Shown here piece after piece: positions 1-64,000 of a stretch of DNA of 64,000 bases. Under the pieces are notes generated by a model. It ran no database searches. It saw only the letters and a program-made list of their open reading frames with translations, and was not told the DNA's origin. Origin of the DNA: an uncultured Spirochaetia bacterium (lineage in GTDB: Bacteria; Oederibacteriota; PGYV01; CAYGHG01); assembly GCA_964349515.1 (NCBI GenBank), contig CAYGHG010000001.1, positions 2,528 through 66,527 on the forward strand, read 5' to 3'. Within the stretch, counting starts at the first letter, position 1; every line of letters begins with the position of its first letter. A program made the translations under genes and the position numbers.

Positions 1-481
1 AATCCCTGCGAATACCGTTAACTTCTATCGTGCCGCTTATGGCGTGATTAAAACTCAGAACGCCGTGGTAACACTCCATTTTTGGCACATATCTGTACCA
101 CCCCATTACCCCGGGAGAAAACAGTTTTACGGGCCATGGGTGTATTCCCTCAAATTTAAGTTCTGCCCTGATACGCTTTCCTTCTGCATCTATGTCAAGT
201 TCTGCTCCCGAAAGGCTGAACCTGTTTTTTCCGATCCTGACGTCAAACTCATTTTCAGATGCAAAAAAATCATTCCTGTCATATCTGAAGTAGAAAGCAG
301 TTCCGGCAGATCTGTCAAAAAACTGAATAAACGAATGGCTCTTTTCCCCCGCCATTGATATGCCCGGTATAATAGAGACCGCTTCTGCGCCGTAAGAATC
401 AACACACTTAAAATACCACCCTTCAAAATAGCGGTCCGCTGTGAGCTTTCCCTGAAATACTTCCGGTTTGAATATTTTCAT
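1..481 (-). CDS. Partial CDS: N-terminal 160 codons of a tocopherol-cyclase-like (PF14249-like) protein; 3' part lies beyond the window start
   Basis: Hand translation of the minus frame from ATG at 481..479: MKIFKPEVFQGKLTADRYFEGWYFKCVDSYGAEAVSIIPG.... The open frame runs to position 1. It is absent from the ORF track because it is truncated. The FEGWYFK motif recalls the tocopherol cyclase family. It starts 2 nt after the yjbQ stop. Confidence 0.4.
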   Translation of the reverse strand, partial: MKIFKPEVFQGKLTADRYFEGWYFKCVDSYGAEAVSIIPGISMAGEKSHSFIQFFDRSAGTAFYFRYDRNDFFASENEFDVRIGKNRFSLSGAELDIDAEGKRIRAELKFEGIHPWPVKLFSPGVMGWYRYVPKMECYHGVLSFNHAISGTIEVNGIRRD

Positions 482-483
482 TA

Positions 484-897
484 TCACTCCCCGATTACTT
501 TTATCAATACCCTTTTATTTCTCTGCCCGTCAAACTCAGCATAAAATATCTGCTGCCACGGCCCAAAATCAAGCCTCCCGTCAGTTACCGGCGCAGTCAC
601 CTGATGGTGAAGCAGCAGGGATTTTAAATGTGATTCCGCATTGTCTTCTCCGGTCTGATGATGCTTGTAACCCGGATTCTTTGGCGCGAGTTTTTCAAGC
701 CACCCTTCTATATCGCTGATAAGGCCGCGCTCATCGTCATTTACATAAACAGAAGCTGTTATGTGCATAGCGGAAACAAGTACAAACCCTTCCTTTATTG
801 CTGATTTTTCAAGGGCCGATTCAACCTTCCCTGTAATATTTATGAACTCCGTCCTGTTCTTTGTACAAAATGTAAGATACTCTGTATATGTTTTCAT
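484..897 (-). CDS. YjbQ/UPF0047 family protein (secondary thiamine-phosphate synthase-like)
   Basis: 137-aa ORF. Strong similarity to E. coli YjbQ throughout (MKxYxEYLTFxT...NITxxVExAL...HTTAG...LRSxLLG...VPVxxGRLDxGxWQ...VLVKVIGE). Confidence 0.8.
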
Positions 898-940
898 CAG
901 CCCTCCATTTCATAATAATTATACCACACCTCTGCCGGAT

Positions 941-984
941 AAAACAAAAAGGCGCGGGCAATTCTGCCCGCGCCTTTTTGTTTT
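941..984. terminator. Bidirectional intrinsic terminator (GC-rich hairpin GGCGCGGGCA/TGCCCGCGCC flanked by an A-run and a T-run) downstream of fba
   Basis: aaaacaaaaaGGCGCGGGCAattcTGCCCGCGCCtttttgtttt. On the minus strand it reads as hairpin plus U-tract directly after the fba stop. Confidence 0.6.
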
Positions 985-993
985 ATCCGAAAT

Positions 994-1926
994 TTATGCT
1001 TTGCCGCTGCAGCCAAGCACGTTCTTTATCTTGTTTTTAACAACAGCTTTAATCGCATCCCTTGCCGGCCCCAGATACTTTCTCGGGTCAAATTCTTCCG
1101 GGTGAGTGGCGAAAACCTCCCTGATAGTAGCTGTCATGGCCAGCCTCAGATCAGAATCAATATTTATCTTTGCTACGCCCATTGCCGCGGCTTTTCTCAG
1201 AAAATCTTCAGGCACACCCTGTGCGCCCGGCATTTTACCGCCGTACTGGTTGCATTTTGCCACAAGTTCCTGAGGCACTGACGAAGCTCCGTGCAGTACG
1301 AGCGGATAGCCCGCAGGCACCATGTCCATTATTTTCTGCAGCCTGTCAAAATCAAGTTTTGCCTCACCCTTAAACTTATATGCACCATGGCTGGTTCCGA
1401 TAGCTATTGCCAGCGAATCCACACCTGTCTTTTTAATAAACTCCGCTGCCTGCTCCGGATCCGTAAACTTCGCATCAGCTGCAGAAACATTTACGTCGTC
1501 TTCTATACCGGCCAGTTTTCCGAGTTCGGCCTCTACAACAACGCCTTTAGAATGAGCATAGTCCACAACCTGCTTGGTTAGTTTTATGTTCTCCTCAAAA
1601 GGGTACTTTGAAGCGTCTATCATAACAGATGTAAAACCGCCGTCCACACAGGACTTGCAGATTTCAAAATCTTCGCCATGGTCAAGGTGAAGCGCTATAG
1701 GCAGCCCGCTGTCTTCTTCTGCAGCTTTAACAAGGTGTATAAGGTAACCCGGTCTTGCATATTTTCTGGCTCCTGCAGAAACCTGCAGTATAAGAGGTGC
1801 CTTTTCCTCCTTTGCGGCATCTACTATACCCTGAAGTATCTCCATATCATTCACATTAAAGGCGCCTACCGCATAGCCTTCCCTGTTTGCTCTTTCAAAC
1901 ATCTCCTTTGTTCCGACTAATGGCAT
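994..1926 (-). CDS. fba: Class II fructose-bisphosphate aldolase
   Basis: 310 aa. Class II FBA/tagatose-bisphosphate aldolase signatures (HLDHG, GxSSVPQE). Confidence 0.85.
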   Translation of the reverse strand: MPLVGTKEMFERANREGYAVGAFNVNDMEILQGIVDAAKEEKAPLILQVSAGARKYARPGYLIHLVKAAEEDSGLPIALHLDHGEDFEICKSCVDGGFTSVMIDASKYPFEENIKLTKQVVDYAHSKGVVVEAELGKLAGIEDDVNVSAADAKFTDPEQAAEFIKKTGVDSLAIAIGTSHGAYKFKGEAKLDFDRLQKIMDMVPAGYPLVLHGASSVPQELVAKCNQYGGKMPGAQGVPEDFLRKAAAMGVAKINIDSDLRLAMTATIREVFATHPEEFDPRKYLGPARDAIKAVVKNKIKNVLGCSGKA

Positions 1927-1950
1927 TTGACTACCTCCGTATATATTTTT

Positions 1951-2451
1951 TTACTTTTTAGATTCTTTCTTTTCTTCCTTTTTAGCCTCTTTTTTCTTCG
2001 TTTCTTTGGGTGCTTTTGGTTCTTTGGGCTGTTTTTCTTTTTTTACCTTTTCGCCCTTCTTTACTTCCTTTGGGTCTTCTTTCTTATACATTTTTTCCCT
2101 GTCTACAAATTCTATGTAGGCGGTTGGGGCATTGTCACCTTTTCTGAAAGAATACTTTATAATTCTGGTATATCCGCCGTTTCGCTCTTTAAAAACAGGC
2201 CCGATTTCATCAAAGAGTTTTTTTATGAGCTTTGGCTCGTTTACTTCTCTGGCGACCATCCTTCTGTCGTGAACAGTGCCATTTTTTGCCCTGGTAACCA
2301 TAGGTTCTACAAATTCCCTGATAACCTTTGCTTTAGATACCGTTGTAAGTATCCTGCCGTGCTGTATCAGCTGCTTTACCAGTATCCTTATGAGCGCTTT
2401 TCTGGCGTCTTTAGGCCTGGAAAACTTCTTTCCTTTCTTATTGTGTCTCAT
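1951..2451 (-). CDS. rplQ: 50S ribosomal protein L17 with about 40-aa Lys/Glu-rich C-terminal tail
   Basis: MRHNKKGKKFSRPKDARKAL... has the canonical L17 N-terminus. The tail KKEDPKEVKKGEKVKKEKQPKEPKAPKETKKKEAKKEEKKESKK has no counterpart in E. coli L17. Confidence 0.9.
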   Translation of the reverse strand: MRHNKKGKKFSRPKDARKALIRILVKQLIQHGRILTTVSKAKVIREFVEPMVTRAKNGTVHDRRMVAREVNEPKLIKKLFDEIGPVFKERNGGYTRIIKYSFRKGDNAPTAYIEFVDREKMYKKEDPKEVKKGEKVKKEKQPKEPKAPKETKKKEAKKEEKKESKK

Positions 2452-2468
2452 TTATCAGAATCTCCTTT

Positions 2469-3461
2469 TTACTTTTTACCTGTCTTTTTTACTTCTTTAA
2501 TTACCTCTTTGTCTATCTTCATTCCAAGCCCCATTCCCATTTCAGAAAGGACTTCTTTTATCTCATTAAGTGATTTTCTGCCGAAATTCCTGTATTTAAG
2601 CATATCCACTTCGCTTTTTGTCACAAGATCCGCGATAGACTTTATATTCGCATTTTTCAGGCAGTTAGACGAGCGCACAGAAAGCTCCAGCTCTTCCACG
2701 CTTTTAGACAGCATGTTTTTAAGCTTTTCTTTCTCTTCGTCAATCTTGTCATCTTTTATTTCAATATCGCCTTCCTGTGTTATAAAAATATTCAGATATT
2801 CCCTGAGAATCAGGGCCGCCTGCGTTAGGGATGTTTCGGGAGATATTCTTCCGTCCGTGGATATCTCAAGCACCAGCTTGTCATAATCGGTTATCTGCCC
2901 TACCCTTGTATTTTCAACGTCAAGTTTCACGTTGGTAACCGGGGTAAAAACAGAATCCACAGGCAGTGTGCCTATAGGCATATCAGCCCTTTTGTTTTTA
3001 TCCGCCGTCACATAACCTCTTCCGTTGTCAACTTCAAATTCAACAATCAGCCTTGCCTCCCTGCTCGTCATCGTCGCAATGTGCAGCTCCGGATTCAGCA
3101 CTTTCACGTCAGAATCCAGTTTGATATCCCCTGCCGTGACCTGGCGCTCGCCTGATACGTCAAGATAGACTTTTTTAGGGGCATCTCCTTCAAGGACAAT
3201 TTTCAGCTGTTTGATGTTTAAAAGTATCTCCGAGACGTCTTCCATTACTCCGTTTATGGTCGCAAACTCATGCTGAGCGCCCTCTATTTTCACGGAAGTA
3301 ACAGCCGAACCCGGTATTGAAGACAGAAGAATCCTCCTCAACGCATTTCCTATAGCTACGGCATAGCCCCTTTCAAAAGGCTCAGATATAAACCGCCCGA
3401 ACTTTTCTCCAACATCTTCTTTATCAAGTTTTTTGGGCTTTTGCAGGTTTTTCCACTTCAT
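2469..3461 (-). CDS. rpoA: DNA-directed RNA polymerase subunit alpha
   Basis: 330 aa with N-terminal dimerisation domain and C-terminal domain motifs. Sits at the conserved position after rpsD. Confidence 0.9.
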   Translation of the reverse strand: MKWKNLQKPKKLDKEDVGEKFGRFISEPFERGYAVAIGNALRRILLSSIPGSAVTSVKIEGAQHEFATINGVMEDVSEILLNIKQLKIVLEGDAPKKVYLDVSGERQVTAGDIKLDSDVKVLNPELHIATMTSREARLIVEFEVDNGRGYVTADKNKRADMPIGTLPVDSVFTPVTNVKLDVENTRVGQITDYDKLVLEISTDGRISPETSLTQAALILREYLNIFITQEGDIEIKDDKIDEEKEKLKNMLSKSVEELELSVRSSNCLKNANIKSIADLVTKSEVDMLKYRNFGRKSLNEIKEVLSEMGMGLGMKIDKEVIKEVKKTGKK

Positions 3462-3489
3462 CTTTTAACCCCTTTCCTGTCGTATATTG

Positions 3490-4122
3490 TTATTTGGAAT
3501 ACAACTCAACTATGAGCTGTTCCTGTATCGGCAGAGCTATATCGGTCCTGACAGGGTCGTTTTTTATCGTGCATTCTTTCTTGTCAAAATTAATTTCCAT
3601 CCACGTAGGAACTGTTTTCTTTTTCTGTGCGTCAGCCATAGCCTTCTTTACAGATTCAAGATTCATCCCTTTTTCATTGACAGTTATAACCTCTCCGGGC
3701 CTGACCTGATATGAAGGGATTGTCACTTTTTTTCCCTTTACAATCACCAGCCCGTGATTTACAAGCTGCCTCGCAACCCTTCTGGAAACCGCAAAACCGG
3801 CCTTATACACAGTGTTATCAAGCCTTTTTTCAAGAATTTTAAGGAGGTTTTCACCGGTTTCACCGCTGCGCCTGTTTGCCTCTTCATAATACTTCCTGAA
3901 CTGCTTCTCGAAAACACCATATATCCTCTTTACCTTCTGTTTTTCCCTGAGCTGTTTTCCGTATTCTGATATTTTTCTTCTCTGGTTCTCGTGATGCTGC
4001 CCGGGAATATAAGGCCTTCTTGAAAAACCGCATTTATCCGTAAGACATCTGTCTCCTTTTAAAAAGAGCTTGATGCCTTCTCTCCTGCACAACCTGCATA
4101 ATGCCTTAGTGTATCTTGCCAA
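3490..4122 (-). CDS. rpsD: 30S ribosomal protein S4 (zinc-binding N-terminal CxxC..CxxxxC variant)
   Basis: [16 protein letters not shown]...DKCGF followed by the S4 domain. Confidence 0.9.
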
Positions 4123-4148
4123 TGTAAATCTCCTCCTTGATTATGAGT

Positions 4149-4520
4149 TTATACCCTTCTCTTTTTAGGCGGCCTGCACCCGTTATGGGGTATAGGCGTT
4201 ACATCTTTAATTGAAAGTATTTCAAGCCCTGAGGCCTGAAGCGCCCTTATGGACGGCTCCCTTCCTTCTCCCGGGCCCTTTACAAGAACATCAAGCTTTC
4301 TGACGCCAGCGTCAAACGCCTGCTTGCCCGCTTTCTCAGCCGCAAGCTGCGCGGCAAAAGGCGTAGATTTTCTGGACCCTTTCATTCCCACCATACCGCC
4401 GCTTGCCCAGGCTATTACTTCGCCCTCTTTTGTTGTTATGCTGATAATAGTGTTGTTAAATGTAGACTTAATCCTGGCAACTGCTGTTTCTGGTACTGCT
4501 TTTGCTTTTTTCTTGCTCAA
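4149..4520 (-). CDS. rpsK: 30S ribosomal protein S11
   Basis: 123 aa. Conserved S11 C-terminus (...[10 protein letters not shown]). Confidence 0.9.
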
Positions 4521-4576
4521 GTAAAAATACCTCCTTCAAATTATTAAATCCTGTATTTCACCCTATAGGGGTTGTT

Positions 4577-4957
4577 TTATACTATGCCGCCCTTTTTCGC
4601 GCCGACAGTTCTTCTGGGGCCTTTGCGGGTTCTTGCATTTGTTCTGGTCCTCTGACCTCTCACAGGCAGCCCCTTACGGTGCCTCAAACCCCTGTAACAG
4701 CCGATGTCCATAAGCCTCTTTATATTCTGCTGTACTTCTTTTCTCAGGTCGCCTTCCACTTTCAGCCCTTTTTTTAGAAGAGTTTCCTGGATTCTGTAAA
4801 CTTCGTCTTCTGTCAGGTTCTGAACCCTCGTGTCAGGGTTTACCTTCGCATTGCTGAGAATCTCTTTGGAAAGAGAATCACCCACGCCGTAAACATACGT
4901 TAGGGCAATTTCAATTCTTTTGTTCTTTGGTAAATCAACTCCGACTATACGTGCCAA
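4577..4957 (-). CDS. rpsM: 30S ribosomal protein S13
   Basis: [26 protein letters not shown]... matches S13. Confidence 0.9.
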
Positions 4958-4969
4958 TGTTAAGCCTCC

Positions 4970-5083
4970 TTATCCCTGTCTCTGTTTGTGCTTGGGATTA
5001 TCGCATATTACCCTTACTTTGCCTTTTCTCTTTATAACCTTGCATTTCTCACATACCTTTTTTACAGAAGCTCTTACTTTCAT
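4970..5083 (-). CDS. rpmJ: 50S ribosomal protein L36 (zinc-binding form)
   Basis: Hand translation gives [37 protein letters not shown] (37 aa) with GGAGG 7 nt upstream. Below the ORF-track size cutoff. Confidence 0.85.
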
Positions 5084-5098
5084 TTGTTCCTCCGTCCT

Positions 5099-5347
5099 TT
5101 ATTGTGGCGCTTTGTCCTGGGGTCTTTGTTTTCCGTGCCTGTATATTATCCTTCCCTTGCTTAAGTCATAAGGTGAAAGCTGCACGGTAACCTTATCGCC
5201 AGGAAGAAGCTTGATAAAATTCATCCTCATTTTTCCCGACACATGAGCTAGTACCTTGTGCCCGTTAGACAGTTCAACCCTAAACGTGGCATTCGGGAGC
5301 GGCTCAACTATCTGCCCTTCCGCTTCTATCAGATCTTCCTTTGACAT
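5099..5347 (-). CDS. infA: Translation initiation factor IF-1
   Basis: 82 aa with an S1-like fold ([41 protein letters not shown]...). Confidence 0.9.
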
Positions 5348-5368
5348 TTCACGTCCTTTTCTTTTTTT

Positions 5369-6118
5369 TTACAGACTCAAAATTCTGGGCCCGTTTTCGG
5401 TTATTGCTATTGTATGTTCAAAATGAGCCGATAAACCTCCGTCTGCCGAAACAACAGTCCACTCGTCTCCCTGAACTATAACTTCAAAGCCTTTCTCGTT
5501 AACCATCGGCTCAATCGCCAGAACCATTCCCGGCTTAAGATCTATTCCGGTGCCTTCTTTACCGAAGTTAGGCACCAGAGGGTCTTCGTGCAGGTTTCGT
5601 CCAATACCGTGCCCCACGAAATCCCTAACTACTGAAAAACCATAGTCTTCCGCCCTGCGTTGGACCGCGGCGGAAATATCATAAAGCTTTTTTCCGGCCC
5701 TTGCGTTTTCTATGCCGTCCGCGAGCGCATGTTTCGTAGCCTCCATTAGTTTTGAGGCAACAAGGCTGACCGCACCTACCGGAACCGTTATAGCCGCATC
5801 ACCGTAAAAACCTCCGCACTCTATTCCGAAGTCTATGCTCACTATATCACCTTCTTTGAGAAGCCTTTTCTTTGAAGGTATGCCGTGAACAACCTCGCAA
5901 TTTACCGAAGCGCAGATAGCTGCGGGATATCCTCTGTAACCGAGAAAAGCCGGCCTGGCCTTATGCAAAGCCGCAATTTTTCTCGCTTCAGCGTCAAGCT
6001 CCAGTGTTGAAATACCCGGTTTTATCATCTCTTTAAGCCTGTTAAGAACTTCAGCAACTATTTTACAGCTTTTTTCGATTCTATTTATTTCATCCTTGCT
6101 TTTTAATTCTATCATCAA
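5369..6118 (-). CDS. map: Type I methionine aminopeptidase
   Basis: 249 aa with MetAP-I metal-binding motifs. Confidence 0.85.
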   Translation of the reverse strand: MMIELKSKDEINRIEKSCKIVAEVLNRLKEMIKPGISTLELDAEARKIAALHKARPAFLGYRGYPAAICASVNCEVVHGIPSKKRLLKEGDIVSIDFGIECGGFYGDAAITVPVGAVSLVASKLMEATKHALADGIENARAGKKLYDISAAVQRRAEDYGFSVVRDFVGHGIGRNLHEDPLVPNFGKEGTGIDLKPGMVLAIEPMVNEKGFEVIVQGDEWTVVSADGGLSAHFEHTIAITENGPRILSL

Positions 6119-6121
6119 ATA

Positions 6122-6769
6122 TCAGCTTCCAAGAGCCTCTTTGATCTTTGCCGCAATTTCTTCAATCGTGCCTGCAGAAGCATTAACGTCTTTTAAAATA
6201 TTTCTCGCCTTGTAGTAATCAATAAGCGGCGCTGTCTGGTGTTCATAAACCTTCAGCCTGTTGGCTATGACTTCCTCTTTGTCGTCATCGCGCTGATAAA
6301 GCCCGCCGGAGCACTTGTCGCATACGCCTTCGGATTTTGGAGGCAGAGTGTTCACGTTAAAATTCGCCCCGCACTGCCTGCACATACGCCTGCCTGTAAG
6401 CCTTTTAAAAAGCACTTCACTGTCTACTATAATATTGATTACTCCGTCCAGCTTCAATCCGTTTTTTTCAAATATAGAACCGAGGGAATTCGCCTGTTCC
6501 ACTGTTCTCGGAAAACCGTCAAGCAGAAAACCGGGCTTGCAATCAGGCTCTTTTATCCTGTCGTCAACAATTCCTACTATCACTTCGTCAGGGACAAGAA
6601 GCCCTTTATCCATATAATCCTTTGCTTTCAGCCCCATATCAGTACCGGCTTTAACCGAAGCCCTCAAAATGTCTCCCGTTGAAATCTGCGGTATCCCATA
6701 CATGTCTATAAGCTTCTGCGAATAAGTCCCTTTACCTGCGCCCGGAGGCCCCAGCAAAATAAATCTCAT
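6122..6769 (-). CDS. adk: Adenylate kinase with Cys4 zinc lid
   Basis: MRFILLGPPGAGKGT is the P-loop. The lid carries CRQCG...CDKCSG. Confidence 0.9.
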   Translation of the reverse strand: MRFILLGPPGAGKGTYSQKLIDMYGIPQISTGDILRASVKAGTDMGLKAKDYMDKGLLVPDEVIVGIVDDRIKEPDCKPGFLLDGFPRTVEQANSLGSIFEKNGLKLDGVINIIVDSEVLFKRLTGRRMCRQCGANFNVNTLPPKSEGVCDKCSGGLYQRDDDKEEVIANRLKVYEHQTAPLIDYYKARNILKDVNASAGTIEEIAAKIKEALGS

Positions 6770-6790
6770 TTTTCTACCTCCACAAATTTT

Positions 6791-8119
6791 TTATGCCCTT
6801 CTGCCCCTTATGCGGCCGGACTTCATAAACCCGTCATAATGCCTCATAAGCAGATGGGATTCAATCTGCGAAACAGTATCCAGTGCCACACCGACCACGA
6901 TAAGAATTGTCGTCCCTCCGAAATAATATCCTATTTCAAGAATACCGCCCATCAAGTCGGGTATTATGGCAATTAAAAGTATCATCGACGCTCCGCCGAT
7001 AGTAATATGCGTAAGTATGTTGTTAATGTAATCCGCGGTCGGCTGCCCCGGCCTTATTCCCGGAACAAAACCGCCGTTCTTTTTCATGTTATCCGCGATA
7101 TCATTAGGGTTAAAAGTAATCGCTGTGTAAAAATAACAGAAGAAAACTATCAAGGCGGCATATATCAGTATATATATGGCTCCACCGGGAGACATCCATG
7201 TTATCACGAAATTTACAACATCCTGAAAAATCCCTGTCTGCCCCGGCCTTTCAAGCATCTTTGCCGCCATTGACGGTATAATCATAATGGATGATGCAAA
7301 TATAACAGCTATAACACCGGAATAATCGATTTTTAGCGGTAACTGTGTGCTCTGTCCCCTGTAAATCTTTCTTCCGACAATTCTTTGAGCATACTGAACC
7401 GGTATTTTTCTAAAAGACTGCTGGGAAACAACGGCTACAGCGGTAAGCGCCAGCATAATAGCTATAAAAGCTATCACGTGAAAAAGCGTTATTGTCCCTG
7501 CAGATAAAAGTGCTATCATGTTGGCCATCTGGGCAGGAACGCTAGCGATAATACCGGCAAGAATGAGCATTGACATCCCGTTGCCGATACCATACTCTGT
7601 CATCTGCTCACCAAGCCACATAAGAAAAATAGTTCCCGCCGTAAGCGTCAGCATAGTGGTTAAAACAAAAAACCAGTTAAAAACAGGAACCACAGGCATT
7701 CCTCCGACTTCAATACTTTTCAGCCAGAACGTGATCCCAAAACTCTGAATAAGACATATCCCTACTGTAAGAAACCTTGTATACTGTGTTATTTTCTTTC
7801 TGCCTGCATCGCCTTCTTTTTTAAGCGCCTCAAGCGCCGGTACTACAGATGTTAACAGCTGCAGTATGATGGAAGCCGATATATAAGGCATAATTCCGAG
7901 AGCAAAAATAGCAAACTGGCTGAGCGAACCGCCTGAAAAAAGATCAAGCAAACCCAGGATTCCGCCGCCCTGCTGGCTCACAAGCATATTCATAAGGTGG
8001 GCGTTTACACCGGGCGTGGGCACGTGGGCTCCAAGCCTGAATACAAAAAGCATGCCCAGCACGAAAAACAGCCTTTTTCTCAACTCGGGAATCCTGAATA
8101 TGTTGGCTATGGGGTTCAT
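6791..8119 (-). CDS. secY: Preprotein translocase subunit SecY
   Basis: 442 aa, polytopic, at the conserved position after rplO. Confidence 0.9.
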   Translation of the reverse strand: MNPIANIFRIPELRKRLFFVLGMLFVFRLGAHVPTPGVNAHLMNMLVSQQGGGILGLLDLFSGGSLSQFAIFALGIMPYISASIILQLLTSVVPALEALKKEGDAGRKKITQYTRFLTVGICLIQSFGITFWLKSIEVGGMPVVPVFNWFFVLTTMLTLTAGTIFLMWLGEQMTEYGIGNGMSMLILAGIIASVPAQMANMIALLSAGTITLFHVIAFIAIMLALTAVAVVSQQSFRKIPVQYAQRIVGRKIYRGQSTQLPLKIDYSGVIAVIFASSIMIIPSMAAKMLERPGQTGIFQDVVNFVITWMSPGGAIYILIYAALIVFFCYFYTAITFNPNDIADNMKKNGGFVPGIRPGQPTADYINNILTHITIGGASMILLIAIIPDLMGGILEIGYYFGGTTILIVVGVALDTVSQIESHLLMRHYDGFMKSGRIRGRRA

Positions 8120-8565
8120 TTTACAGCCTCTGCCTCTCCACCTGAATTTTTAATCTTTTCCACGGCTTTTGCCGAGAATTTATCGGCCGAAACTTTTAGT
8201 TTTTTTGTAACATCGCCTTCCGATAAAATCTTTACAGGCTTTAATGCGTCTTTAATACAGCCTTTGTCAACCATTGCTTTTTTGTCAACCACTGCCCCGT
8301 CTTCAAATTTCTCATTAATAAAACCAACGTTAACTATCTGATATGATTTACTGAAAATTGTATTATTAAAACCTGATTTGGGGATCCTCTGAGTCATTCT
8401 CTGCTGCCCTCCCTCAAACCACGGCGATTTCCCACCGCCGCTTCTAGAGTGCTGTCCCTTTTCGCCTCGTCCGGCAGTTTTACCTATGCCGCTTCCAATA
8501 CCCCTGGCTACTCTTACTCTCTTTATTCTTTTTTTGCTGTTTATTTTCAAATCGGCTATTTTCAT
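8116..8565 (-). CDS. rplO: 50S ribosomal protein L15
   Basis: 149 aa, Gly/Arg-rich L15 signature. Confidence 0.9.
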   Translation of the reverse strand: MKIADLKINSKKRIKRVRVARGIGSGIGKTAGRGEKGQHSRSGGGKSPWFEGGQQRMTQRIPKSGFNNTIFSKSYQIVNVGFINEKFEDGAVVDKKAMVDKGCIKDALKPVKILSEGDVTKKLKVSADKFSAKAVEKIKNSGGEAEAVK

Positions 8566-8577
8566 TTTTTCCTCCGC

Positions 8578-8760
8578 TTATTTCACTTCTTCAACTTCAA
8601 ACATGTAAGCTATTTTTCTTAAAGCACCCCTGACAGAGGGCGTGTCTTCAAACATTTTTGATTTTCCTATTTTTCTTAAGCCAAATGTCTCAAGAATTTT
8701 CTTGTCACGGATATTTACTCCTGCCTTGCTCCTTTTCAGGGTCACTTTTAGTTTTGACAT
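8578..8760 (-). CDS. rpmD: 50S ribosomal protein L30
   Basis: 60 aa (MSKLKVTLKRS...). Confidence 0.85.
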   Translation of the reverse strand: MSKLKVTLKRSKAGVNIRDKKILETFGLRKIGKSKMFEDTPSVRGALRKIAYMFEVEEVK

Positions 8761-8761
8761 T

Positions 8762-9250
8762 TTATTTCCCCTTCCTCAGCGCAATAATTTTTTCCGGGTC
8801 CTGCAGCTGGCTAAGCGCGTCAAAGGTCGCATACACAAGGTTAAAAGCGTTCGTGGTTCTGCCAACGCATTTTGAAAGTATATCGTGTATGCCTGCCGAC
8901 TCAACGATAGCCCTGGTTGCGGCACCGGCTATTACGCCTGTACCGGCACAAGCCGGTTTAAGCAGGACCTTGGCAGCGCCGAATTTACCTGTTACTTCAA
9001 AAGGAATTGTTGTATCCTTCATCGGTATTTTCACAAGGTTCTTCTTGCCGTTTGCAACTGCCTTTCGTATGGCATCAGGCACTTCCCTGGCTTTTCCCAT
9101 TCCATAACCCACATGCCCGTGTCCGTCGCCCACTATGGCAAGAACGCTGAATTTAAATCTTTTACCGCCTTTTACAACTTTGGCGACTCTGTTTATGTTT
9201 ACTATTCTCTCTTTCAGGTCAAGCTTTGTATGATCTATCCTTTCTTTCAA
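8762..9250 (-). CDS. rpsE: 30S ribosomal protein S5
   Basis: S5 core (VNRVAKVVKGGKRF...). The ORF-track start at 9304 (TTG) would overlap rplR by 38 nt. An in-frame TTG at 9250 preceded by GGGAGG fits better. Confidence 0.85.
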   Translation of the reverse strand: MKERIDHTKLDLKERIVNINRVAKVVKGGKRFKFSVLAIVGDGHGHVGYGMGKAREVPDAIRKAVANGKKNLVKIPMKDTTIPFEVTGKFGAAKVLLKPACAGTGVIAGAATRAIVESAGIHDILSKCVGRTTNAFNLVYATFDALSQLQDPEKIIALRKGK

Positions 9251-9266
9251 GGCAACCTCCCGGTTA

Positions 9267-9641
9267 TTAAAAATTAATTCCGTTTTTTCTGGCAGTGTCG
9301 GCAAAAACTTTTACAACTCCGTGATACTTGTTGCCGCCCCTGTCAAAAACTACGGTTGTTATATTTTTTTCCTTGCATTTAGCCGCAATAGCTTCGCCTA
9401 GTTTTTCGGCGGATTTCATGTTTGAGCCCTTCACAGAGCCTTTAAGCTCTTTTGAGACAGTGGTTACTCCCAGTATTGTCTTGTGGTTCAGGTCATCAAT
9501 TACCTGGGCTGCAAGCGATGTGCTGCCGCGAAACAGGCAAAGCCTCGGTTTTTCAGCAGAGCCTTTGATTTTCTTTCTGGCCCGCTCATGCCTTAATTCC
9601 CTTTTAACCCTTTTAACATCTGTATGTTTGCTTTTTTTCAT
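9267..9641 (-). CDS. rplR: 50S ribosomal protein L18
   Basis: 124 aa, L18 signature. Confidence 0.9.
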   Translation of the reverse strand: MKKSKHTDVKRVKRELRHERARKKIKGSAEKPRLCLFRGSTSLAAQVIDDLNHKTILGVTTVSKELKGSVKGSNMKSAEKLGEAIAAKCKEKNITTVVFDRGGNKYHGVVKVFADTARKNGINF

Positions 9642-9665
9642 TTATCTTCCATCCTCCGGATCATC

Positions 9666-10226
9666 TTATTTGCCTTTTGCTCCGGCCGCGCTTTTGCCGG
9701 CCTTTCTTCTGATTCTTTCATTTTCATACTTTACACCCTTGCCCTGATAAGGCTCCGGCGGCTTCATAAGTTTTATCTTGGCCGCTGCCTGCCCGACAAG
9801 CTGCCTGTCTATTCCGGTAATTGTAATCTTTGTCTGATTATCTACAGCCGCATTAACACCTTCAGGAAGATCATAACTTAAAGGATGCGAGAACCCGAGT
9901 GTAAAATTAAGTTTTCTTCCCTGAAGCTGCGCTCTGTAACCTACACCGGTAAGAACTAGCGTTTTGGAGTATCCATTAGCCACTCCGTTAGCGATATTAT
10001 TTAACACCGCCCTTTCAAGTCCGAATCTGGCCCTGACATTCTTGTCGACCGTAACACCTTCTTTTATAGTTACAGTCAGTTCCTGATTGTCAATCTTGTA
10101 GTCAAAATAAGAGTCGGTCCTGTGATCCATTTTACCTTTCGGCCCGTCTATCCTAATTACGCCGTTCTCCACAGACGCTTTTACGCCTGCAGTCAGTTTA
10201 ACCGGCTGTTTACCAATCCTGGACAT
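9666..10226 (-). CDS. rplF: 50S ribosomal protein L6
   Basis: 186 aa, two-domain L6. Confidence 0.9.
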   Translation of the reverse strand: MSRIGKQPVKLTAGVKASVENGVIRIDGPKGKMDHRTDSYFDYKIDNQELTVTIKEGVTVDKNVRARFGLERAVLNNIANGVANGYSKTLVLTGVGYRAQLQGRKLNFTLGFSHPLSYDLPEGVNAAVDNQTKITITGIDRQLVGQAAAKIKLMKPPEPYQGKGVKYENERIRRKAGKSAAGAKGK

Positions 10227-10239
10227 ATCTTAGTCTCCT

Positions 10240-10629
10240 TTACCAGATTTCGCAGATAACTTCGCCGCCAACATTCATTTCTCTGGCTTTTGCGGCGGTC
10301 ATTACGCCTTTTGAGGTCGTAAGTATAGTTATCCCGAGTCCTGATTTTACTTTTTTAACATCACCTATGCCTTTGTACACTCGTCTCGAAGGCTTGCTTA
10401 TTTTCTTAATAGAACCAATTACCTTTTCTTTGTTCTCGCCATATTTCATATATACCCTTATGTTGCCCTGCTTATTGTCCTCAATATACCTGTATCCCTT
10501 GATAAAACCCTCATCTTTGAGAATCTTAACAATGTTCTGCTTGATCTTTGACGAAGGTACGTCAACATAATCCTTCATTTTCATGTTTGCGTTTCTAATT
10601 CTTGTAAACATATCTGCTATAGGGTCCAT
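10240..10629 (-). CDS. rpsH: 30S ribosomal protein S8
   Basis: 129 aa (MDPIADMFTRIRNA...). Confidence 0.9.
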   Translation of the reverse strand: MDPIADMFTRIRNANMKMKDYVDVPSSKIKQNIVKILKDEGFIKGYRYIEDNKQGNIRVYMKYGENKEKVIGSIKKISKPSRRVYKGIGDVKKVKSGLGITILTTSKGVMTAAKAREMNVGGEVICEIW

Positions 10630-10638
10630 TTTTCCTCC

Positions 10639-10824
10639 TTACCAGCTTGACTTTTTAATTCCGGGAATTTCGCCCTTATAAGCGAGCTTCCTGAAACATA
10701 TTCTGCATATACCGAACTTGCGCATATAGGCCCTCGGCCTGCCGCACAGATTACACCTGTTTTTCTGCCTTACTTTAAACTTGGCCTTCTTTCTGGCCTT
10801 GTTAATCATTGCTGTTGTAGCCAC
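10639..10824 (-). CDS. rpsZ: 30S ribosomal protein S14 type Z (zinc-binding)
   Basis: 61 aa with CNLCGRP...CRIC. Confidence 0.9.
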
Positions 10825-10856
10825 TTAAATATCCTCCTTGGTTTTATCGCCTGTTG

Positions 10857-11399
10857 CTATTTTTTCCTGAAGGGCAGCCCCAGCTTTTCAAGAAGCAGAA
10901 GCGCATCTTCATCTTTTTTAGCGGTGGTGACAAACGTGATGTCCATACCGAGAACCTGAAGTATCTTGTCGAACTTAACCTCCGGGAAAATCATCTGTTC
11001 CTTTATTCCCATGCTGTAATTGCCGCGGCCGTCAAAAGAATTCCTCGGAACACCGTTAAAATCCCTTACCCTCGGCAACGCTACAGATATAAGCCGGTCA
11101 AGAAACTCATACATCCTTTTCCCGCGCATAGTGACTTTGCACCCTATAGGAATGTTCTCCCTGAGTTTAAAGTTGGATATGGAAACTTTAGATCTGATTA
11201 CAGAAGGCTTCTGCCCCGTTATCGCGGTCAGTTCCTCAACAGCTTCATCCAATATCTTTATGTTCTGAGTGGCCTCGCCGATACCCATATTAATGACTAT
11301 CTTTTCAAGCTTCGGCACCTGATGCCTGTTTTTTAAAGCTTTTTCTTTCACTATAGCATCAACTATCTCTTTATTGTACTTTTCCTTTAATCTGGCCAT
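10857..11399 (-). CDS. rplE: 50S ribosomal protein L5
   Basis: 180 aa, L5 signature. Confidence 0.9.
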
Positions 11400-11414
11400 T
11401 TAATCCTCTCCTCC

Positions 11415-11738
11415 TTACTTTTCGTCAAGCATTTCGCTGCATTTCTTGCAAATCCTTACCTTCTTGCCTCCTGCGATGGAACCGGTCTTAACCCTTGTAG
11501 GCTTTCCGCACTTATTGCAAATAAGCATCACCTTTGATACTGCCAAGGCCGCCTCTTTTTCAAGTATTCCGCCCTGCTGTACTTTCTGACTCGGGCGCGT
11601 GTGCCTTTTTACAAAATTAATTTTTTCCACAACCACTTTTCCCGAATCAGTGAGCACTTTCAGGACCTTACCTGTCTTGCCCGCGTCTTTTCCCGTTATT
11701 ACCCTCACTATGTCATTTTTTCTGATTTTTATTTTCAT
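11415..11738 (-). CDS. rplX: 50S ribosomal protein L24 with C-terminal Cys4 zinc-ribbon-like motif
   Basis: KOW domain (IVRVITGKDAGKTGKV) followed by CNKCGKPTRV...CKKC in the C-terminal region. Confidence 0.85.
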   Translation of the reverse strand: MKIKIRKNDIVRVITGKDAGKTGKVLKVLTDSGKVVVEKINFVKRHTRPSQKVQQGGILEKEAALAVSKVMLICNKCGKPTRVKTGSIAGGKKVRICKKCSEMLDEK

Positions 11739-11746
11739 TTTTCCTC

Positions 11747-12115
11747 CTAAACCACTTCAGGGGCAAGCGAAACAATTTTTAAGAAATTTCTGTCCCTGAG
11801 TTCCCTTGCCACAGGCCCGAATATACGCGTGCCCCTGGGGTTCATCTGGTCATTGATTATTACAGCAGCGTTGTTGTCAAACCTTATATACGACCCGTCT
11901 TTTCTTCTTATTTTTTTCTTAAGCCTGACTACCACAGCTTTTACCACTTCTTTTTTCTTTACCTGCCCGCCGGATATAGCATCCTTAACAGAGGCCACAA
12001 AAACATCCCCTATGCCGGCGTAACGTGCGCGGCTGCCACCCAGAACTTTTATTACCATTATCTCTTTAGCTCCTGAATTATCAGCCACTTCAAGTCTTGT
12101 CTGCGCCTGTATCAT
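11747..12115 (-). CDS. rplN: 50S ribosomal protein L14
   Basis: [17 protein letters not shown]... matches L14. Confidence 0.9.
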
Positions 12116-12408
12116 GCGTTTTCACTCCCGTCAGTAAATTCAGCCGCTCCGTGGAGGGCCTTTTTATCAATACTAACCACTAACCACTTCTTGTTTTTGC
12201 TTATAGGCCTTACTTCTTTTATCGTAACTTTATCCCCTGCCTTGCATTCATTTTTCTCGTCGTGAGCCATAAGTTTTGTGGTCCTCACTATGTACTTGCC
12301 GTAAAAAGGATGCTTTACTTTCCTCTCAACAGCAACCCTTACCGTTTTGTCCATTTTCTCGCTTATTACAGTTCCGGACATCGTACGCCTTACGCTGTTA
12401 TTACTCAT
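12112..12408 (-). CDS. rpsQ: 30S ribosomal protein S17
   Basis: 98 aa, S17 signature. Confidence 0.9.
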
Positions 12409-12617
12409 TTTACCCGGGCCTCCTTGGCAGCGCCTGTTTTCTGCTTCAGAATAGTGTGAAGCCTCGCAATATCCTTGCGCATAACCCTTATCTGTCCTGT
12501 TTTTTCAAGCTGTTTTGTATGAAGTTTTACGTTCAGCTTGAACAGATTTGCGCTCAACTCTTTTATTTTTCTCTGTATTTCATCGGGATTCATATCCCTT
12601 ATTTCCTGGGGTTTCAT
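12405..12617 (-). CDS. rpmC: 50S ribosomal protein L29
   Basis: 70 aa, helical L29. Confidence 0.85.
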
Positions 12618-12629
12618 ATCTTCCTCCTG

Positions 12630-13043
12630 TTAAATTTCATGCCTTGTAACAAACTTTGTCCTGATCGGAAGCTTGTTGTGGGCTTTTCTCATTGCTGCCT
12701 TTGCAACAGCCTCATCTACGCCGCCCAATTCAAACATAACCCTGCCCGGCTTAATAACAGCCACCCAGAACTCCGGCGCGCCTTTCCCTTTTCCCTGCCT
12801 GGTTTCAAGCGGTTTTTTGGAAACAGGTTTATCAGGGAATATCCTTACCCAAAGTTTGCCTCCCTTTTTCAGGGACTTGCTTATGGCAACCCTTGCTGAT
12901 TCTATCTGTCGGGCGGTAATCCATGCGCACTGCACGGCTTTAAGCCCGTACTCTCCAAAACTCACCCTGTTTCCGCTGGTGGCCAAACCTTTCATCCTGC
13001 CCCTCTGTTGCTTCCTGTATTTGACTCGTGAAGGCATTAACAT
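12630..13043 (-). CDS. rplP: 50S ribosomal protein L16
   Basis: 137 aa ([19 protein letters not shown]...). Confidence 0.9.
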
Positions 13044-13063
13044 TTATTTTTCCTCCGTCCTTT

Positions 13064-13705
13064 TTATTCCTGTTTTCCTATGATTTCGCCTTTAAAAATC
13101 CACACCTTGACTCCTATTGCGCCATATGGCGTTCTCGCCGTCGCAGTGCCATAATCAATATCCGCCCTTAAAGTCTGAAGCGGTACCCTTCCTTCTACAT
13201 ACCACTCTGTCCTTGCAATTTCAGCGCCTCCCAGCCTTCCGGAAACACAAATTTTTATTCCCTTCGCTCCGTTATCATTCTGCATTGCGGACTGCATCGC
13301 TTTTTTCATCGCTCTTCTGTACGAAATACGTTTTTCCAGCTGCTGTGCGACATTTTCAGATACAAGCTGCGCGTCTATTTCAGGGCGCTGTACTTCTTTA
13401 GGTTCTATGAGTATACTTTTGCCTGTTAATTTTTCAAGCTTTTTCCTCAAAACTTCAACTTCTGCACCTTTCCTTCCGATAACCATTCCGGGCTTTGCCG
13501 TAAATATTTTAACAATAGCCTTGCTTCCTGCTCTTTCAATTTCTATTTTTGATATACCGGCCGAATAAAGGGCGGTTTTAATGTGATCCCTTATTTTTAC
13601 ATCTTCAAGAAGCAGCTCTTTAAAGTTTTTCTTTGCAACCCACTTTGACTTCCAGCCCCTGATTATTCCTATCCTCAGGCCTTCAGGATTTATCTTCTGT
13701 CCCAT
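13064..13705 (-). CDS. rpsC: 30S ribosomal protein S3
   Basis: 213 aa ([13 protein letters not shown]...). Confidence 0.9.
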
Positions 13706-13723
13706 AAATACCCGTTCTCCTTT

Positions 13724-14071
13724 TTATTTTTTTTCGTCAGTAACGGTTACAAGTATATGGCAGGACCTCTTGTGTATTGCAGAAGCTCTTCCCTGCGCCC
13801 TGGGCATAAACCGTTTTGCGTATTTAAGTATCGGACCCTGCTGAACTATAATGCCTTTAATCTTCAGTGATTCAGGGTCAGCACCATTGTTCTTCGAGGC
13901 ATTTGCAGCAGCCGATTTAATAGCTTTTGCTATGTGAGGCGCCGCATTCTTATTTAGAAATTTAAGCTTTAGCAGCGCAGAAGACACAGTGTCCTTCTTA
14001 AGTGCCTTTGTTATCATTCTTACTTTCTTGGCAGGCATTCTAAGATGCCTTAATATTGCCTTTGCTTCCAT
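13724..14071 (-). CDS. rplV: 50S ribosomal protein L22
   Basis: 115 aa, L22 signature. Confidence 0.9.
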   Translation of the reverse strand: MEAKAILRHLRMPAKKVRMITKALKKDTVSSALLKLKFLNKNAAPHIAKAIKSAAANASKNNGADPESLKIKGIIVQQGPILKYAKRFMPRAQGRASAIHKRSCHILVTVTDEKK

Positions 14072-14094
14072 TATTATATACTCCTTCCTGTATT

Positions 14095-14379
14095 TTACGT
14101 CTTAGCCGATGATTCTTTTTTTGCATCGCCGTGCCCCTTAAAGATGCGCGTTGGGGCAAATTCCCCGAATTTATGGCCTACCATATTTTCGGTTACAAAT
14201 AACGGCACGAACTTTCTTCCGTTGTGAACTGCAAAAGTAAGCCCTACCATTTCAGGCGAAATAGAAGAACGTCTTGCCCAAGTCTTAATTACCTTTTTAT
14301 CCCCTGTTTCGTTTGCCTTAAGCGCCTTGTCAAGGAGCTTTTCGTCAACAAATGGGCCTTTTTTAAGCGACCTTGTCAT
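14095..14379 (-). CDS. rpsS: 30S ribosomal protein S19
   Basis: 94 aa ([12 protein letters not shown]...). Confidence 0.9.
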
Positions 14380-15221
14380 TGAACAATCCCTCCTTTAGCG
14401 TTCCTTCTTCTGATAATGTATTTGTTTGAAAGCTTCTTCTTCTTTCTTGTTTTAAAGCCTTTGGCCTTAACTCCTGTAGGCGACTGCGGATGTGCACCTG
14501 ATTTGGAACGGCCTTCGCCTCCGCCCATCGGATGATCAACCGGGTTCATCGCGACAGCCCTATTTCTGGGTTTGCGCCCCATCCATCTTTTTCTGCCTGC
14601 CTTTCCTATTACAATGTTTTCATTATCCGTATTTCCTACCTGCCCCACGGTCGCCATACAGTTTGAATTAACCATTCTTAGTTCGCCTGAAGGCAGTTTT
14701 ATAACAACAGTTGCCGCTTCCTTACCCATTATCTGCGCAAAAGAACCTGCGCCCCTGGCAAGCTGCCCGCCTTTTCCGAGCGAAAGTTCTACGTTATGAA
14801 CAACAGTACCTACAGGTATGCTCTTTAACTTCATTGCATTCCCGGGTTTAATATCAGCCTCATCAGCAGCGATTACTGCATCCCCTACATTAAGCCCTAT
14901 AGGTGCTATGATGTACCTTTTCTCGCCGTCCTTATAAAAAAGCAATGCTATCCTCGCGGATCTGTTTGGATCATATTCTATCGCTTTAACAACCGCAGGC
15001 ACTCCCTTTTTGTCCCTTTTGAAATCAATAAGCCTGTAAATTGCCCTGTACCAACTGCCACGGAATCTTGCCGTAATCCTGCCCATATTGTTCCTGCCGG
15101 AGTGATTCTTAATCCTCTGCGTCAGGGCCTTTTCCGGCCTGTTTTTTGTTACATCCTCTTTAGTGTCAACCAGCATATGCCTTCTGCTGGGCGTAATAGG
15201 CCTGAATGATTTTAGCGCCAT
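14376..15221 (-). CDS. rplB: 50S ribosomal protein L2
   Basis: 281 aa, L2 signature. Confidence 0.9.
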
Positions 15222-15225
15222 AAAA

Positions 15226-15513
15226 TTACACTCCTTCTACTATTTCTATTTTTTCGTCTTTCTTGAGCTTAACCGATGCTTTCTTAAACTTCATAGCTTC
15301 TGACATGTTCTTGCCGAATCTTTTGGCTTTGCCCGGCATCATAACAGTATTAACTTTTGTCACGTGTACCTTAAATAGTTCTTCTACAGCGTTTTTTATT
15401 TGCTTTTTAGATGCATCTCTGGCCACAAGAAAAGTGTAGTAATTTCCTTTGTCCCTGTTCAGCCCGCTCTTTTCAGTAAGAGAAGGTTTTTTAATAATGT
15501 GATGTGCTTCCAT
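15226..15513 (-). CDS. rplW: 50S ribosomal protein L23
   Basis: 95 aa. Confidence 0.85.
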   Translation of the reverse strand: MEAHHIIKKPSLTEKSGLNRDKGNYYTFLVARDASKKQIKNAVEELFKVHVTKVNTVMMPGKAKRFGKNMSEAMKFKKASVKLKKDEKIEIVEGV

Positions 15514-15514
15514 T

Positions 15515-16138
15515 TCAGTTCATTCTCCTTATCATTTCTTCAACAGCCTTTTTTGTGGCAAGTACATTCGGGTAAACAAGCATTTCATATATGTTAACCG
15601 CTCCTGCTGTTGCGATCTTCAAGTTCTCGACGTTTCTGGCAGCCTTAATAAAGCCGCCTTCTTTTTTATCAAGTACCACAAGAATCTTTTTGCCTTTCAG
15701 TTCAAGGCCCTTAAGTATTGACACAACATTTTTTGTCTTAATTTCGGATACTCCGAGTTCATCCACAATTTTAAATTCATTATCCCTGATCTTACCGGCA
15801 AAAACGGCTTTAAAAGCAGCTTTTTTCCCGGCCTTATTAACCGAAAGCCTTACTTTAAGCGGCCTTGGCCCGAACGTGACGCCTCCGCCTTTCCAGATAG
15901 GTGACCTGGTGGAACCGTGCCTGGCACGGCCTGTGCCTTTCTGCTTCCACGGTTTCTTTCCGCCCCCCCTCACTTCCGCTCTTGTAAGCGTATTTGAAGA
16001 TCCGATGTGGCTGTTATTTTCCATAGCCAGCAGCGCGTCGTGAATAAGGTCGTCTTTTACCTCTGTTTTTAGCAGGGTGTCGTCTATTTCCATTTCTGAT
16101 ACCTTTTTATTTTCAATATTAAAAACTTCGAGTTTCAT
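15515..16138 (-). CDS. rplD: 50S ribosomal protein L4
   Basis: 207 aa. Confidence 0.9.
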   Translation of the reverse strand: MKLEVFNIENKKVSEMEIDDTLLKTEVKDDLIHDALLAMENNSHIGSSNTLTRAEVRGGGKKPWKQKGTGRARHGSTRSPIWKGGGVTFGPRPLKVRLSVNKAGKKAAFKAVFAGKIRDNEFKIVDELGVSEIKTKNVVSILKGLELKGKKILVVLDKKEGGFIKAARNVENLKIATAGAVNIYEMLVYPNVLATKKAVEEMIRRMN

Positions 16139-16150
16139 TGAGCCTCTCCT

Positions 16151-16819
16151 TTAATTCTTTTTTACGCTTTTTCTTATTTCAACAAGCCCGTTCTTGCCTC
16201 CGGGTACCGACCCTCTTACAAGCATATACCTGTTCTTTGCATCAACTTCCTCAACCTTAAGATTCTGCGTCGTAACCCTTTCAGAACCCATGTGACCTGG
16301 CATTTTCTTATTCTTGAGAACCCTTGCAGGAAAAGTATTGGAACCTATCGATCCCGGTCCCCTGTGATTCATTCCGCCGTGGCTTCCTGAGCCCCCCCTA
16401 AAATTATGCCTTTTAATAACACCCTGCGTGCCTTTTCCTTTTGAAACAGCCGAGACGTCAACAAAATCTCCCTTTTTAAATATTGAATCAGCCGTTATGA
16501 CATCTCCTGCCTTGAACTTTGCAACAGTATCCTTGTCAGCCCTGATTTCCCTTATAACTTTTTTTAAGTCAAGGTTAAGGCCGTTTTTTTCATTCTTAAA
16601 AAGACCCTTTACCGGCTTTGTAACATTCTTGGGTTTCTTTTCATTTATAGTCGCAACGCGAATAGCGCTGTATCCTTCTTTGGCTTCAGTCTTTGAACCT
16701 AAAACAGTATGCTCCTCAACTTCAAGCACCGTTACCGGAATTGATTCACCGGCCTCATTAAAAATCTGCGTCATTCCTGCTTTTTTCCCGAAAATTTTAT
16801 TAACCACAGTCGCCTCCAT
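16151..16819 (-). CDS. rplC: 50S ribosomal protein L3
   Basis: 222 aa. Confidence 0.9.
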   Translation of the reverse strand: MEATVVNKIFGKKAGMTQIFNEAGESIPVTVLEVEEHTVLGSKTEAKEGYSAIRVATINEKKPKNVTKPVKGLFKNEKNGLNLDLKKVIREIRADKDTVAKFKAGDVITADSIFKKGDFVDVSAVSKGKGTQGVIKRHNFRGGSGSHGGMNHRGPGSIGSNTFPARVLKNKKMPGHMGSERVTTQNLKVEEVDAKNRYMLVRGSVPGGKNGLVEIRKSVKKN

Positions 16820-17133
16820 TACAACTTGATCTCAACGTCTATACCGGCCGGCAGGTCGAGGTTCTTGAGCTTCTCAACCGTGTCGTGGTTCGGCTCTAAT
16901 ATGTCTATGAGCCTCTTGTGAATCCTCATTTCAAACTGTTCCCTTGACTTTTTGTCAACGTGAACAGACCTCTGTATTGTATACTTGTGCATCTTTGTGG
17001 GCAGAGGTATAGGCCCCGCAATTCTGGCGCCGGTTTCCTTAACCTTCTTAATTATATCACTTACCGATTTATCAAGAAGCTTGTGGTCATACGCCTTAAG
17101 CCTTATCCTGATCTTCTGTGCATCTAACTGCAT
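16819..17133 (-). CDS. rpsJ: 30S ribosomal protein S10
   Basis: 104 aa (...[14 protein letters not shown]...). Confidence 0.9.
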
Positions 17134-17173
17134 TTTGTATCTCCCTTCAAACTCTGTGTTCTTTTATAATTTA

Positions 17174-18381
17174 TATTATTCTAATATCTCGGAAATAACT
17201 CCGGAGCCTACTGTCCTTCCGCCTTCGCGGATTGCGAACCTTAATTCTTTTTCTATGGCTATCGGCATTATCAGCTCTATTTCCATGGTTATGTTGTCGC
17301 CGGGCATTACCATCTCAACTCCCGCCGGCATCTTTATCGAGCCGGTTACGTCTGTTGTCCTGAAATAAAACTGCGGCCTGTAGTTGTTAAAGAACGGTGT
17401 GTGCCTTCCGCCCTCTTCTTTTGTCAGTACGTACACACGCCCCATAAACTTCTTATGCGGCTTTATCGAGCCGGGTTTTGCCACTACCTGCCCTCTCATG
17501 ACCGCGTCCTTGTCGATTCCCCTAAGCAGCAGCCCTACGTTGTCTCCCGCCTGCCCTTCGTCCAGCAGTTTCCTGAACATCTCAACACCGGTTACCACAG
17601 CCTTCTGCGTGTCCTTTAATCCTATTATCTCCACTTCCTCGTTTACCTTTACTTTGCCTCTTTCTATCCTTCCCGTTACCACTGTCCCGCGCCCGGTTAT
17701 TGAGAATACGTCTTCTACGGCAAGCGAGAAAGGTTTGTCTATCTCCCTCTTAGGCTCCGGAACGAAATCGTCTATCGCCTTTACAAGCTCCACTATCGAA
17801 TCCCCGCCCGGTCCGCCCGGGTCCTGCAGCCCTTTTAATGCCGAGCCTCTTATAACCGGTGTTTTGTCTCCGGGAAAATCATATTTCTTCAGCAGGTCCC
17901 TTACCTCTTCCTCTACAAGATCCACCATCTCTTTGTCATCCACCATGTCTACCTTATTTAAAAATACCACTATGTGCGGTACGCCTACCTGCCTCGCAAG
18001 CAGTATGTGCTCCCTCGTCTGCGGCATCGGCCCGTCTACTGCCGATACTACCAGTATCGCGCCGTCCATCTGCGCCGCTCCGGTTATCATGTTCTTTACA
18101 TAATCGGCGTGCCCGGGGCAGTCTACATGCGCATAATGCCTCTTGTCCGAAGAGTATTCCACATGCGATGTCGCTATTGTCAATATTTTTGTCGCGTCGC
18201 GCCTTCCCTGTGATTCTGACGCCTTTGCCACCTCATCGTACGGTACATATGTCGCAAGCCCTTTTGCCGCCATTACATTCGTAAGCGCAGCAGTCAGCGT
18301 TGTCTTGCCGTGGTCTACGTGCCCTATCGTTCCTACGTTTACGTGCGGCTTTGTCCTGTCAAACTTTTCCTTTGCCATTTT
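17174..18381. repeat. About 1208-bp direct repeat copy A, covering tuf
   Basis: Flank comparison puts the identity start at 17174/32711 and the end at 18381/33918. ORFs in several frames on both strands translate identically in the two copies, implying near-100% nucleotide identity. Confidence 0.85.
17176..18378 (-). CDS. tuf: Elongation factor Tu (copy 1, between fusA and rpsJ)
   Basis: 400 aa with [10 protein letters not shown] and the other G-motifs. The protein is identical to the copy at 32713..33915. Confidence 0.95.
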
Positions 18382-18396
18382 GCATTGCCCTCCTGT

Positions 18397-20502
18397 TTAT
18401 CTTTTTCCTGTATGTTTTTCAATTATCTGTTCTTTTATGTTATTAGGTACGGGTTCATATTTGCTGAACTGCATGGTGTAATTCGCCCGTCCCTGGCTCA
18501 TAGACCTCAAATCTGTTGCATAACCGAACATATCGGAAAGCGGTACAAAAGACCTTATTATCTGAGCCTTTGCCCTCTTTTCCATTCTTTCAATTTTTCC
18601 CCTTCTTGAATTCAAGTTTCCTATTATGTCTCCCATGAATTCTTCCGGAGTCACAACCTCCACTTCCATTATTGGTTCAAGTATTACAGGCGTGGCCTGT
18701 TTAAAAGCATCCTTAAACGCCATTGACGCGGCAATCTTAAAAGCCATCTCCGAAGAGTCAACTTCATGGAACGACCCGTCGTGCAGTGTGATTTTAACAT
18801 CGTTTACAGGGTAGCCCGCTACTACGCCCAAAGCTACAGCTTCCTGTATTCCTTTGTCGATTGCAGGAATATATTCGCGGGGGACAACGCCTCCCACTAT
18901 ATCATTTACAAACTCATAGCCTTTTCCTCTTTCAAGCGGTTCAATGTCTATTACTACATGGCCGTACTGTCCGCGGCCGCCTGTCTGTCTGATATATTTT
19001 CCTTCTATATCTTTTGCGGATTTTGCGATTGTTTCCCTGTAAGAAACCTCAGGTTTTCCCACATTTGCCTCAACCTTAAACTCTCTCTTCATCCTGTCAA
19101 CTATGATTTCAAGGTGAAGCTCTCCCATACCGGATATTATTGTCTGGCCCGTTTCTTCATCAGTCCTTACCCTAAAGGTCGGGTCTTCCTCAGCCAGCCT
19201 GCTTAAAGCAAGCCCCATTTTTTCCTGGTCCGCTTTGGTTTTAGGCTCAACAGCAACAAATATTACAGGCTCGGGGAATATCATTTTTTCAAGTATAACC
19301 GGATGAGCCTCGTCACAAATCGTATCGCCGGTGGAAGTATCCTTGAGGCCTATACCGGCTACTATCTCTCCGGCAAAAGCTTCTTTTATCTCTTCTCTGT
19401 GATTAGCGTGCATCCTTAACAGCCTGCCTATTCTCTCGGTTTTATCTTTTGAGGCATTATATACGTAGGAACCCGACTGAAGCATTCCCGAGTAGATTCT
19501 AAAATATGTGAGGCGCCCCACAAACGGGTCTGACATTATTTTAAAAGCTATCGCGGTAAAAGGTTCTTCATCAGATGCGCTTCTGGTTATTGTCTGCTCT
19601 GCGTTCTCGTCTTCAGCATCGCTCGGCTCGTATCCCTGCATAGGAGGCAGGTCAATAGGAGAAGGCAGGTATCTTACAACAGCATCAAGCATCGGCTGTA
19701 CGCCTTTATTTTTAAACGCCGTACCGCATATTACGGGGAAAAATTTAAATGAAAGCGTTCCCTTCCTTATTCCGGCATGTATTTCATCTTCTGTAAATTC
19801 TTTGCCTTCAAGATATTTTTCCATCAGTTTATCATCTACATCGGCAACCGCTTCTATCAGTTTTATCCTGGCCTTAGCTGCTTCTTCTTTTAATTCTTCA
19901 GGTATTTCACGTATTTCAAACTGCGCACCGAGGGATTCAGCAAGCCATATAGTGGCTTTCATTGTTACGAGGTCAACAATACCCATAAACTTGTCTTCAG
20001 CACCTACCGGTATCTGTATGGGAAGAGGGTTCGCACCAAGTTTGTCTTCAATAGTATCTACAGACATCCAGAAGTCAGCTCCTATCCTGTCCATTTTGTT
20101 AAGAAATACTATCCTCGGAACGTTATATTTGGTAGCCTGACGCCATACTGTTTCAGACTGCGGTTCAACACCGTTAACAGAGTCAAATACAGCAACTGCT
20201 CCGTCAAGTACCCTTAAGGACCTTTCTACCTCAATCGTAAAATCCACGTGCCCTGGTGTGTCAATTATATTGATTCTGTGATCTTTCCAAAAACATGTAG
20301 TAGCAGCCGAGGTAATGGTAATTCCCCGCTCGCGCTCCTGCTCCATCCAGTCCATGGTAGCCGCGCCTTCATGCACTTCGCCTGTTTTATGGGTTCTGCC
20401 TGTATAATAAAGAACCCTTTCTGTGGTTGTTGTCTTTCCTGCGTCAATATGCGCCATTATACCTATGTTTCTTGTCTTATCAATCGAGTACTCGCGAGGC
20501 AT
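18397..20502 (-). CDS. fusA: Elongation factor G
   Basis: 701 aa with GTPase G-motifs (AHIDAGKTT) and EF-G domains II to V. Confidence 0.95.
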
Positions 20503-20532
20503 TATCTGCTCCTTAAATAAATTTTATAAAAT

Positions 20533-21003
20533 CTACCAGCGGTAATGTGCAAAAGCCTTGTTTGCATCCGCCATTTTGTGTATATCTTCCCGTTTCTTAA
20601 TTGCACCGCCCTGATTCGTGGAAGCCGCCAATAGTTCGTTTGCAAGTCTTTCCGGGTAACCTTTTTCTTTTCTGTCTCGCGAAGAATTTACCAGCCATCT
20701 TATCGCAAGAGAGAGCCTTCTCTCGGGGTTTACTTCAATAGGAATCTGATAATTAGCTCCTCCTATTCTTCTCGACTTAAGTTCAAGAAGCGGCTTGATA
20801 TTTTCAATAGCTGTTTTTACGGTTTCCAGGGCGTTCTTTCCCTGTTTTGTGATAATCTCAAGCGCCTCATAAACCAGTTTTTCGGCTGTGCTCTTGCGCC
20901 CCTGAAGCATAACGCAGTTAATGAGCTTTGCTACCAGCACGCTGTTGTACTTTGAATCTGCCGGTGTTTCTCTCTTTTTTAGTACCCTTTTTTTTCTAGG
21001 CAT
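20533..21003 (-). CDS. rpsG: 30S ribosomal protein S7
   Basis: 156 aa (MPRKKRVLKKRE...). Confidence 0.9.
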   Translation of the reverse strand: MPRKKRVLKKRETPADSKYNSVLVAKLINCVMLQGRKSTAEKLVYEALEIITKQGKNALETVKTAIENIKPLLELKSRRIGGANYQIPIEVNPERRLSLAIRWLVNSSRDRKEKGYPERLANELLAASTNQGGAIKKREDIHKMADANKAFAHYRW

Positions 21004-21023
21004 ATTGGTTGTCCCCTTGCTTG

Positions 21024-21413
21024 TTATTTTTTAGGAGCGTCTTTTTTCGGCCTTTTTGTGCCGTACTTCGACCTGCTGCGGTTTCTTCCTGCAACTCCCT
21101 GAGTATCAAGAGTTCCCCTTACTATATGGTACCTTACTCCCGGAAGATCTTTTACCCTGCCCCCCCTGATCAGGACTATTGAGTGCTCCTGCAGGTTGTG
21201 TCCGACGCCGGGTATATAAGATATTACTTCCATCTTGTTTGACAGCCTTACCCTGGCTACTTTTCGCAGGGCCGAATTTGGTTTTTTTGGCGTAACAGTA
21301 TAAACTCTTGTGCAAACTCCCCTTTTTTGAGGGCAGTTCTTCAGGGCCGGTGCGCCTGTTTTATTCTGGCTCTTTGTCCTTCTGTGCCTTACCAGCTGAT
21401 TAATCGTAGGCAA
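21024..21413 (-). CDS. rpsL: 30S ribosomal protein S12
   Basis: 129 aa (MPTINQLVR...[14 protein letters not shown]...). Confidence 0.95.
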
Positions 21414-21462
21414 ATTGCGCCTCCTTGATAATATTTTTGATTACCCGCCTTAATTTTTCAAA

Positions 21463-21498
21463 ACAAAAAAGGCGGACAATTCTCTTTTCCGCCTTTTT
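21463..21498. terminator. Bidirectional intrinsic terminator hairpin in the rpoC-rpsL spacer
   Basis: aaaaaaGGCGGAcaattctcttTTCCGCCttttt has symmetric A/T runs. On the minus strand it reads as stem-loop plus T-tract after the rpoC stop. Confidence 0.55.
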
Positions 21499-21590
21499 AT
21501 ATTTCTTATAATATAATTAAAGCCTGAAAAGAGCTGCTAATAAAAACCTGAAACATCTTATAAAAAAAACAAAACTTTGTCAATAAAAAT

Positions 21591-24500
21591 CTACTCCTCC
21601 TGCTTGACTTTCTTTGCGGGTTTTTTCCTCTCCGCTTCTTTATACATTTTAAACTCCGCAACACCCGTGCCGGCAGATATAAGGTGTCCGATAATGACGT
21701 TTTCTTTCAATCCCTTAAGTTTATCCACCTTGCCGTTAACTGCAGCATCAATTAAAATTCTTGTTGTCTCCTGGAACGAAGCGGCTGAAATCCAGCTTTC
21801 AGTGGAAAGAGCTGCCTTTGTAATTCCGAGAAGCAGCGGCTTTGCCCTGGCAGGAATCTTCTTTTCTTTTTCCATTTTTTCATTCTCTTCCAAAAATTCA
21901 AACCTGTCCACCTGTTGCTCTATAAGGAACTTCGTGTCTCCCGGATCGTCAATTTTTACCTTTTTCATCATCTGCCTGACGATTACCTCAATATGTTTAT
22001 CATGGATATTTACGCCCTGAAGCCTGTAGACCTCCTGAACCTTATTCAAAATATGTTCCTGAACTGCATTCTCACCCTGTACAGAAAGTATGTCGTGGGG
22101 ATTGATGTTGCCGTCTATGAGCTGTTCACCCGCCTCAACCATATCCCCGTCCCTTACGTTCACATATTTTCCGTTAGGAATAGTGTATTCCCTTACTGTC
22201 CCGTTGTCGTTTGATATAATAATTTTTCTGACACCGGCCGAGGTTTCTTCAAACTTTACAAATCCGTCTATTTCGCTGATTATGGCCTGTGTTTTAGGTT
22301 TTCGGGCCTCAAAAAGCTCTGCCACCCTCGGAAGACCTCCGGTGATATCCCTGGTTTTTGTTGTTTCTCTCGGGAACTTGGCAAGGATATCCCCCTGTGA
22401 TACAGTCTGCCCGTCTTCAACTTCAAGCTTCGCACCTACAGGTATTGAATATGAAGAAACTTTTTGGCCGTTCTGCATGATGTTAATGTGAGGGTACTTT
22501 CTCTGCTTTGATTCTACGATAAATTTTCCCAGCTGCCCTGTAGAGGCATCAGTCTGCTCAATCATTGTGATGCCCTCTTCAATTTCGTCAAACTGAATCT
22601 TACCCTCTTTTTCCGTGAAAATAGGTATGTTGTAAAGATCCCACAGCCCGATTGTCTGGTTTTTCTTTATTTGCTGTCCATCCTTCGCTTTTAGTATGGT
22701 GCCGTATCCTACGTGGTGCATCTCTTTTTCAACATTCTTATCGTCATAAACACTGATCTCGCCGTTTCGGTTAGTAACTATCATATCGCCGTCCTTGCTC
22801 ATAACAAACTTGACATTCGCAAACCTTAAAATACCGTCATGTTTTGCCTTAAGTTCGGACTGTTCTACTATGCGGCTGGCGGTTCCTCCTACGTGGAAAG
22901 TACGCAGGGTAAGCTGAGTTCCGGGTTCGCCTATTGACTGGGCGGCTATGATTCCGACAGCTTCGCCAAGTTCAACCAGTGCCCCCGTGGTCAGGTCAGC
23001 CCCGTAACATTTTGAACAGGCTCCATTTTTTGCTTCGCAGGTAAGAACCGAGCGTACCCTGATTCTTTCGTATCCCGTCTCTTCTATCTTTTTAGCAATT
23101 TCAGGTGTAATAAGTTCATTTGCCCTTACTACAACTTCGTCGGTTATCAGGTCTACAACGTTATCCAGCGCAACCCTCCAGGTAATTCTGTCTTTCAAAG
23201 GCTCAATTATTTCGCCTCCCTCGGAGATGGCTGTAACGTTAATACCGTTTATGGTGGTACAGTCGTTTTCCGTAATAATCACATCCTGCGCAACATCTAT
23301 CAGCCTTCTCGTAAGATATCCGGCTTCCGCAGTTTTTAATGCAGTATCCGCAAGGCCTTTTCTGGCGCCGTGAGTGGATATAAAATACTCCTGAACAGAC
23401 AGCCCTTCCCTGAAATTTGACTTGATAGGCGTTTCAATGATTTCACCCACGCCTCCTGTCATTTTTTTCTGCGGCTTGGCCATCAGCCCCCTCATACCCG
23501 CAAGCTGCCTGATCTGCAGCTTACTCCCTCTCGCACCCGAATCTACCATCATAAATACAGGGTTGAAAGCGTTCTGGTCTTTTTCAAGTTCTTTTATCAT
23601 TGAATTTGCAACTTTGTCGGTAACCGAAGTCCAGATGTCAATGATTTTATTGTATCTTTCACCGTCGGTAATAATGCCTTTTTCGAACTGTTTTCTGATT
23701 GTAAGCGACTTTGCTTCCGCATCTTTAACAAGTCCGTATTTCTCCTCGGGAATCTTTAAATCCTCAATCCCTATCGTGAAACCGGCTAGAGTTGCGTGCC
23801 TAAAGCCGAGCTCTTTCATCCTGTCAAGGACTTCGGAGGCGGTTTTTGCGCCGTACCTTTCAAAAACCACACTGACTAGTTTTACGATCTGTTTTTTTAC
23901 CATCTTGTCATTTACAAATTCCATTTCTTCCGGAAGTATTGAATTGAAAATTATTCTTCCCACAGTTGTTTCAACCTTTTTAGATTTCATTTTGACGTTT
24001 ATCAACTCGTGGATATCAATAGCCCCGTGATCATAAGCAATTATAGCCTCTTCGGATGCATAGAACATCTTTTTCTTTTCAGGTACATTCAGTGATTCTT
24101 TTGTCAGGTAATAAAGCCCGAGGACTATGTCCTGGTTGGGTACTATTATCGGGTTTCCGCTGGCAGGCGACAGTATGTTAAGCGGCGCAAGCATCAGCAG
24201 CTTGGCTTCAGTCTGGGCCTCAAACGAAAGCGGCACGTGCACCGCAAGCTGGTCGCCGTCAAAGTCGGCATTGAATCCTCCGCAGACAAGAGGATGCAGC
24301 GTTATTGCATTGCCCTCTACGAGAACGGGTTCAAAAGCCTGTATGGAATGCCTGTGGAGCGTAGGCGCCCTGTTTAACAGAACAACATGGTCTTCAAGAA
24401 TCTCCTCAAGTATGTCCCAAACCTCAGGTCTGACATGCTCTACAAGTTTTTTTGCACTTTTTATAGTGTATCCCATTTCCTGAACTTTATTAATTATGAA

Positions 24501-25721
24501 AGGCTTAAAAAGTTCCAGGGCAATTTTCTTGGGAAGCCCGCACTGGAACAGCTTCAGGTTCGGGCCTACTACGATAACCGACCTTCCGGAATAGTCCACC
24601 CTTTTACCGAGCAGGTTCTGCCTGAAACGACCCTGTTTTCCTTTCAACATATCACTTAAGGATTTAAGCGGCCTGTTCCTCGCACCACGGACGGGGTGTC
24701 CGCGCCTTCCGTTATCAAAAAGCGCATCTACAGCTTCCTGTATCATCCTCTTCTCGTTCTTTATGATAAGTTCCGGAGCGTTTATGCTCATAAGTTTTTT
24801 GAGCCTGTTATTCCTGTTTATTATTCTTCTGTACAAATCATTTAAGTCGGAAGTAACGAATCGGCCTCCGTCCAGCTGAACAAGCGGCCTTAACTCCGGC
24901 GGTATGACCGGGGCTGATTCAAGCACCATCCAGTCGGGTTTGTTGCCGGATTTTCTGAAAGCCTCAACCACCTTAAGCCTTTTAATTATGTCTTTTTTCT
25001 TCTGCAGAGAAACTGTTTTTACCAGCTCTTTTCTTAAATCCTTTGCCAGTTTTTCAAGTTCAACTTCCCTTAAAAGAGCCTTTATGGCGTCAGCGCCGAT
25101 CCTTATTGTCAGGGCATCAGCATATTTTTCCTTGAGCCTCAAATAATCATCCTCGTTAATCAGTTCATACTTTTTAACCTCTTCACAGGTTCCCGGGTCT
25201 ATAACTATATAATTCTCATAGTAAATAACCCTTTCAAGATTTCTTGCCGATATATTTAAGAGATAGGCAAGTTTGGATGGGATTCCCTTCAGGTACCAGA
25301 TATGCACGACAGGCACTGCCAGTTCAATGTGCCCCATCCGTTCCCTTCTTACTTTTGATTCCGTGACTTCAACATCACACTTGTCGCAGATAACCCCTTT
25401 ATACCGCTGTTTCTTGTATTTACCGCAGGCACATTCATAATCCTTGGTGGGCCCGAATATTCTCTCGCAGAATAAGCCTTCAAATTCAGGTTTAAAAGTC
25501 CTGTAGTTTATTGTTTCAGGCTTCTTAACTTCGCCGGATGACCAGTGCTTTATCATTTCGGGCGAAGCCAGCGAAATCTTTATGGAATTAAAATCTATCT
25601 CCTTAACCTTTTTCTCCTCTTTCGATTTCGCTATTTCCGTAAGATTAAGGACGTCGCGGCTCGTTTCCTCGGCAGGCAGTTCAAGCTTTATTTTCTTTTT
25701 GCTTTTTTTATCTTTAGCCAT
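21591..25721 (-). CDS. rpoC: DNA-directed RNA polymerase subunit beta'
   Basis: 1376 aa with the NADFDGD catalytic motif and zinc-binding Cys clusters. Confidence 0.95.
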
Positions 25722-25744
25722 TTAACGCCTCTCCTTATAATTTA

Positions 25745-28700
25745 TTAGTTGTCCTTCTTCGTCTTTCTTTTCAGAAGCTCTATGTTAAGAGCAAGCCCCT
25801 GCAATTCCTTGACAAGAACATTGAAGGACTCCGGAATGCCCGGCTCGGGTATATTTTTACCCCTTACGATGGCCTCATACAGCCTCTTTCTTCCCTCTAC
25901 ATCATCCGATTTAACCGTCAGCATTTCTTGAAGTGTGTATGCCGCCCCATATGATTCAAGAGCCCATACTTCCATTTCTCCGAATCTTTGGCCTCCGAAC
26001 TGTGCTTTTCCTCCGAGAGGCTGCTGCGTTATCAGTGAGTAAGGCCCTATGGAACGCGCGTGAATCTTATCGTCTACCATATGTATCAGTTTCATGACAT
26101 ACATGACTCCGACAGTTACCCTGTGCCCAAAAGGCTCCCCTGTCCTGCCGTCATACAGCAGGCTCTTGCCGTCGGTATCCAGCCCGGCCTTTGTCAGCCA
26201 TTCTTTTACTTCAGCCTCTTTCATTCCGTTGAAAACAGGCGTCTGGAACTTCACGCCGAGTTTGCGCCCGGCAAAACCAAGCTGAGTTTCAAGCAGCTGC
26301 CCTACGTTCATCCTTGACGGAACTCCGAGTGGGTTTAGAATTATGTCCACAGGCGTGCCGTCTGAAAGATAAGGCATGTCTTCCACAGGCAGTATCCTGG
26401 ATATAACACCTTTGTTTCCGTGCCTTCCGGACAGCTTGTCACCGACTGAAATTTTTCTCTTTTTTGCAATCAGAACCTTAACGAGCTTTATCACACCCGG
26501 CGGCAGGTCATCGCCTTTATGCTGCTTGCTTTCTTTATATTCTGCGTCCGCCTTGTCCTTCATATATCTGCAGTATATTTCTTCCTGCTTTCTGAGTTTT
26601 TCCTTTTCGTCTTTGCTTATGTCCATTTCATCTATTTCTTTAAGCGAGTCTTTCAGATTCTTTTCAAGTTCCTGAACCTTTTTATCCCTTTCTTTCTTAA
26701 GCCTTGAGAGTTTTTCCTCTTCTTTATCTTTCCTCTTTCCCCTTTCCTTTCTGGCAAACATCTTGATATCAATAATTATTCCTTCTATTCCCGGAGGAAC
26801 CCTGAGGGAAGAATCTTTTACGTTGTCAGCCTTGGATCCGAATATTGCCTTTAGAAGTTTTTCTTCGGGAGTCAAATTGCTTCCGGAAATCGGCGTTACC
26901 TTTCCCACAAGAATGTCACCCGGCTTTACTTTCGCGCCTGTTCTGATTATTCCTTCGTGGTCAAGATTCTTTAGCGTGTCTTCGCTGACGTTCGGTATGT
27001 CCCTTGTTATCTCCTCGGGCCCGAGTTTTGTGTCCCTTGCTTCCACTTCATATTCCTCTACATGAACAGATGTAAACGTATCGTATTTAAGCATGTTTTC
27101 GCTGATAACTATTGAATCCTCGTAATTAAATCCGTGCCAGGACATAAAAGCCGTAATAATGTTTTTTCCCAGCGCAAGCTCACCCTTTTCCATGGCAGGC
27201 CCGTCGGCAAGCAGGTCTCCTTTTTTTACCCTATCGCCCTTCTTTACCCTCGGCTTTTCATTGATTGTCGTATCCTGGTTTGTCCTTGAGTATTTTTTAA
27301 GCTGGTAAATATCACACTGGTCGCCTATTGTTTCGTCTTCTTTTGCATCTTTTAGGACTATTACAACATCCGAATCAACATAAACAACACGGCCCGGATT
27401 TTTAGCCACCACTGCCCTGCCCGAATCAAAAGCGGCTTTTCTTTCCATTCCCGTTCCTACAAAAGGCGAGGTTGTTGTTAAAAGAGGCACTGCCTGGCGC
27501 TGCATGTTAGAACCCATTAATGCTCTGTTTGCGTCGTCGTGCTCAAGAAAAGGAATAAGCGAAGCGGCTACGGAAACAACCTGCTTGGGCGATACCTCTA
27601 TGTAATCCACCTCTTCAGGCGGCACAAGCGGGAAGTCTCCCTTAGTCCTGACTAAAATCAGATCCTGCACTATTTTCCCTGAATCATCAAGTTTTACGTC
27701 AGAGGGTCCTATTTTAAACGCGTCCTCTTTATCGGCGGTAAAATAATCAACCTCGTCCGTCACCTTTCCGTTTCTGACTTTTCTGTAAGGCGATTCAATA
27801 AAACCGTAATCGTTAACCCTCGCGTAAGTGGCAAGGGATGTGATAAGGCCTATGTTCTGGCCTTCCGGAGTTTCTATCGGGCAAAGCCTTCCGTAGTGTG
27901 TATAATGAACGTCGCGGACTTCAAATCCAGCGCGCTCCCTGTTTAACCCGCCCGGTCCCAGGGCCGATATTCTTCTTTTATGAGTCAGTTCTGCAAGAGG
28001 ATTTACCTGATCCATAAACTGCGAAAGCTGGCTGCTGCCGAAAAACTCCTTGATTGCGGCAATAAGCGGTTTGGGGTTTATGAGGTTGGCAGGAAGGGCG
28101 TTTTTCATATCTATAATTGTCATTCTTTCCTTTATCATTTTCTCAACCCTGACAAGCCCTGCCCTGAACTGGTTTTCAACAAGTTCTCCTACGCCTCTTA
28201 CCCTTCTGTTGCCGAGGTGGTCTATGTCCGTCTTGTCCATTTTGCCGTCGTTGACTTCAAAATACTTTTTTATGACCGTTATTATGTCTTCTTTATCAAG
28301 CACTTTAAGTGTCTTTTCCTTAAATCCAAGAGCCTTATTGAGCTTATATCTTCCTACAAATCCAAGGTTGTACCTCTTATTGTCAAAAAACAGATTCTTA
28401 AGGAGCTGTTTTGCGCCTGACAGCGTAGCCGGCTCTCCCGGCCTCATTTTTCTGAATATTTCAACAAGTGCATCCTGTTCTGATTTTGCACCGTCTTTTT
28501 TAAAAGTCTTAATTATGTTTGTGTACATATTATCTTCTTCTATGACTACCAGGCTTACTTTTTTTACGTCGGCCTTGCGTATCTTATCCGCAAGCTCTTT
28601 GGTTACCGGTGTTACAGCTTCAGCAATAATCTCACCGTTTTTATCAATAACATCCTTGAAGAGAATTCTGTTAACAACAGCCTTATCCTCTGCATCCATA

Positions 28701-29383
28701 CTCTCGCTTTTGAAGAAAATTCCCAAAACCGCTTCGGTCGAGCTGAAACCAAGAGCCCGCAAAAAGGTGGTAACGGGAAATTTCTTTTTTCTGTCAAGCT
28801 TCGCATATACTATATCATTTAAATCTGCCTCTATTTCAATCCAGGTCCCCCTGTAAGGCACTATTCTCGCTACATAGGTCGGCATTCCCAGGAGCCCTTC
28901 TGTTTCTTCTTCTTCTTCAAAACTTACTCCGGGCGAGCGGTGAAGCTGGCTGACTATAACCCTCTCGGCACCATTAATTACAAAAGTACCCCTGTCAGTC
29001 ATAAGGGGTATATCACATAAATGAACCGCCTGCTCCGGCGCTTCTTTAATGGATTTCTCATTTGTTTTTTCATCTATTTCTTTAATGACAAGCCTGAAGA
29101 TTCCCTTGACTGATGCGGAATAACTTTCACCGCGTTCTATACTTTCTTCAACAGAATGCTTGGGCATTCCAAATTCATATCCTACAAATTGAAGCTCATA
29201 ATTACCGTTATAATCAGATATTGGAAATACCCCGTCAAAAACCTCCTGCAGCCCCTGGTTTTTCCTCTTATCGGCGGGCACTTCAACCATAAGAAATTCT
29301 TTGTATGATTTCTTCTGTATCTCAAGCAGATCAGGGATTTCGAGAATTTCCTCGACATTAGCTTTTTGTTTAATTCTTGCCAT
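25745..29383 (-). CDS. rpoB: DNA-directed RNA polymerase subunit beta
   Basis: 1212 aa with conserved rpoB regions (GRHGNKGV etc.). Confidence 0.95.
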
Positions 29384-29435
29384 ATAATGCCCCTTCCTCT
29401 TTGAATTTTTTGCGGTTAAGGCGGATAAATCCGCA

Positions 29436-29474
29436 AAAACTTACGGCGCACCTGCTCCAAAAGAGCAGGTGCGC
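29436..29474 (-). terminator. Attenuator-like hairpin in the rplL-rpoB spacer
   Basis: GCGCACCTGCTC-ttttg-GAGCAGGTGCGC is a 12-bp stem. On the minus strand it is followed by cgtaagttttt. This resembles the partial terminator between rplL and rpoB in E. coli. Confidence 0.4.
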
Positions 29475-29538
29475 TCGCTACATCATCTCTATTGCTTCCG
29501 CTTTTATGCGGGGTATCATCTTAATTTTTATTTCAGCC

Positions 29539-29922
29539 TTACTTCAACTCTACAGTTGCGCCGGCTTCAACAAGCTTGGCTTTCATGCTTTCAGCTTCTT
29601 CTTTTGTAACGCCGGTTTTTACCGGTTTCGGAGCCGAATCAGCCATAGCTTTTGCTTCAGCAAGCCCGAGCGAAGTGAGTTCTCTGATAACTTTGATAAC
29701 CTGAATTTTTTTGTCTCCCGCGCTGGAAAGAACAACGTCAAACGAGCTCTGTTCTTCAGCCGCAGGTGCAGCTCCGCCCGCAGCAGGCATCATGCCGGCC
29801 ATCATAACAGGAGCCGAAGCAGAAACACCGAATTTTTCCTCAAGCGCCTTCACCAGTTCATTAAGTTCCAGAACTGTCATTCCTTCAACTTCTTTAATGA
29901 AATCCTCTTTTGACATCGCCAT
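29539..29922 (-). CDS. rplL: 50S ribosomal protein L7/L12
   Basis: 127 aa with an Ala-rich hinge and the conserved C-terminal domain. Confidence 0.95.
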
Positions 29923-29949
29923 TGAATGGCACCTCCTTAAAGGTATTTT

Positions 29950-30468
29950 TTATTTTTTGTCTGCTACCGACTTTAAAACCTGAACCACGCCTTTTTTGGG
30001 CGACGACATTGCATTCACAAACCTCTGTATCGGCTGGTTGAGCACAATAACAAGCTTGGCAATAAGTTCTTCCTTGGAAGACACCCTGCTGAGCTCCATT
30101 ATCTGCTCCATGGAATATGACTTATGCTCTATGTAGCCGCCTTTAATCTTAAATTTTTCATTAGTCTTTTCAAAAGCTGCAAGCGCCTTTGAAGCCTTGA
30201 TGTAATCCTTGCAGAACACTATACCGGTTACGCCGGTAAATAAACCTTTCAGCCCGCTGTTTATGTTGAGCTGTTCCAAAGCTTTTTTTGAAAGCGTGTT
30301 CTTGATTACTTTGTAATCGGCTTCTGCCTTTTCCAGATCGCGCCTTAACTTATTAATCTGCTCTACGGTAAGCCCCTGATAATTGGTTATTATTATGCCT
30401 GTGGCATCCTTTATCCTGGCGACCGTATCCTCTACAGACTGCTCTTTCTTTTTTCTGTTTTCAGACAT
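29950..30468 (-). CDS. rplJ: 50S ribosomal protein L10
   Basis: 172 aa at the conserved position. Confidence 0.9.
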   Translation of the reverse strand: MSENRKKKEQSVEDTVARIKDATGIIITNYQGLTVEQINKLRRDLEKAEADYKVIKNTLSKKALEQLNINSGLKGLFTGVTGIVFCKDYIKASKALAAFEKTNEKFKIKGGYIEHKSYSMEQIMELSRVSSKEELIAKLVIVLNQPIQRFVNAMSSPKKGVVQVLKSVADKK

Positions 30469-30481
30469 GCTTTCACCTCAT

Positions 30482-31174
30482 CTACATGTATTTCTTAAAA
30501 TTAAGCTGTAATCCCGGGCCCATCGTGCTGGAAATATACATGCTTTTTACATACTGTCCTTTTGTGGCAAGCGCTGGAAGCTTAAGGAATGTTTTCATAA
30601 AAAAAACTGCATTTTCGGTAATATCTGCTTCGGCAAACGAAACCTTTCCTACAGCCAGGTTTACTATCCCGTCTTTGCTGCTCCTAAATTCCACTTTTCC
30701 CGCTTTAAATTCCTTTACTGCTTTTGCTACGTCAGGCGTTACTGTGCCTGATTTCGGATTAGGCATAAGTCCTTTGGTTCCGAGTATCTTCCCGAGCTTC
30801 CCGACGTCTTTCATCATATCAGGCGTAGCTATTGCTATGTCAAAATCAAGAAATCCGCCCTTTACTTTTTCTATCATGTCGTCTCCGCCCACAAAATCAG
30901 CGCCCGCGTCCAAAGCTTCTTTTTCTTTTTCACCTTTCACAAAAACAAGAACCTTTACTTTCTTTCCCGTTCCCTTTGGCAGGGATATCGTGGTTCTTAT
31001 CTGCTGCTCGGGCTGTACCGGCTTTTTAGCCAGCCTGACTGAGATTTCCACACTTTCGTCAAACTTTGCCTTTGGCACTTTTTTGAGGACAGATACCGCC
31101 TCCTCAATTTCATATGCCTTTGCGGGTTCTACAAGCTTTACCGCCTCTTTGTGCCTTTTGCTCTGCTTTTTCAT
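30482..31174 (-). CDS. rplA: 50S ribosomal protein L1
   Basis: 230 aa. Confidence 0.9.
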   Translation of the reverse strand: MKKQSKRHKEAVKLVEPAKAYEIEEAVSVLKKVPKAKFDESVEISVRLAKKPVQPEQQIRTTISLPKGTGKKVKVLVFVKGEKEKEALDAGADFVGGDDMIEKVKGGFLDFDIAIATPDMMKDVGKLGKILGTKGLMPNPKSGTVTPDVAKAVKEFKAGKVEFRSSKDGIVNLAVGKVSFAEADITENAVFFMKTFLKLPALATKGQYVKSMYISSTMGPGLQLNFKKYM

Positions 31175-31193
31175 ATGCCTTTCTCCTTAAACT

Positions 31194-31628
31194 TTATTCT
31201 TCTATTTTAACGCCCATACTGCGCGCCGTACCTTCTACCATCAATTCAGCAGACCTCTGCTTTGTCGCATTCAAATCAGGCATCTTTTTCTTTGCAATTT
31301 CAGCCACCTGTGCTTTTGAAAGCGTGCCTACCTTCGTTTTGTTAGGCTCCCCCGAACCCTTTATTATATTTGCCGCTTTCTTTATTAATACGGCAACCGG
31401 CGGGGTTTTCATAATAAATGTAAAGCTTCTGTCTTCAAATACATCTATAACCACCGGGAATATCGTATCCCCTTCGCTCTTGGTCCTGTCGTTAAACTGT
31501 TTGCAGAAATCCATGATGTTTACACCGTGCTGGCCGAGCGCCGGCCCTATAGGCGGGGCGGGGTTTGCCTTTCCCGCCGGAATCTGCAGTTTTATCTGTG
31601 TCATCAGTTTCTTTACTTTTGGTGCCAT
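31194..31628 (-). CDS. rplK: 50S ribosomal protein L11
   Basis: 144 aa ([37 protein letters not shown]). Confidence 0.95.
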
Positions 31629-31640
31629 GACTGCCTCCGT

Positions 31641-32192
31641 TTAAACTATCTTTTCTACCTGGTCGAATTCAAGTTCGACAGGCGTCGGTCTTCCGAATAT
31701 CGTGACTTCCACTTTCATTTTTCCTTTTTCAGGGGTTACTTCCTCAACTATGCCGTTAAAATTCATGAAAGGCCCGTCCGTAATCCTGACATGCTCGCCT
31801 ACTTCAAAATAAGATGCCATTCTGGGCTTCTTTTTTCTGTCTTCCATAAGCCCCATTATCTCGTTTACCTCTTCATCAGAAAGCGGTATGGGCCTTGTCC
31901 TGGTTCCCACAAAACCTGTCACCTTGGGAGTGTGCCTTATAATGTATAGTATCTCTTTATCCTCTTCCTTCTCAACATCTATATCCATCTCCACAAGTAT
32001 GTAACCCGGAAAGAACTTTTTGTTTCTTATTACCTTTTTTTTCTTTTTAATTTCCGTTACATTTTCTGAAGGAATAAGCACGCTGGAAATTTTTTCGTTC
32101 AGATTATATGTCGCTATCCTCTGATCGAGATTTTCCTTTACGCTGTTTTCCTGGCCCGCGTATGTGCTGACCACATACCATCTCTTCGCCAT
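31641..32192 (-). CDS. nusG: Transcription termination/antitermination factor NusG
   Basis: 183 aa with NGN and KOW domains. Confidence 0.9.
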   Translation of the reverse strand: MAKRWYVVSTYAGQENSVKENLDQRIATYNLNEKISSVLIPSENVTEIKKKKKVIRNKKFFPGYILVEMDIDVEKEEDKEILYIIRHTPKVTGFVGTRTRPIPLSDEEVNEIMGLMEDRKKKPRMASYFEVGEHVRITDGPFMNFNGIVEEVTPEKGKMKVEVTIFGRPTPVELEFDQVEKIV

Positions 32193-32204
32193 TTATACCA
32201 CTCC

Positions 32205-32387
32205 TTAACCAAAAATAAATTTTACGGCTTTAGAAAGCAGGAAGTCTATAACGCCTATGTAAAACATCAGAAGAAATCCGACTATCACGACCACAATAGT
32301 AGAAGCAATAATTGTTTTTCTGTCGGGCCACGACACTTTCTTCAGCTCTACCCACGCCGCTTTCAGAAAATCTATCAATTTCTTCAT
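32205..32387 (-). CDS. secE: Preprotein translocase subunit SecE
   Basis: 60 aa with a single TM. Sits at the conserved position before nusG. Confidence 0.85.
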   Translation of the reverse strand: MKKLIDFLKAAWVELKKVSWPDRKTIIASTIVVVIVGFLLMFYIGVIDFLLSKAVKFIFG

Positions 32388-32469
32388 TCTTCCACCTTTT
32401 TACCGCCGCCTTGAGCGGCTTAATATTTCACTCTGCTTTTTGTCCGGCACATTAACGCCACAATATTTC

Positions 32470-32546
32470 TGGCAGGCCAGGCAGGACTCGAACCTGCAAC
32501 GGACGGTTTTGGAGACCGCCGCTCTACCAATTGGAGCTACTGGCCT
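32470..32546 (-). tRNA. tRNA-Trp (anticodon CCA), 77 nt including the encoded 3' CCA
   Basis: Reverse complement reads AGGCCAGTAGCTCCAATTGGTAGAGCGGCGGTCTCCAAAACCGTCCGTTGCAGGTTCGAGTCCTGCCTGGCCTGCCA. It folds as a cloverleaf with anticodon loop CTCCAAA. Lies between rpmG and secE as in many bacteria. Confidence 0.85.
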
Positions 32547-32694
32547 ACTTGGTCTCCTTATGGAGAGTGTGCTTTTTGCAGAATTTACAATGCTTTTTTA
32601 ACTGCAATTTATCCGTGTGCGTTTTTTTGTTTTTTGTCTGGGTATAATTCCTTCTTTTACACTCAGAACACGCCAATGTTATTATCTCTCTCAT
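32545..32694 (-). CDS. rpmG: 50S ribosomal protein L33 (zinc-binding form)
   Basis: Hand translation gives [49 protein letters not shown] (49 aa). The TAG stop shares its last 2 nt with the tRNA-Trp 5' end. Below the ORF-track size cutoff. Confidence 0.8.
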
Positions 32695-32710
32695 TTTAAA
32701 CCGCCATCCT

Positions 32711-33918
32711 TATTATTCTAATATCTCGGAAATAACTCCGGAGCCTACTGTCCTTCCGCCTTCGCGGATTGCGAACCTTAATTCTTTTTCTATGGCTATC
32801 GGCATTATCAGCTCTATTTCCATGGTTATGTTGTCGCCGGGCATTACCATCTCAACTCCCGCCGGCATCTTTATCGAGCCGGTTACGTCTGTTGTCCTGA
32901 AATAAAACTGCGGCCTGTAGTTGTTAAAGAACGGTGTGTGCCTTCCGCCCTCTTCTTTTGTCAGTACGTACACACGCCCCATAAACTTCTTATGCGGCTT
33001 TATCGAGCCGGGTTTTGCCACTACCTGCCCTCTCATGACCGCGTCCTTGTCGATTCCCCTAAGCAGCAGCCCTACGTTGTCTCCCGCCTGCCCTTCGTCC
33101 AGCAGTTTCCTGAACATCTCAACACCGGTTACCACAGCCTTCTGCGTGTCCTTTAATCCTATTATCTCCACTTCCTCGTTTACCTTTACTTTGCCTCTTT
33201 CTATCCTTCCCGTTACCACTGTCCCGCGCCCGGTTATTGAGAATACGTCTTCTACGGCAAGCGAGAAAGGTTTGTCTATCTCCCTCTTAGGCTCCGGAAC
33301 GAAATCGTCTATCGCCTTTACAAGCTCCACTATCGAATCCCCGCCCGGTCCGCCCGGGTCCTGCAGCCCTTTTAATGCCGAGCCTCTTATAACCGGTGTT
33401 TTGTCTCCGGGAAAATCATATTTCTTCAGCAGGTCCCTTACCTCTTCCTCTACAAGATCCACCATCTCTTTGTCATCCACCATGTCTACCTTATTTAAAA
33501 ATACCACTATGTGCGGTACGCCTACCTGCCTCGCAAGCAGTATGTGCTCCCTCGTCTGCGGCATCGGCCCGTCTACTGCCGATACTACCAGTATCGCGCC
33601 GTCCATCTGCGCCGCTCCGGTTATCATGTTCTTTACATAATCGGCGTGCCCGGGGCAGTCTACATGCGCATAATGCCTCTTGTCCGAAGAGTATTCCACA
33701 TGCGATGTCGCTATTGTCAATATTTTTGTCGCGTCGCGCCTTCCCTGTGATTCTGACGCCTTTGCCACCTCATCGTACGGTACATATGTCGCAAGCCCTT
33801 TTGCCGCCATTACATTCGTAAGCGCAGCAGTCAGCGTTGTCTTGCCGTGGTCTACGTGCCCTATCGTTCCTACGTTTACGTGCGGCTTTGTCCTGTCAAA
33901 CTTTTCCTTTGCCATTTT
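32711..33918. repeat. About 1208-bp direct repeat copy B, covering tuf
   Basis: See copy A. Flanks diverge immediately outside the CDS. Confidence 0.85.
32713..33915 (-). CDS. tuf: Elongation factor Tu (copy 2, in the tRNA-Thr/tuf/rpmG/tRNA-Trp/secE context)
   Basis: 400 aa, 100% identical to copy 1. Confidence 0.95.
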
Positions 33919-33970
33919 ATTCCTCCTGAAAAATTTTTATATTTTCTGAGACCTTTTCGTCTTTGTTCAC

Positions 33971-34047
33971 TGGAGCCCACGAGCAGATTCGAACTGCCGA
34001 CCTCGTCCTTACCAAGGACGCGCTCTAACCAACTGAGCTACATGGGC
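33971..34047 (-). tRNA. tRNA-Thr (anticodon GGT), 77 nt including the encoded CCA
   Basis: Reverse complement reads GCCCATGTAGCTCAGTTGGTTAGAGCGCGTCCTTGGTAAGGACGAGGTCGGCAGTTCGAATCTGCTCGTGGGCTCCA with anticodon loop TTGGTAA. Sits in the classic position upstream of tuf. Confidence 0.85.
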
Positions 34048-34248
34048 AAATATAAATATACAAATAGCGTAATACTTCCGCAAATATAAATGCGGGGTAT
34101 TACGCGCACCTATATTATTACCTACAAAGCCAATGTTTTTATTAAATTTGTAGAGATTAAAATGTAACAAAATTTGTTTTTCCTGTCAAGGCTTTTTTAC
34201 TTTTTTTTGATTTTTTGTCCTGCAGGGGGCGGGCGGGCTCAGAAACTG

Positions 34249-34611
34249 TTACTGCGATGTTTTAAACTTTTCCACGGCCTGCTTTACCGTGTCATAGCTT
34301 TCCAGCAGATTGTCAAGTTCCAGAGCATCAAAGACAAATCTTATTTCAGGGCGCATGCAGGCAAGTTTTACATCCCCGCCCAGCGCCTTTGCGCTGTTTA
34401 TGCCCCCCACAAAAACAGCCCAGCCGCTGCTGCTAATGTATTCGGTCTCGGTTAAGTCAAATACTATTTTTGAAATCCCCCCCTGAAAAAGCCTGTTAAT
34501 TATTGAACTTGCATAATCATAGGTTTCAAAATTAAAGAACCCGGCGCATTTAAGCACCCTTATGCTTTCATCTTCCCTGTCAAACGACTGTAGTATGGTA
34601 AGTGTCTGCAA
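34249..34611 (-). CDS. STAS-domain anti-sigma factor antagonist (SpoIIAA-like)
   Basis: 120 aa, STAS fold (...DLTETEYISSSGWAVFV...). Confidence 0.6.
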   Translation of the reverse strand: MQTLTILQSFDREDESIRVLKCAGFFNFETYDYASSIINRLFQGGISKIVFDLTETEYISSSGWAVFVGGINSAKALGGDVKLACMRPEIRFVFDALELDNLLESYDTVKQAVEKFKTSQ

Positions 34612-34746
34612 TTATCACCCTCAACTTTTCATGAATTATAACATTACCCGCACCATTTTTTCAAACAAAAAAGCATTGAAAAAAAAGGCCCGATTACCTA
34701 TAATTAACCCTGCGTTTATAAACCGAAAAAAAGAGGTGGCTTAGAC

Positions 34747-36210
34747 ATGATGCAGGCAATGCGGCGTAACGCCAAGTTTTTCCTTTGGATAGTGCTCGGA
34801 GCTTTCATACTCACCATATTTGCGCTTTGGGGTATGCAGGGAGCGGTAGGCGGAGGAAGCAACCCTGAAGTAATAGCAAAAATCGGGGATGAAGATATTA
34901 CCTATACTATGCTTTCAGCAGTCTGGAACAATAAGCGCGAGGAACTGTACGGCGAAGGCATACAGGTGACCGAAGATCTGGAAAGAATGGAAAAGCGCAA
35001 AATACTTGACAGCCTCATAGACCACAGGGTAAGGCTGAAATACGCCTCCTCACTCGGAATTACCGCAACAGACGAAGAGGTCGGCGCACAAATACGAAGC
35101 TACCCTGTTTTTTCAACACAGGAAGGCGGGTTTGACAGAAACGCTTACATTAATTTTCTGAGAGCCAACGGTATCAGGCCCTCAGATTTTGAAAATGAAC
35201 AACGCGAACAGATAATACTCTATAAATTAAGAAACCAGCTTATGGCGTCAGTCAAAACCGGCACTGATGAGTTAAGGGAGCTTTATCTTAAAAGAGCCCG
35301 CTCTGTCAAAGGCGAGTACGTATACTTTAATTACAGAGAACACCTTCCTTCTATTAATATAAACGAAGAGAAGATGAAAGATTTTTACGCTATGAACAAA
35401 AAAAAATATGAAAAACCCGAACGTGTTAAAGCCTCTCATATTCTTATAATGGCCGACGCCTCCCCTTCCTCACCGACCGGGCTGACCGATGAGGCGGCAA
35501 AAAAACTTGCGGACAGCCTTCTTGAAGACCTCAAAAAAGGCGCTTCTTTTTCAGAGGCGGCCAAAAAGCACTCGGCAGACCCCGGCTCAAAAGATAAGGG
35601 CGGAGAATTGGGCTGGTTCGAGAGGGGTATGATGGTAAAAGAGTTTGAAGATGCCGCATTTGCCCTGAAGAAAAATACTTTAAGCGGCGCGGTTAAAACC
35701 CAGTTTGGATATCACATAATAAAATGCCTCGACAGGGAAGATGGATTTGAACCCACATACGAAAAAGTCCGCAAAGATATTCTTGAAGAAATGCAGAAAA
35801 ACGAGGGCGTAGCCGCTATGCTAAAAAAAGCCGTAGCATTTGAAAACGTTCTAAAGGAAGGCAAAAGCTTTGCGGAAGCGGCTGCCGGTGCCGGAGCAAA
35901 AATAAAGCAGACGGCTTTCTTTAAAGAAGATGGTCTGAAAGAAATCGAATCCGAAAAATTCGCAGACGAAGCTCTGAATCTGAACGCGGGCGGCATCACC
36001 CCGGTCATACAAGGAGATAACGGCTATTACATATTTACCCTCAAAGAAGAAAAACCCGCACAGTATGACAGAAACAGATTTGAAGAACAGAAAGAAAGAC
36101 TTGTCGATATGCTGAAAACTGCAAAATTCGAATCTTACCTGGCAGCTCTCACGAAATCATTAAGGAACGGTTATAAAATAGAGGTTTTTGAAGATAACCT
36201 GCTGAACTAA
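34747..36210 (+). CDS. PpiD/SurA-like periplasmic parvulin-type peptidyl-prolyl isomerase/chaperone
   Basis: 487 aa with an N-terminal TM, a SurA-N-like domain, and a PpiC parvulin domain (GELGWFERGMMVKEFEDAAFAL...GYHIIK). Confidence 0.75.
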   Translation: MMQAMRRNAKFFLWIVLGAFILTIFALWGMQGAVGGGSNPEVIAKIGDEDITYTMLSAVWNNKREELYGEGIQVTEDLERMEKRKILDSLIDHRVRLKYASSLGITATDEEVGAQIRSYPVFSTQEGGFDRNAYINFLRANGIRPSDFENEQREQIILYKLRNQLMASVKTGTDELRELYLKRARSVKGEYVYFNYREHLPSININEEKMKDFYAMNKKKYEKPERVKASHILIMADASPSSPTGLTDEAAKKLADSLLEDLKKGASFSEAAKKHSADPGSKDKGGELGWFERGMMVKEFEDAAFALKKNTLSGAVKTQFGYHIIKCLDREDGFEPTYEKVRKDILEEMQKNEGVAAMLKKAVAFENVLKEGKSFAEAAAGAGAKIKQTAFFKEDGLKEIESEKFADEALNLNAGGITPVIQGDNGYYIFTLKEEKPAQYDRNRFEEQKERLVDMLKTAKFESYLAALTKSLRNGYKIEVFEDNLLN

Positions 36211-36262
36211 AAAATATAACCCGCAGCCGGCGGTCTGAGCGGGCTGCGGGTTATATTTTTTT
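36211..36262. terminator. Bidirectional intrinsic terminator between convergent ppiD-like and maf genes
   Basis: aaaaatataACCCGCAGCCggcggtctgagcGGGCTGCGGGTtatattttttt. The hairpin overlaps the maf stop codon. Confidence 0.6.
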
Positions 36263-36829
36263 CCAGTTTTTTATTATTCTCTTCACGAGCGCCATCGGAA
36301 AACCCACTACATTATCCCGCGGGCCCTCTATCTTTTTCACATAAGGGTCCGCCCCCTCCTGTATCGCGTATGCGCCCGCTTTGTCCATGACATTGTTGTT
36401 TTTTATGTATTTCAGTATCTCTTCACTGCTTATTTTCGAAAAATGAACTTTTGTGGTTTCAGATGTGACAAGCGTTTTTCCGGTCTGCGCATCTATAAAT
36501 GCTACAGATGTAATAACCCTGTGGACCGAACCGCTTAAAGCTGAAATTATTGTGTACGCGTTTTTTTTTGATGAGGGTTTTCCTATTATCCTGCTTCCCA
36601 GTACAACTATGGTATCAGAACCTATAATCAGGCCTTTGTCAAACCTGCCCCTTACAGACTCGGCTTTTGCAAGTGCAATGGCATTTGCTACGGCATAAGG
36701 GTTTTTGCTTTTTACCGATTTCATAATGGCGCCTTCATCCGCTTTCGGGGAAACACATACGTGAGGGATGCGGTGCTCTTTCATCAGTGCCCTGCGCCTC
36801 GGCGAAGTGGAAGCAAGTATTATTTTCAA
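36251..36829 (-). CDS. maf: Maf-like nucleoside triphosphate pyrophosphatase
   Basis: 192 aa (MKIILASTSPRRRALM...). Confidence 0.85.
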   Translation of the reverse strand: MKIILASTSPRRRALMKEHRIPHVCVSPKADEGAIMKSVKSKNPYAVANAIALAKAESVRGRFDKGLIIGSDTIVVLGSRIIGKPSSKKNAYTIISALSGSVHRVITSVAFIDAQTGKTLVTSETTKVHFSKISSEEILKYIKNNNVMDKAGAYAIQEGADPYVKKIEGPRDNVVGFPMALVKRIIKNWKKI

Positions 36830-36832
36830 GTT

Positions 36833-37855
36833 TCAGAACCTGCCGTAGTTTTTGTGGCTGCATTTAACGCAGGCGCCTTCTTTTATTCCCGAAGCTGATA
36901 TTTCAGGCCATTTTCTTTTAATTATGACGGCACCGCAGCCCGCACAAAGAGTATCGTGCACCCCCTCCTCTGCAGGCACGTTTCCCAGGTAAACATGCTT
37001 CAAGTGTTTCTTGGCGGCTGCAAAGGCGGTTTTAAGTGTATCTATGGGCGTCGGGTCTATGTCCATCTTGTACTGCGGAAAATATCTGGATAAATGAAGA
37101 GGCACTTCCTCTCCCATGGTGGAAGCGGCCCACTGCGCTATTTCTTCTGTTTCTTCGGGCTTGTCGTTAAGGGTGGGGATAATTAATGTGGTCAGTTCTA
37201 CGTGGCACCCTTCCTGATAGGCAATCAACGCGGTTCTTTTAACAGGAGCAAGCTGGCCTATTGATATTTCCCTGTAGAATTTTTCTCCCGGCGCTTTTAT
37301 GTCAATATTCATGGCATCAATCAGCGGCAGCATCTCGCGCAAAGGCTCTTCGGATACAAAACCGTTGGTCACAATCACGTTTGCCAGCCCTTTTTCTTTA
37401 GCTATTTTTGCCGTATCATAAACAAACTCATACCATATAAAAGGCTCGTTGTATGTATAGGCAATTCCCGCAGCCTTATTGTGAAGCGCTATCTCGACGA
37501 TATCCGCAGGGTCAAAATTTTCCGAAACCACCTCCTGCTGGGAGATGTTCCAGTTCTGACAGAAATTGCATTTAAAATTGCAGCCCCAGGTGCCGATAGA
37601 AAACAATTCACTTCCCGGCCGGAAATGATAAAGGGGCTTTTTTTCTATAGGGTCCATTGCGTAAGAGGCCACCTGCCCGTAGTTTTTTGCATATAGCACG
37701 CCGTCCGTGTTCTGCCTCGTGAGACAGATGCCGCTTTTTCTGTTGGGTATAAGGCACCTGTGAGGGCACAATACGCAGCGGGCCTTGTTAACCGGCTCTT
37801 TTTTATAAAACTTTGCCTCATACATCAGCTGCACCCCTCTTTTCAAATACTGCAT
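36833..37855 (-). CDS. Radical SAM enzyme, AmmeMemoRadiSam-system type (AmrS/PflA-like activase family)
   Basis: N-terminal CVLCPHRC...C cluster plus the radical-SAM motif GCNFKCNFCQN. About 340 aa, the family size. The start is probably the internal Met at about 37825. Confidence 0.7.
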   Translation of the reverse strand: MQYLKRGVQLMYEAKFYKKEPVNKARCVLCPHRCLIPNRKSGICLTRQNTDGVLYAKNYGQVASYAMDPIEKKPLYHFRPGSELFSIGTWGCNFKCNFCQNWNISQQEVVSENFDPADIVEIALHNKAAGIAYTYNEPFIWYEFVYDTAKIAKEKGLANVIVTNGFVSEEPLREMLPLIDAMNIDIKAPGEKFYREISIGQLAPVKRTALIAYQEGCHVELTTLIIPTLNDKPEETEEIAQWAASTMGEEVPLHLSRYFPQYKMDIDPTPIDTLKTAFAAAKKHLKHVYLGNVPAEEGVHDTLCAGCGAVIIKRKWPEISASGIKEGACVKCSHKNYGRF

Positions 37856-38432
37856 AAATATCAGGAGGCTCGTGCGGAATTCCTGTCAGAATTGTTCTTA
37901 ATGACCTGACCACGGATCTCAAAACCCCTTTTCCAAAACTGTCGTTATCAAAACCGGATTCTACAGCAGCAAAGCCCGCTTTTGCCGCAATCTTTGAAAG
38001 GCTGAGTTCTGTGTAGGGTCTTTTGTGGGTTTCATCACCCCAGAAATTTTTCATTGACACCGCTAAGTTTCCCATATTGGGGGTTATTACAACCAGCCTG
38101 CCGCCCTCAGAGAGTATCGGCCCGCACATTTTAAATACACTCTCAAGTTCTTCGGGCCAGAAGTGCTCCGCTACGTGCCTCATATATATTCCGCCGAAGG
38201 TCCTGATTCCGGGATTTTTCAAAAAATTTTCAATTGTGCTGTTTATGAATGCAGCACTGTTTTTGCCGGCGGGTTCCACTATGTCAACACCTACAGCGTC
38301 AAATCCGTTTTCAGCGCACAATTCAAGAAAATCCCCAGAACCGCTTCCAAGCTCCAGCACTCCTTCCGAAGGCTTAAAAAACGAAAGATATTTTTTCTGT
38401 TTTTGCTTATTGTCCAATTTTCGCCCCTTCAA
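37818..38432 (-). CDS. Class I SAM-dependent methyltransferase
   Basis: Motif I VLELGSGSGDF and a Rossmann-fold pattern. Confidence 0.7.
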   Translation of the reverse strand: MKGRKLDNKQKQKKYLSFFKPSEGVLELGSGSGDFLELCAENGFDAVGVDIVEPAGKNSAAFINSTIENFLKNPGIRTFGGIYMRHVAEHFWPEELESVFKMCGPILSEGGRLVVITPNMGNLAVSMKNFWGDETHKRPYTELSLSKIAAKAGFAAVESGFDNDSFGKGVLRSVVRSLRTILTGIPHEPPDIYAVFEKRGAADV

Positions 38433-39471
38433 GGCATTTTAAAAAATTCTTCATCTCAATACCCCAGTTATATTTTTCACTAATAAATTTATAACCTTTT
38501 TTCTCCCTTTTATCAAGGTTAATTATCCTCCTGTCAAGTTCCGCGGCAAAAGCCCGCGTGTCAGGCCTGCACATATAAATGAATTTTCTGAACAACGGTA
38601 TCTCCCCTACATTGACGGCAACTACGGGCATATTCATTGCCAGATACTCGCGAAGTTTCATTGAAGCCCTGTATCTGTTCACCCCGGCATCTGTATAGTA
38701 AACAATGCACAAATCGCAGGCCCGCGCTGCTGAGGCCGCCTGAGGCTGAGTTACCGGCCCTGTAAAAATCACCCTGCCTGACAATCCCGCCCGCGACACT
38801 TTTTGTATGTATCCTTTCAGCATCGGGCCCCCTCCGGCAACTACAAGCACGGCATTTTTTTTCATCTTAGTAAATGCTTCCAGTATTTCATCCAAGTACC
38901 CTGCAATGTTTAGATGCGCCATATAAAAAAGAAAGGGCACAGCCTCATTCTTTCTTTTAAGGGCTATTACGGCATCTTTTTTTACTTGCGGCCTGAAAAA
39001 AGATGTATCAACGCACTGCTTAAGCATTAATACTTTTTTACCCTGTTTATCTGCCGCCGGCTTCAGCCTTTTTAAAAGCAAAGTATTATGTGTGGTAAAC
39101 ATATCAGCCGCTTTGCAGCACGCATTCTGAATCCGCTCCAGTATGCCGGACAACACTCCGCCCCTGTAACCGTGGTCCAGGTCGTCTATGTCTATTATTA
39201 TTTTAGCGCCGGAAAATTTCAGAAGGAGTGCGGGTATTACGGTATTGGGATAAGGCTTTACGATTATAACAAAATCATAACGCCTGTTCAAAAGCATAAA
39301 TGCATAATAGAACATTGACAGCAAAAAATCAGCCATGAACGGCAATGAGTTAAACGGCGGCTTGACATAATGCGCCTCTGCTCCCGCCTTTAATAAATAT
39401 TTATATATGTAAAAAGCCCTGAGATTTGAACCGGTGTTTGCAGCCTGCGACGAAAGCACAAGAACTTTCAC
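38407..39471 (-). CDS. Glycosyltransferase family 4 (GT-B)
   Basis: C-terminal E..G....EA.A.G.PVV-type motif (REYLAMNMPVVAVNVGE). Confidence 0.7.
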   Translation of the reverse strand: MKVLVLSSQAANTGSNLRAFYIYKYLLKAGAEAHYVKPPFNSLPFMADFLLSMFYYAFMLLNRRYDFVIIVKPYPNTVIPALLLKFSGAKIIIDIDDLDHGYRGGVLSGILERIQNACCKAADMFTTHNTLLLKRLKPAADKQGKKVLMLKQCVDTSFFRPQVKKDAVIALKRKNEAVPFLFYMAHLNIAGYLDEILEAFTKMKKNAVLVVAGGGPMLKGYIQKVSRAGLSGRVIFTGPVTQPQAASAARACDLCIVYYTDAGVNRYRASMKLREYLAMNMPVVAVNVGEIPLFRKFIYMCRPDTRAFAAELDRRIINLDKREKKGYKFISEKYNWGIEMKNFLKCLEGAKIGQ

Positions 39472-40406
39472 TCTGACCCGCCTTTTTTAATTACAACATC
39501 CTTGTTTATTTTTTTTGAAGAAGCCCCGGGGAAAATCAGGCCTGTTATAAAACCTGCGCCGTAATATATGTGAAGCAGCGGAAAAAGCGGCATTGCCCCC
39601 GCAAAAAACAGGATGTTTTTCCGCCTAAACGCCGCTTCCACCGAGAATACTGCAGCCAGCGCGGCGTAAACAATTGCCGGAGCGAATATGAATGGTAAAT
39701 CTTTAAAAACAGGCGCGGTTAAAAGATATATTAAAAACAAAGCCGGGACTCCATTGATTATATCGGAAGGCGCGCCCGCGAGCTTAATCTGTTCCGCCCT
39801 GCCTCTTCCGTACCTGAAACACTGCTTTAAAAACTCAAATATATTTTCCCTGTGGCTTCTATCAGCACAAACCTCCGGGTCGTAAATGATTTTCAGCCCT
39901 GTTTTTTTCACCCTGTTCAATAATTCATTTTCTTCATTAGGATAAAGTTCTTCCCTTAACCCGCCTATATCTTCAAACACTTTTTTTCTTACAAACATAT
40001 TGCAAAGTATGAGCTCTTTTTCGTCTGATTCCCTGCGGTTTCCCCTGGCTTCGTAACGAGAGGCGCTTCTGCCTGCGGCAAAAACACTCGAAAAAACAGC
40101 CCCGAATAATTTCTGAAGCAGCGAATCTGTTTTAGGGGTAAGGCACGGCCCCCCTATCACGGCAGTGTCCGCCTCATTTTCAAAAGCTTTGAGAGCTTTG
40201 GCTGCCGCGCCGGGGCAGGGCGCGGTATCATCGTCGGCAAAGTATATTATATCCCCGCAGGCGGAACGGACCCCTTCGTTTCTCTGCGCAGAAGGGTTGC
40301 TTCCCTGCGCAAGAATAAGTTCATCTCTCTCAACACCTTCAAAATTTCTTCTTACGTTATCATATTGGCTGAGGGATCTCACCGCGACTACTATTGAAAG
40401 TTTCAC
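39468..40406 (-). CDS. Glycosyltransferase family 2 (GT-A) with C-terminal TM helices
   Basis: MKLSIVVAVRS...YFADDDT is the DxD motif. The C-terminus is hydrophobic. Confidence 0.7.
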   Translation of the reverse strand: MKLSIVVAVRSLSQYDNVRRNFEGVERDELILAQGSNPSAQRNEGVRSACGDIIYFADDDTAPCPGAAAKALKAFENEADTAVIGGPCLTPKTDSLLQKLFGAVFSSVFAAGRSASRYEARGNRRESDEKELILCNMFVRKKVFEDIGGLREELYPNEENELLNRVKKTGLKIIYDPEVCADRSHRENIFEFLKQCFRYGRGRAEQIKLAGAPSDIINGVPALFLIYLLTAPVFKDLPFIFAPAIVYAALAAVFSVEAAFRRKNILFFAGAMPLFPLLHIYYGAGFITGLIFPGASSKKINKDVVIKKGGSE

Positions 40407-41110
40407 AGGCGCTTTAAAACCTCCTTTAAACTTTTTATTACAACAACACTTTTTTTCTCCGCCAGATGCGCAAACGAAAACTGCGCGTGCCTCGTCTTTC
40501 GCCTTATCCAGAGCGGGGTAATACCCGCTCCCGCCGCCCCTTCAATATCCGCGATAAAATTATCGCCCACATATATCATCTCTCCCGGTTTGCACCGCGC
40601 GTTCCTAACCGCCATACTAAATATCCGCAAATCCGGTTTTTCTACACCGGCTTCCTCTGACACTATGATATCGCCAACCTCGCCGTGCAGGCCCGTAGCT
40701 TTGAGCATTTTACGCAGTTCAGCCGGGGCGTTTGAAATAATACCGGTTTTAACCCCGGCTTTTTTTAACTGTCTTAAGGTATACAACGCGTCGGAAAACC
40801 GCCTGAAGCTGGAACCGCTTTTAAGCCTGTCTTTAAGCCCTGAAGCGGCGGCGGCGTTTTTTATGCCAAGCATTCCGAATACAATGGATATGTACATTTC
40901 CCACTTTTGAGTGTCTTTCATAACGCCTTTTTTTACCACCCGCGCCATTTTCAAGGCAGAGGCTGCCAGTGCTTTTTCAACCTCCCTCATAGTGATATTC
41001 TTTTTTAATTTTCTTATCCGCCTGTAAGCAAGCACTGTCAGGGAGGGGTTTCTGTATATCAGCGTCTCGCCCGCGTCAAAATATACCGCTTTTATTTTAA
41101 TTTTTTCCAA
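40403..41110 (-). CDS. HAD-superfamily hydrolase
   Basis: Motif I-like VYFDAGETL and motif IV VGDNFIADIEGA. Confidence 0.55.
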   Translation of the reverse strand: MEKIKIKAVYFDAGETLIYRNPSLTVLAYRRIRKLKKNITMREVEKALAASALKMARVVKKGVMKDTQKWEMYISIVFGMLGIKNAAAASGLKDRLKSGSSFRRFSDALYTLRQLKKAGVKTGIISNAPAELRKMLKATGLHGEVGDIIVSEEAGVEKPDLRIFSMAVRNARCKPGEMIYVGDNFIADIEGAAGAGITPLWIRRKTRHAQFSFAHLAEKKSVVVIKSLKEVLKRL

Positions 41111-41751
41111 GCGTGTACCGCCTTTACCGCGTCTTCAGGTGTTGAAACTATTTTTATGAGTTTGAGGTCTTCCTTTGATATATATCCGTTTTCAAGGAGC
41201 TGGTCCTTTATCCATCCAACAATACCTTTCCAGTATTCTTCGCCGTAAAGCACTATGGGAAACGGCTTTATTTTTTCCGTCTGTACCAGAGTCAGCGCTT
41301 CAAATATTTCGTCAAGCGTACCAAACCCGCCGGGAAAAACAATAAAAGCCGAAGCATATTTCACAAACATAACCTTTCGTGCGAAAAAGTACCTAAAACC
41401 TATTTTTATGTTTGAATACTGATTTGGTTTCTGCTCGTGCGGCAGCGAGATGTTAAGGCCTATGGATGTCCCTTTTGCCTGTAAAGCCCCCTTATTGGCG
41501 GCTTCCATTATTCCCCCGCCTCCGCCCGTAATGACGGAAAACCCCTTGCCGGCCATAAGCCTCGCTGTTTCAACCGCGTCTTTATAATATTTGCCGTCTT
41601 CGGGCTCCCTCGCCGAACCGAAAATTGAAACCGCTTTCTTTATGTGGCCGAGGGCTTCAAACCCGTCAACAAATTCCGATATTATCCTGAACATTCTCCA
41701 CGAATCATCAGCAATATCCTCAAGCACATACCTGCTTCTGTACTGTTCCAT
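41092..41751 (-). CDS. LOG family protein (cytokinin riboside 5'-monophosphate phosphoribohydrolase-like, TIGR00730)
   Basis: GGGGGIMEAANKGA and PGGFGTLDE motifs. Confidence 0.8.
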   Translation of the reverse strand: MEQYRSRYVLEDIADDSWRMFRIISEFVDGFEALGHIKKAVSIFGSAREPEDGKYYKDAVETARLMAGKGFSVITGGGGGIMEAANKGALQAKGTSIGLNISLPHEQKPNQYSNIKIGFRYFFARKVMFVKYASAFIVFPGGFGTLDEIFEALTLVQTEKIKPFPIVLYGEEYWKGIVGWIKDQLLENGYISKEDLKLIKIVSTPEDAVKAVHAWKKLK

Positions 41752-41763
41752 GAATTCCTCCTT

Positions 41764-42801
41764 TTATTCTTCTTTTTCTTCAAAGAGTTTTAAAAAATTT
41801 ACCACATTTTCTCCGGTCAGATTCCACAGCAAATCGGCCGCGCTGCGCAGAGGCGCGGTCACGATGCCAAGTTTTATTCTGTCTCCCATTTCCCTTGCGA
41901 AACGCTTTCCGTACAGCGCCGGAAGCGAGGCAATTTCGGAATCAGGCGCTTCAAACTCAAAATCAACACTCATGTTTCCGCCGGCGTCTGTCAAAAACCT
42001 GCCCATCTGTTCATAAGAAACGCCGAAGAGGTGCTTAACATCCAGCCCTCCGCTGTCTTCCCGTATCTTGAGCCCCCTAATTTCCATTGCATTTGCGAGC
42101 CTCACCCTTCTGTTCTCCCCGGTTACCTGTACCGCAAGGTTTATTTCCCCGCTGTCAATCACCAGTTTGTAATCCGCGAAGAAAGGTTCAAAAATTCTGG
42201 CATCAACATTTTCAGCCATGACTGTCATATGAAACCTGTTTATGAAATATGGAAAGTAAAAAAACTTCAGTTCCACAGGGTATCTTTTGTCATCCTGTAT
42301 GCGCCCTTTTAAATCAAAGGCCATAAACTCGCCGCTTTTTACCTGAGAGGCTGCGTATTCACTCTTTCCGTTTACCGAATACAGCCCGAAACGCAGGGAA
42401 CGCCCCGGATCAGAGTACTCAAAACTCCCCCAAAGTATATTTATGTACCTGCAGTGCGGCAGTATTGCACCGGCTGCCGCCGCGTTTTGTGATTTCACCT
42501 CTTTTTTGGTGTATATAAAAGAAGGTTTTATGAGAATTACACCGTCCAGCGACCTCCTGAAATTTTTCCCGGCCAGCGCCTTAAGGTTTAGGTCAACCAG
42601 CGCTGCAGGGCAGCTGAAACCGCCCGCTTTCACACCTGCAAGTATCACCCTGTCAGGCAGAGGTGAGACGGCAAAAATAAACGAAACCCCCGGCGCGGCG
42701 CCCGCAAGGGCCTTTTTCAATACGATATTAACCGCCGCGTTAAATATAACAAAAAGTACAGCGGCCGCGGCAAGCGCTGTTTTTACTTTTTTATTCATCA
42801 C
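41764..42801 (-). CDS. Hypothetical membrane-anchored protein (possibly AsmA/DUF748-like)
   Basis: N-terminal TM helix, then an about 300-aa domain of unknown function. Confidence 0.35.
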   Translation of the reverse strand: MMNKKVKTALAAAAVLFVIFNAAVNIVLKKALAGAAPGVSFIFAVSPLPDRVILAGVKAGGFSCPAALVDLNLKALAGKNFRRSLDGVILIKPSFIYTKKEVKSQNAAAAGAILPHCRYINILWGSFEYSDPGRSLRFGLYSVNGKSEYAASQVKSGEFMAFDLKGRIQDDKRYPVELKFFYFPYFINRFHMTVMAENVDARIFEPFFADYKLVIDSGEINLAVQVTGENRRVRLANAMEIRGLKIREDSGGLDVKHLFGVSYEQMGRFLTDAGGNMSVDFEFEAPDSEIASLPALYGKRFAREMGDRIKLGIVTAPLRSAADLLWNLTGENVVNFLKLFEEKEE

Positions 42802-44056
42802 GGCCGCCGAACATTTTCATCTGTATGTTGACCGCCCTATCTTTTTCTATATCCCGGAATATGGAAACTTTTCCGAACTCACCGTCAAAACCCGGAATAA
42901 TATTTACCTTTTCCTCCCGTACGCGCATTATGGCCTCTGCCGTCTTTTCGCCCGCAATCCTCACCAGTTCCACCTCCGGCAGATCCAGGAGAATTTCAAA
43001 CTCAGTTCCGCCTTTTGCGAGCAGCAGTTCGTACTCGGCTCTTACTTTCTTGCTCTGCACCCCGACATCTTTAACATCTGCAATTATCTCTTCAAGCGGT
43101 ATCATATGCTTTTGCGGCACTGCGCCTTTTGGTTTAAAGTCCCACGGCCTGTCAGAGAGCTCCTCTATTCTGTGAAGCACTCCGAGAGTCAGGGGTTTAA
43201 AACAGACAGGGCAGCGGTTTTTTGCCGCGATTGATTCACGCGGGTGGTAATTTATGCCGCAAAGCCTGTGCCCGTCATAGTGGTATTTGCCCTCCTCGGG
43301 AAAAAACTCAACCGTATAAAGAAACTTCTTCAGGCTTCGCGACTGTATGGCCTTTTTTATCTCAAAATAACTTAATTCACAGTCAAAGACATTTGCCTCC
43401 CTGCCTATTTTAGCCGGCGAATGAGCGTCTGAATTTGATATCATCGCGATTTTATCCAGGAATGATATGCGCCTGTTGGCGTCAGGGTCGGAGGAGAGCC
43501 CTGTTTCTATCGCCTTGATATGAGGCGTCATCTCCTCGAAACACTCTTCAAGCGAGTCAAAGCCTGACTTGGAGCCAAAGACAGAAAACCACGGTGTCCA
43601 CGCGTGCGCCGGAATCACCATCGCGTCAGCATCAATATCAAGTGCTATTTTCACGAGCTCCTTGGCGGAAAATCCGAGTATCGGCCTGCCGTCAGCCGCG
43701 GTGTTTCCCATCGAGGCCAGTTTTTTTGAAAACTTTTCCCCGGAATCAAGCGACGGCATAAACACCAGAGTATGTATCTTTCTTACCTTTCCGCCCTGCT
43801 TGTATATATTTGAAATCTCGGTTGAAAGCATTATTCTGGATTTGGTTTTTTGTTTTCTTATCTTAAAAAGACCCGGTTCAGCCGGCTCAAGCTTGTTTTT
43901 TAATTCACCGAAGTAGGCCGGGTGCTGAAAATCACCGCTGCCGATTACGGCAATGCCCTTTTTATCGGCCCATTTTGTTATTTCAACGGGGTTCATGTCA
44001 GGGCTTGTGGCCCTTGAATACTTTGAGTGTATATGTAAATCAGCTATCAGCCTCAC
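42791..44056 (-). CDS. PHP-domain phosphoesterase with C-terminal zinc ribbon, endonuclease Q-like (COG1379)
   Basis: N-terminal ADLHIHSKYSRATS PHP motif. C-terminal CPVCFKPL..HRIEEL zinc finger. About 420 aa, the size of archaeal EndoQ. Confidence 0.55.
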   Translation of the reverse strand: MRLIADLHIHSKYSRATSPDMNPVEITKWADKKGIAVIGSGDFQHPAYFGELKNKLEPAEPGLFKIRKQKTKSRIMLSTEISNIYKQGGKVRKIHTLVFMPSLDSGEKFSKKLASMGNTAADGRPILGFSAKELVKIALDIDADAMVIPAHAWTPWFSVFGSKSGFDSLEECFEEMTPHIKAIETGLSSDPDANRRISFLDKIAMISNSDAHSPAKIGREANVFDCELSYFEIKKAIQSRSLKKFLYTVEFFPEEGKYHYDGHRLCGINYHPRESIAAKNRCPVCFKPLTLGVLHRIEELSDRPWDFKPKGAVPQKHMIPLEEIIADVKDVGVQSKKVRAEYELLLAKGGTEFEILLDLPEVELVRIAGEKTAEAIMRVREEKVNIIPGFDGEFGKVSIFRDIEKDRAVNIQMKMFGGRDE

Positions 44057-44580
44057 TCCCGCCTCCGGCTTAAGTTTTCGCCGCCATATGATTTCTTTAC
44101 GAATTCCCTGTGAGCCCTGAAAGGAATAAACGGAATTTTATTTTTTTCATAGTAAGCCGCTTCAGCGGCATCATCTCCTGCTTTAAGCTTTCCCGACACG
44201 CCGTATACCTCCACTCCTATTACCAGAATCCCGCCAAAAAAGATTGTGTTCTCGGCGGTAATCCCCAGAATCCGGGCTTTTTTACCCTTTAACCCTGTTT
44301 CTTCTTTTAACTCCCTCAGTGCAGCTTTTTCCGGCGACTCCGCTCCTTCTATGAATCCTCCCGGCAGCGCCCACAACCCTTTTGCAGGCGCTATGCCGCG
44401 CTTTACCAGCAGTACGCCTGTGTTCTGCCGTACCACCACTGCCACAGCGGGAAGCGGGTTGTTATAATAAAACCTGCCGCACTTTTCACAATACTTGCGC
44501 ACCAGTATGTTGTCATTCTTTTTTGACAGCTTGCCGCCGCACTTGTGGCAGAATATTTTTTTTGATATGAAAAGGTGCAA
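44053..44580 (-). CDS. NUDIX hydrolase with N-terminal CxxC..CxxC zinc ribbon
   Basis: CHKCGGK...CEKCG zinc ribbon, then the Nudix box GGFIEGAESPEKAALRELKEETG. Confidence 0.75.
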   Translation of the reverse strand: MHLFISKKIFCHKCGGKLSKKNDNILVRKYCEKCGRFYYNNPLPAVAVVVRQNTGVLLVKRGIAPAKGLWALPGGFIEGAESPEKAALRELKEETGLKGKKARILGITAENTIFFGGILVIGVEVYGVSGKLKAGDDAAEAAYYEKNKIPFIPFRAHREFVKKSYGGENLSRRRE

Positions 44581-44582
44581 GT

Positions 44583-45791
44583 TTATCCTGCCTTAACCAG
44601 CCCAAAATTTCGCTTTCCTATTTTATAGGCAAGCGAAACCGCCGGTTTACATACCTGCGCCTTGGGGTCTGTGATTTTTTCTTCGCCAATATAAAACCCG
44701 CCCTGCTCTATTATCCTCCGGGCTTCCGAACCCGATCCGCCGGCCATTTTTTTTACAAATTCCGCAGCGGTCATTGAAACTTCATTTCCAAAAACTTCCT
44801 GCCAGATTTTGGTATTCTCTTCGTAAGGAATTTCCTTTTTACTGAAAGCTTTTTCAAAAAAATCACTGCCCTTTTCCGCAGCTTCGCGGCTGTTGTACTT
44901 TTTCACTATTTCATAGGCCAATTTTTTCTTGTAGTCAACAGGGTTCGTGCCGGCGGCAACCGCAGATTTCATGGCTTCAATCTCCTCTACAGCCACATCT
45001 GTTAAAAGTTCAAAGTACTGCGCCATGAGCCCGTCGGTTATTGACATCACTTTTCCGAACATATCCTCAGGAGTGAAATTAAGCCCTATGTAGTTGTTAA
45101 GGGACTTGCTCATTTTGTTTTTGCCGTCAAGCCCTGTGAGGATAGGCGTAAAGAGCCCCACCTGCGGCTCTGCGCCCGACTCTTTCTGCAGGTATCTTCC
45201 CGCTATAACATTAAAGCGCTGGTCAGTGCCGCCCAACTCAATATCTGATTTTATCTCCACCGAATCATGCCCCTGCATCACAGGGTAAAGCAGTTCATGA
45301 AACCCGAGAGGAGTCCCTTCTTTGTAGCGTTTTTCAAATGTATCGTGCTCAAGCATCTGCGCAAGGGTGAATTTTGAAATGAGCTTGATGGTGCTGTCAA
45401 AATTCATCGCGCCGAACCACGCGCTGTTGTAAACGGTTTTAAGTTTTGAAAGGTCCAGTATTTTTGCCACCTGCGAGGTGTAGGCCTCCACGTTCTTTTT
45501 TACATCTTCGGCTGTAAGCGCCGGCCTCTCCGAGCTGCGGCCGCTCGGGTCTCCTATCATGGCCGTGTAGTCGCCTATGATCAGTACGGCGTTGTGGCCC
45601 AGATCCTGAAACTGCCTGAGTTTGTTTAACGCAACCGTGTGGCCGAGGTGTATGTCCGGCGCCGTAGGGTCAATGCCGAGTTTTATCGTGAGAGGCTTGT
45701 CCTTTTTGAGTTTTTTTATAAGATCGTCTTCGGTTACAATATCCACAACACCGCGTTTGATTACCTTGAGCTGTTCTTCGATTGGTTTCAT
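44583..45791 (-). CDS. tyrS: Tyrosine--tRNA ligase
   Basis: HIGH motif (DIHLGH), KMSKS motif, C-terminal S4-like domain. Confidence 0.9.
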   Translation of the reverse strand: MKPIEEQLKVIKRGVVDIVTEDDLIKKLKKDKPLTIKLGIDPTAPDIHLGHTVALNKLRQFQDLGHNAVLIIGDYTAMIGDPSGRSSERPALTAEDVKKNVEAYTSQVAKILDLSKLKTVYNSAWFGAMNFDSTIKLISKFTLAQMLEHDTFEKRYKEGTPLGFHELLYPVMQGHDSVEIKSDIELGGTDQRFNVIAGRYLQKESGAEPQVGLFTPILTGLDGKNKMSKSLNNYIGLNFTPEDMFGKVMSITDGLMAQYFELLTDVAVEEIEAMKSAVAAGTNPVDYKKKLAYEIVKKYNSREAAEKGSDFFEKAFSKKEIPYEENTKIWQEVFGNEVSMTAAEFVKKMAGGSGSEARRIIEQGGFYIGEEKITDPKAQVCKPAVSLAYKIGKRNFGLVKAG

Positions 45792-45812
45792 TTTAACTTC
45801 CGCCTTTTATTA

Positions 45813-47366
45813 TCAGTGTTTAAAATGCCTGGCCCCGGTAAACGCCATTGTTATGCCGTGCTCATCCGCAGCCGCGATTGAGTCGGCGTCCTTTACCGAG
45901 CCTCCGGGCTGAATTATAGACTTTATACCGGCCGCCGCGGCCGCGTCAACATTGTCCCTAAACGGGAAAAATGCGTCTGACGCGAGAGCCGCACCCTGCG
46001 CCTTTTCCCCGGCATTTTTTATGGCAATTGCCACCGCACCCACCCTGTTGGTCTGTCCGGGGCCTATGCCTACGGCAACCCCGTCTTTTGCTACCACTAT
46101 CGCGTTTGACTTTACGAACTTTGCCACCTTCCACGCAAAAAGCATGTCTTTTATCTGACTTTCGTCAGGCGTTTTTTTGGTCAGCACCTTTAAATCCCCC
46201 GCGTTTGTTTCTTTCGTATCCCGCTCCTGCACGAGAAGCCCGCCCGTCACTTTTCTTATATCCATCTTCTTGATTCCGTACGCTTCTCCCTTTTTCTTTT
46301 CAGGCAGTTTCATTATCCTGATGTTTTTCTTGTTTTTGAGTATCTCCAGTGCCTCAGCCTCGTAATCAGGGGCGATTATTACCTCCATAAACATCTTGTC
46401 CACTTTTTCGGCTATTCCTTTTGTACACGGCCTGTTCATGGAACAGATTCCGCCAAAAGCCGATAGCGGGTCTGCCTCGTACGCCTTTACATAGGCGTCC
46501 GTGATGTCATCCGATACCGCAACACCGCAGGGGTTCGCGTGCTTGATTATGACCGCGCACGGCTCGTCAAAAGCCGAAGAGATTGTCATAGCCGCGTCCA
46601 TATCATAAATATTGTTAAAAGAGAGTTCTTTTCCGTGAAGCTGTACAGCCGAACCCGGGCCTGTCTCGGGGTATCCTGAAAATTCATAAAACGCCGCTTT
46701 CTGGTGGGGGTTTTCTCCGTAACGCATTTCCTGCTTTTTATCGGCGGATATGGAAATTCTCTCGGGCAGCACGTCGCCTAAAATCCTGCTTCCGAGGTAG
46801 TCTGATATGTAGGAATCATAATCAGCGGTGGTCCTGTAGGCCTTTACCCTTAAATAACTGAGCGTGTCATCCTTGATCCCGCCCTCTTTCAGTTCGCCTA
46901 TTACCCTTGCATAATCTGAAGCTTCTGTAATCACCGCGACAGACTGTGCGTTTTTTGCCGCAGAGCGCAGCATTGAGGGCCCGCCTATGTCTATGTTTTC
47001 TATGACCTCTTCTATTGAAATACCCTCTTTCTGTATTACTTCCTTGAAAGGGTAAAGGTTGACCACCACCATATCTATGGGGTTGATTTTATGCGCCGCG
47101 ATGGTTTCCATGTGCTCTTTCTTTTCGCGCAGGGCCAGCAGCCCGCCGTGTATGACCGGGTGGAGCGTTTTTACCCTGCCGTCCAACATCTCCGGAAAAC
47201 CGGTAACATCCGATATGTCAACCGCCTTTACGCCTGCGTCAAGCAGCGCTTTTTTTGTGCCGCCGGTTGATATTATTTCAACACCCATCTCCGAGAGAGA
47301 GCGCGCGAAATCCACCAGCCCTGTTTTGTCGGAAACGCTCATAAGTGCCCTTTTTACTTTTAACAT
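45813..47366 (-). CDS. purH: Bifunctional AICAR transformylase/IMP cyclohydrolase
   Basis: PurH MGS-like N-terminus (MLKVKRALMSVSDKTG...). The ORF-track start at 47417 is over-extended; the likely start is the Met at 47366. Confidence 0.9.
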   Translation of the reverse strand: MLKVKRALMSVSDKTGLVDFARSLSEMGVEIISTGGTKKALLDAGVKAVDISDVTGFPEMLDGRVKTLHPVIHGGLLALREKKEHMETIAAHKINPIDMVVVNLYPFKEVIQKEGISIEEVIENIDIGGPSMLRSAAKNAQSVAVITEASDYARVIGELKEGGIKDDTLSYLRVKAYRTTADYDSYISDYLGSRILGDVLPERISISADKKQEMRYGENPHQKAAFYEFSGYPETGPGSAVQLHGKELSFNNIYDMDAAMTISSAFDEPCAVIIKHANPCGVAVSDDITDAYVKAYEADPLSAFGGICSMNRPCTKGIAEKVDKMFMEVIIAPDYEAEALEILKNKKNIRIMKLPEKKKGEAYGIKKMDIRKVTGGLLVQERDTKETNAGDLKVLTKKTPDESQIKDMLFAWKVAKFVKSNAIVVAKDGVAVGIGPGQTNRVGAVAIAIKNAGEKAQGAALASDAFFPFRDNVDAAAAAGIKSIIQPGGSVKDADSIAAADEHGITMAFTGARHFKH

Positions 47367-47367
47367 C

Positions 47368-47715
47368 TCATTCCTCCTGTGTATTAAAATCCTTAAGAAC
47401 TTCTTTCGCAGCCTCAAGGTCCTCTTTGTTTATTATTATCGTGCCCATTTTTCTCTGTTTAAAGGCAAACAATACCAGCCCGGAGCTCGGCAGCACGTTT
47501 GAGCGCATAAAGCTGTGTATTCCCTGGTCGGCGAGCATGGATGTCAGGCGCGCCGCGTCAAGATCATTTTCAACCTCGCACAGTTCGGCGGTTTCCAGGT
47601 TTGCGTCGCCTTGCTCCTCTTCCGGGAGTTTTTCAACCAGTTTTTCCCCGCAGTCGGGGCACAGCTTTATTTCCAGGTTATATTCATAAAGGCATATCGG
47701 GCAGAACATATTCAC
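47368..47715 (-). CDS. Small zinc-ribbon protein, DUF2007-like (putative signal-transducing protein domain)
   Basis: CPICLYEY...CPDCG at the N-terminus. 115 aa. Confidence 0.4.
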   Translation of the reverse strand: MNMFCPICLYEYNLEIKLCPDCGEKLVEKLPEEEQGDANLETAELCEVENDLDAARLTSMLADQGIHSFMRSNVLPSSGLVLFAFKQRKMGTIIINKEDLEAAKEVLKDFNTQEE

Positions 47716-47716
47716 C

Positions 47717-48337
47717 TCATTTTATTGTGACAGAACCGCCGTCTGTTTTAATCCGGCCCTCACAGAAAAGTTTTACCGCTTCAGGGTAGGCCTTATGCTC
47801 CTCTGACAACACCCTTTTCTGAAGTATCTCAGGCGTATCGCCCGCCTGCACGGGCGCCCTGCGCTGCAGTATCACAGGGCCCGTGTCTGTGCCGTAATCC
47901 ACGAAGTGCACGGTGCAGCCTGTTTCCTTTACCCCTGCTTTTAGCACGGCTTCGTGCACGTGTATTCCGTACATTCCTTCGCCGCCAAAATCAGGAAGCA
48001 GTGCGGGGTGAATGTTCATTATTTTTCCCTTATAAGTATCTATAAAAACTTTTGACAACACCCGCATATATCCCGCGAGGCAGATTAAGTTTATGCCCTC
48101 CGCGTTCATAACATTCGCCGTTTCAAGGTCAAAGGCTTCCCTTGATTCAAAATCTTTCGGTAAAAGGCACACTGTTTTGATCCCGGCTTTTGCCGCCCTC
48201 TCAAGCCCGTAGGCGCCCTGTTTATTGCTGAAGACCAGGCATATTTCACCGCCTGTAATATGCCCCGAAGAAAATGCGTCAATCAAGGACTGCAGATTGC
48301 TTCCGCCGCCTGATACAAAAACCGCTGTTCTCACCAC
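47717..48337 (-). CDS. purN: Phosphoribosylglycinamide formyltransferase
   Basis: MVRTAVFVSGGGSNLQ... matches PurN. Confidence 0.9.
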   Translation of the reverse strand: MVRTAVFVSGGGSNLQSLIDAFSSGHITGGEICLVFSNKQGAYGLERAAKAGIKTVCLLPKDFESREAFDLETANVMNAEGINLICLAGYMRVLSKVFIDTYKGKIMNIHPALLPDFGGEGMYGIHVHEAVLKAGVKETGCTVHFVDYGTDTGPVILQRRAPVQAGDTPEILQKRVLSEEHKAYPEAVKLFCEGRIKTDGGSVTIK

Positions 48338-49188
48338 TACTTTTTACCTTCCCTGTCCCATACCGGAATATACAAGAAACGCACTGTGAGATACAGCCTG
48401 TGCCCGTGGCCGAATAGCACAAGTTCGGCCCGCGTCTGGCCTTTTTCCCAGAAATAGTAAATATTGCTCGGCTTGCCCCTGACAGAGCCCGACTTTACAT
48501 GTTTTATTTTAGCGGAAGCCGGAGCGCCCCGCAGATCGTCTTTTGTAAACATAGGCCTGCCGTAGAGCCGGGTAAATACGTCAAAGAGCCCGATGAACCT
48601 GCCGTACATTATCTCATCAATATTTGGTATCTTCAGTGCCTCGGCCTTAAAAACCTCTGACGGCCCGAACTCAAATTTTACGGCATAAAGCCTGCCCTCA
48701 TACATGCCGAGGCTCATAAAGTTGGCGTGGGGCACTTTAATTTTAAACTCACCCTGATTGACCGCGATGGAAGATACAAAGTCCGGGTCGCGGCTGTCGG
48801 CAGAGTATGGGTAAAAGAGCCTTATCTGCCCGGCATTCATTCCCCAGCCCAGCCCCATAAGGCTGAACGAGGCGTCTGTAACTGAAGCAAAAGCAAGCTC
48901 ATCAGCCTGAGTGTAAATCTGCGAATATTTTTTGACAGCCTCAGCCTTTGACACCGACTTGAAATATGACATCGCGGCAAACCCGGCTGCGCCGAGCACT
49001 GCCAGTACCCCGCCGAGTATTATCCAGAACCTTATAACCGCTTTTCTGTGGCGTTCGTCATACTTAACCGCCGCCTTTTTTTCCGTTTTCGGCAGCGGCG
49101 AGCCGCACGAAGCACAAAAGCTCGCGCTTTCCCTGTTATGTACTCCGCACGCTTTGCAAGTTTTCACCTGAACCTCCGGGCGATTCAA
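48337..49188 (-). CDS. Membrane protein with N-terminal cytoplasmic zinc ribbon and extracytoplasmic domain of unknown function
   Basis: CKACG...CASCG, then one TM, then an about 200-aa domain. Overlaps the stop of the giant gene. Confidence 0.4.
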   Translation of the reverse strand: MNRPEVQVKTCKACGVHNRESASFCASCGSPLPKTEKKAAVKYDERHRKAVIRFWIILGGVLAVLGAAGFAAMSYFKSVSKAEAVKKYSQIYTQADELAFASVTDASFSLMGLGWGMNAGQIRLFYPYSADSRDPDFVSSIAVNQGEFKIKVPHANFMSLGMYEGRLYAVKFEFGPSEVFKAEALKIPNIDEIMYGRFIGLFDVFTRLYGRPMFTKDDLRGAPASAKIKHVKSGSVRGKPSNIYYFWEKGQTRAELVLFGHGHRLYLTVRFLYIPVWDREGKK

Positions 49189-52100
49189 TTTTTCTTTTCT
49201 TTTTTTATCTTTCTTATTCCGTACCTTGTAATTTTCTGGGAAACTTCCCCCTTTGCGGTGACCTGGTAGAGGTATATGCCGTCCTCTGTACCGGAAGCGC
49301 TCCAGAAGGAGTTGTTATAGGCCTTTCCTTTTTTCTTTTCATCAATAGTCGCCACTATTTTACCCGATTCGTTATACACCTTTATGCTTACAGCGCTGTT
49401 CTCGGGGATAAAGTAGTTGAATATTATCCTGTCATTTGACTCGTCATACATCGCGAATATCTCAGAAGATATGTTGAGGACTTTCTCGGGCTCGTCCGAG
49501 CGCAGCTCTATGTCTTCTATTATCTGCGGCGGCAGGTTCTTTCCGAGCACTTTTACCTTTATCTTTGCGACAGGCAGGTTGTCTATTATGTAATTGCCGT
49601 CCTTGTCGGAAATACCCACGCCGAGGGATATACCGTCGTCTTTAAGCACCTCCACGGTGGCGCCCGGAAGCGGCATTATGCCGTTTGACTGGGTAACCGC
49701 ACCTTTGAGCGATACTTTTGTCTTGACCCTCGCCCTGAAGTGCACCGCGGTCTTTCCTATCACGCCCTCCCTGTCGACAGATACTATGTGGAAGTACCAG
49801 ACACCGTCGTTTATTTCAACAGGCCCGGCGTTTGTATCCATTGTCTTGCTGTTTTTGGGCGAAGGGATGGTCTTTTCAAAATTATCAAGCACATAATAAT
49901 AGCCTATGATGTCATTTACATAAGACATCGCCTTCCACTGCATTTTCAGGTTTTTTTCCCTGTACCACTTGTTTTCATCGGGATGTGTCGGCGAGTAAAC
50001 AAGAGGCGGCGGCGGAGTCATTGCGACATTTATCTGGAAATGGGAGGACTCGGCTGATATGTTGCCTGCTGTATCCTTTGCAATAACGTGCAGATACCAC
50101 GTGCCGTCAGGCACATCAACAAACGAGGCCATGGTGCCGCGCGTCCAGCTCGCGGTAGTGATGTCGGGCACGGAATCTTTTATCTGGTTAAAAAGATAAT
50201 AATACCCCTCTATCCCCGCCGGGTCGGGAGGGGTGGTCCAGGAGAACGACGGCGAGTTGTTGTTAAACCAGCGGTTGAAATCCGCGTGCGTGATTGAAGA
50301 TATGACAGGCGGTTTCGGCCTGGTCGTGTCTATGTTAATCTGGAAGTGCGTGGCTTCCTCGGAGATATTTCCCGCTTCGTCCTTTGACACTACATGGAAA
50401 TACCACGTGCCGTCGCCTGTCTGCGGAAATGATATTTCATTGTCAGTGTACCACGTGCCGTTTTTTGCCTCAGGTACGGTGGCGGGTATCTGGTCAAATA
50501 TGTAGTAGTAACCGGTGATTTTAGTTGCGTCCTGCGGGGTCTCCCAGTTTAAGTTTATGTCTTTTGTCGCGTACCATTGCTCCTGCATAGGGTGGGTTGC
50601 CGAGCGGACGACAGGCGGCATCGCATACCTGTCGCAAATCGCGAGCACCTGCTTGTTTCCGCTCTCGCGCTCATTTCCGACTTTGTCAACACCGCGTATG
50701 GTGTAATAGTAAATGATTCCGTCCTCAAGATCCGGCGAAGAGTCGGTAAACCTGGTGTCAGTCACCGCGCCGTCGTCGCATATCTGCATCCCGAGCTGCC
50801 CGGAGACCGACGAGCGGTAAACCCTGAAGTAGTCAAGCCCGCTGACCGAATCTGTGACCTTGTTCCACTCAAGCCCCACCACGCCGTCACGCAAGGGCTT
50901 TGCCGCCACCTGTGTCACCTGCGATGGCGGGGATACGTCTATTGTTACCTTTGCCGAATCCACTTCATAATACTCCGACCAGTTGCCTGCGTTATCGCGC
51001 GCTTTTACGCGGAAGTAGTAGGTGATGCCGTCTTCGCCTTTGAAGACCGCTTTCATTGTTTTGGTCTCTTTGAGCCACGTTTTCCACTTGCCCTTATCGC
51101 CCTCTTTGTATTCAACAAGAAAGCCGTATATGCCGGATTCCCGGTCTTCGCCGTCCCACTCCACTTCAAAAGATTCCGAGTTGACGAATTTTTTAAGCTC
51201 TTTCAGGTGCACGTCAGGCGGGTTTGTTTCAATCTTGAATCTGTAATGGGCCGCTTCCGTGCCTGTGTTTCCGGCTATGTCCTTTAACACCGCGTGAAAA
51301 TACCATTCTCCGTCTTCAAGCGGTTCCGTAATCTTCACCGTACTTTCTTTTGTAAATTTTCCCGTCTTTCTTTCGGGCATGTTATCAGGGGTTTTATCAA
51401 TCTTGTAATAAAAACCCTCCACACCCGAGAACTCATCTGATTTTTCCATGGTGAAAACCGGGCTGCGCTCGCAGTAATACCTGTCGTGGTTGGGGTGTGT
51501 GGGCGAGAAGACCTCGGGCGGGTCGGCCTTTAAATCCACATTGATTGTAAATATTGCCGGCTCTTCGCCGATGTTGCCTGCATTGTCCTCGCTTACGATA
51601 TGAAAGAAGAAAATGCCCTCGGAATCCACCTGTATTTCAGCCTCACGTTTGTCTGTTGTAATCGTCATCTCGGGAAGCAGCTTCATATGCTTCTCGCGCG
51701 AGAAGAGATAGTGGAACTGTTTTATTTTGGAGAGGTCCTGCGGCACGGTCCAGCCGAGCTTTATGACCGGGTTGTTGTACCACTTTGCCTCGTCAGGGTG
51801 CGTCGGCGAGCTGAGCTTCGGCGCCTCAACAGCGGTGTCTATTTTCATCCTGAAGTGCGACGCTTCCCAGCCGGTGTTTCCCGCATTGTCTTTTGAAATT
51901 ATGTGGAAATACCATATGCCGTCTTGCAGCCTCGGCAGCGATACCTGGTTTGACGTCGTCCACTCCGCGGTCTCCCGCGCGGGGACGGTATTGTTTTTCT
52001 GGTCGCAGCAGTAGTAATAACCCTCGACGCCTGACAGATCCTCCGGTGTATCCCAGTGAAGCTCAGGGATGGCGTTGCTGTACCACATTTCTTCGTCGCG

Positions 52101-54731
52101 GTGCGTCTTTGACATGACTTTCGGCGGTTTTGCAGCAGTGTCTATATTGAACCTGTAATGGGAGGCCGCTTTGCCGATGTTGCCTGCCCGGTCTTTTGTG
52201 GTAACGTGTATGAACCAGCCTGCGTCCTTTAAGTCTCCGGAAAATATTGTGTCCTTGTCCGTCCAGGAGCAGGTGTCGTCAGGAACTGATTTTTCATTGT
52301 TGTCAATGGAATAATAATACCCTTCTGTGCCGGATAAATCCTCAGGCTGGCTGATTTTAAACTGCGCTTTTTTTATATTGTACCATTTGTGCGGGTCGGG
52401 GTGGGTTACCGACGATATATTCGGAGGCAGTGCCTGAGTGTCTATGTTAAACCTGTAGTGGGTGGTTTCTTTTGAAATATTGCCCGCGGAGTCTTTTGTC
52501 TTGACGTGCAGATACCATGTGCCGTCTGTTTTCGCGGGCAGTTTTATGTCGCTTGACGCCGTATAAACCCACTCTGATTCGTGGGGCTCTGTATCGGGCT
52601 TTGCATCAACGCAGTAAAAGAACCCCTCCACTCCGGATAGGTCATGGGGCCGCGCAAAATGCGCCTCTGTTTCTTTTTCGTTATACCAGGACTTTTCGTC
52701 AGGGTGCGTCCTGGAGGTCACGACAGGCGGGGAGACCTGCGTGTCTATGTTGAGCCTGAAGTGATAAGCTTTTGTACCGGTGTTGCCCGCCTTGTCCTTT
52801 GAAACTACGTGGAAATATTTTACCCCTTCTTCCAGCGGCGGCGTTTTTATGTGGGTGTCTTCCGTATAAGCGCCTGTTTTTTCATTGGGCACGGTGCCGG
52901 GCACTTCATCTATTACATAGTAATAGCCCTCTATGCCCGAGAGATCCTCCGGCGCCTCCCACTTTAAGACAGGCATATTGTTGTTGTACCATCTGGAGGC
53001 GTCAGGATGAGTCGCGGAAGTGACCTCAGGGGGCATCGCCGCTGTGTCCACTCTGATTGTAAAGTGCGAAACCTCGGGGCTGATGTTGCCGGCCTTGTCC
53101 TCTATGAGGACGTGGCAGTACCACACGCCTTCGTCCAGATTTTTAAGCACCACGCTTTCCTTTACCGTTGCCTGGCATTTCGCAGGGTCAGGCTTTGTCT
53201 CCGGATTTCTGTCCACAAGGTAAAGATAGTTTTTAACATCAGAATGCACGCCCCAAAACACCTCTGCGTCCGCTTTATTGTACCAGCGGTTCTGCTCGGG
53301 GTGTGTCTGCGATGAGAGCACCGGCGTTACCGCCGCAGTGGTGGTGAATTTATAGTTTTCAGCCACCCCGGAAAAACTGCCTATGTCGGAATATGTGAGT
53401 ATCCTGAAACTGTAATCCGTCAGTGACTTGAGGTTGTTGAGGGTTATCCTGTGCTTTGCTGTTTTTAACTCATTTACTATGTTGTTGCCATAGGCCTCGT
53501 CGGTTCCGTATTCAATTATGGTTTTCGCTTCCCTGTCAGTGTCCCAGGTTATTACCGCGCTGTGGGAGGTAATCTCGGAAATTTTAACATTATGCACGCT
53601 CGGCGGCGGGGTGTTGCTGATTGTCGTCCTGAAAATACGCCCCTTTGGAGAGGAACCGAAATAAAGGTATCCGTTGAAAAGGCATATCGCCCTGATGTCC
53701 TCCTCATCGGTCTGAAAAGCGAGCTCCCATTTTTTTCCGTCAAGGCTTTTATATATCCTGCCGTTGTCTCCGCTGCCCACGTATAAGCTGTTGGCAAACG
53801 AGACAAACCTGTAGAAGTTTACATCCTTTTCAGAAAAGAAGTTTTCCACCCAGTTGGTGCCGTCCTCAGTCATAAAAATAAGCCCGCCCGAGGCTTTTGA
53901 GGTGGAGGCGTAGAGCCTGTTTTGAAAAACATAAAAATCATTTATGAAACTCTGGTTTGTGTCAAAAACCTTCTGCCAGTTAACACCGTCAGAGGTGCGG
54001 TATATCATCCCGTTGGGGTAAGTGCCTGCGTAAAGATAATCCCTGAAAAGCCCGAAACAGGCTATCGCGAGTTCAGGGGTGTTGAGCGATACCACCCAGT
54101 GGCTGCCGTTATAGCTGTATACTTTTCCCTCTGTTGAGGTGCCTGCAAAAAGCCTGCCCTTAAAAGCCTCAAGGCAGTGTATCCTCGCCTCACCGCTGTT
54201 AAAAGAGAGGCTCCACTTTTCGCCGTCTATAGTCTCATATATCCCGCCGTTTGCGTTTGTGCCGCTGAAAAGTTTTGTAGTGCCGAGGTCGTTAAAAGTT
54301 TTTAGACAGTAAACCTGCGGAGTATAGTCCCCCAGCCCCTCCTCGCTGAATGATTTCGTCCTGCCTACAGGAGGGTTGAAATATGGGGAAAAAATATTTG
54401 CAATCGAGAGCTGTTCCCACGCGCCCACGTCGCCTGTCGTGCTTCGGATTACGGAATCTTTGTTTGTGCAGGCGTAGAGTCTGCCGTTAAATTCCTGAAA
54501 GTCGTATATGATGGGTGTGGAGGGGCTGTCAAATACCGGTATGAAGGATTCTTTAGGCACATAGCGCAGGTAAAGCGGTATCGCGGCTTTGATATTTTTT
54601 ACAACCTCGCCGGGACTTTTGCCCGAGACCACAAGCCCGGGCATCTCCGTGCACTCGCCTATGAATTTTCCTTCCTGCTCTTTTACGGACACGTCAAAAC
54701 TGACCGTAATCTCCCTTTGTTTTTCCTTCAT
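49185..54731 (-). CDS. Giant (1848 aa) multi-domain cell-surface-type protein: HicB-like N-terminus, beta-propeller, FN3, ten copies of an about 100-aa THPD/WYFH repeat, CarboxypepD_reg-like domain and T9SS-type C-terminal domain
   Basis: Repeats start at aa 476, 574, 675, 776, 876, 977, 1078, 1379, 1481 and 1582. Consensus is THPDxxxWYNxxxPxFxWxxPxDLSGxEGYYYxxD...DGxWYFHVxSKDxAGNxxxxAxHYRFNIDTxxPP. The C-terminus ...VSIKVYNESGKIVATI...GIYLYQVTAKGE... matches the Por/T9SS sorting-domain pattern. Confidence 0.7.
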   Translation of the reverse strand: MKEKQREITVSFDVSVKEQEGKFIGECTEMPGLVVSGKSPGEVVKNIKAAIPLYLRYVPKESFIPVFDSPSTPIIYDFQEFNGRLYACTNKDSVIRSTTGDVGAWEQLSIANIFSPYFNPPVGRTKSFSEEGLGDYTPQVYCLKTFNDLGTTKLFSGTNANGGIYETIDGEKWSLSFNSGEARIHCLEAFKGRLFAGTSTEGKVYSYNGSHWVVSLNTPELAIACFGLFRDYLYAGTYPNGMIYRTSDGVNWQKVFDTNQSFINDFYVFQNRLYASTSKASGGLIFMTEDGTNWVENFFSEKDVNFYRFVSFANSLYVGSGDNGRIYKSLDGKKWELAFQTDEEDIRAICLFNGYLYFGSSPKGRIFRTTISNTPPPSVHNVKISEITSHSAVITWDTDREAKTIIEYGTDEAYGNNIVNELKTAKHRITLNNLKSLTDYSFRILTYSDIGSFSGVAENYKFTTTAAVTPVLSSQTHPEQNRWYNKADAEVFWGVHSDVKNYLYLVDRNPETKPDPAKCQATVKESVVLKNLDEGVWYCHVLIEDKAGNISPEVSHFTIRVDTAAMPPEVTSATHPDASRWYNNNMPVLKWEAPEDLSGIEGYYYVIDEVPGTVPNEKTGAYTEDTHIKTPPLEEGVKYFHVVSKDKAGNTGTKAYHFRLNIDTQVSPPVVTSRTHPDEKSWYNEKETEAHFARPHDLSGVEGFFYCVDAKPDTEPHESEWVYTASSDIKLPAKTDGTWYLHVKTKDSAGNISKETTHYRFNIDTQALPPNISSVTHPDPHKWYNIKKAQFKISQPEDLSGTEGYYYSIDNNEKSVPDDTCSWTDKDTIFSGDLKDAGWFIHVTTKDRAGNIGKAASHYRFNIDTAAKPPKVMSKTHRDEEMWYSNAIPELHWDTPEDLSGVEGYYYCCDQKNNTVPARETAEWTTSNQVSLPRLQDGIWYFHIISKDNAGNTGWEASHFRMKIDTAVEAPKLSSPTHPDEAKWYNNPVIKLGWTVPQDLSKIKQFHYLFSREKHMKLLPEMTITTDKREAEIQVDSEGIFFFHIVSEDNAGNIGEEPAIFTINVDLKADPPEVFSPTHPNHDRYYCERSPVFTMEKSDEFSGVEGFYYKIDKTPDNMPERKTGKFTKESTVKITEPLEDGEWYFHAVLKDIAGNTGTEAAHYRFKIETNPPDVHLKELKKFVNSESFEVEWDGEDRESGIYGFLVEYKEGDKGKWKTWLKETKTMKAVFKGEDGITYYFRVKARDNAGNWSEYYEVDSAKVTIDVSPPSQVTQVAAKPLRDGVVGLEWNKVTDSVSGLDYFRVYRSSVSGQLGMQICDDGAVTDTRFTDSSPDLEDGIIYYYTIRGVDKVGNERESGNKQVLAICDRYAMPPVVRSATHPMQEQWYATKDINLNWETPQDATKITGYYYIFDQIPATVPEAKNGTWYTDNEISFPQTGDGTWYFHVVSKDEAGNISEEATHFQINIDTTRPKPPVISSITHADFNRWFNNNSPSFSWTTPPDPAGIEGYYYLFNQIKDSVPDITTASWTRGTMASFVDVPDGTWYLHVIAKDTAGNISAESSHFQINVAMTPPPPLVYSPTHPDENKWYREKNLKMQWKAMSYVNDIIGYYYVLDNFEKTIPSPKNSKTMDTNAGPVEINDGVWYFHIVSVDREGVIGKTAVHFRARVKTKVSLKGAVTQSNGIMPLPGATVEVLKDDGISLGVGISDKDGNYIIDNLPVAKIKVKVLGKNLPPQIIEDIELRSDEPEKVLNISSEIFAMYDESNDRIIFNYFIPENSAVSIKVYNESGKIVATIDEKKKGKAYNNSFWSASGTEDGIYLYQVTAKGEVSQKITRYGIRKIKKEKKN

Positions 54732-55240
54732 TTCGCTCCCTTTTTAAAAATATTGAGTATGAGCGCCGATTCGTCACAGTCCGGGAATTTTGGGCACGAG
54801 AAGCAGTCTTTCCATATTTTATGGGGCAGCTTGTTTTTTGGTATTGGCCTGAAACCGTTTTTTTTGAAAAAATCCGGAATTTTGGTAAGGGCAAAAACTT
54901 TTTTAGTGCCTACGTTCTTTGCCTCTTTAAGCGCTTCTTCAAGCAGCATCGCACCGTAACCTTTTCCCCTGTACCTTTTTTCAAGCACGAAAGAGCGTAT
55001 CTCAGATAAATCCTCCCAGTAAACGTGAACCGCAATAACACCTGCGAGTTTCTTTCCGTCAAAAGCCACGATATAATCCCGTATCTGTGAGTAGAGGTCT
55101 GCAATAGACCTTTTCAGCAGATCTGCCTCTGCGGAGTATTTTTTTATAAGTTCCTGTATTTTGTATGCATCCTGTATCCGTGCCCGTCTAATTTCCAATT
55201 TTTCTCCTTTGAATAAAGGCAAAAATCGGGAAAAAAGCAT
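54728..55240 (-). CDS. GNAT family N-acetyltransferase (short NAGS-like)
   Basis: Acetyl-CoA binding motif (RYRGKGYGAMLLEEAL). Its stop overlaps the giant gene start (ATGA). Confidence 0.65.
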   Translation of the reverse strand: MLFSRFLPLFKGEKLEIRRARIQDAYKIQELIKKYSAEADLLKRSIADLYSQIRDYIVAFDGKKLAGVIAVHVYWEDLSEIRSFVLEKRYRGKGYGAMLLEEALKEAKNVGTKKVFALTKIPDFFKKNGFRPIPKNKLPHKIWKDCFSCPKFPDCDESALILNIFKKGAK

Positions 55241-55447
55241 ATTTTCCCGGCCGCGCGCATAAGTATATGTGCAAATTTTAATTATTATATTATAAAGGGT
55301 TTAATATGGCAAGGCTTGAATTGGGGAGTGTAACAAAGTTTGAAATACAGCCAAAAGACAGAATACACAAGTTATTGAATCACTGCTATTTCCTTGCCCG
55401 ACGCCTTTAACCTTCCATTTTATTAAGTCATTAAAACATAGTCCTTC

Positions 55448-56653
55448 CTATTCTTTCCTGGCTAGCACCCTTATACCGTAAACACCTCCGGTTTCATCAC
55501 GAAAAGCGTAAGCCAACAGATAACCGGAATCAGAGAACGCAAACGGCTTGTAATAAATACCGGTCCCGTTCATGACTGATATTTCTTTTCCGGTCTTTGT
55601 GTTTATAATCTTTATGGGCGCTTCCTTTCCTTTTAACCCCACTACGAGAGAATCAAGCGCACCCGGGAGATACCCAATGGTATCTATGTCCCCGCCTGTG
55701 TCAATGTGTCTTAGTTCCTCCTGTTTCAATTCATACGCCTGCTCGTCGTATTTCATGTCTTTGATTTTTAAGCGGTCAGTAACTTTTTTGGAATATAATT
55801 TGTATTTGTATATGTATATTGAAGTTCCATACTTACAGCAGACAGCTATGCTTTCACCGTCAGGATTAAAACTAAGAGGCCCGTATCCCTTTTCCAGAAC
55901 AAGATCGGGCTTCACCCTTTCAGGGGAGGGATCAGGGCTGAGATAGTCTGTTTTAATCTTCCGGGTCTGCCAGATGCATACATTATCGCCTGTGTTGTTT
56001 TTACTGCCATTTCCTCCTGTCGCAAAATGCTTTCTGTCTATCGAAAAATCAAGCCCTGTTATTGAGCCAAACTCAGCTCCAGGCCTTGCCGTAAATTTCC
56101 CGGTCATCCGCGGGCTTCCTGTTTTAGAATCAATAGCCGCAAAATTAATGTAGTAATTTGTCCCTAACGCCGCAAAGTATCCGGTGTCTTCAGCGTATGG
56201 AAATTTAAAAAACTTTAATTTTTCAGGCCTGTAACCCGGTATTTCAACCGCAGGCTGTTTCACTCCCATCGGCTTTGTCGCAGCATCGGCAGTACTCATC
56301 ATTACCATCTGCGCGTCATACCCCGGCTGGTATACACCTGCCAGATATTTCCCGTCCGGACTGAAACTCATGGCACGCATGTTGCCGGCGAAACCCTGTA
56401 TGTTCTGCAAGAGCTTGTCATTTTTTATGTCATAAACATAAACCTGTTTTTTATTATCTGCAACAGCAACATACCGGTGATATGGATCAACAGCAACGTT
56501 TACGGGAAGATTTGGAAAACCCTTAACCTCCCTGTATATGGAAAATTCCGGGTCAGATGCGTGCGATACGCAAAAACATAACAACAAAGCAGCCAAATAA
56601 ATTATTTTTTTCATTATTCCCCCTTTAAATGTCTTTTTCATTTTGCAAAGCAA
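55448..56653 (-). CDS. Secreted beta-propeller (WD40/PQQ-like) protein with signal peptide
   Basis: Signal peptide MKKIIYLAALLLCFCVSHA (true start probably the Met at about 56641 or 56614). Repeated beta-strand blades follow. Confidence 0.5.
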   Translation of the reverse strand: MLCKMKKTFKGGIMKKIIYLAALLLCFCVSHASDPEFSIYREVKGFPNLPVNVAVDPYHRYVAVADNKKQVYVYDIKNDKLLQNIQGFAGNMRAMSFSPDGKYLAGVYQPGYDAQMVMMSTADAATKPMGVKQPAVEIPGYRPEKLKFFKFPYAEDTGYFAALGTNYYINFAAIDSKTGSPRMTGKFTARPGAEFGSITGLDFSIDRKHFATGGNGSKNNTGDNVCIWQTRKIKTDYLSPDPSPERVKPDLVLEKGYGPLSFNPDGESIAVCCKYGTSIYIYKYKLYSKKVTDRLKIKDMKYDEQAYELKQEELRHIDTGGDIDTIGYLPGALDSLVVGLKGKEAPIKIINTKTGKEISVMNGTGIYYKPFAFSDSGYLLAYAFRDETGGVYGIRVLARKE

Positions 56654-56825
56654 AACGATATGGTAAAAAACAGTTTACAGCAATATGATTTAAATACAAC
56701 GAAAAAGATCTATTACAATTTTTCAGATAGTGGTAATGTACCGCACACCTGCCTCACCTTCACACTCGTCTTTTGCCTGTTAAAAGTCTTTGTATTTTCA
56801 ACCTTCGCACCTTTACACTCGTCTT

Positions 56826-57995
56826 TCACCCCGCCCTCATCACATTCATTACAACCTTCACCATCGTGTCTTTTTCCGCCGGTGCGCTTATCGCGATTAA
56901 AAGAGTGAGCGAGGCAAGTGCCCCTGAGCTTATGGTTTTTGCCCCGTCAGCCCTGTAGAGCAGGCGGTTCTTTGCCAGATAGTGTAAAAATAAGATGGCT
57001 GCTATTCTCTTATTGCCGTCGGTAAAGGGGCGGTCTTTTACGGCAAAATACAGCAAATTCGCGGCTTTTTCCTCCGCGGTTTTGTATAAGTCTTTCCCCG
57101 CAAAAGACTGGTTGACCGCTCCTATCAGGCTTTTTAGTTTTTCACTCCTGCCCTTGCCGAACAACGCCGAGGCCTTTCTTTGCTTCACATATTCAGCCCG
57201 TGCTTTTTCAATCACACCGGCCGCGCCCTCAAACGTAAGCTCATACTCCTGTTTGCTTCTGCCTGCCGCTTTTAGTTTCATGTCATCGTAGTCCTGCAGG
57301 ATATTCAAAGAGTCGGCAAAGCTTTTAATTACTGATATGAGCTCGGCTTCCAGCCCTATGAAGTTTTCATCAGACATAGATCTTGCCATTATATCAACGG
57401 CTGTTTTCAGACCTTCGAATGCCTTTAACTTTTCCCTCAGCACTCTCTCATTTATCGCATACCCTTTGACCATGTATTTTTTAAGAACATCTGTAGCCCA
57501 TATTCTGAATTTGGTGGCTTTTGATGAATTCACCCTGTATCCGACCGATATGACGGCATCCAGGTTATATTTATCCACCGACCTTTTCACGTATCTTCCG
57601 CCCTCAAGCTGAACTGTTTCCATTTTGGAAACAGCTGCCGTTTCGTTGAGTTCCCCTTGTGCAAATATGTTTTTCAGGTGTTTGGAAACAGCAGGCACAT
57701 TTACTCCAAAAAGATGGGCAATCTGCAGCTGGCTCAGCCACAGGCTTTCGTCATACACAGTGATTTCAATTCCGCCTGTTTTTTCATCAGGCTTGAAAAC
57801 TATCTGCCTCCCGTATTCTTCAACTTCTTCTTCACGAAGCATAAAAGATCCCGCTTCATCAAAAGAAATCGCATAATCCCTGCCGGTTTTTTTTGCCTTT
57901 ATCTGCCCCTTCTTTACCTTCTTATAAACCGCAATCCTGCTTATGTGCATCAGTTTTGCCAGTTCCGGAATGCTGTAAAACTCCTTTCTTTCCAT
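56826..57995 (-). CDS. HTH - RhuM family - Fic/Doc-like fusion protein
   Basis: N-terminal excisionase/MerR-type HTH (IPELAKLMHISRIAVYKKVKKG). RhuM core (ISVGYRVNSSKATKFRIWATDVLKKYMVKGYAINE). C-terminal degenerate Fic motif RPFTDGNKRIAAI. Confidence 0.65.
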   Translation of the reverse strand: MERKEFYSIPELAKLMHISRIAVYKKVKKGQIKAKKTGRDYAISFDEAGSFMLREEEVEEYGRQIVFKPDEKTGGIEITVYDESLWLSQLQIAHLFGVNVPAVSKHLKNIFAQGELNETAAVSKMETVQLEGGRYVKRSVDKYNLDAVISVGYRVNSSKATKFRIWATDVLKKYMVKGYAINERVLREKLKAFEGLKTAVDIMARSMSDENFIGLEAELISVIKSFADSLNILQDYDDMKLKAAGRSKQEYELTFEGAAGVIEKARAEYVKQRKASALFGKGRSEKLKSLIGAVNQSFAGKDLYKTAEEKAANLLYFAVKDRPFTDGNKRIAAILFLHYLAKNRLLYRADGAKTISSGALASLTLLIAISAPAEKDTMVKVVMNVMRAG

Positions 57996-58004
57996 ACGCC
58001 CTCC

Positions 58005-58060
58005 TGTGTTAACATTTTTAACAGATTAACATTGGTTAACCCATTCATTAGGTTAACATA
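58005..58060. promoter_or_regulatory. Array of GTTAAC palindromes (three full sites plus two TTAAC half-sites) immediately upstream of the HTH-RhuM-Fic gene; putative operator
   Basis: tGTTAACatttTTAACagaTTAACattgGTTAACccattcattagGTTAACat within 65 nt of the start codon. Confidence 0.35.
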
Positions 58061-58172
58061 AGAGGCCGGTTAAAACCAGACATTTTATTTTTTTTAAATC
58101 TTCTCGGGAATGAATTTTTTATTTGCGTCTTTTCCGGCTTACAACCCCTGCACCCGCCGTCTTTCCTTACTC

Positions 58173-60941
58173 TTATTTTAGTACTATCAGCGTCTCAATT
58201 CTGCTCTTCACGGTTTTTCCATTTTCTTGGAGAGAATATACGTAATAGTAGTATGTGCCCGGGGATAGCCTGTTCAACCCTGCGCCTTCCAGCCTCAGAT
58301 TGTTGACTCCCTTTGATGCAGGATAGCACCCGCTGTCCCATACAAGCCTATAGGCGCTTGAGTACACCCTGATTCCGGCCTTTACCGGAGAACCGTTCAG
58401 CACGCAGTTTATGTTCAGGAACCCTGCGTGCTGGGTATATGGGTTGGGATAAGCAAAAACACTCCCTGCCGCAATTTCAACCGGCGTGACAGTTGCAGTA
58501 AAATCAACACCCGGAGTCTGCGTGCAGGTTGCGGTAAATGTCACCGCGAGCCCCTCTGTTACCGTGTTTGTTGCAGTCATAACTGCCGTAGCCGTATATG
58601 TTTCAGCCGGCGTTAAAAACTGCGTAGGCGTATCAGTCGGCACAGGAGTATTATCAGGAGTCTGCGTTGCAGTTGCAGTTACAGTTACAGTTGCTGTCAA
58701 CGTGGCTGTTGCTGTTTCCGTCGCAGTGATTACAGCAGTGGGAGTATGAGTAAGTGTATGAGTAAGCCCGGCAGTAGCCGTCGCAACTGCGCCTCCCGGC
58801 GAACACCAAATATTCTGAACAGATCCTGCAGCAGAACTTCCGCCTGCTATCCACATTTTCCCCTGGAACACCGCTGACCCGGCTCTGAACCTTGACACAA
58901 ATGCAGCTGCAGCTGTTTTCTGCGTCCAGATTTTGCCGTCAGCCGAAGCCCACACGTCATTATAGCTCGGGGTAAAAATACCGCTCACCCCGGCGGTCAT
59001 GTACATATGTCCCCCGTACGAAATAAGGTTTGAATCGCATCTTGCGGCATAAGGCGCGGCTGCGGTTTCCTGCACCCAGTTTACACCGTCAGCGCTTGAC
59101 CATACGTCGTTATAATAAACGCTGACGACATTGCCGTCAAAGGCTCCGTTAGCCGCATATATTCTGCCGTTGTGAACAACTGCCGACAGCATGCTCCTGG
59201 GGCTGAAACCCGCTGATTTAACAGCCCTGTTCCACATTTTCCCGTCAGAAGACCACCACACGTCATTTACCGGTGTGCCGTTCACATTGCCCGCGATGAC
59301 ATAAATTCTGCCGTTAAAAACCACGGCCGCAAAACCCCTTCTCATGCCGAACCCCGCGTACGAAGTTTCCGTGGTCCAGCTTATGCCGTCCGCAGACGAC
59401 CACACCTGAGCAGAATTGCCGCCACCTATCATGTACATTTTCCCGTTGAGCGTGACAAATTTTGAATCGCTAAGATCCGGGAAGTCCGCAGCTGCCGTGG
59501 CCTGAGTCCACGCGATGCCGTCAAACGATGACCAGACATCCCGTTTGCCAGCCCCCGCAAGCATCCAGAGTCTTCCGTCATGGACAAGCATTCCCATCCC
59601 TGCGCGGCTAAAAACAGTACCCGCGGCTTTTTGCTCCCATTCCATTCCCGGGCAATTGGCAACGCACACAGTCTCAGTGGCTGTAGGCGCAACAGGAGGC
59701 GTATCAGTAATTGTCGGGGTGGCTGTAAAACAATTATTGTTATTAAATGTTACCCTTAGCACGTCACCATCCCAGCCTTCAATTGTGACATCAAGTCCTG
59801 AGTCCGCTCCGCTCCACCATTTCGAGTCAGGGCTGGAAGCGCTGTTAAAAACAGTGCCAAACACACCGTCAAAGTAGTCGTCAGCAGCACCCGGGTGGGC
59901 CCTGTTTTCATAATGATATTGTCCGTCCGCCTGTTCAAAAGAAACCATCAGATGCTGGGACGGCGTAAATCCGGGATTTTCATTTGTGTTCATGGTTTCG
60001 TCAACATGCCAGATAAGCAGGCCGCTGTTGAATATCCCTTCGTACCTGCCTTTTTTCTGGACCGCTTCCAGATAGAACACTTCGCGGGGGTTCGCGGGGT
60101 TCACAAGTTTGTAGGCCTCGTATGTGTTGGCCTTTATCGTAACCGACAAACATGGCGTCACTGTGTCAACCGTCCTCGTAACAAGCCAGCCTGAAACATC
60201 TCTTAAGTATGGTGACGGAGGCACGGGGTTTGTGTTCAACATAATACTGCTCATAAGGCAGTTTTCCCCCACTCCGGAACCCATACCCGCATACGGCACC
60301 TGATAAAGATCAATCCACTCGGTAATTGTATGCCCCAGTTCATGGTTAAATATACCCATTCGCGGGCTGCTGCTGAATTGGCCTATCGCATCTGTGAAAT
60401 AGTACCGGCAGCTTACGCCGTCCGCAGAGAAAGTCAGACCTGAGCGATGAGCTGAGCTGATGGGAGAACCTGCGTAGAGAAGCCCGACGAAGAACCTGTT
60501 TGTACCGGGCACTTTTGCTATTGTGGAGTAGTCAAAACCGCTTGCTTCAAGATGATTCAGGACTTCCAGAGCAAGAGCCCTGCACCCCGCAGGAAGGCCC
60601 AGTCCAACGTAATAACTTTTCGGGTGAGCTGCCCTGTAATAGTATGTCATCGGCTGAAAATTCAGGGTCAGCCTGCCTTTTGAAACATCCAGAAAATAAT
60701 CCCTCACCGATCCGTTCAGCCCGTACAGGTTCGTTCCCGGCGCGTTAAGAAACGTATTTATGTCCGAGGCGGGTACATCTGCGGGACTGTCCGAAAAATC
60801 AGCCAAAAGAATGAGTATATTATTTACAGTACCTGTAACAGGCGCCGAGGCGTATGTGGAAAACGCTATAGAACCCGGAGAAAAAACCAAAAATACAATA
60901 CCTGCCAGAATCCCCTTATAAAAAACATTTTTTATGCTCAA
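58173..60941 (-). CDS. Secreted M6-family-like zinc metalloprotease with Kelch-type beta-propeller, Thr/Ala-rich linker and T9SS-type C-terminal sorting domain
   Basis: Signal peptide, M6-domain-like N-terminus (LILLADFSD...) and HELGH zinc motif. Six Kelch-like blades (GRLWM, GKMYM, GRIYV, GRIYA, GHMYM, GKMWI). TATVTVTATA linker. C-terminal domain YPNP...IRVYSSAYRLV...GTYYYYV. Confidence 0.6.
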   Translation of the reverse strand: MSIKNVFYKGILAGIVFLVFSPGSIAFSTYASAPVTGTVNNILILLADFSDSPADVPASDINTFLNAPGTNLYGLNGSVRDYFLDVSKGRLTLNFQPMTYYYRAAHPKSYYVGLGLPAGCRALALEVLNHLEASGFDYSTIAKVPGTNRFFVGLLYAGSPISSAHRSGLTFSADGVSCRYYFTDAIGQFSSSPRMGIFNHELGHTITEWIDLYQVPYAGMGSGVGENCLMSSIMLNTNPVPPSPYLRDVSGWLVTRTVDTVTPCLSVTIKANTYEAYKLVNPANPREVFYLEAVQKKGRYEGIFNSGLLIWHVDETMNTNENPGFTPSQHLMVSFEQADGQYHYENRAHPGAADDYFDGVFGTVFNSASSPDSKWWSGADSGLDVTIEGWDGDVLRVTFNNNNCFTATPTITDTPPVAPTATETVCVANCPGMEWEQKAAGTVFSRAGMGMLVHDGRLWMLAGAGKRDVWSSFDGIAWTQATAAADFPDLSDSKFVTLNGKMYMIGGGNSAQVWSSADGISWTTETSYAGFGMRRGFAAVVFNGRIYVIAGNVNGTPVNDVWWSSDGKMWNRAVKSAGFSPRSMLSAVVHNGRIYAANGAFDGNVVSVYYNDVWSSADGVNWVQETAAAPYAARCDSNLISYGGHMYMTAGVSGIFTPSYNDVWASADGKIWTQKTAAAAFVSRFRAGSAVFQGKMWIAGGSSAAGSVQNIWCSPGGAVATATAGLTHTLTHTPTAVITATETATATLTATVTVTATATQTPDNTPVPTDTPTQFLTPAETYTATAVMTATNTVTEGLAVTFTATCTQTPGVDFTATVTPVEIAAGSVFAYPNPYTQHAGFLNINCVLNGSPVKAGIRVYSSAYRLVWDSGCYPASKGVNNLRLEGAGLNRLSPGTYYYYVYSLQENGKTVKSRIETLIVLK

Positions 60942-61133
60942 AATTACTCCTTACCGGCACTATTTTAAATCAGATTATTTGACAGAAAAGAACCGTTTAA
61001 GTTCCACAAAACATTTGTTGTTTAGAAGATAGCACTCGGCCAATCACCCTGTGCGCCGTCAGGCGGTACCGCTTAATGTAATAAAACCCGGTGTCAGGCC
61101 CTGACTTGACACCTGATTCTTTTACACTTGATT

Positions 61134-61634
61134 CTACATCGGTTTATTTCTGTTTTGTAATGGTTTTCCTAAAATGTTCTTCATGGGGCATTTCTCATTT
61201 TCGCAGCCGCGGCATACAAACAATAATACTTCACCCGCCGCCAACCCTACCGCCGCCCAGTAAAAAATCAGCAGGGGAATATCTTTCAAGAGCCATAGCT
61301 GGGGGAAAACCACAGCTGCTGCTGCGATTGCAAGTGTTAAAACCACATCCATTGCAGTATAGTAGGATTTATCCGGATGCGGCCGGATAAATTTTGAGAT
61401 AGGGCCGAGTATGGCATGCATACATTTATCCCTGCATGGACATTTCTCGCAGTACACAGCCGGTATAACAATAAAAAAAACCGCTATCACAGCGGCATAT
61501 ATAACTCCAAACACCATTGAATCCCTGAACACCACATACCCGCCGGCCAAAAACGCCGCAAATAACATCACTACAGCAATCAGTCCGTGAATTCGCGCCA
61601 TCACCGTCCTCCTATTTAGTCTTACCGCCTGCAT
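61134..61634 (-). CDS. Hypothetical 4-TM membrane protein with two Cys clusters (CEKCPCRDKC, CRGCENEKC)
   Basis: Hydrophobic segments alternate with Cys-rich loops. No recognisable family. Confidence 0.4.
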   Translation of the reverse strand: MQAVRLNRRTVMARIHGLIAVVMLFAAFLAGGYVVFRDSMVFGVIYAAVIAVFFIVIPAVYCEKCPCRDKCMHAILGPISKFIRPHPDKSYYTAMDVVLTLAIAAAAVVFPQLWLLKDIPLLIFYWAAVGLAAGEVLLFVCRGCENEKCPMKNILGKPLQNRNKPM

Positions 61635-61758
61635 TTATCATATTTCAGGTCATTGTCTGAGCCTCTGCCTGCTTTACTGGCAGGTATACACAGCATGCGC
61701 AGTTACATGCGAACCCGGGAATGTCTGAATTAACGCTGCAAACAGATTCGGCAGAGTA

Positions 61759-61853
61759 CAAAAAAACAGGAGGGTCACAGACCCTCCTCTACTATTACAA
61801 CAACACGTTTTTTCCGGTGTAAAAGGCGGGTTTCAAACCCGCCTCTTTTTTAG
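61759..61853. repeat. Solo copy of a double-hairpin repeat element (terminator-like) downstream of the Gly-rich lipoprotein gene
   Basis: acaaaaaaaCAGGAGGGTCacaGACCCTCCtctac...GGCGGGTTTcAAACCCGCCtctttttt, same element as the units at 63536..63835. Confidence 0.6.
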
Positions 61854-61858
61854 CTGTC

Positions 61859-63406
61859 TCACGGTATCAGATATGTGTTCTGGCTCAAACCGTTTTGTCC
61901 AACATTCCCGCCCGCGCCTCCGTTACCCGCTGTTCCCAAAACATATGTTACCCCGCTTAATACAGGTGCCGTTGTGCTGTAAACTATGTTTATCACAGGG
62001 CCGCCTCCTCCTCCTCCGCCCGAACCGCCGTTGCCGCCTTTTCCTCCGTTGCCGCCCGCGCCTCCTCTGCCTGCTGTTCCCTGGCTTGCCGAGTATGCTC
62101 CCGCGCTGCCGCCTGCTCCGCCGTTGCCTCCGCTGCCGCCTGTTCCTCCGTTACCGCCTATGCCTCCGTTGCCTGTTGCCAACTGAGTGTTATTTATAAC
62201 AACCCCCGTGCAGTCAAAAAGCATCAGCGCGACAGAGGCGCCTCCGCCCGTGCCTGCCGTACCGGCCGAGCCTGCCTGTCCGCCACTGCCGCCTCCTCCT
62301 CCGGAAGTACCATACCAGTCACAAAAACCGCTGACACCGCCGCCGGCGCCGCCTCCCCCTCCGCCTCCATAGCCGTGATCACCGTCAGCGCCGCTTTCAC
62401 CGCCTGATGCCGTGTAACCCGACAAAGTAAATACTCCAGCCGATAATCCTGATGCTCCATTTGTGCCGTTTGCACCTGCATTACCGGGCTGTCCTGGCTG
62501 ACCGTTATTTGCAGTTAATCCACCAGCGCCACCCGCACCACCACTGCCCGGTGATACGGCTGAAACTCCGGAAGCACCTGTGCTCCCGCCAAGCCCCGGG
62601 TATCCGCCTGCGCCGCCGTTCCTTCCCCAGCTGCATACTCCGGCAGTACCTCCGGCCGGCCTGCTGCAGGCACCGCATATCCCGTCGTCATTTTCGCATC
62701 CCGGGTTTCCACTGCCGCCGATAGTACCTGCTGTACCTTCCATTCCGTTCATACCATTAGCACCATTTCCGCCATTGCGCGAGGTAAAAGAACATGATTC
62801 TATTATTATATTATCGCAGTTTTTCAGAAACACAGCGACCGACGCACCGCCCTGTACGGTATTGTTGGCGCTGTTAACGCTTAACAATGCAAGGGTTACA
62901 TCATCTGCATTGTCCCCCGTCACAGCAGTGACGCCGCCTGATATTATGCATTCATTCGCCGTGCCGCGCGCCCATGAGTTATGCGCGGCATAGCCGCCGT
63001 AAACAGAAACCCCTGCAGCCAGCATTATGCTTTCATTATAAGTGCCGATAGAAACCAGCACACTCGGTTTGCCCGAAAGTACGGCAGCATCTATTGCAGC
63101 CTGAATAGTTTTTTTAGGGTTATCCAATGACCCGTCGGCGGCATCATCACCTGAAATCACATCTACAAATATGGACATTGACGCATCTCCGTCAATACCG
63201 TCCGAGTTTGTGTCGGTAAATGAAGGATCCGGCAGGTCCACAGGAGTACCGGACACCATAGGAGTCGTTGTGACGGTGGCAGTGGCAGTTACAGTGGCGG
63301 TTACAGTCTGCGTTACGCCGGGTAACACTTCAGAAGGTGTTTTTATTTTAGTACAGGCAAAAAACAAAACAGAAACCACGATAATTGAAACGAGTGTTTT
63401 TTTCAA
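61859..63406 (-). CDS. Glycine-rich (GGxGGxGG repeats) lipoprotein with N-terminal DUF1565-like right-handed beta-helix domain
   Basis: Signal peptide with lipobox-like FFAC. TVTATVTATATV linker. DUF1565-like DGSLDNPKKTIQAAIDAA...GTYNE. Then about 300 aa that are more than 50% Gly. Confidence 0.55.
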   Translation of the reverse strand: MKKTLVSIIVVSVLFFACTKIKTPSEVLPGVTQTVTATVTATATVTTTPMVSGTPVDLPDPSFTDTNSDGIDGDASMSIFVDVISGDDAADGSLDNPKKTIQAAIDAAVLSGKPSVLVSIGTYNESIMLAAGVSVYGGYAAHNSWARGTANECIISGGVTAVTGDNADDVTLALLSVNSANNTVQGGASVAVFLKNCDNIIIESCSFTSRNGGNGANGMNGMEGTAGTIGGSGNPGCENDDGICGACSRPAGGTAGVCSWGRNGGAGGYPGLGGSTGASGVSAVSPGSGGAGGAGGLTANNGQPGQPGNAGANGTNGASGLSAGVFTLSGYTASGGESGADGDHGYGGGGGGGAGGGVSGFCDWYGTSGGGGGSGGQAGSAGTAGTGGGASVALMLFDCTGVVINNTQLATGNGGIGGNGGTGGSGGNGGAGGSAGAYSASQGTAGRGGAGGNGGKGGNGGSGGGGGGGPVINIVYSTTAPVLSGVTYVLGTAGNGGAGGNVGQNGLSQNTYLIP

Positions 63407-63535
63407 AATTTTCTCCCTGTTTGATTTTTTTTAATTATATCAGAATACGGGGGTTGAAGCAATGAAGCATAAAACTGAGTGTAAAGGCGCGAAGTGTAAG
63501 GGTGTAAAGGTTCAAAAACAAAAACGAACGCAGAA

Positions 63536-63835
63536 CAAAAAAACAGGAGGGCCACAGACCCTCCTCTACGATTACAACAACACGTTTTTTTCCGGCGTAG
63601 AGGCGGGTTTCAAACCCGCCTTGTTTTTAACGTCGTTAATTACAAAAAAACAGGAGGGTCACAGACCCTCCTCTACGATTACAACAACACGTTTTTTTCC
63701 GGCGTAGAGGCGGGTTTCAAACCCGCCTTGTTTTTAACGTCGTTAATTACAAAAAAACAGGAGGGTCACAGACCCTCCTCTACGTTTACAACAACAACAT
63801 GTTATTTCCGGCGCAGCCTTGTTTTTAACTATTTG
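63536..63835. repeat. Tandem array of three 108-109-bp units (third degenerate), each with two GC-rich hairpins flanked by A/T runs; bidirectional terminator-like modules
   Basis: Units start at about 63536, 63645 and 63753. Hairpin 1 is GGAGGGTC-aca-GACCCTCC preceded by A7. Hairpin 2 is GGCGGGTTT-c-AAACCCGCC followed by ttgttttt. An inner inverted repeat CCTCTACG/CGTAGAGG is also present. Confidence 0.65.
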
Positions 63836-64000
63836 TTCCCCAAAAAATACCTTCCGCCTAACAGCCTGCAGTCTTCTATGAAAGACTTGATGTTTCCCGG
63901 CACTGTGTCAGCAGCGTAGCGGCTCACCCACTGGTGTTTCCCGTTTATCACCACGCTTATGTGGACTGACGGTTTGTCCATCTCATCTTCAGCAAAAGCC
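63829..64000 (-). CDS. Partial CDS, C-terminal 56 codons of a gene whose 5' part lies beyond the window end; product unknown
   Basis: Open minus-strand frame ...AFAEDEMDKPSVHISVVINGKHQWVSRYAADTVPGNIKSFIEDCRLLGGRYFLGNK ending in TAG at 63829..63831, immediately followed by the tandem terminator-like array. Confidence 0.3.
   Translation of the reverse strand, partial: AFAEDEMDKPSVHISVVINGKHQWVSRYAADTVPGNIKSFIEDCRLLGGRYFLGNK

What the first reader, a model, noticed from the sequence alone, without database searches (positions are those of the whole stretch)
49185..54731. Giant 1848-aa protein with ten copies of a THPD/WYFH domain, HicB-like N-terminus and T9SS-type C-terminal domain but no signal peptide
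The protein combines (i) an N-terminal about 60-aa segment resembling a HicB/UPF0150 antitoxin fold (EQEGKFIGECTEMPGLVVSGKSPGEVVKNIKAAIPLYL), (ii) a beta-propeller, (iii) FN3 modules, (iv) ten highly regular about 100-aa repeats (THPDxxxWYN...DLSGxEGYYY...DGxWYFHVxSKDxAGN...HYRFNIDT) that I cannot assign to a named family, (v) a CarboxypepD_reg-like domain and (vi) a Por/T9SS-like C-terminal sorting domain. A T9SS cargo needs a Sec signal peptide, yet the only available start overlaps the upstream GNAT stop (ATGA) and encodes a hydrophilic N-terminus. The gene is translationally coupled to a GNAT gene upstream and a zinc-ribbon membrane protein downstream. This is the most likely place in the window for an undescribed surface or secretion-related system, and the repeat may be a novel domain.
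Basis: partly seen in the sequence, partly recalled or inferred. Interest (0 to 1): 0.6.

Follow-up and report, generated by a model that had tools for sequence, protein, structure and literature searches.

The report
Leaderless giant fibre protein, HicB-like cap
A 1848-residue protein of Goldbacteria is built like an exported cell-surface fibre (propeller head, rod of 13 fibronectin-like modules, type-IX-secretion-type tail), yet in every relative it starts with a HicB-antitoxin-like domain where the export signal should be, so how or whether it leaves the cell is open.

Summary
ORF 49185..54731 (-) encodes 1848 aa: a HicB/UPF0150-fold domain, a 7-bladed propeller, FN3, 7 repeats, 2 FN3, 3 repeats, CarboxypepD_reg and a T9SS type-A CTD. 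There is no signal peptide, TM segment, Tat motif or RTX motif.

The ten repeats are not a new fold. They are FN3/BIg-type sandwiches (AF2 pLDDT 96; best matches FN3 tandems and SiiE). The domain occurs in more than 10,000 representative proteins, most with signal peptides, but no curated model captures a single full unit.

The organism belongs to Candidatus Goldiibacteriota/FCPU426. About 20 species carry an orthologue of 1844-1849 aa; the 18 complete ones (window included) align over 1853 columns with only 12 gapped columns. Deeper clades (32-41% identity) keep the same layout, the same HicB-like start and no signal peptide.

GNAT and Zn-ribbon linkage is specific to Goldbacteria. No transporter is linked in any clade. 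PorV-like genes lie near two distant relatives.

Best reading: a fixed-length surface fibre sorted by a T9SS-like CTD, with an unexplained leaderless N-terminus. Rivals are C-terminus-first export with an N-terminal plug, as in T1SS adhesins, or a cytoplasmic scaffold. This is a new variant of a known kind, of moderate interest.

The parts
54546..54731 (-). aa 1-62: N-terminal HicB/UPF0150-fold domain (beta-beta-beta-alpha-beta), with no signal peptide
   Evidence: Profile against PDB sequences: HicB 6g1c E = 4.8e-5, 6g1n 8e-5, TTHA0281 8.1e-5. UPF0150 is the best Pfam family for all 19 N-termini scanned, always below the cut-off. AF2 topology. IMG name for relatives.
53616..54545 (-). aa 63-372: linker strand plus 7-bladed beta-propeller (DUF6242-like). 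This is the most conserved module (80% mean pairwise identity).
   Evidence: Pfam DUF6242 37 bits. AF2 pLDDT above 90 over the blades. Foldseek returns only generic 7-8-bladed propellers. Conservation.
53331..53615 (-). aa 373-467: FN3 domain
   Evidence: Pfam fn3 / Pur_ac_phosph_N
51219..53330 (-). aa 468-1171: repeats R1-R7, FN3/BIg-type units of ~100 aa with the motifs THPD..WY / DLSG.EGYYY / WYFH..KDxAGN / H[FY]R.NIDT
50622..51218 (-). aa 1172-1370: two canonical FN3 modules interrupting the repeat array
   Evidence: Pfam fn3 38 bits with two stretches. Found at almost the same coordinates in distant family members.
49713..50621 (-). aa 1371-1673: repeats R8-R10
49452..49712 (-). aa 1674-1760: CarboxypepD_reg-like domain
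   Evidence: PF13620 40 bits, cut-off 32.3
49185..49451 (-). aa 1761-1848 plus stop codon: T9SS type-A-like C-terminal sorting domain with a basic tail (RKIKKEKKN)
   Evidence: TIGR04183 33.2 bits alone, cut-off 23. Of 20 family C-termini, 11 match it and 17 match the CTD part of NF052323. Pfam PF18962 24.5 bits, below its cut-off of 27.
54728..55240 (-). Upstream GNAT N-acetyltransferase (PRK07757 type), first gene of the likely operon. A promoter-like site lies at 55312..55284.
   Evidence: NF005840 182 bits, cut-off 154. Promoter-like TTGCCA-17-TATAAT, 11 of 12 matches. GNAT lies upstream of the giant in all 21 Goldbacteria-clade loci but not in the distant clades.
48337..49167 (-). Downstream Zn-ribbon / single-TM / ~200-aa extracytoplasmic-domain protein (276 aa from a GTG with a GGAGG ribosome-binding site)
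   Evidence: Zn_Ribbon_1 23.5 bits. TM segment with KD19 = 2.15. Start site. Present downstream of the giant in every Goldbacteria-clade locus that extends that far (18 of 21; the other three contigs end inside the giant gene). No PDB or PADLOC relative.

Best explanation
The gene encodes a single-copy, phylum-wide conserved structural protein. It forms a rigid fibre of fixed length.

Shown:
- Thirteen FN3-type sandwiches (1 FN3, 7 repeats, 2 FN3, 3 repeats) and a CarboxypepD_reg domain form the shaft.
- The N-terminal end carries a highly conserved 7-bladed beta-propeller capped by a HicB/UPF0150-fold domain.
- The C-terminal end is a T9SS type-A-like sorting domain.
- There is no signal peptide, and the domain order and module lengths are fixed.

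Inferred:
- The fibre is about 50 nm long, assuming roughly 3.5-4 nm per module.
- The C-terminal domain targets the protein to, and tethers it at, the outer membrane through a PorV-like/T9SS-like pathway. The propeller head would then sit at the distal tip, as in other CTD cargo.
- The HicB-like domain is not an antitoxin here. It is a structural or targeting module of the head: it has no DNA-binding half and no HicA partner was seen (no dedicated HicA search was run). Its last strand leads into the propeller, possibly closing the last blade; this is read from the strand order alone, because the model coordinates could not be inspected.

Unknown: the step across the inner membrane. It must use something other than a classical Sec or Tat signal.
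For: - Domain map and CTD.
- The repeat pair is a confidently modelled FN3 tandem (pLDDT 96.3, pTM 0.82), and its best matches are rod-forming tandems such as SiiE, titin and PTP-delta.
- The repeat is mainly an exported-protein domain. Among the top 150 carriers that start with M, 79 have a signal-peptide-like N-terminus and 9 have the HicB-type start. All smaller proteins sharing this propeller type have signal peptides.
- These lineages run an ordinary 'signal peptide + CTD' pathway. Examples are the window protein at 58173..60941 and, in L027, a signal-peptide + CTD protein and a PorV/UPF0164-like outer-membrane protein directly upstream of the giant homologue. There is also a PorV-like gene 8 kb from the homologue in L024.
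- In most Goldbacteria loci a Wzy_C (O-antigen-ligase family) + TPR gene follows the giant and Zn-ribbon pair.
- The protein is under strong constraint: 18 complete orthologues, 12 gapped columns out of 1853, 61-80% identity per module. The same 7 + 2 + 3 layout is kept in clades only 32-41% identical.
Against: - No member has a signal peptide, lipobox, Tat motif or TM segment. Canonical T9SS cargo need a Sec signal (stated in PMC12618676, listed).
- HicB/UPF0150 domains are otherwise cytoplasmic.
- Frozen length and high sequence conservation are unusual for surface adhesins.
- T9SS core genes (sprA, porU, gldKLMN) were not looked for genome-wide. None was found among the window genes scanned at about 34.7-63.4 kb or in the 10-kb flanks of the four distant relatives that have them.
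- No transporter is genetically linked in any clade.
Confidence: 0.45

Rival explanations
1. The protein is a cytoplasmic or cell-internal scaffold or ruler and is never exported. The FN3 rod would act like titin or the cytoplasmic FN3 pair of integrin beta-4. The HicB-like domain would bind a cytoplasmic partner (a HicA-like or dsRBD-like protein, or RNA), and the 'CTD' would be just a beta-sandwich.
For: - No export signal in any of about 30 members.
- HicB homology of the N-terminus.
- Housekeeping neighbours in all clades: GNAT/purN/purH, mutS, mutL-miaA.
- Frozen length and high conservation fit a ruler.
- Titin and integrin beta-4 cytoplasmic FN3 tandems are among the structural matches.
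Against: - Every other domain type here occurs mostly in signal-peptide-bearing proteins.
- The CTD passes the curated T9SS type-A model.
- PorV-like and Wzy_C neighbours point to the envelope.
- I know of no precedent for cytoplasmic CarboxypepD_reg + Por_Secre_tail proteins (own knowledge, not tested).
Confidence: 0.25
2. The protein is exported in one step, C-terminus first, directly from the cytoplasm, as T1SS giant adhesins are (SiiE; LapA with its N-terminal retention module). The pre-folded HicB-like domain and propeller would be too bulky to pass and would plug or anchor the fibre in the envelope, leaving the C-terminal domains distal.
For: - A compact, confidently folded N-terminal module, analogous in position to the LapA retention module. 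That concept is described in the papers listed, for example PMC10990149.
- A weak summed match to the Ca2+-stabilised tandem-repeat adhesin model NF033510.
Against: - No RTX nonapeptides.
- The C-terminus is a folded T9SS-type sandwich, not an unstructured T1SS signal.
- No ABC transporter, membrane-fusion protein or TolC-type gene is linked in any of six clades. The only OEP gene, in L026, belongs to an RND/TetR efflux unit.
- The propeller is the best-conserved part, which fits a ligand-binding head better than a plug.
Confidence: 0.15
3. Artefact: a wrong start codon, a hicB gene fused by misassembly or frameshift, or a repeat number created by the assembler.
For: Only the general point that metagenome assemblies often mis-call starts and collapse repeats. 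One orthologue (L019, a long-read MAG) does carry an internal frameshift.
Against: - The same start, with the same HicB-like domain joined in frame to the propeller, is found in 23 loci from independent MAGs and in 9 distant representatives.
- In-frame stop codons lie 1-36 codons upstream, and no upstream stretch is hydrophobic.
- The identical protein is on an independent contig.
- The repeats are only 23-51% identical to each other.
- Each orthologous repeat is conserved without indels.
Confidence: 0.02

Closest known systems
T9SS type-A CTD cargo proteins of Bacteroidota (for example gingipains and large CTD-bearing surface proteins)
   Same: C-terminal beta-sandwich sorting domain that passes TIGR04183. 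Modular Ig/FN3/CarboxypepD_reg architecture. PorV-like genes near two distant relatives. An ordinary 'signal peptide + CTD' protein in the same window.
   Different: No Sec signal peptide in any family member; a folded HicB-like domain sits at the N-terminus instead. The host lineage (Goldbacteria/FCPU426) is outside Bacteroidota. T9SS core genes were not demonstrated. Length is conserved far more tightly than I would expect for an adhesin.
Giant T1SS adhesins (Salmonella SiiE; LapA-type RTX adhesins with an N-terminal retention module)
   Different: No RTX repeats and no linked ABC, MFP or OMF genes. The C-terminus is a T9SS-type domain. Repeat number is fixed rather than variable.
HicB antitoxins / UPF0150 proteins (HicB 6g1c, 6g1n, 6hpb; TTHA0281)
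   Same: The N-terminal ~60 aa share the LPG(C/L)..G.(S/T)..EA..N motif and the beta-beta-beta-alpha-beta topology. Profile E = 5e-5 to 8e-5.
   Different: No C-terminal RHH or HTH DNA-binding domain. No HicA gene was noticed nearby, but no dedicated HicA search was run. The domain is fused to about 1800 aa of exported-type domains. All matches are below the Pfam gathering thresholds.
Big_13 / Y_Y_Y / OmpL47-type Ig-like domain families
   Different: No single unit reaches any curated cut-off. The N-terminal PP.V.S.THPD...WY segment and the three conserved histidines are not covered by those models.

Membership tests
T9SS type-A cargo protein | C-terminal domain matching the type-A sorting-domain model (TIGR04183 / PF18962) | tested here: met
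   TIGR04183 scores 28.4 bits in the whole protein and 33.2 bits on the last 100 aa (cut-off 23). 11 of 20 family C-termini match. Pfam PF18962 reaches only 23-24.5 bits against its cut-off of 27.
T9SS type-A cargo protein | [quoted passage not shown] | tested here: not met
   Hydrophilic N-terminus (maximum KD over 10 residues is 1.12 in the first 70 aa). No TM, Tat or lipobox motif. The same holds in 23 loci and 9 distant representatives. No dedicated predictor such as SignalP was available.
T9SS type-A cargo protein | T9SS machinery (SprA/Sov, PorV, PorU, GldK/L/M/N) encoded in the same genome | tested here: inconclusive
   None was found among the window genes scanned at about 34.7-63.4 kb. 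PorV-like genes lie near distant relatives in L024 and L027. Whole genomes could not be searched.
HicB antitoxin (type II TA system HicAB) | N-terminal HicB/UPF0150-fold domain | tested here: met
   Profile against PDB: HicB 6g1c E = 4.8e-5, TTHA0281 E = 8.1e-5. AF2 topology beta-beta-beta-alpha-beta. Pfam matches are consistent (19 of 19) but all below the gathering cut-off.
HicB antitoxin (type II TA system HicAB) | C-terminal RHH or HTH DNA-binding domain and an adjacent hicA toxin gene | tested here: not met
   A propeller follows the domain directly. The neighbours are a GNAT gene and a Zn-ribbon membrane protein. No PADLOC hit. No dedicated HicA search was run; no small HicA-type gene is among the called genes at the Goldbacteria locus L028 or the seven distant loci.
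T1SS giant adhesin (RTX / SiiE-type) | Leaderless giant protein made of tandem Ig-like domains | tested here: met
T1SS giant adhesin (RTX / SiiE-type) | RTX nonapeptide repeats or an unstructured C-terminal signal, and a linked ABC transporter, MFP and TolC-like gene | tested here: not met
   No GGxGxD motif. The C-terminus is a folded CTD. No ABC or MFP genes in the flanks of any clade. Unlinked T1SS genes elsewhere in the genome were not testable.
Fibronectin type III / bacterial Ig-like (E-set) fold, for the ten repeats | Seven-stranded beta-sandwich with FN3 topology | tested here: met
Pfam Big_13 (PF19077) / NCBIfam OmpL47-type domain (NF047446), for the ten repeats | A single unit reaches the curated score cut-off | tested here: not met
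   The two units scanned singly score 16.7 and 24.7 bits for Big_13 (cut-off 27); across all ten units 8 hit it and the best E is 1.7e-5. One unit scores 17.2 bits for NF047446 (cut-off 40). Only the scores summed over the whole protein pass: 119.6 and 66.1 bits.

The most novel reading that the evidence does not exclude
The HicB-fold domain plus propeller at the N-terminus is a new kind of export or anchoring determinant. It would let a family of fixed-length fibre proteins with a T9SS-type tail reach the cell surface without a Sec signal peptide. Possible routes are binding to a dedicated inner-membrane partner, such as the co-conserved Zn-ribbon membrane protein in Goldbacteria, or C-terminus-first export with the N-terminus acting as a plug. 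This would define a previously undescribed secretion route in Goldbacteria/FCPU426 and related candidate lineages.
Probability: 0.15. Interest if true: 0.85.

Novelty: new variant of a known kind. Interest (0 to 1): 0.5.

Why it matters
If the protein is on the surface, it breaks the rule that CTD-sorted cargo need a Sec leader. It would then point to an unrecognised way of moving a 200-kDa protein across the inner membrane in poorly known candidate phyla. If it is cytoplasmic, it would be a rare bacterial titin-like FN3 ruler, and a warning that Por_Secre_tail matches do not prove secretion.

Either way, a single-copy 1848-aa protein that has kept every one of its 18 modules within a residue or two of the same length across about 20 species, and the same layout in much deeper clades, is probably a core structural component of these uncultured bacteria. 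The ~100-aa 'THPD/WYFH/KDxAGN' FN3 subtype, present in more than 10,000 representative proteins, also deserves a curated domain model.

Tried and rejected
- Word-index homology searches with the repeat profile and with a diverse N-terminal profile missed the giant relatives. The exhaustive HMM search found them.
- Foldseek with the N-terminal model gave only generic propellers, so it says nothing about function.
- Literature searches found no description of T9SS in Goldbacteria and no HicB-fused surface protein.
- A defence-system reading is rejected. The giant, the GNAT and the Zn-ribbon protein have no PADLOC hits, and there is no HicA partner or DNA-binding half.
- An upstream alternative start with a signal peptide is rejected, because in-frame stops lie 1-36 codons upstream in all loci and no upstream stretch is hydrophobic.
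- A repeat-count artefact is rejected.
- A GNAT / giant / Zn-ribbon three-gene system is rejected as a general feature, because the linkage is absent outside the Goldbacteria clade.
- A flagellar-export reading was considered because of the flgG..flgK cluster upstream in L027. It is not pursued: the cluster occurs in only one lineage, and a terminator separates the giant from the gene immediately upstream of it, the PorV-like gene.
- The Zn-ribbon protein has no solved relative.

Full report
OBSERVATION

The ORF at 49185..54731 on the minus strand exists and encodes 1848 aa from an ATG. That ATG overlaps the stop codon of the upstream GNAT gene (ATGA) and is preceded by GGGAG. Motif searches and a self-alignment give ten ~100-aa units: seven at aa 468-1171 and three at aa 1371-1673, separated by about 200 aa. 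The units are only 23-51% identical to each other. The identical protein is also encoded on an independently assembled ENA contig with the same gene order. The repeat number is therefore not an assembly artefact.

DOMAINS

- Pfam and NCBIfam on the whole protein give fn3, CarboxypepD_reg, Big_13 (119.6 bits summed), an OmpL47-type domain (66 bits summed, cut-off 40) and TIGR04183 Por_Secre_tail (28.4 bits, cut-off 23). Pfam's Por_Secre_tail stays below its cut-off.
- The last 100 aa alone score 33.2 bits against TIGR04183. Of 20 family C-termini, 11 match it, and 17 match the CTD portion of a T9SS-dependent protease model.
- Single repeat units never reach a curated cut-off. Eight of ten have Big_13 as their best hit, best E = 1.7e-5, over only the C-terminal third of that model.
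- A profile of the ten units weakly matches the FN3 domain of Bacillus chitinase A1 (E = 0.04).
- The repeat is therefore an FN3/BIg-type sandwich and not a new fold. An exhaustive HMM search shows the subtype is very common: 10,819 representative proteins at E <= 1e-3 and 497 at E <= 1e-30, many with several full-length units. In other proteins Pfam labels the same regions Big_13 or Y_Y_Y.

N-TERMINUS

- The first ~62 aa match Pfam UPF0150 only weakly in the window protein (E = 0.07). However, all 19 N-termini scanned (the window plus 18 relatives) have UPF0150 as their best family (best E = 1.9e-4), and four also hit HicB_lk_antitox.
- A profile built from the whole family hits solved HicB antitoxin N-domains (6g1c at 4.8e-5, 6g1n at 8e-5) and the UPF0150 protein TTHA0281 (8.1e-5).
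- The AF2 model of aa 1-373 (pLDDT 88.7, pTM 0.82) shows beta-beta-beta-alpha-beta at aa 14-67, followed by a seven-bladed propeller.
- JGI/IMG independently names several relatives 'predicted RNase H-like HicB family nuclease'.
- Fold search with the N-terminal model finds only generic propellers.
- The protein has no TM-like stretch (maximum KD over 19 residues is 1.13), no Tat motif and no RTX motif.

RELATIVES

- The closest database proteins come from Candidatus Goldiibacteriota.
- A scan of species-representative genomes found 23 loci (Goldbacteria/FCPU426 MAGs, some deposited as 'Spirochaetia'), nearly all matching from residue 1.
- The complete orthologues are 1844-1849 aa. All begin with the same HicB-like domain, and none has a hydrophobic leader or an open in-frame upstream extension.
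- Eighteen complete orthologues (the window included) align over 1853 columns with only 12 gapped columns. Each module is 61-80% identical on average, and the propeller is the most conserved.
- The exhaustive search also recovered deeper relatives: P0022, P0024-P0027, P0030, P0031 and P0039. They are 32-41% identical in the N-terminal 373 aa. All keep HicB-N, the propeller and the first FN3 domain, and none has a signal peptide. P0024-P0027 and P0031 also keep the 7-repeat, 2×FN3, 3-repeat layout at almost the same coordinates. P0022 (10 + 3 repeats), P0030 (7 + 2) and P0039 (a different layout and a different C-terminus) vary it.
- By contrast, 79 of the 129 top repeat-carrying proteins that start with M have a signal-peptide-like N-terminus, and only these 9 have the HicB-type start. 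Smaller proteins sharing the propeller type all have signal peptides.

CONTEXT

- Within the Goldbacteria clade, GNAT lies upstream of the giant in all 21 loci, and the Zn-ribbon gene follows it wherever the contig extends that far (18 of 21). Most loci that extend further then carry a Wzy_C + TPR membrane protein before purN - purH. The Wzy_C gene is missing at that position in the window.
- A strong promoter-like site precedes the GNAT gene.
- The Zn-ribbon gene probably starts at a GTG with a GGAGG site, 18 nt after the giant's stop codon.
- The GNAT overlap is not conserved.
- Outside this clade the linkage disappears. Four members follow a miaB-like gene, a TPR/SPOR gene and mutS. One lies beside mutL-miaA with a PorV-like gene 8 kb away. 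One lies directly downstream of a PorV/UPF0164-like outer-membrane protein (separated by a terminator), a 'signal peptide + CTD' protein and a flagellar cluster.
- No ABC, MFP or T9SS core gene is linked anywhere.
- The window itself contains a normal 'signal peptide + metalloprotease + Kelch + CTD' protein at 58173..60941.
- No secretion-machinery genes were found among the window genes scanned at about 34.7-63.4 kb. Positions 1-33 kb look like the ribosomal protein/rpoBC/secY gene cluster from gene sizes alone and were not scanned.
- The giant, the GNAT and the Zn-ribbon protein have no PADLOC hits.

INTERPRETATION

What is shown is a deeply conserved, single-copy protein of fixed length. 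It is built from domains typical of exported proteins and has a genuine T9SS type-A-like tail. Its N-terminus is a conserved HicB-fold domain rather than a signal peptide.

The reading I favour (confidence about 0.45) is a rigid surface fibre. I estimate its length at about 50 nm from 13 FN3-type modules. It would be tethered through its CTD by a PorV-like pathway and would present the propeller with its HicB-like cap at the tip. The inner-membrane step remains unexplained.

Two rivals remain:
- A cytoplasmic titin-like scaffold (about 0.25). This is favoured by the leaderless HicB start, the housekeeping neighbours and the frozen length.
- One-step, C-terminus-first export with the N-terminal module acting as a plug, as in T1SS adhesins (about 0.15). 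This is favoured by the likeness to SiiE. It is weakened by the lack of RTX repeats, the lack of linked transporter genes, and the folded CTD.

A start-codon or assembly artefact is effectively excluded.

COMPARISON AND NOVELTY

- The protein works most like a CTD-sorted surface fibre, but it fails one defining feature of T9SS cargo, the Sec signal.
- It resembles T1SS adhesins in being leaderless and rod-like, but it lacks their signal and their transporter linkage.
- Its N-terminus is homologous to HicB, but the protein is not an antitoxin.
- The repeat belongs to a known fold and to a very large family for which no curated model covers the full unit.
- I rate it a new variant of a known kind, with interest 0.5. 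The anomaly is real, conserved and testable, but no mechanism could be demonstrated here.

Noticed in passing
window 56826..57995 (-): A 389-aa protein with an excisionase-type HTH, RhuM and Fic/DOC domains matches the PADLOC candidate defence family PDC-S23 over its full length (368 bits). It is absent from all orthologous Goldbacteria loci, so it is probably a lineage-specific insertion just upstream of the GNAT-giant operon.
   Followed up: partly
window 58173..60941 (-): A 922-aa protein with a clear signal peptide, a HELGH metalloprotease motif, a Kelch/DUF6242-type propeller, a Thr-rich linker and a T9SS-type C-terminal tail. It is an ordinary 'signal peptide + CTD' cargo and serves as an internal control for the giant protein.
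   Followed up: partly
window 61859..63406 (-): A 515-aa protein with a lipoprotein-like signal (...FFAC), a Thr-rich stretch and a very glycine-rich (GGxGG) C-terminal half. It has no Pfam match.
   Followed up: no
L005:16502-18448 (and the equivalent ~2-kb gap in most Goldbacteria loci that extend far enough); corresponds to the window junction at 48337: In most orthologous loci a ~2-kb gap lies between the Zn-ribbon gene and purN. In L005, the one locus examined, it holds a 648-aa Wzy_C (O-antigen-ligase family) + TPR membrane protein. In the window this gene is missing and the Zn-ribbon gene abuts purN. This may be relevant to glycan attachment of surface proteins.
   Followed up: partly
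L027:8501-9826 and L024:23369-24304: PorV/UPF0164/FadL-like outer-membrane proteins lie near distant homologues of the giant. The one in L027 is directly upstream, carries a C-terminal FN3 domain, and is separated from the giant by an intrinsic terminator.
   Followed up: partly
L025, L026, L029, L030 (mutS) and L024 (mutL-miaA): In four distant members the giant gene directly follows a miaB-like radical SAM gene, a TPR/SPOR gene and mutS. In another it lies beside mutL-miaA. The association with mismatch-repair and tRNA-modification genes is probably coincidental housekeeping synteny, but it recurs.
   Followed up: no
window 49713..53330 (-), every repeat unit: Each ~100-aa repeat keeps three histidines (THPD, WYFH, H[FY]R) and aspartates in KDxAGN and NIDT. 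These may form a metal or Ca2+ site at the domain junction.
   Followed up: no
L019 (CAWJRG010000001.1), about 12850: The orthologue in this long-read MAG is interrupted by a frameshift (the ORF ends after 951 aa, but the C-terminal part is present downstream). This is probably a sequencing error, not a pseudogene.
   Followed up: no
window 1..33000: Gene sizes and order (1212- and 1376-aa genes, then 701- and 400-aa genes, then many small genes and a 442-aa gene) look like the rpoB/rpoC, fusA/tuf, ribosomal protein and secY gene cluster. The giant gene therefore lies in a core chromosomal region. This was not verified by a domain scan.
   Followed up: no

Follow-up and report, generated by a model that had tools for sequence, protein, structure and literature searches.

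GTAG-footed REP doublets with terminator-like T-runs, in tandem and solo copies at gene ends of a Candidatus Goldbacteria relative

The window analysed here, a stretch of DNA of 64,000 nucleotides in its whole length, belongs to a relative of Candidatus Goldbacteria, and its RpoB is 74-80% identical to the RpoB of Candidatus Goldbacteria/Goldiibacteriota MAGs. All genes at the locus under study are on the minus strand. Read in that direction the order is a gene of 228 amino acids, a tandem array of a repeated unit, a group of CTTTACAC repeats, a likely promoter, a gene for a Gly-rich lipoprotein and a solo copy of the unit. The features are as follows.

61758..61856, minus strand: solo unit, past the TGA stop codon (61859-61861) of the Gly-rich lipoprotein gene
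61859..63406, minus strand: Gly-rich lipoprotein gene of 515 aa, with the array upstream and the solo unit downstream
63434..63462, minus strand: likely promoter of the lipoprotein gene (TTGCTT at 63462-63457, 17 nt, TGaTATAAT, -10 at 63439-63434)
63479..63520, minus strand: "ACAC module" of three direct CTTTACAC repeats, between the array and the promoter
63535..63641, minus strand: unit 1, complete, nearest to the lipoprotein promoter
63642..63748, minus strand: unit 2, complete, 99% identical to unit 1 (one base apart)
63749..about 63828, minus strand: unit 3, truncated, directly past the stop codon of the 228-aa gene
63829..64000, minus strand: 3' end of the 228-aa ORF (stop codon 63829-63831), which runs off the window

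The array starts at a stop codon, since that of the 228-aa ORF is at 63829-63831, and lies between the end of one gene and the next promoter, since the lipoprotein promoter is downstream of it. A preliminary description had put three units between an unnamed upstream gene and the promoter side of the lipoprotein gene; the position is correct and the unnamed gene is the 228-aa ORF, while the third unit is truncated. The 228-aa gene is complete in a short-read assembly of the same organism (L119, 2488-3174). No Pfam family was found for the 228-aa ORF, and none for the Gly-rich lipoprotein. The lipoprotein promoter was read by eye and failed the 4-of-6 rule of the promoter tool for the -35 hexamer; the region is conserved in a sister species, with 85 of 95 positions identical. 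Also conserved there are the CTTTACAC repeats, which in that species occur downstream of other REP-derived units as well; a REP-derived unit and the CTTTACAC module are found together at three intergenic regions there. The repeats are probably a separate regulatory site outside the REP.

Gene callers place spurious ORFs of 81 aa and 116 aa across the units, and the units cause short-read and Logan contigs to break at this locus.

Tandem Repeats Finder delimited the array at 63535-63813 with a period of 107 bp, 2.6 copies, 96% matches and a score of 512. The unit is thus one base shorter than the 108 bp first given for it. A tandem array is present as described earlier, but not with three full units: units 1 and 2 are complete, whereas unit 3 is without the second hairpin, hairpin B. 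The deletion in unit 3 has left TGCG as a remnant of the foot of this hairpin and has removed the second half of what had been called the inner inverted repeat; in an alignment of the four copies of the window, unit 3 is the most diverged. A fourth, solo copy had been reported after the stop codon of the lipoprotein gene, and it is indeed present at 61758-61856, just past the TGA at 61859-61861. In this copy the inner inverted repeat is broken, with GTAAAAGG in place of GTAGAGG.

The 19-nt core of the first hairpin, hairpin A (GGAGGGTCACAGACCCTCC), has four copies, all on the plus strand, at 61769, 63546 (with one mismatch), 63653 and 63760, and it has no match in shuffled window sequence. The core of hairpin B (GGCGGGTTTCAAACCCGCC) has three copies, at 61825, 63602 and 63709, against 0.01 in shuffles. 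The mismatch in unit 1 is a T>C substitution in the stem, which here reads GGAGGGCC; it makes a C.A mismatch on the plus strand and a G.U wobble in the minus-strand RNA, and it is present in all assemblies. A search of the window with an nhmmer profile built from six units gave no further copies, and in the roughly 75 kb examined the unit is found at two loci, with one degenerate remnant just outside the window. When the translated repeat was used as a protein query only its own locus was matched. A window-specific 26-mer gave 0 matches in a scan of metagenomes among which this organism is absent, and neither the unit nor REP-A (hairpin A in the terms used below) with its foot matched in viral contigs, plasmids or phages. 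The same organism is represented by three independent short-read assemblies (L119, L120 and L130), and these carry 1.6 units as compared to the 2.6 of the window, and it is unit 2 that is absent from them. This shortfall of one unit may be real copy-number variation or a collapse of the 107-bp repeat at k=141.

What had been described as an inner inverted repeat forming a stem (CCTCTACG...CGTAGAGG) turned out to be two copies of the tetranucleotide GTAG, each hairpin having one at its foot. This makes the unit a pair of oppositely oriented, GTAG-tagged REPs, and it is because the two feet had been taken for an inner stem that the REP/BIME class was missed earlier. Minimum-free-energy and centroid predictions both fold the full unit into two independent hairpins, and no inner stem joins them. 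The minus-strand sequence of REP-A is GTAG-A-GGAGGGTC-TGT-GACCCTCC-T, and the plus-strand sequence of REP-B is GTAG-A-GGCGGGTT-TCA-AACCCGCC-T. Both hairpins consist of a stem of 9 bp closed by a loop of 3 nt, with predicted energies of -15.8 kcal/mol for REP-A and -16.3 kcal/mol for REP-B. The arms of the two are identical at 13 of the 19 core positions, and the GTAG feet face each other inside the doublet across a spacer of 27 nt. The individual hairpins are located as follows.

61768-61788: REP-A of the solo unit, with an intact foot at 61792-61789 and T7
61824-61844: REP-B of the solo unit, starting 15 nt past the stop codon; foot degenerated to GTAA, 61819-61822
63545-63565: REP-A of unit 1, GTAG foot at 63569-63566 on the minus strand, followed by T7 on the minus strand
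63601-63621: REP-B of unit 1, GTAG foot at 63597-63600 on the plus strand
63652-63672: REP-A of unit 2, foot at 63676-63673 on the minus strand
63708-63728: REP-B of unit 2, foot at 63704-63707
63759-63779: REP-A of unit 3, intact, foot at 63783-63780, T7 intact

REPs are GC-rich imperfect palindromes with a stem of 6-13 bp and a short loop, and this is the criterion that we applied; a host genome usually has tens to hundreds of them. Their hallmark is a GT[AG]G that is left unpaired at the foot of the short GC-rich palindrome (PMC2817692; PMC3733652). In the window GTAG stands at the foot of six of the seven hairpins, the exception being REP-B of the solo unit (GTAA). Elsewhere in the 64 kb the only other GC-rich, GTAG-footed hairpin is one weak match that contains a G.U pair and lies inside an ORF. 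All copies of the unit are extragenic; each follows a stop codon and precedes the next gene. Along the array the hairpins follow in the order A, B, A, B, A in alternating orientation, with their centres 56 and 51 bp apart. In the nomenclature of Di Nocera et al. the unit is a "TT heterodimer" with the GTAG feet inside, and the head-to-tail reiteration of such doublets is a BIME-like cluster.

Several other classes of repeat were considered. The units are contiguous and the segments between the hairpins are themselves repeated, so that there are no unique spacers; a CRISPR array is rejected, as it had been from the start. An integron attC site was rejected for want of an R/L box palindrome. The suggestion of a small repeat or MITE family holds in its first part, the GTAG-tagged REP/BIME class being the closest option, and fails in its second: there is neither TIR nor TSD, no flank is duplicated at the solo and array copies, and inverted symmetry is confined to the two REPs. 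A REPIN folding as one long hairpin was also rejected, since the two hairpins are independent and their arms differ at 6 of the 19 core positions.

In the minus-strand RNA each unit ends in the REP-A hairpin followed by GUUUUUUUG (U7), and on the plus strand the REP-B hairpin is followed by UGUUUUU. Two independent scans found terminator-like sites at these places, four on the minus strand and three on the plus strand. They lie 0-100 nt past stop codons and upstream of the next promoter, and they are among the very few strong terminator-like sites in the whole window. The earlier reading of the unit as an intrinsic terminator on both strands thus holds at the level of sequence, with hairpin A and T7 serving the minus strand and hairpin B and TGTTTTT the plus strand. 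The REP325 array of E. coli has been described as a partial terminator and mRNA stabiliser that gives a ladder of truncated transcripts (bioRxiv 10.64898/2026.03.23.713779). From its sequence and conservation, the REP doublet of the window is likely to have been co-opted as an intrinsic terminator or as a protector of 3' ends.

The same hairpins occur far outside this lineage. A scan of one genome per GTDB species with the REP-A core (GGAGGGNCACAGACCCTCC) gave at least 118 loci. The matches listed come from Muiribacteriota, many Chloroflexota/Anaerolineae, Aminicenantes, Oscillospiraceae, Peptococcaceae, Ignavibacteriales and other MAGs; 94 of the 128 have CCTAC after them, the reverse complement of the GTAGG foot, and 88 of the 128 are preceded by CG. 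Among the matches listed, one Muiribacteriota MAG alone has at least 33 copies of REP-A in at least 23 loci. The base composition of the flanks varies widely, and the loci are therefore not those of one contaminant. REP-B is also present in listed REP-A loci, with a GTAGG foot, and the A-spacer-B doublet was found in Chloroflexota PMV_1.47, in an Aminicenantes MAG and in the metagenome contig L121, the latter being the one match of a metagenome scan for the doublet. In these other phyla the spacer has a different sequence and a similar but unequal length, and the T-runs are no part of the family. Other perfect hairpins of 9 bp and 3 nt in the listed loci are preceded by GTAG in 35 of 94 strand-reads, against about 0.4 expected. 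As compared to the cross-phylum consensus, the stem-loops of the window are identical save for the basal pair, where G-C has become A-T by compensatory changes on both sides.

These matches bear on the simplest alternative, that the units are ordinary Rho-independent terminators which were duplicated locally and have no mobile ancestry, the likeness of array and solo copy then being due to a segmental duplication of the intergenic region. The geometry of hairpin and T-run on both strands is what such terminators would show, the copies occur only at gene ends within a 2-kb stretch, and in the sister species the repeated segment extends past the doublet into the shared ACAC module, which fits an intergenic duplication. 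However, a plain terminator leaves the GTAG foot on both hairpins unexplained, as well as the identity of the stem-loops with GTAGG-footed REPs that occur in MAGs labelled as many phyla and beside RAYT-like genes. Convergence on two exact 19-mers together with the foot is not credible, as shuffles of the window give 0 to 0.01 matches. We therefore regard this alternative as very unlikely.

A RAYT-like gene is found beside the same hairpins in two other phyla. In a Muiribacteriota contig (L015) an ORF of 174 aa lies at 3808-4332 on the minus strand with REP-A 34 nt upstream, and the ORF itself carries REP-A in frame past its HUH motif (..NHIHAIF..REGHRPSPT..). An ORF of an Aminicenantes contig (L095), 40% identical to it, has REP-B-like hairpins on both sides and an in-frame hairpin at the same place. 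The L015 protein matches Y1_Tnp of Pfam at 3.4e-7. The best NCBIfam model for both proteins is REP_Tyr_transpos (1e-15 for L015 and 4e-14 for L095), with scores of 57.8 and 52.6 bits that lie below its cut-off of 80 bits. Both proteins have NH[IV]H, WQ and YIxxNP motifs. TnpA_REP transposases of subclass 2.4 have NH[IFV]H, WQ and YIxNNP motifs and long canonical REPs with a GC bottom (PMC6006769); they are spread patchily over many phyla, and REP insertions inside their genes keep the frame (PMC6006769). The arrangement of REPs and gene in L015 and L095 matches this published signature of subclass 2.4, for which the spread across phyla and the in-frame REP are both already described. A tblastn search of the window with a RAYT-like protein found no RAYT-like gene.

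In the sister species the ortholog of the 228-aa gene is 84% identical and the gene order is the same (contigs L124 and L125). One unit is present at each of the same two sites, past the 228-aa gene and past the lipoprotein gene. The unit past the 228-aa gene has a REP-B with one stem mismatch and the foot CTGCG, and in the unit past the lipoprotein gene both feet are intact. Since the units are at the same two sites in both species, the sites predate the split of the species, and since the sister species has one unit per site, the array grew in the lineage of the window. The number of tandem units is 1 in the sister species, 1.6 in the short-read assemblies and 2.6 in the window. The CTGCG change of the foot is common to unit 3 and the single unit of the sister species; unit 3 is therefore probably the original one, and units 1 and 2 were probably added in the window lineage together with an 11-nt linker. 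The sister species has a third, degenerate copy, consisting of REP-B and spacer only, downstream of another gene (L124, 5721-5779), and a remnant of this copy is found in the organism of the window just outside the window. Nothing points to recent mobility, the insertion sites being old and orthologous.

REP-A with its GTAG foot and T7 is identical in six copies, the T>C of unit 1 being the only change in the stem. Three copies have a decayed GTAG foot at REP-B: it reads GTAA in the solo unit of the window and GCAG in the first copy of the sister species, and in unit 3 it has been deleted. The identities between window and sister species are as follows.

Four-fold degenerate sites of the 228-aa gene: 53% (38/72)
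Four-fold degenerate sites of the lipoprotein gene: 77% (230/299)
Four-fold sites pooled: 72%
Solo unit: 96/104 (92%), binomial P = 3e-7 against the pooled four-fold sites
Unit 1 against the first unit of the sister species: 84/100, P = 0.004, weakly significant

The baseline pools the four-fold sites of two genes that differ widely (53% vs 77%), and against it the 92% identity of the solo unit, as compared to about 72%, suggests that this unit is under constraint. A plain terminator does not obviously need conservation of the whole unit with its spacer.

Such conservation has to be weighed for two further explanations. In one of them the unit encodes a minus-strand sRNA or a regulatory RNA derived from a 3'UTR, in which the REP-B stem-loop, an A/U-rich seed CCGGAAAAAAACGUGUUGUUGUAAU and the REP-A terminator with its U-tail follow each other, and the tandem copies are comparable to multi-copy sRNA genes. 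This architecture resembles that of Hfq-type sRNAs; the whole unit, spacer included, has diverged less between the two species than four-fold sites have, and the only stem substitution keeps a G.U pair on the minus strand. Against it, no internal promoter for an sRNA array was found: there is no promoter-like site inside or between the units, where 30 bp separate the terminator from the next hairpin, and the spacer of the doublet differs in length and sequence in other phyla. At the gathering threshold of Rfam 15 only two tRNAs pass in the whole window, and a permissive search of 61600-64000 gave a best score of 26 bits as compared to a gathering score of 47-56, the thresholds for the best hits in that region spanning 47-130. 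The structured small RNA proposed in the preliminary description thus finds no Rfam family near its gathering score and no promoter-like site within the units, and we consider it highly improbable.

The other explanation is a DNA-level, protein-binding or topological element like the BIMEs of E. coli with gyrase, IHF or Pol I, for which the terminator look would be incidental. The regular spacing of REPs in alternating orientation is the layout of a BIME (PMC2817692), and a conserved spacer would fit. An inspection by eye found no recognisable IHF-type site in the spacer, and the added T-runs and the sites right past stop codons point to the RNA level instead. As an explanation of its own it has little probability, but it is compatible with our main explanation and does not exclude it.

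We think it probable that the units are REP heterodimer pairs of RAYT-type origin which grew in a BIME-like manner and now act as intrinsic terminators and 3'-end protectors. REPs of this type would move as single-stranded hairpins through the action of a RAYT/TnpA_REP tyrosine (HUH-Y1) transposase, which recognises the GTAG foot, and the doublet would have arrived as a REP pair mobilised in this way. The array may then have grown as units were duplicated locally or as new ones inserted beside a unit already in place. The doublet could have acquired its A-run on one side and T-run on the other, or it could have been selected along with them. REP-A with U7 would terminate minus-strand transcripts past the 228-aa gene, where three stand in series, and past the lipoprotein gene; the series of three units might provide redundant termination before the next promoter. 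REP-B with UGUUUUU would terminate antisense transcription. The hairpins probably also shield the 3' ends of the upstream mRNAs from exonucleases, as REP clusters of E. coli do.

It is also conceivable, though unlikely, that Goldbacteria have domesticated a module of REP-B, conserved single-stranded spacer and REP-A terminator which is more than a terminator, namely a regulatory RNA derived from a 3'UTR or a protein-binding insulator. Together with the CTTTACAC module it would then be a reusable cassette of terminator and upstream regulator before several secreted-protein genes. Behind this reading are the conservation of the spacer above four-fold sites and the co-occurrence of the two modules at three intergenic regions of the sister species.

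On the reading as co-opted REP pairs, the units should be labelled in annotation as REP/BIME-type repeats instead of genes, and Goldbacteria, which are not among the phyla listed by Di Nocera et al. 2013 (PMC3733652), would be added as a candidate phylum to the hosts of GTAG-tagged REPs. The locus would be a clean case of a REP doublet with acquired U-tails that two species have retained at orthologous gene ends. It supports the view of REPs as co-opted 3'-end signals and opens no new mechanism.

Among known systems the closest are the GTAG-tagged REPs (Di Nocera et al. 2013, PMC3733652; Nunvar et al. 2010, PMC2817692). They share with the units the short GC-rich palindrome with an unpaired GTAG foot, G.T pairing in stems, an extragenic siting downstream of ORFs between unidirectional genes, and TT heterodimers with a spacer of 20-100 bp that are reiterated in tandem with some flanking DNA. 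The units differ from them in the basal pair, which is A-T in place of the G-C of the cross-phylum consensus through a compensatory change, in the flanking A/T-runs that turn the doublet into a canonical intrinsic terminator, and in being found at two loci in the DNA examined. REPs of subclass 2.4 (Quentin et al. 2018, PMC6006769) have the same 5' GT[AG]G foot, a long stem with a GC-rich bottom and the same patchy spread across phyla; the link to the gene is seen here in other phyla only (L015 and L095).

The BIME-2 of E. coli, for example REP325 with its Y and Z2 REPs, likewise has two REP types alternating at regular spacing and a variable number of tandem units, and it too lies in a 3'UTR or between codirectional genes. 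However, E. coli REPs have longer, bulged stems without a U-tail and terminate partly in a Rho-dependent manner, whereas the window has short, perfect hairpins with U7 after them; the cognate transposase of BIME-2 is of subclass 2.2, as compared to the 2.4 type here. REPINs (Bertels and Rainey 2011, PMC3116915) also have two inverted REPs and a short spacer as one repeated unit, but here the arms are unequal (13 of 19 core positions identical) and form two separate hairpins instead of one long one. Bidirectional intrinsic terminators have the same GC-rich hairpin followed by a T-run on each strand, between genes. In the classical form one hairpin stands between an A-run and a T-run, whereas here there are two hairpins, one per strand, and both have the recognition foot of a transposase.

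The tandem array comprises 2.6 repeat units in the window (63535-63828), as against 1.6 in three short-read assemblies that megahit (k141) produced for this organism (L119, at 3175-3361, L120 and L130). Logan contigs L126, L127, L128 and L131 terminate within the repeat unit. The difference between 1.6 and 2.6 units reflects either copy-number variation or repeat collapse. Two gene-caller ORFs lie across the array and are spurious, their peptides EGHRPSS and AGFKPAL being translated REP hairpins:

window 63462-63707, plus strand, 81-aa ORF (P0001)
L119 3084-3434, minus strand, 116-aa ORF (P0002)

Gene order in the window and in the sister Goldbacteria species (L124) diverges exactly 3' of the solo unit (window 61635-61757 versus L124 12530-12921), beyond which a serpin gene is present in the sister species and a 166-aa membrane-protein ORF in the window. 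A rearrangement boundary is thus marked by the solo REP unit. About 3 kb past the window end, another kind of GTAG-footed hairpin (GTAGGGGTGCGAAAGCACGCCC; L119 47-72) sits inside a larger terminator-like hairpin and adjoins a degenerate trace of the doublet's spacer (CTCTACACCGGAAAAGAATG) at about 117-140. Under strict criteria, the window has just one high-scoring terminator besides the REP units, a strong bidirectional terminator-like palindrome:

window 947-978, 14-bp stem, AAAAGGCGCGGGCA...TGCCCGCGCCTTTT

Clustered direct repeats of the CTTTACAC type (TTTGAACCTTTACAC..TACACTT..TTTACACT) are located directly 5' of the promoters of several genes for secreted proteins or lipoproteins and are kept in both Goldbacteria species:

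window 63479-63520, minus strand
window about 56814, plus strand
L124 (sister species) 10790-10830, 5790-5830, 12545-12575 and about 18718

At three intergenic regions REP-derived units precede these clusters, and other clusters stand without any REP. The clusters probably represent a regulator-binding module.

The window also contains a duplicated gene and a repeat-bearing ORF:

17176-18378 and 32713-33915, both minus strand, two copies of the EF-Tu gene
49185-54731, minus strand, 1848-aa ORF with repeats at 50020-53132

One EF-Tu copy resides in the str operon and the other beside tRNA-Thr, rpmG, secE and nusG, and their 3' ends are 100% identical across at least 300 nt. Within the 1848-aa ORF there are at least seven diverged copies of a repeat about 300 nt long (61-76% identity), probably tandem Ig-like domains.

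RAYT-like (Y1_Tnp) genes are present at REP-bearing loci of Muiribacteriota and Aminicenantes:

L015 (Muiribacteriota) 3808-4332, minus strand
L095 (Aminicenantes) about 4497-5015, minus strand, with an in-frame TGA

Both genes are flanked by REPs and also carry their own REP copy in frame (REGHRPSPT and VGAGLQPAR, respectively), right behind the HUH motif. Such an in-frame REP is a hallmark, already published, of TnpA_REP subclass 2.4. In the AT-rich Muiribacteriota MAG CSMAG_1642, several REP-A copies sit within long frames that run for 300-525 codons without a stop, suggesting that they were inserted in frame inside genes. This MAG also contains inverted REP-A homodimers:

L035 5788-5886
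L059 2614-2712
L076 3107-3206

With GTAG on the outside, a distance of 80 nt and longer conserved flanks, these homodimers are REPIN-like.
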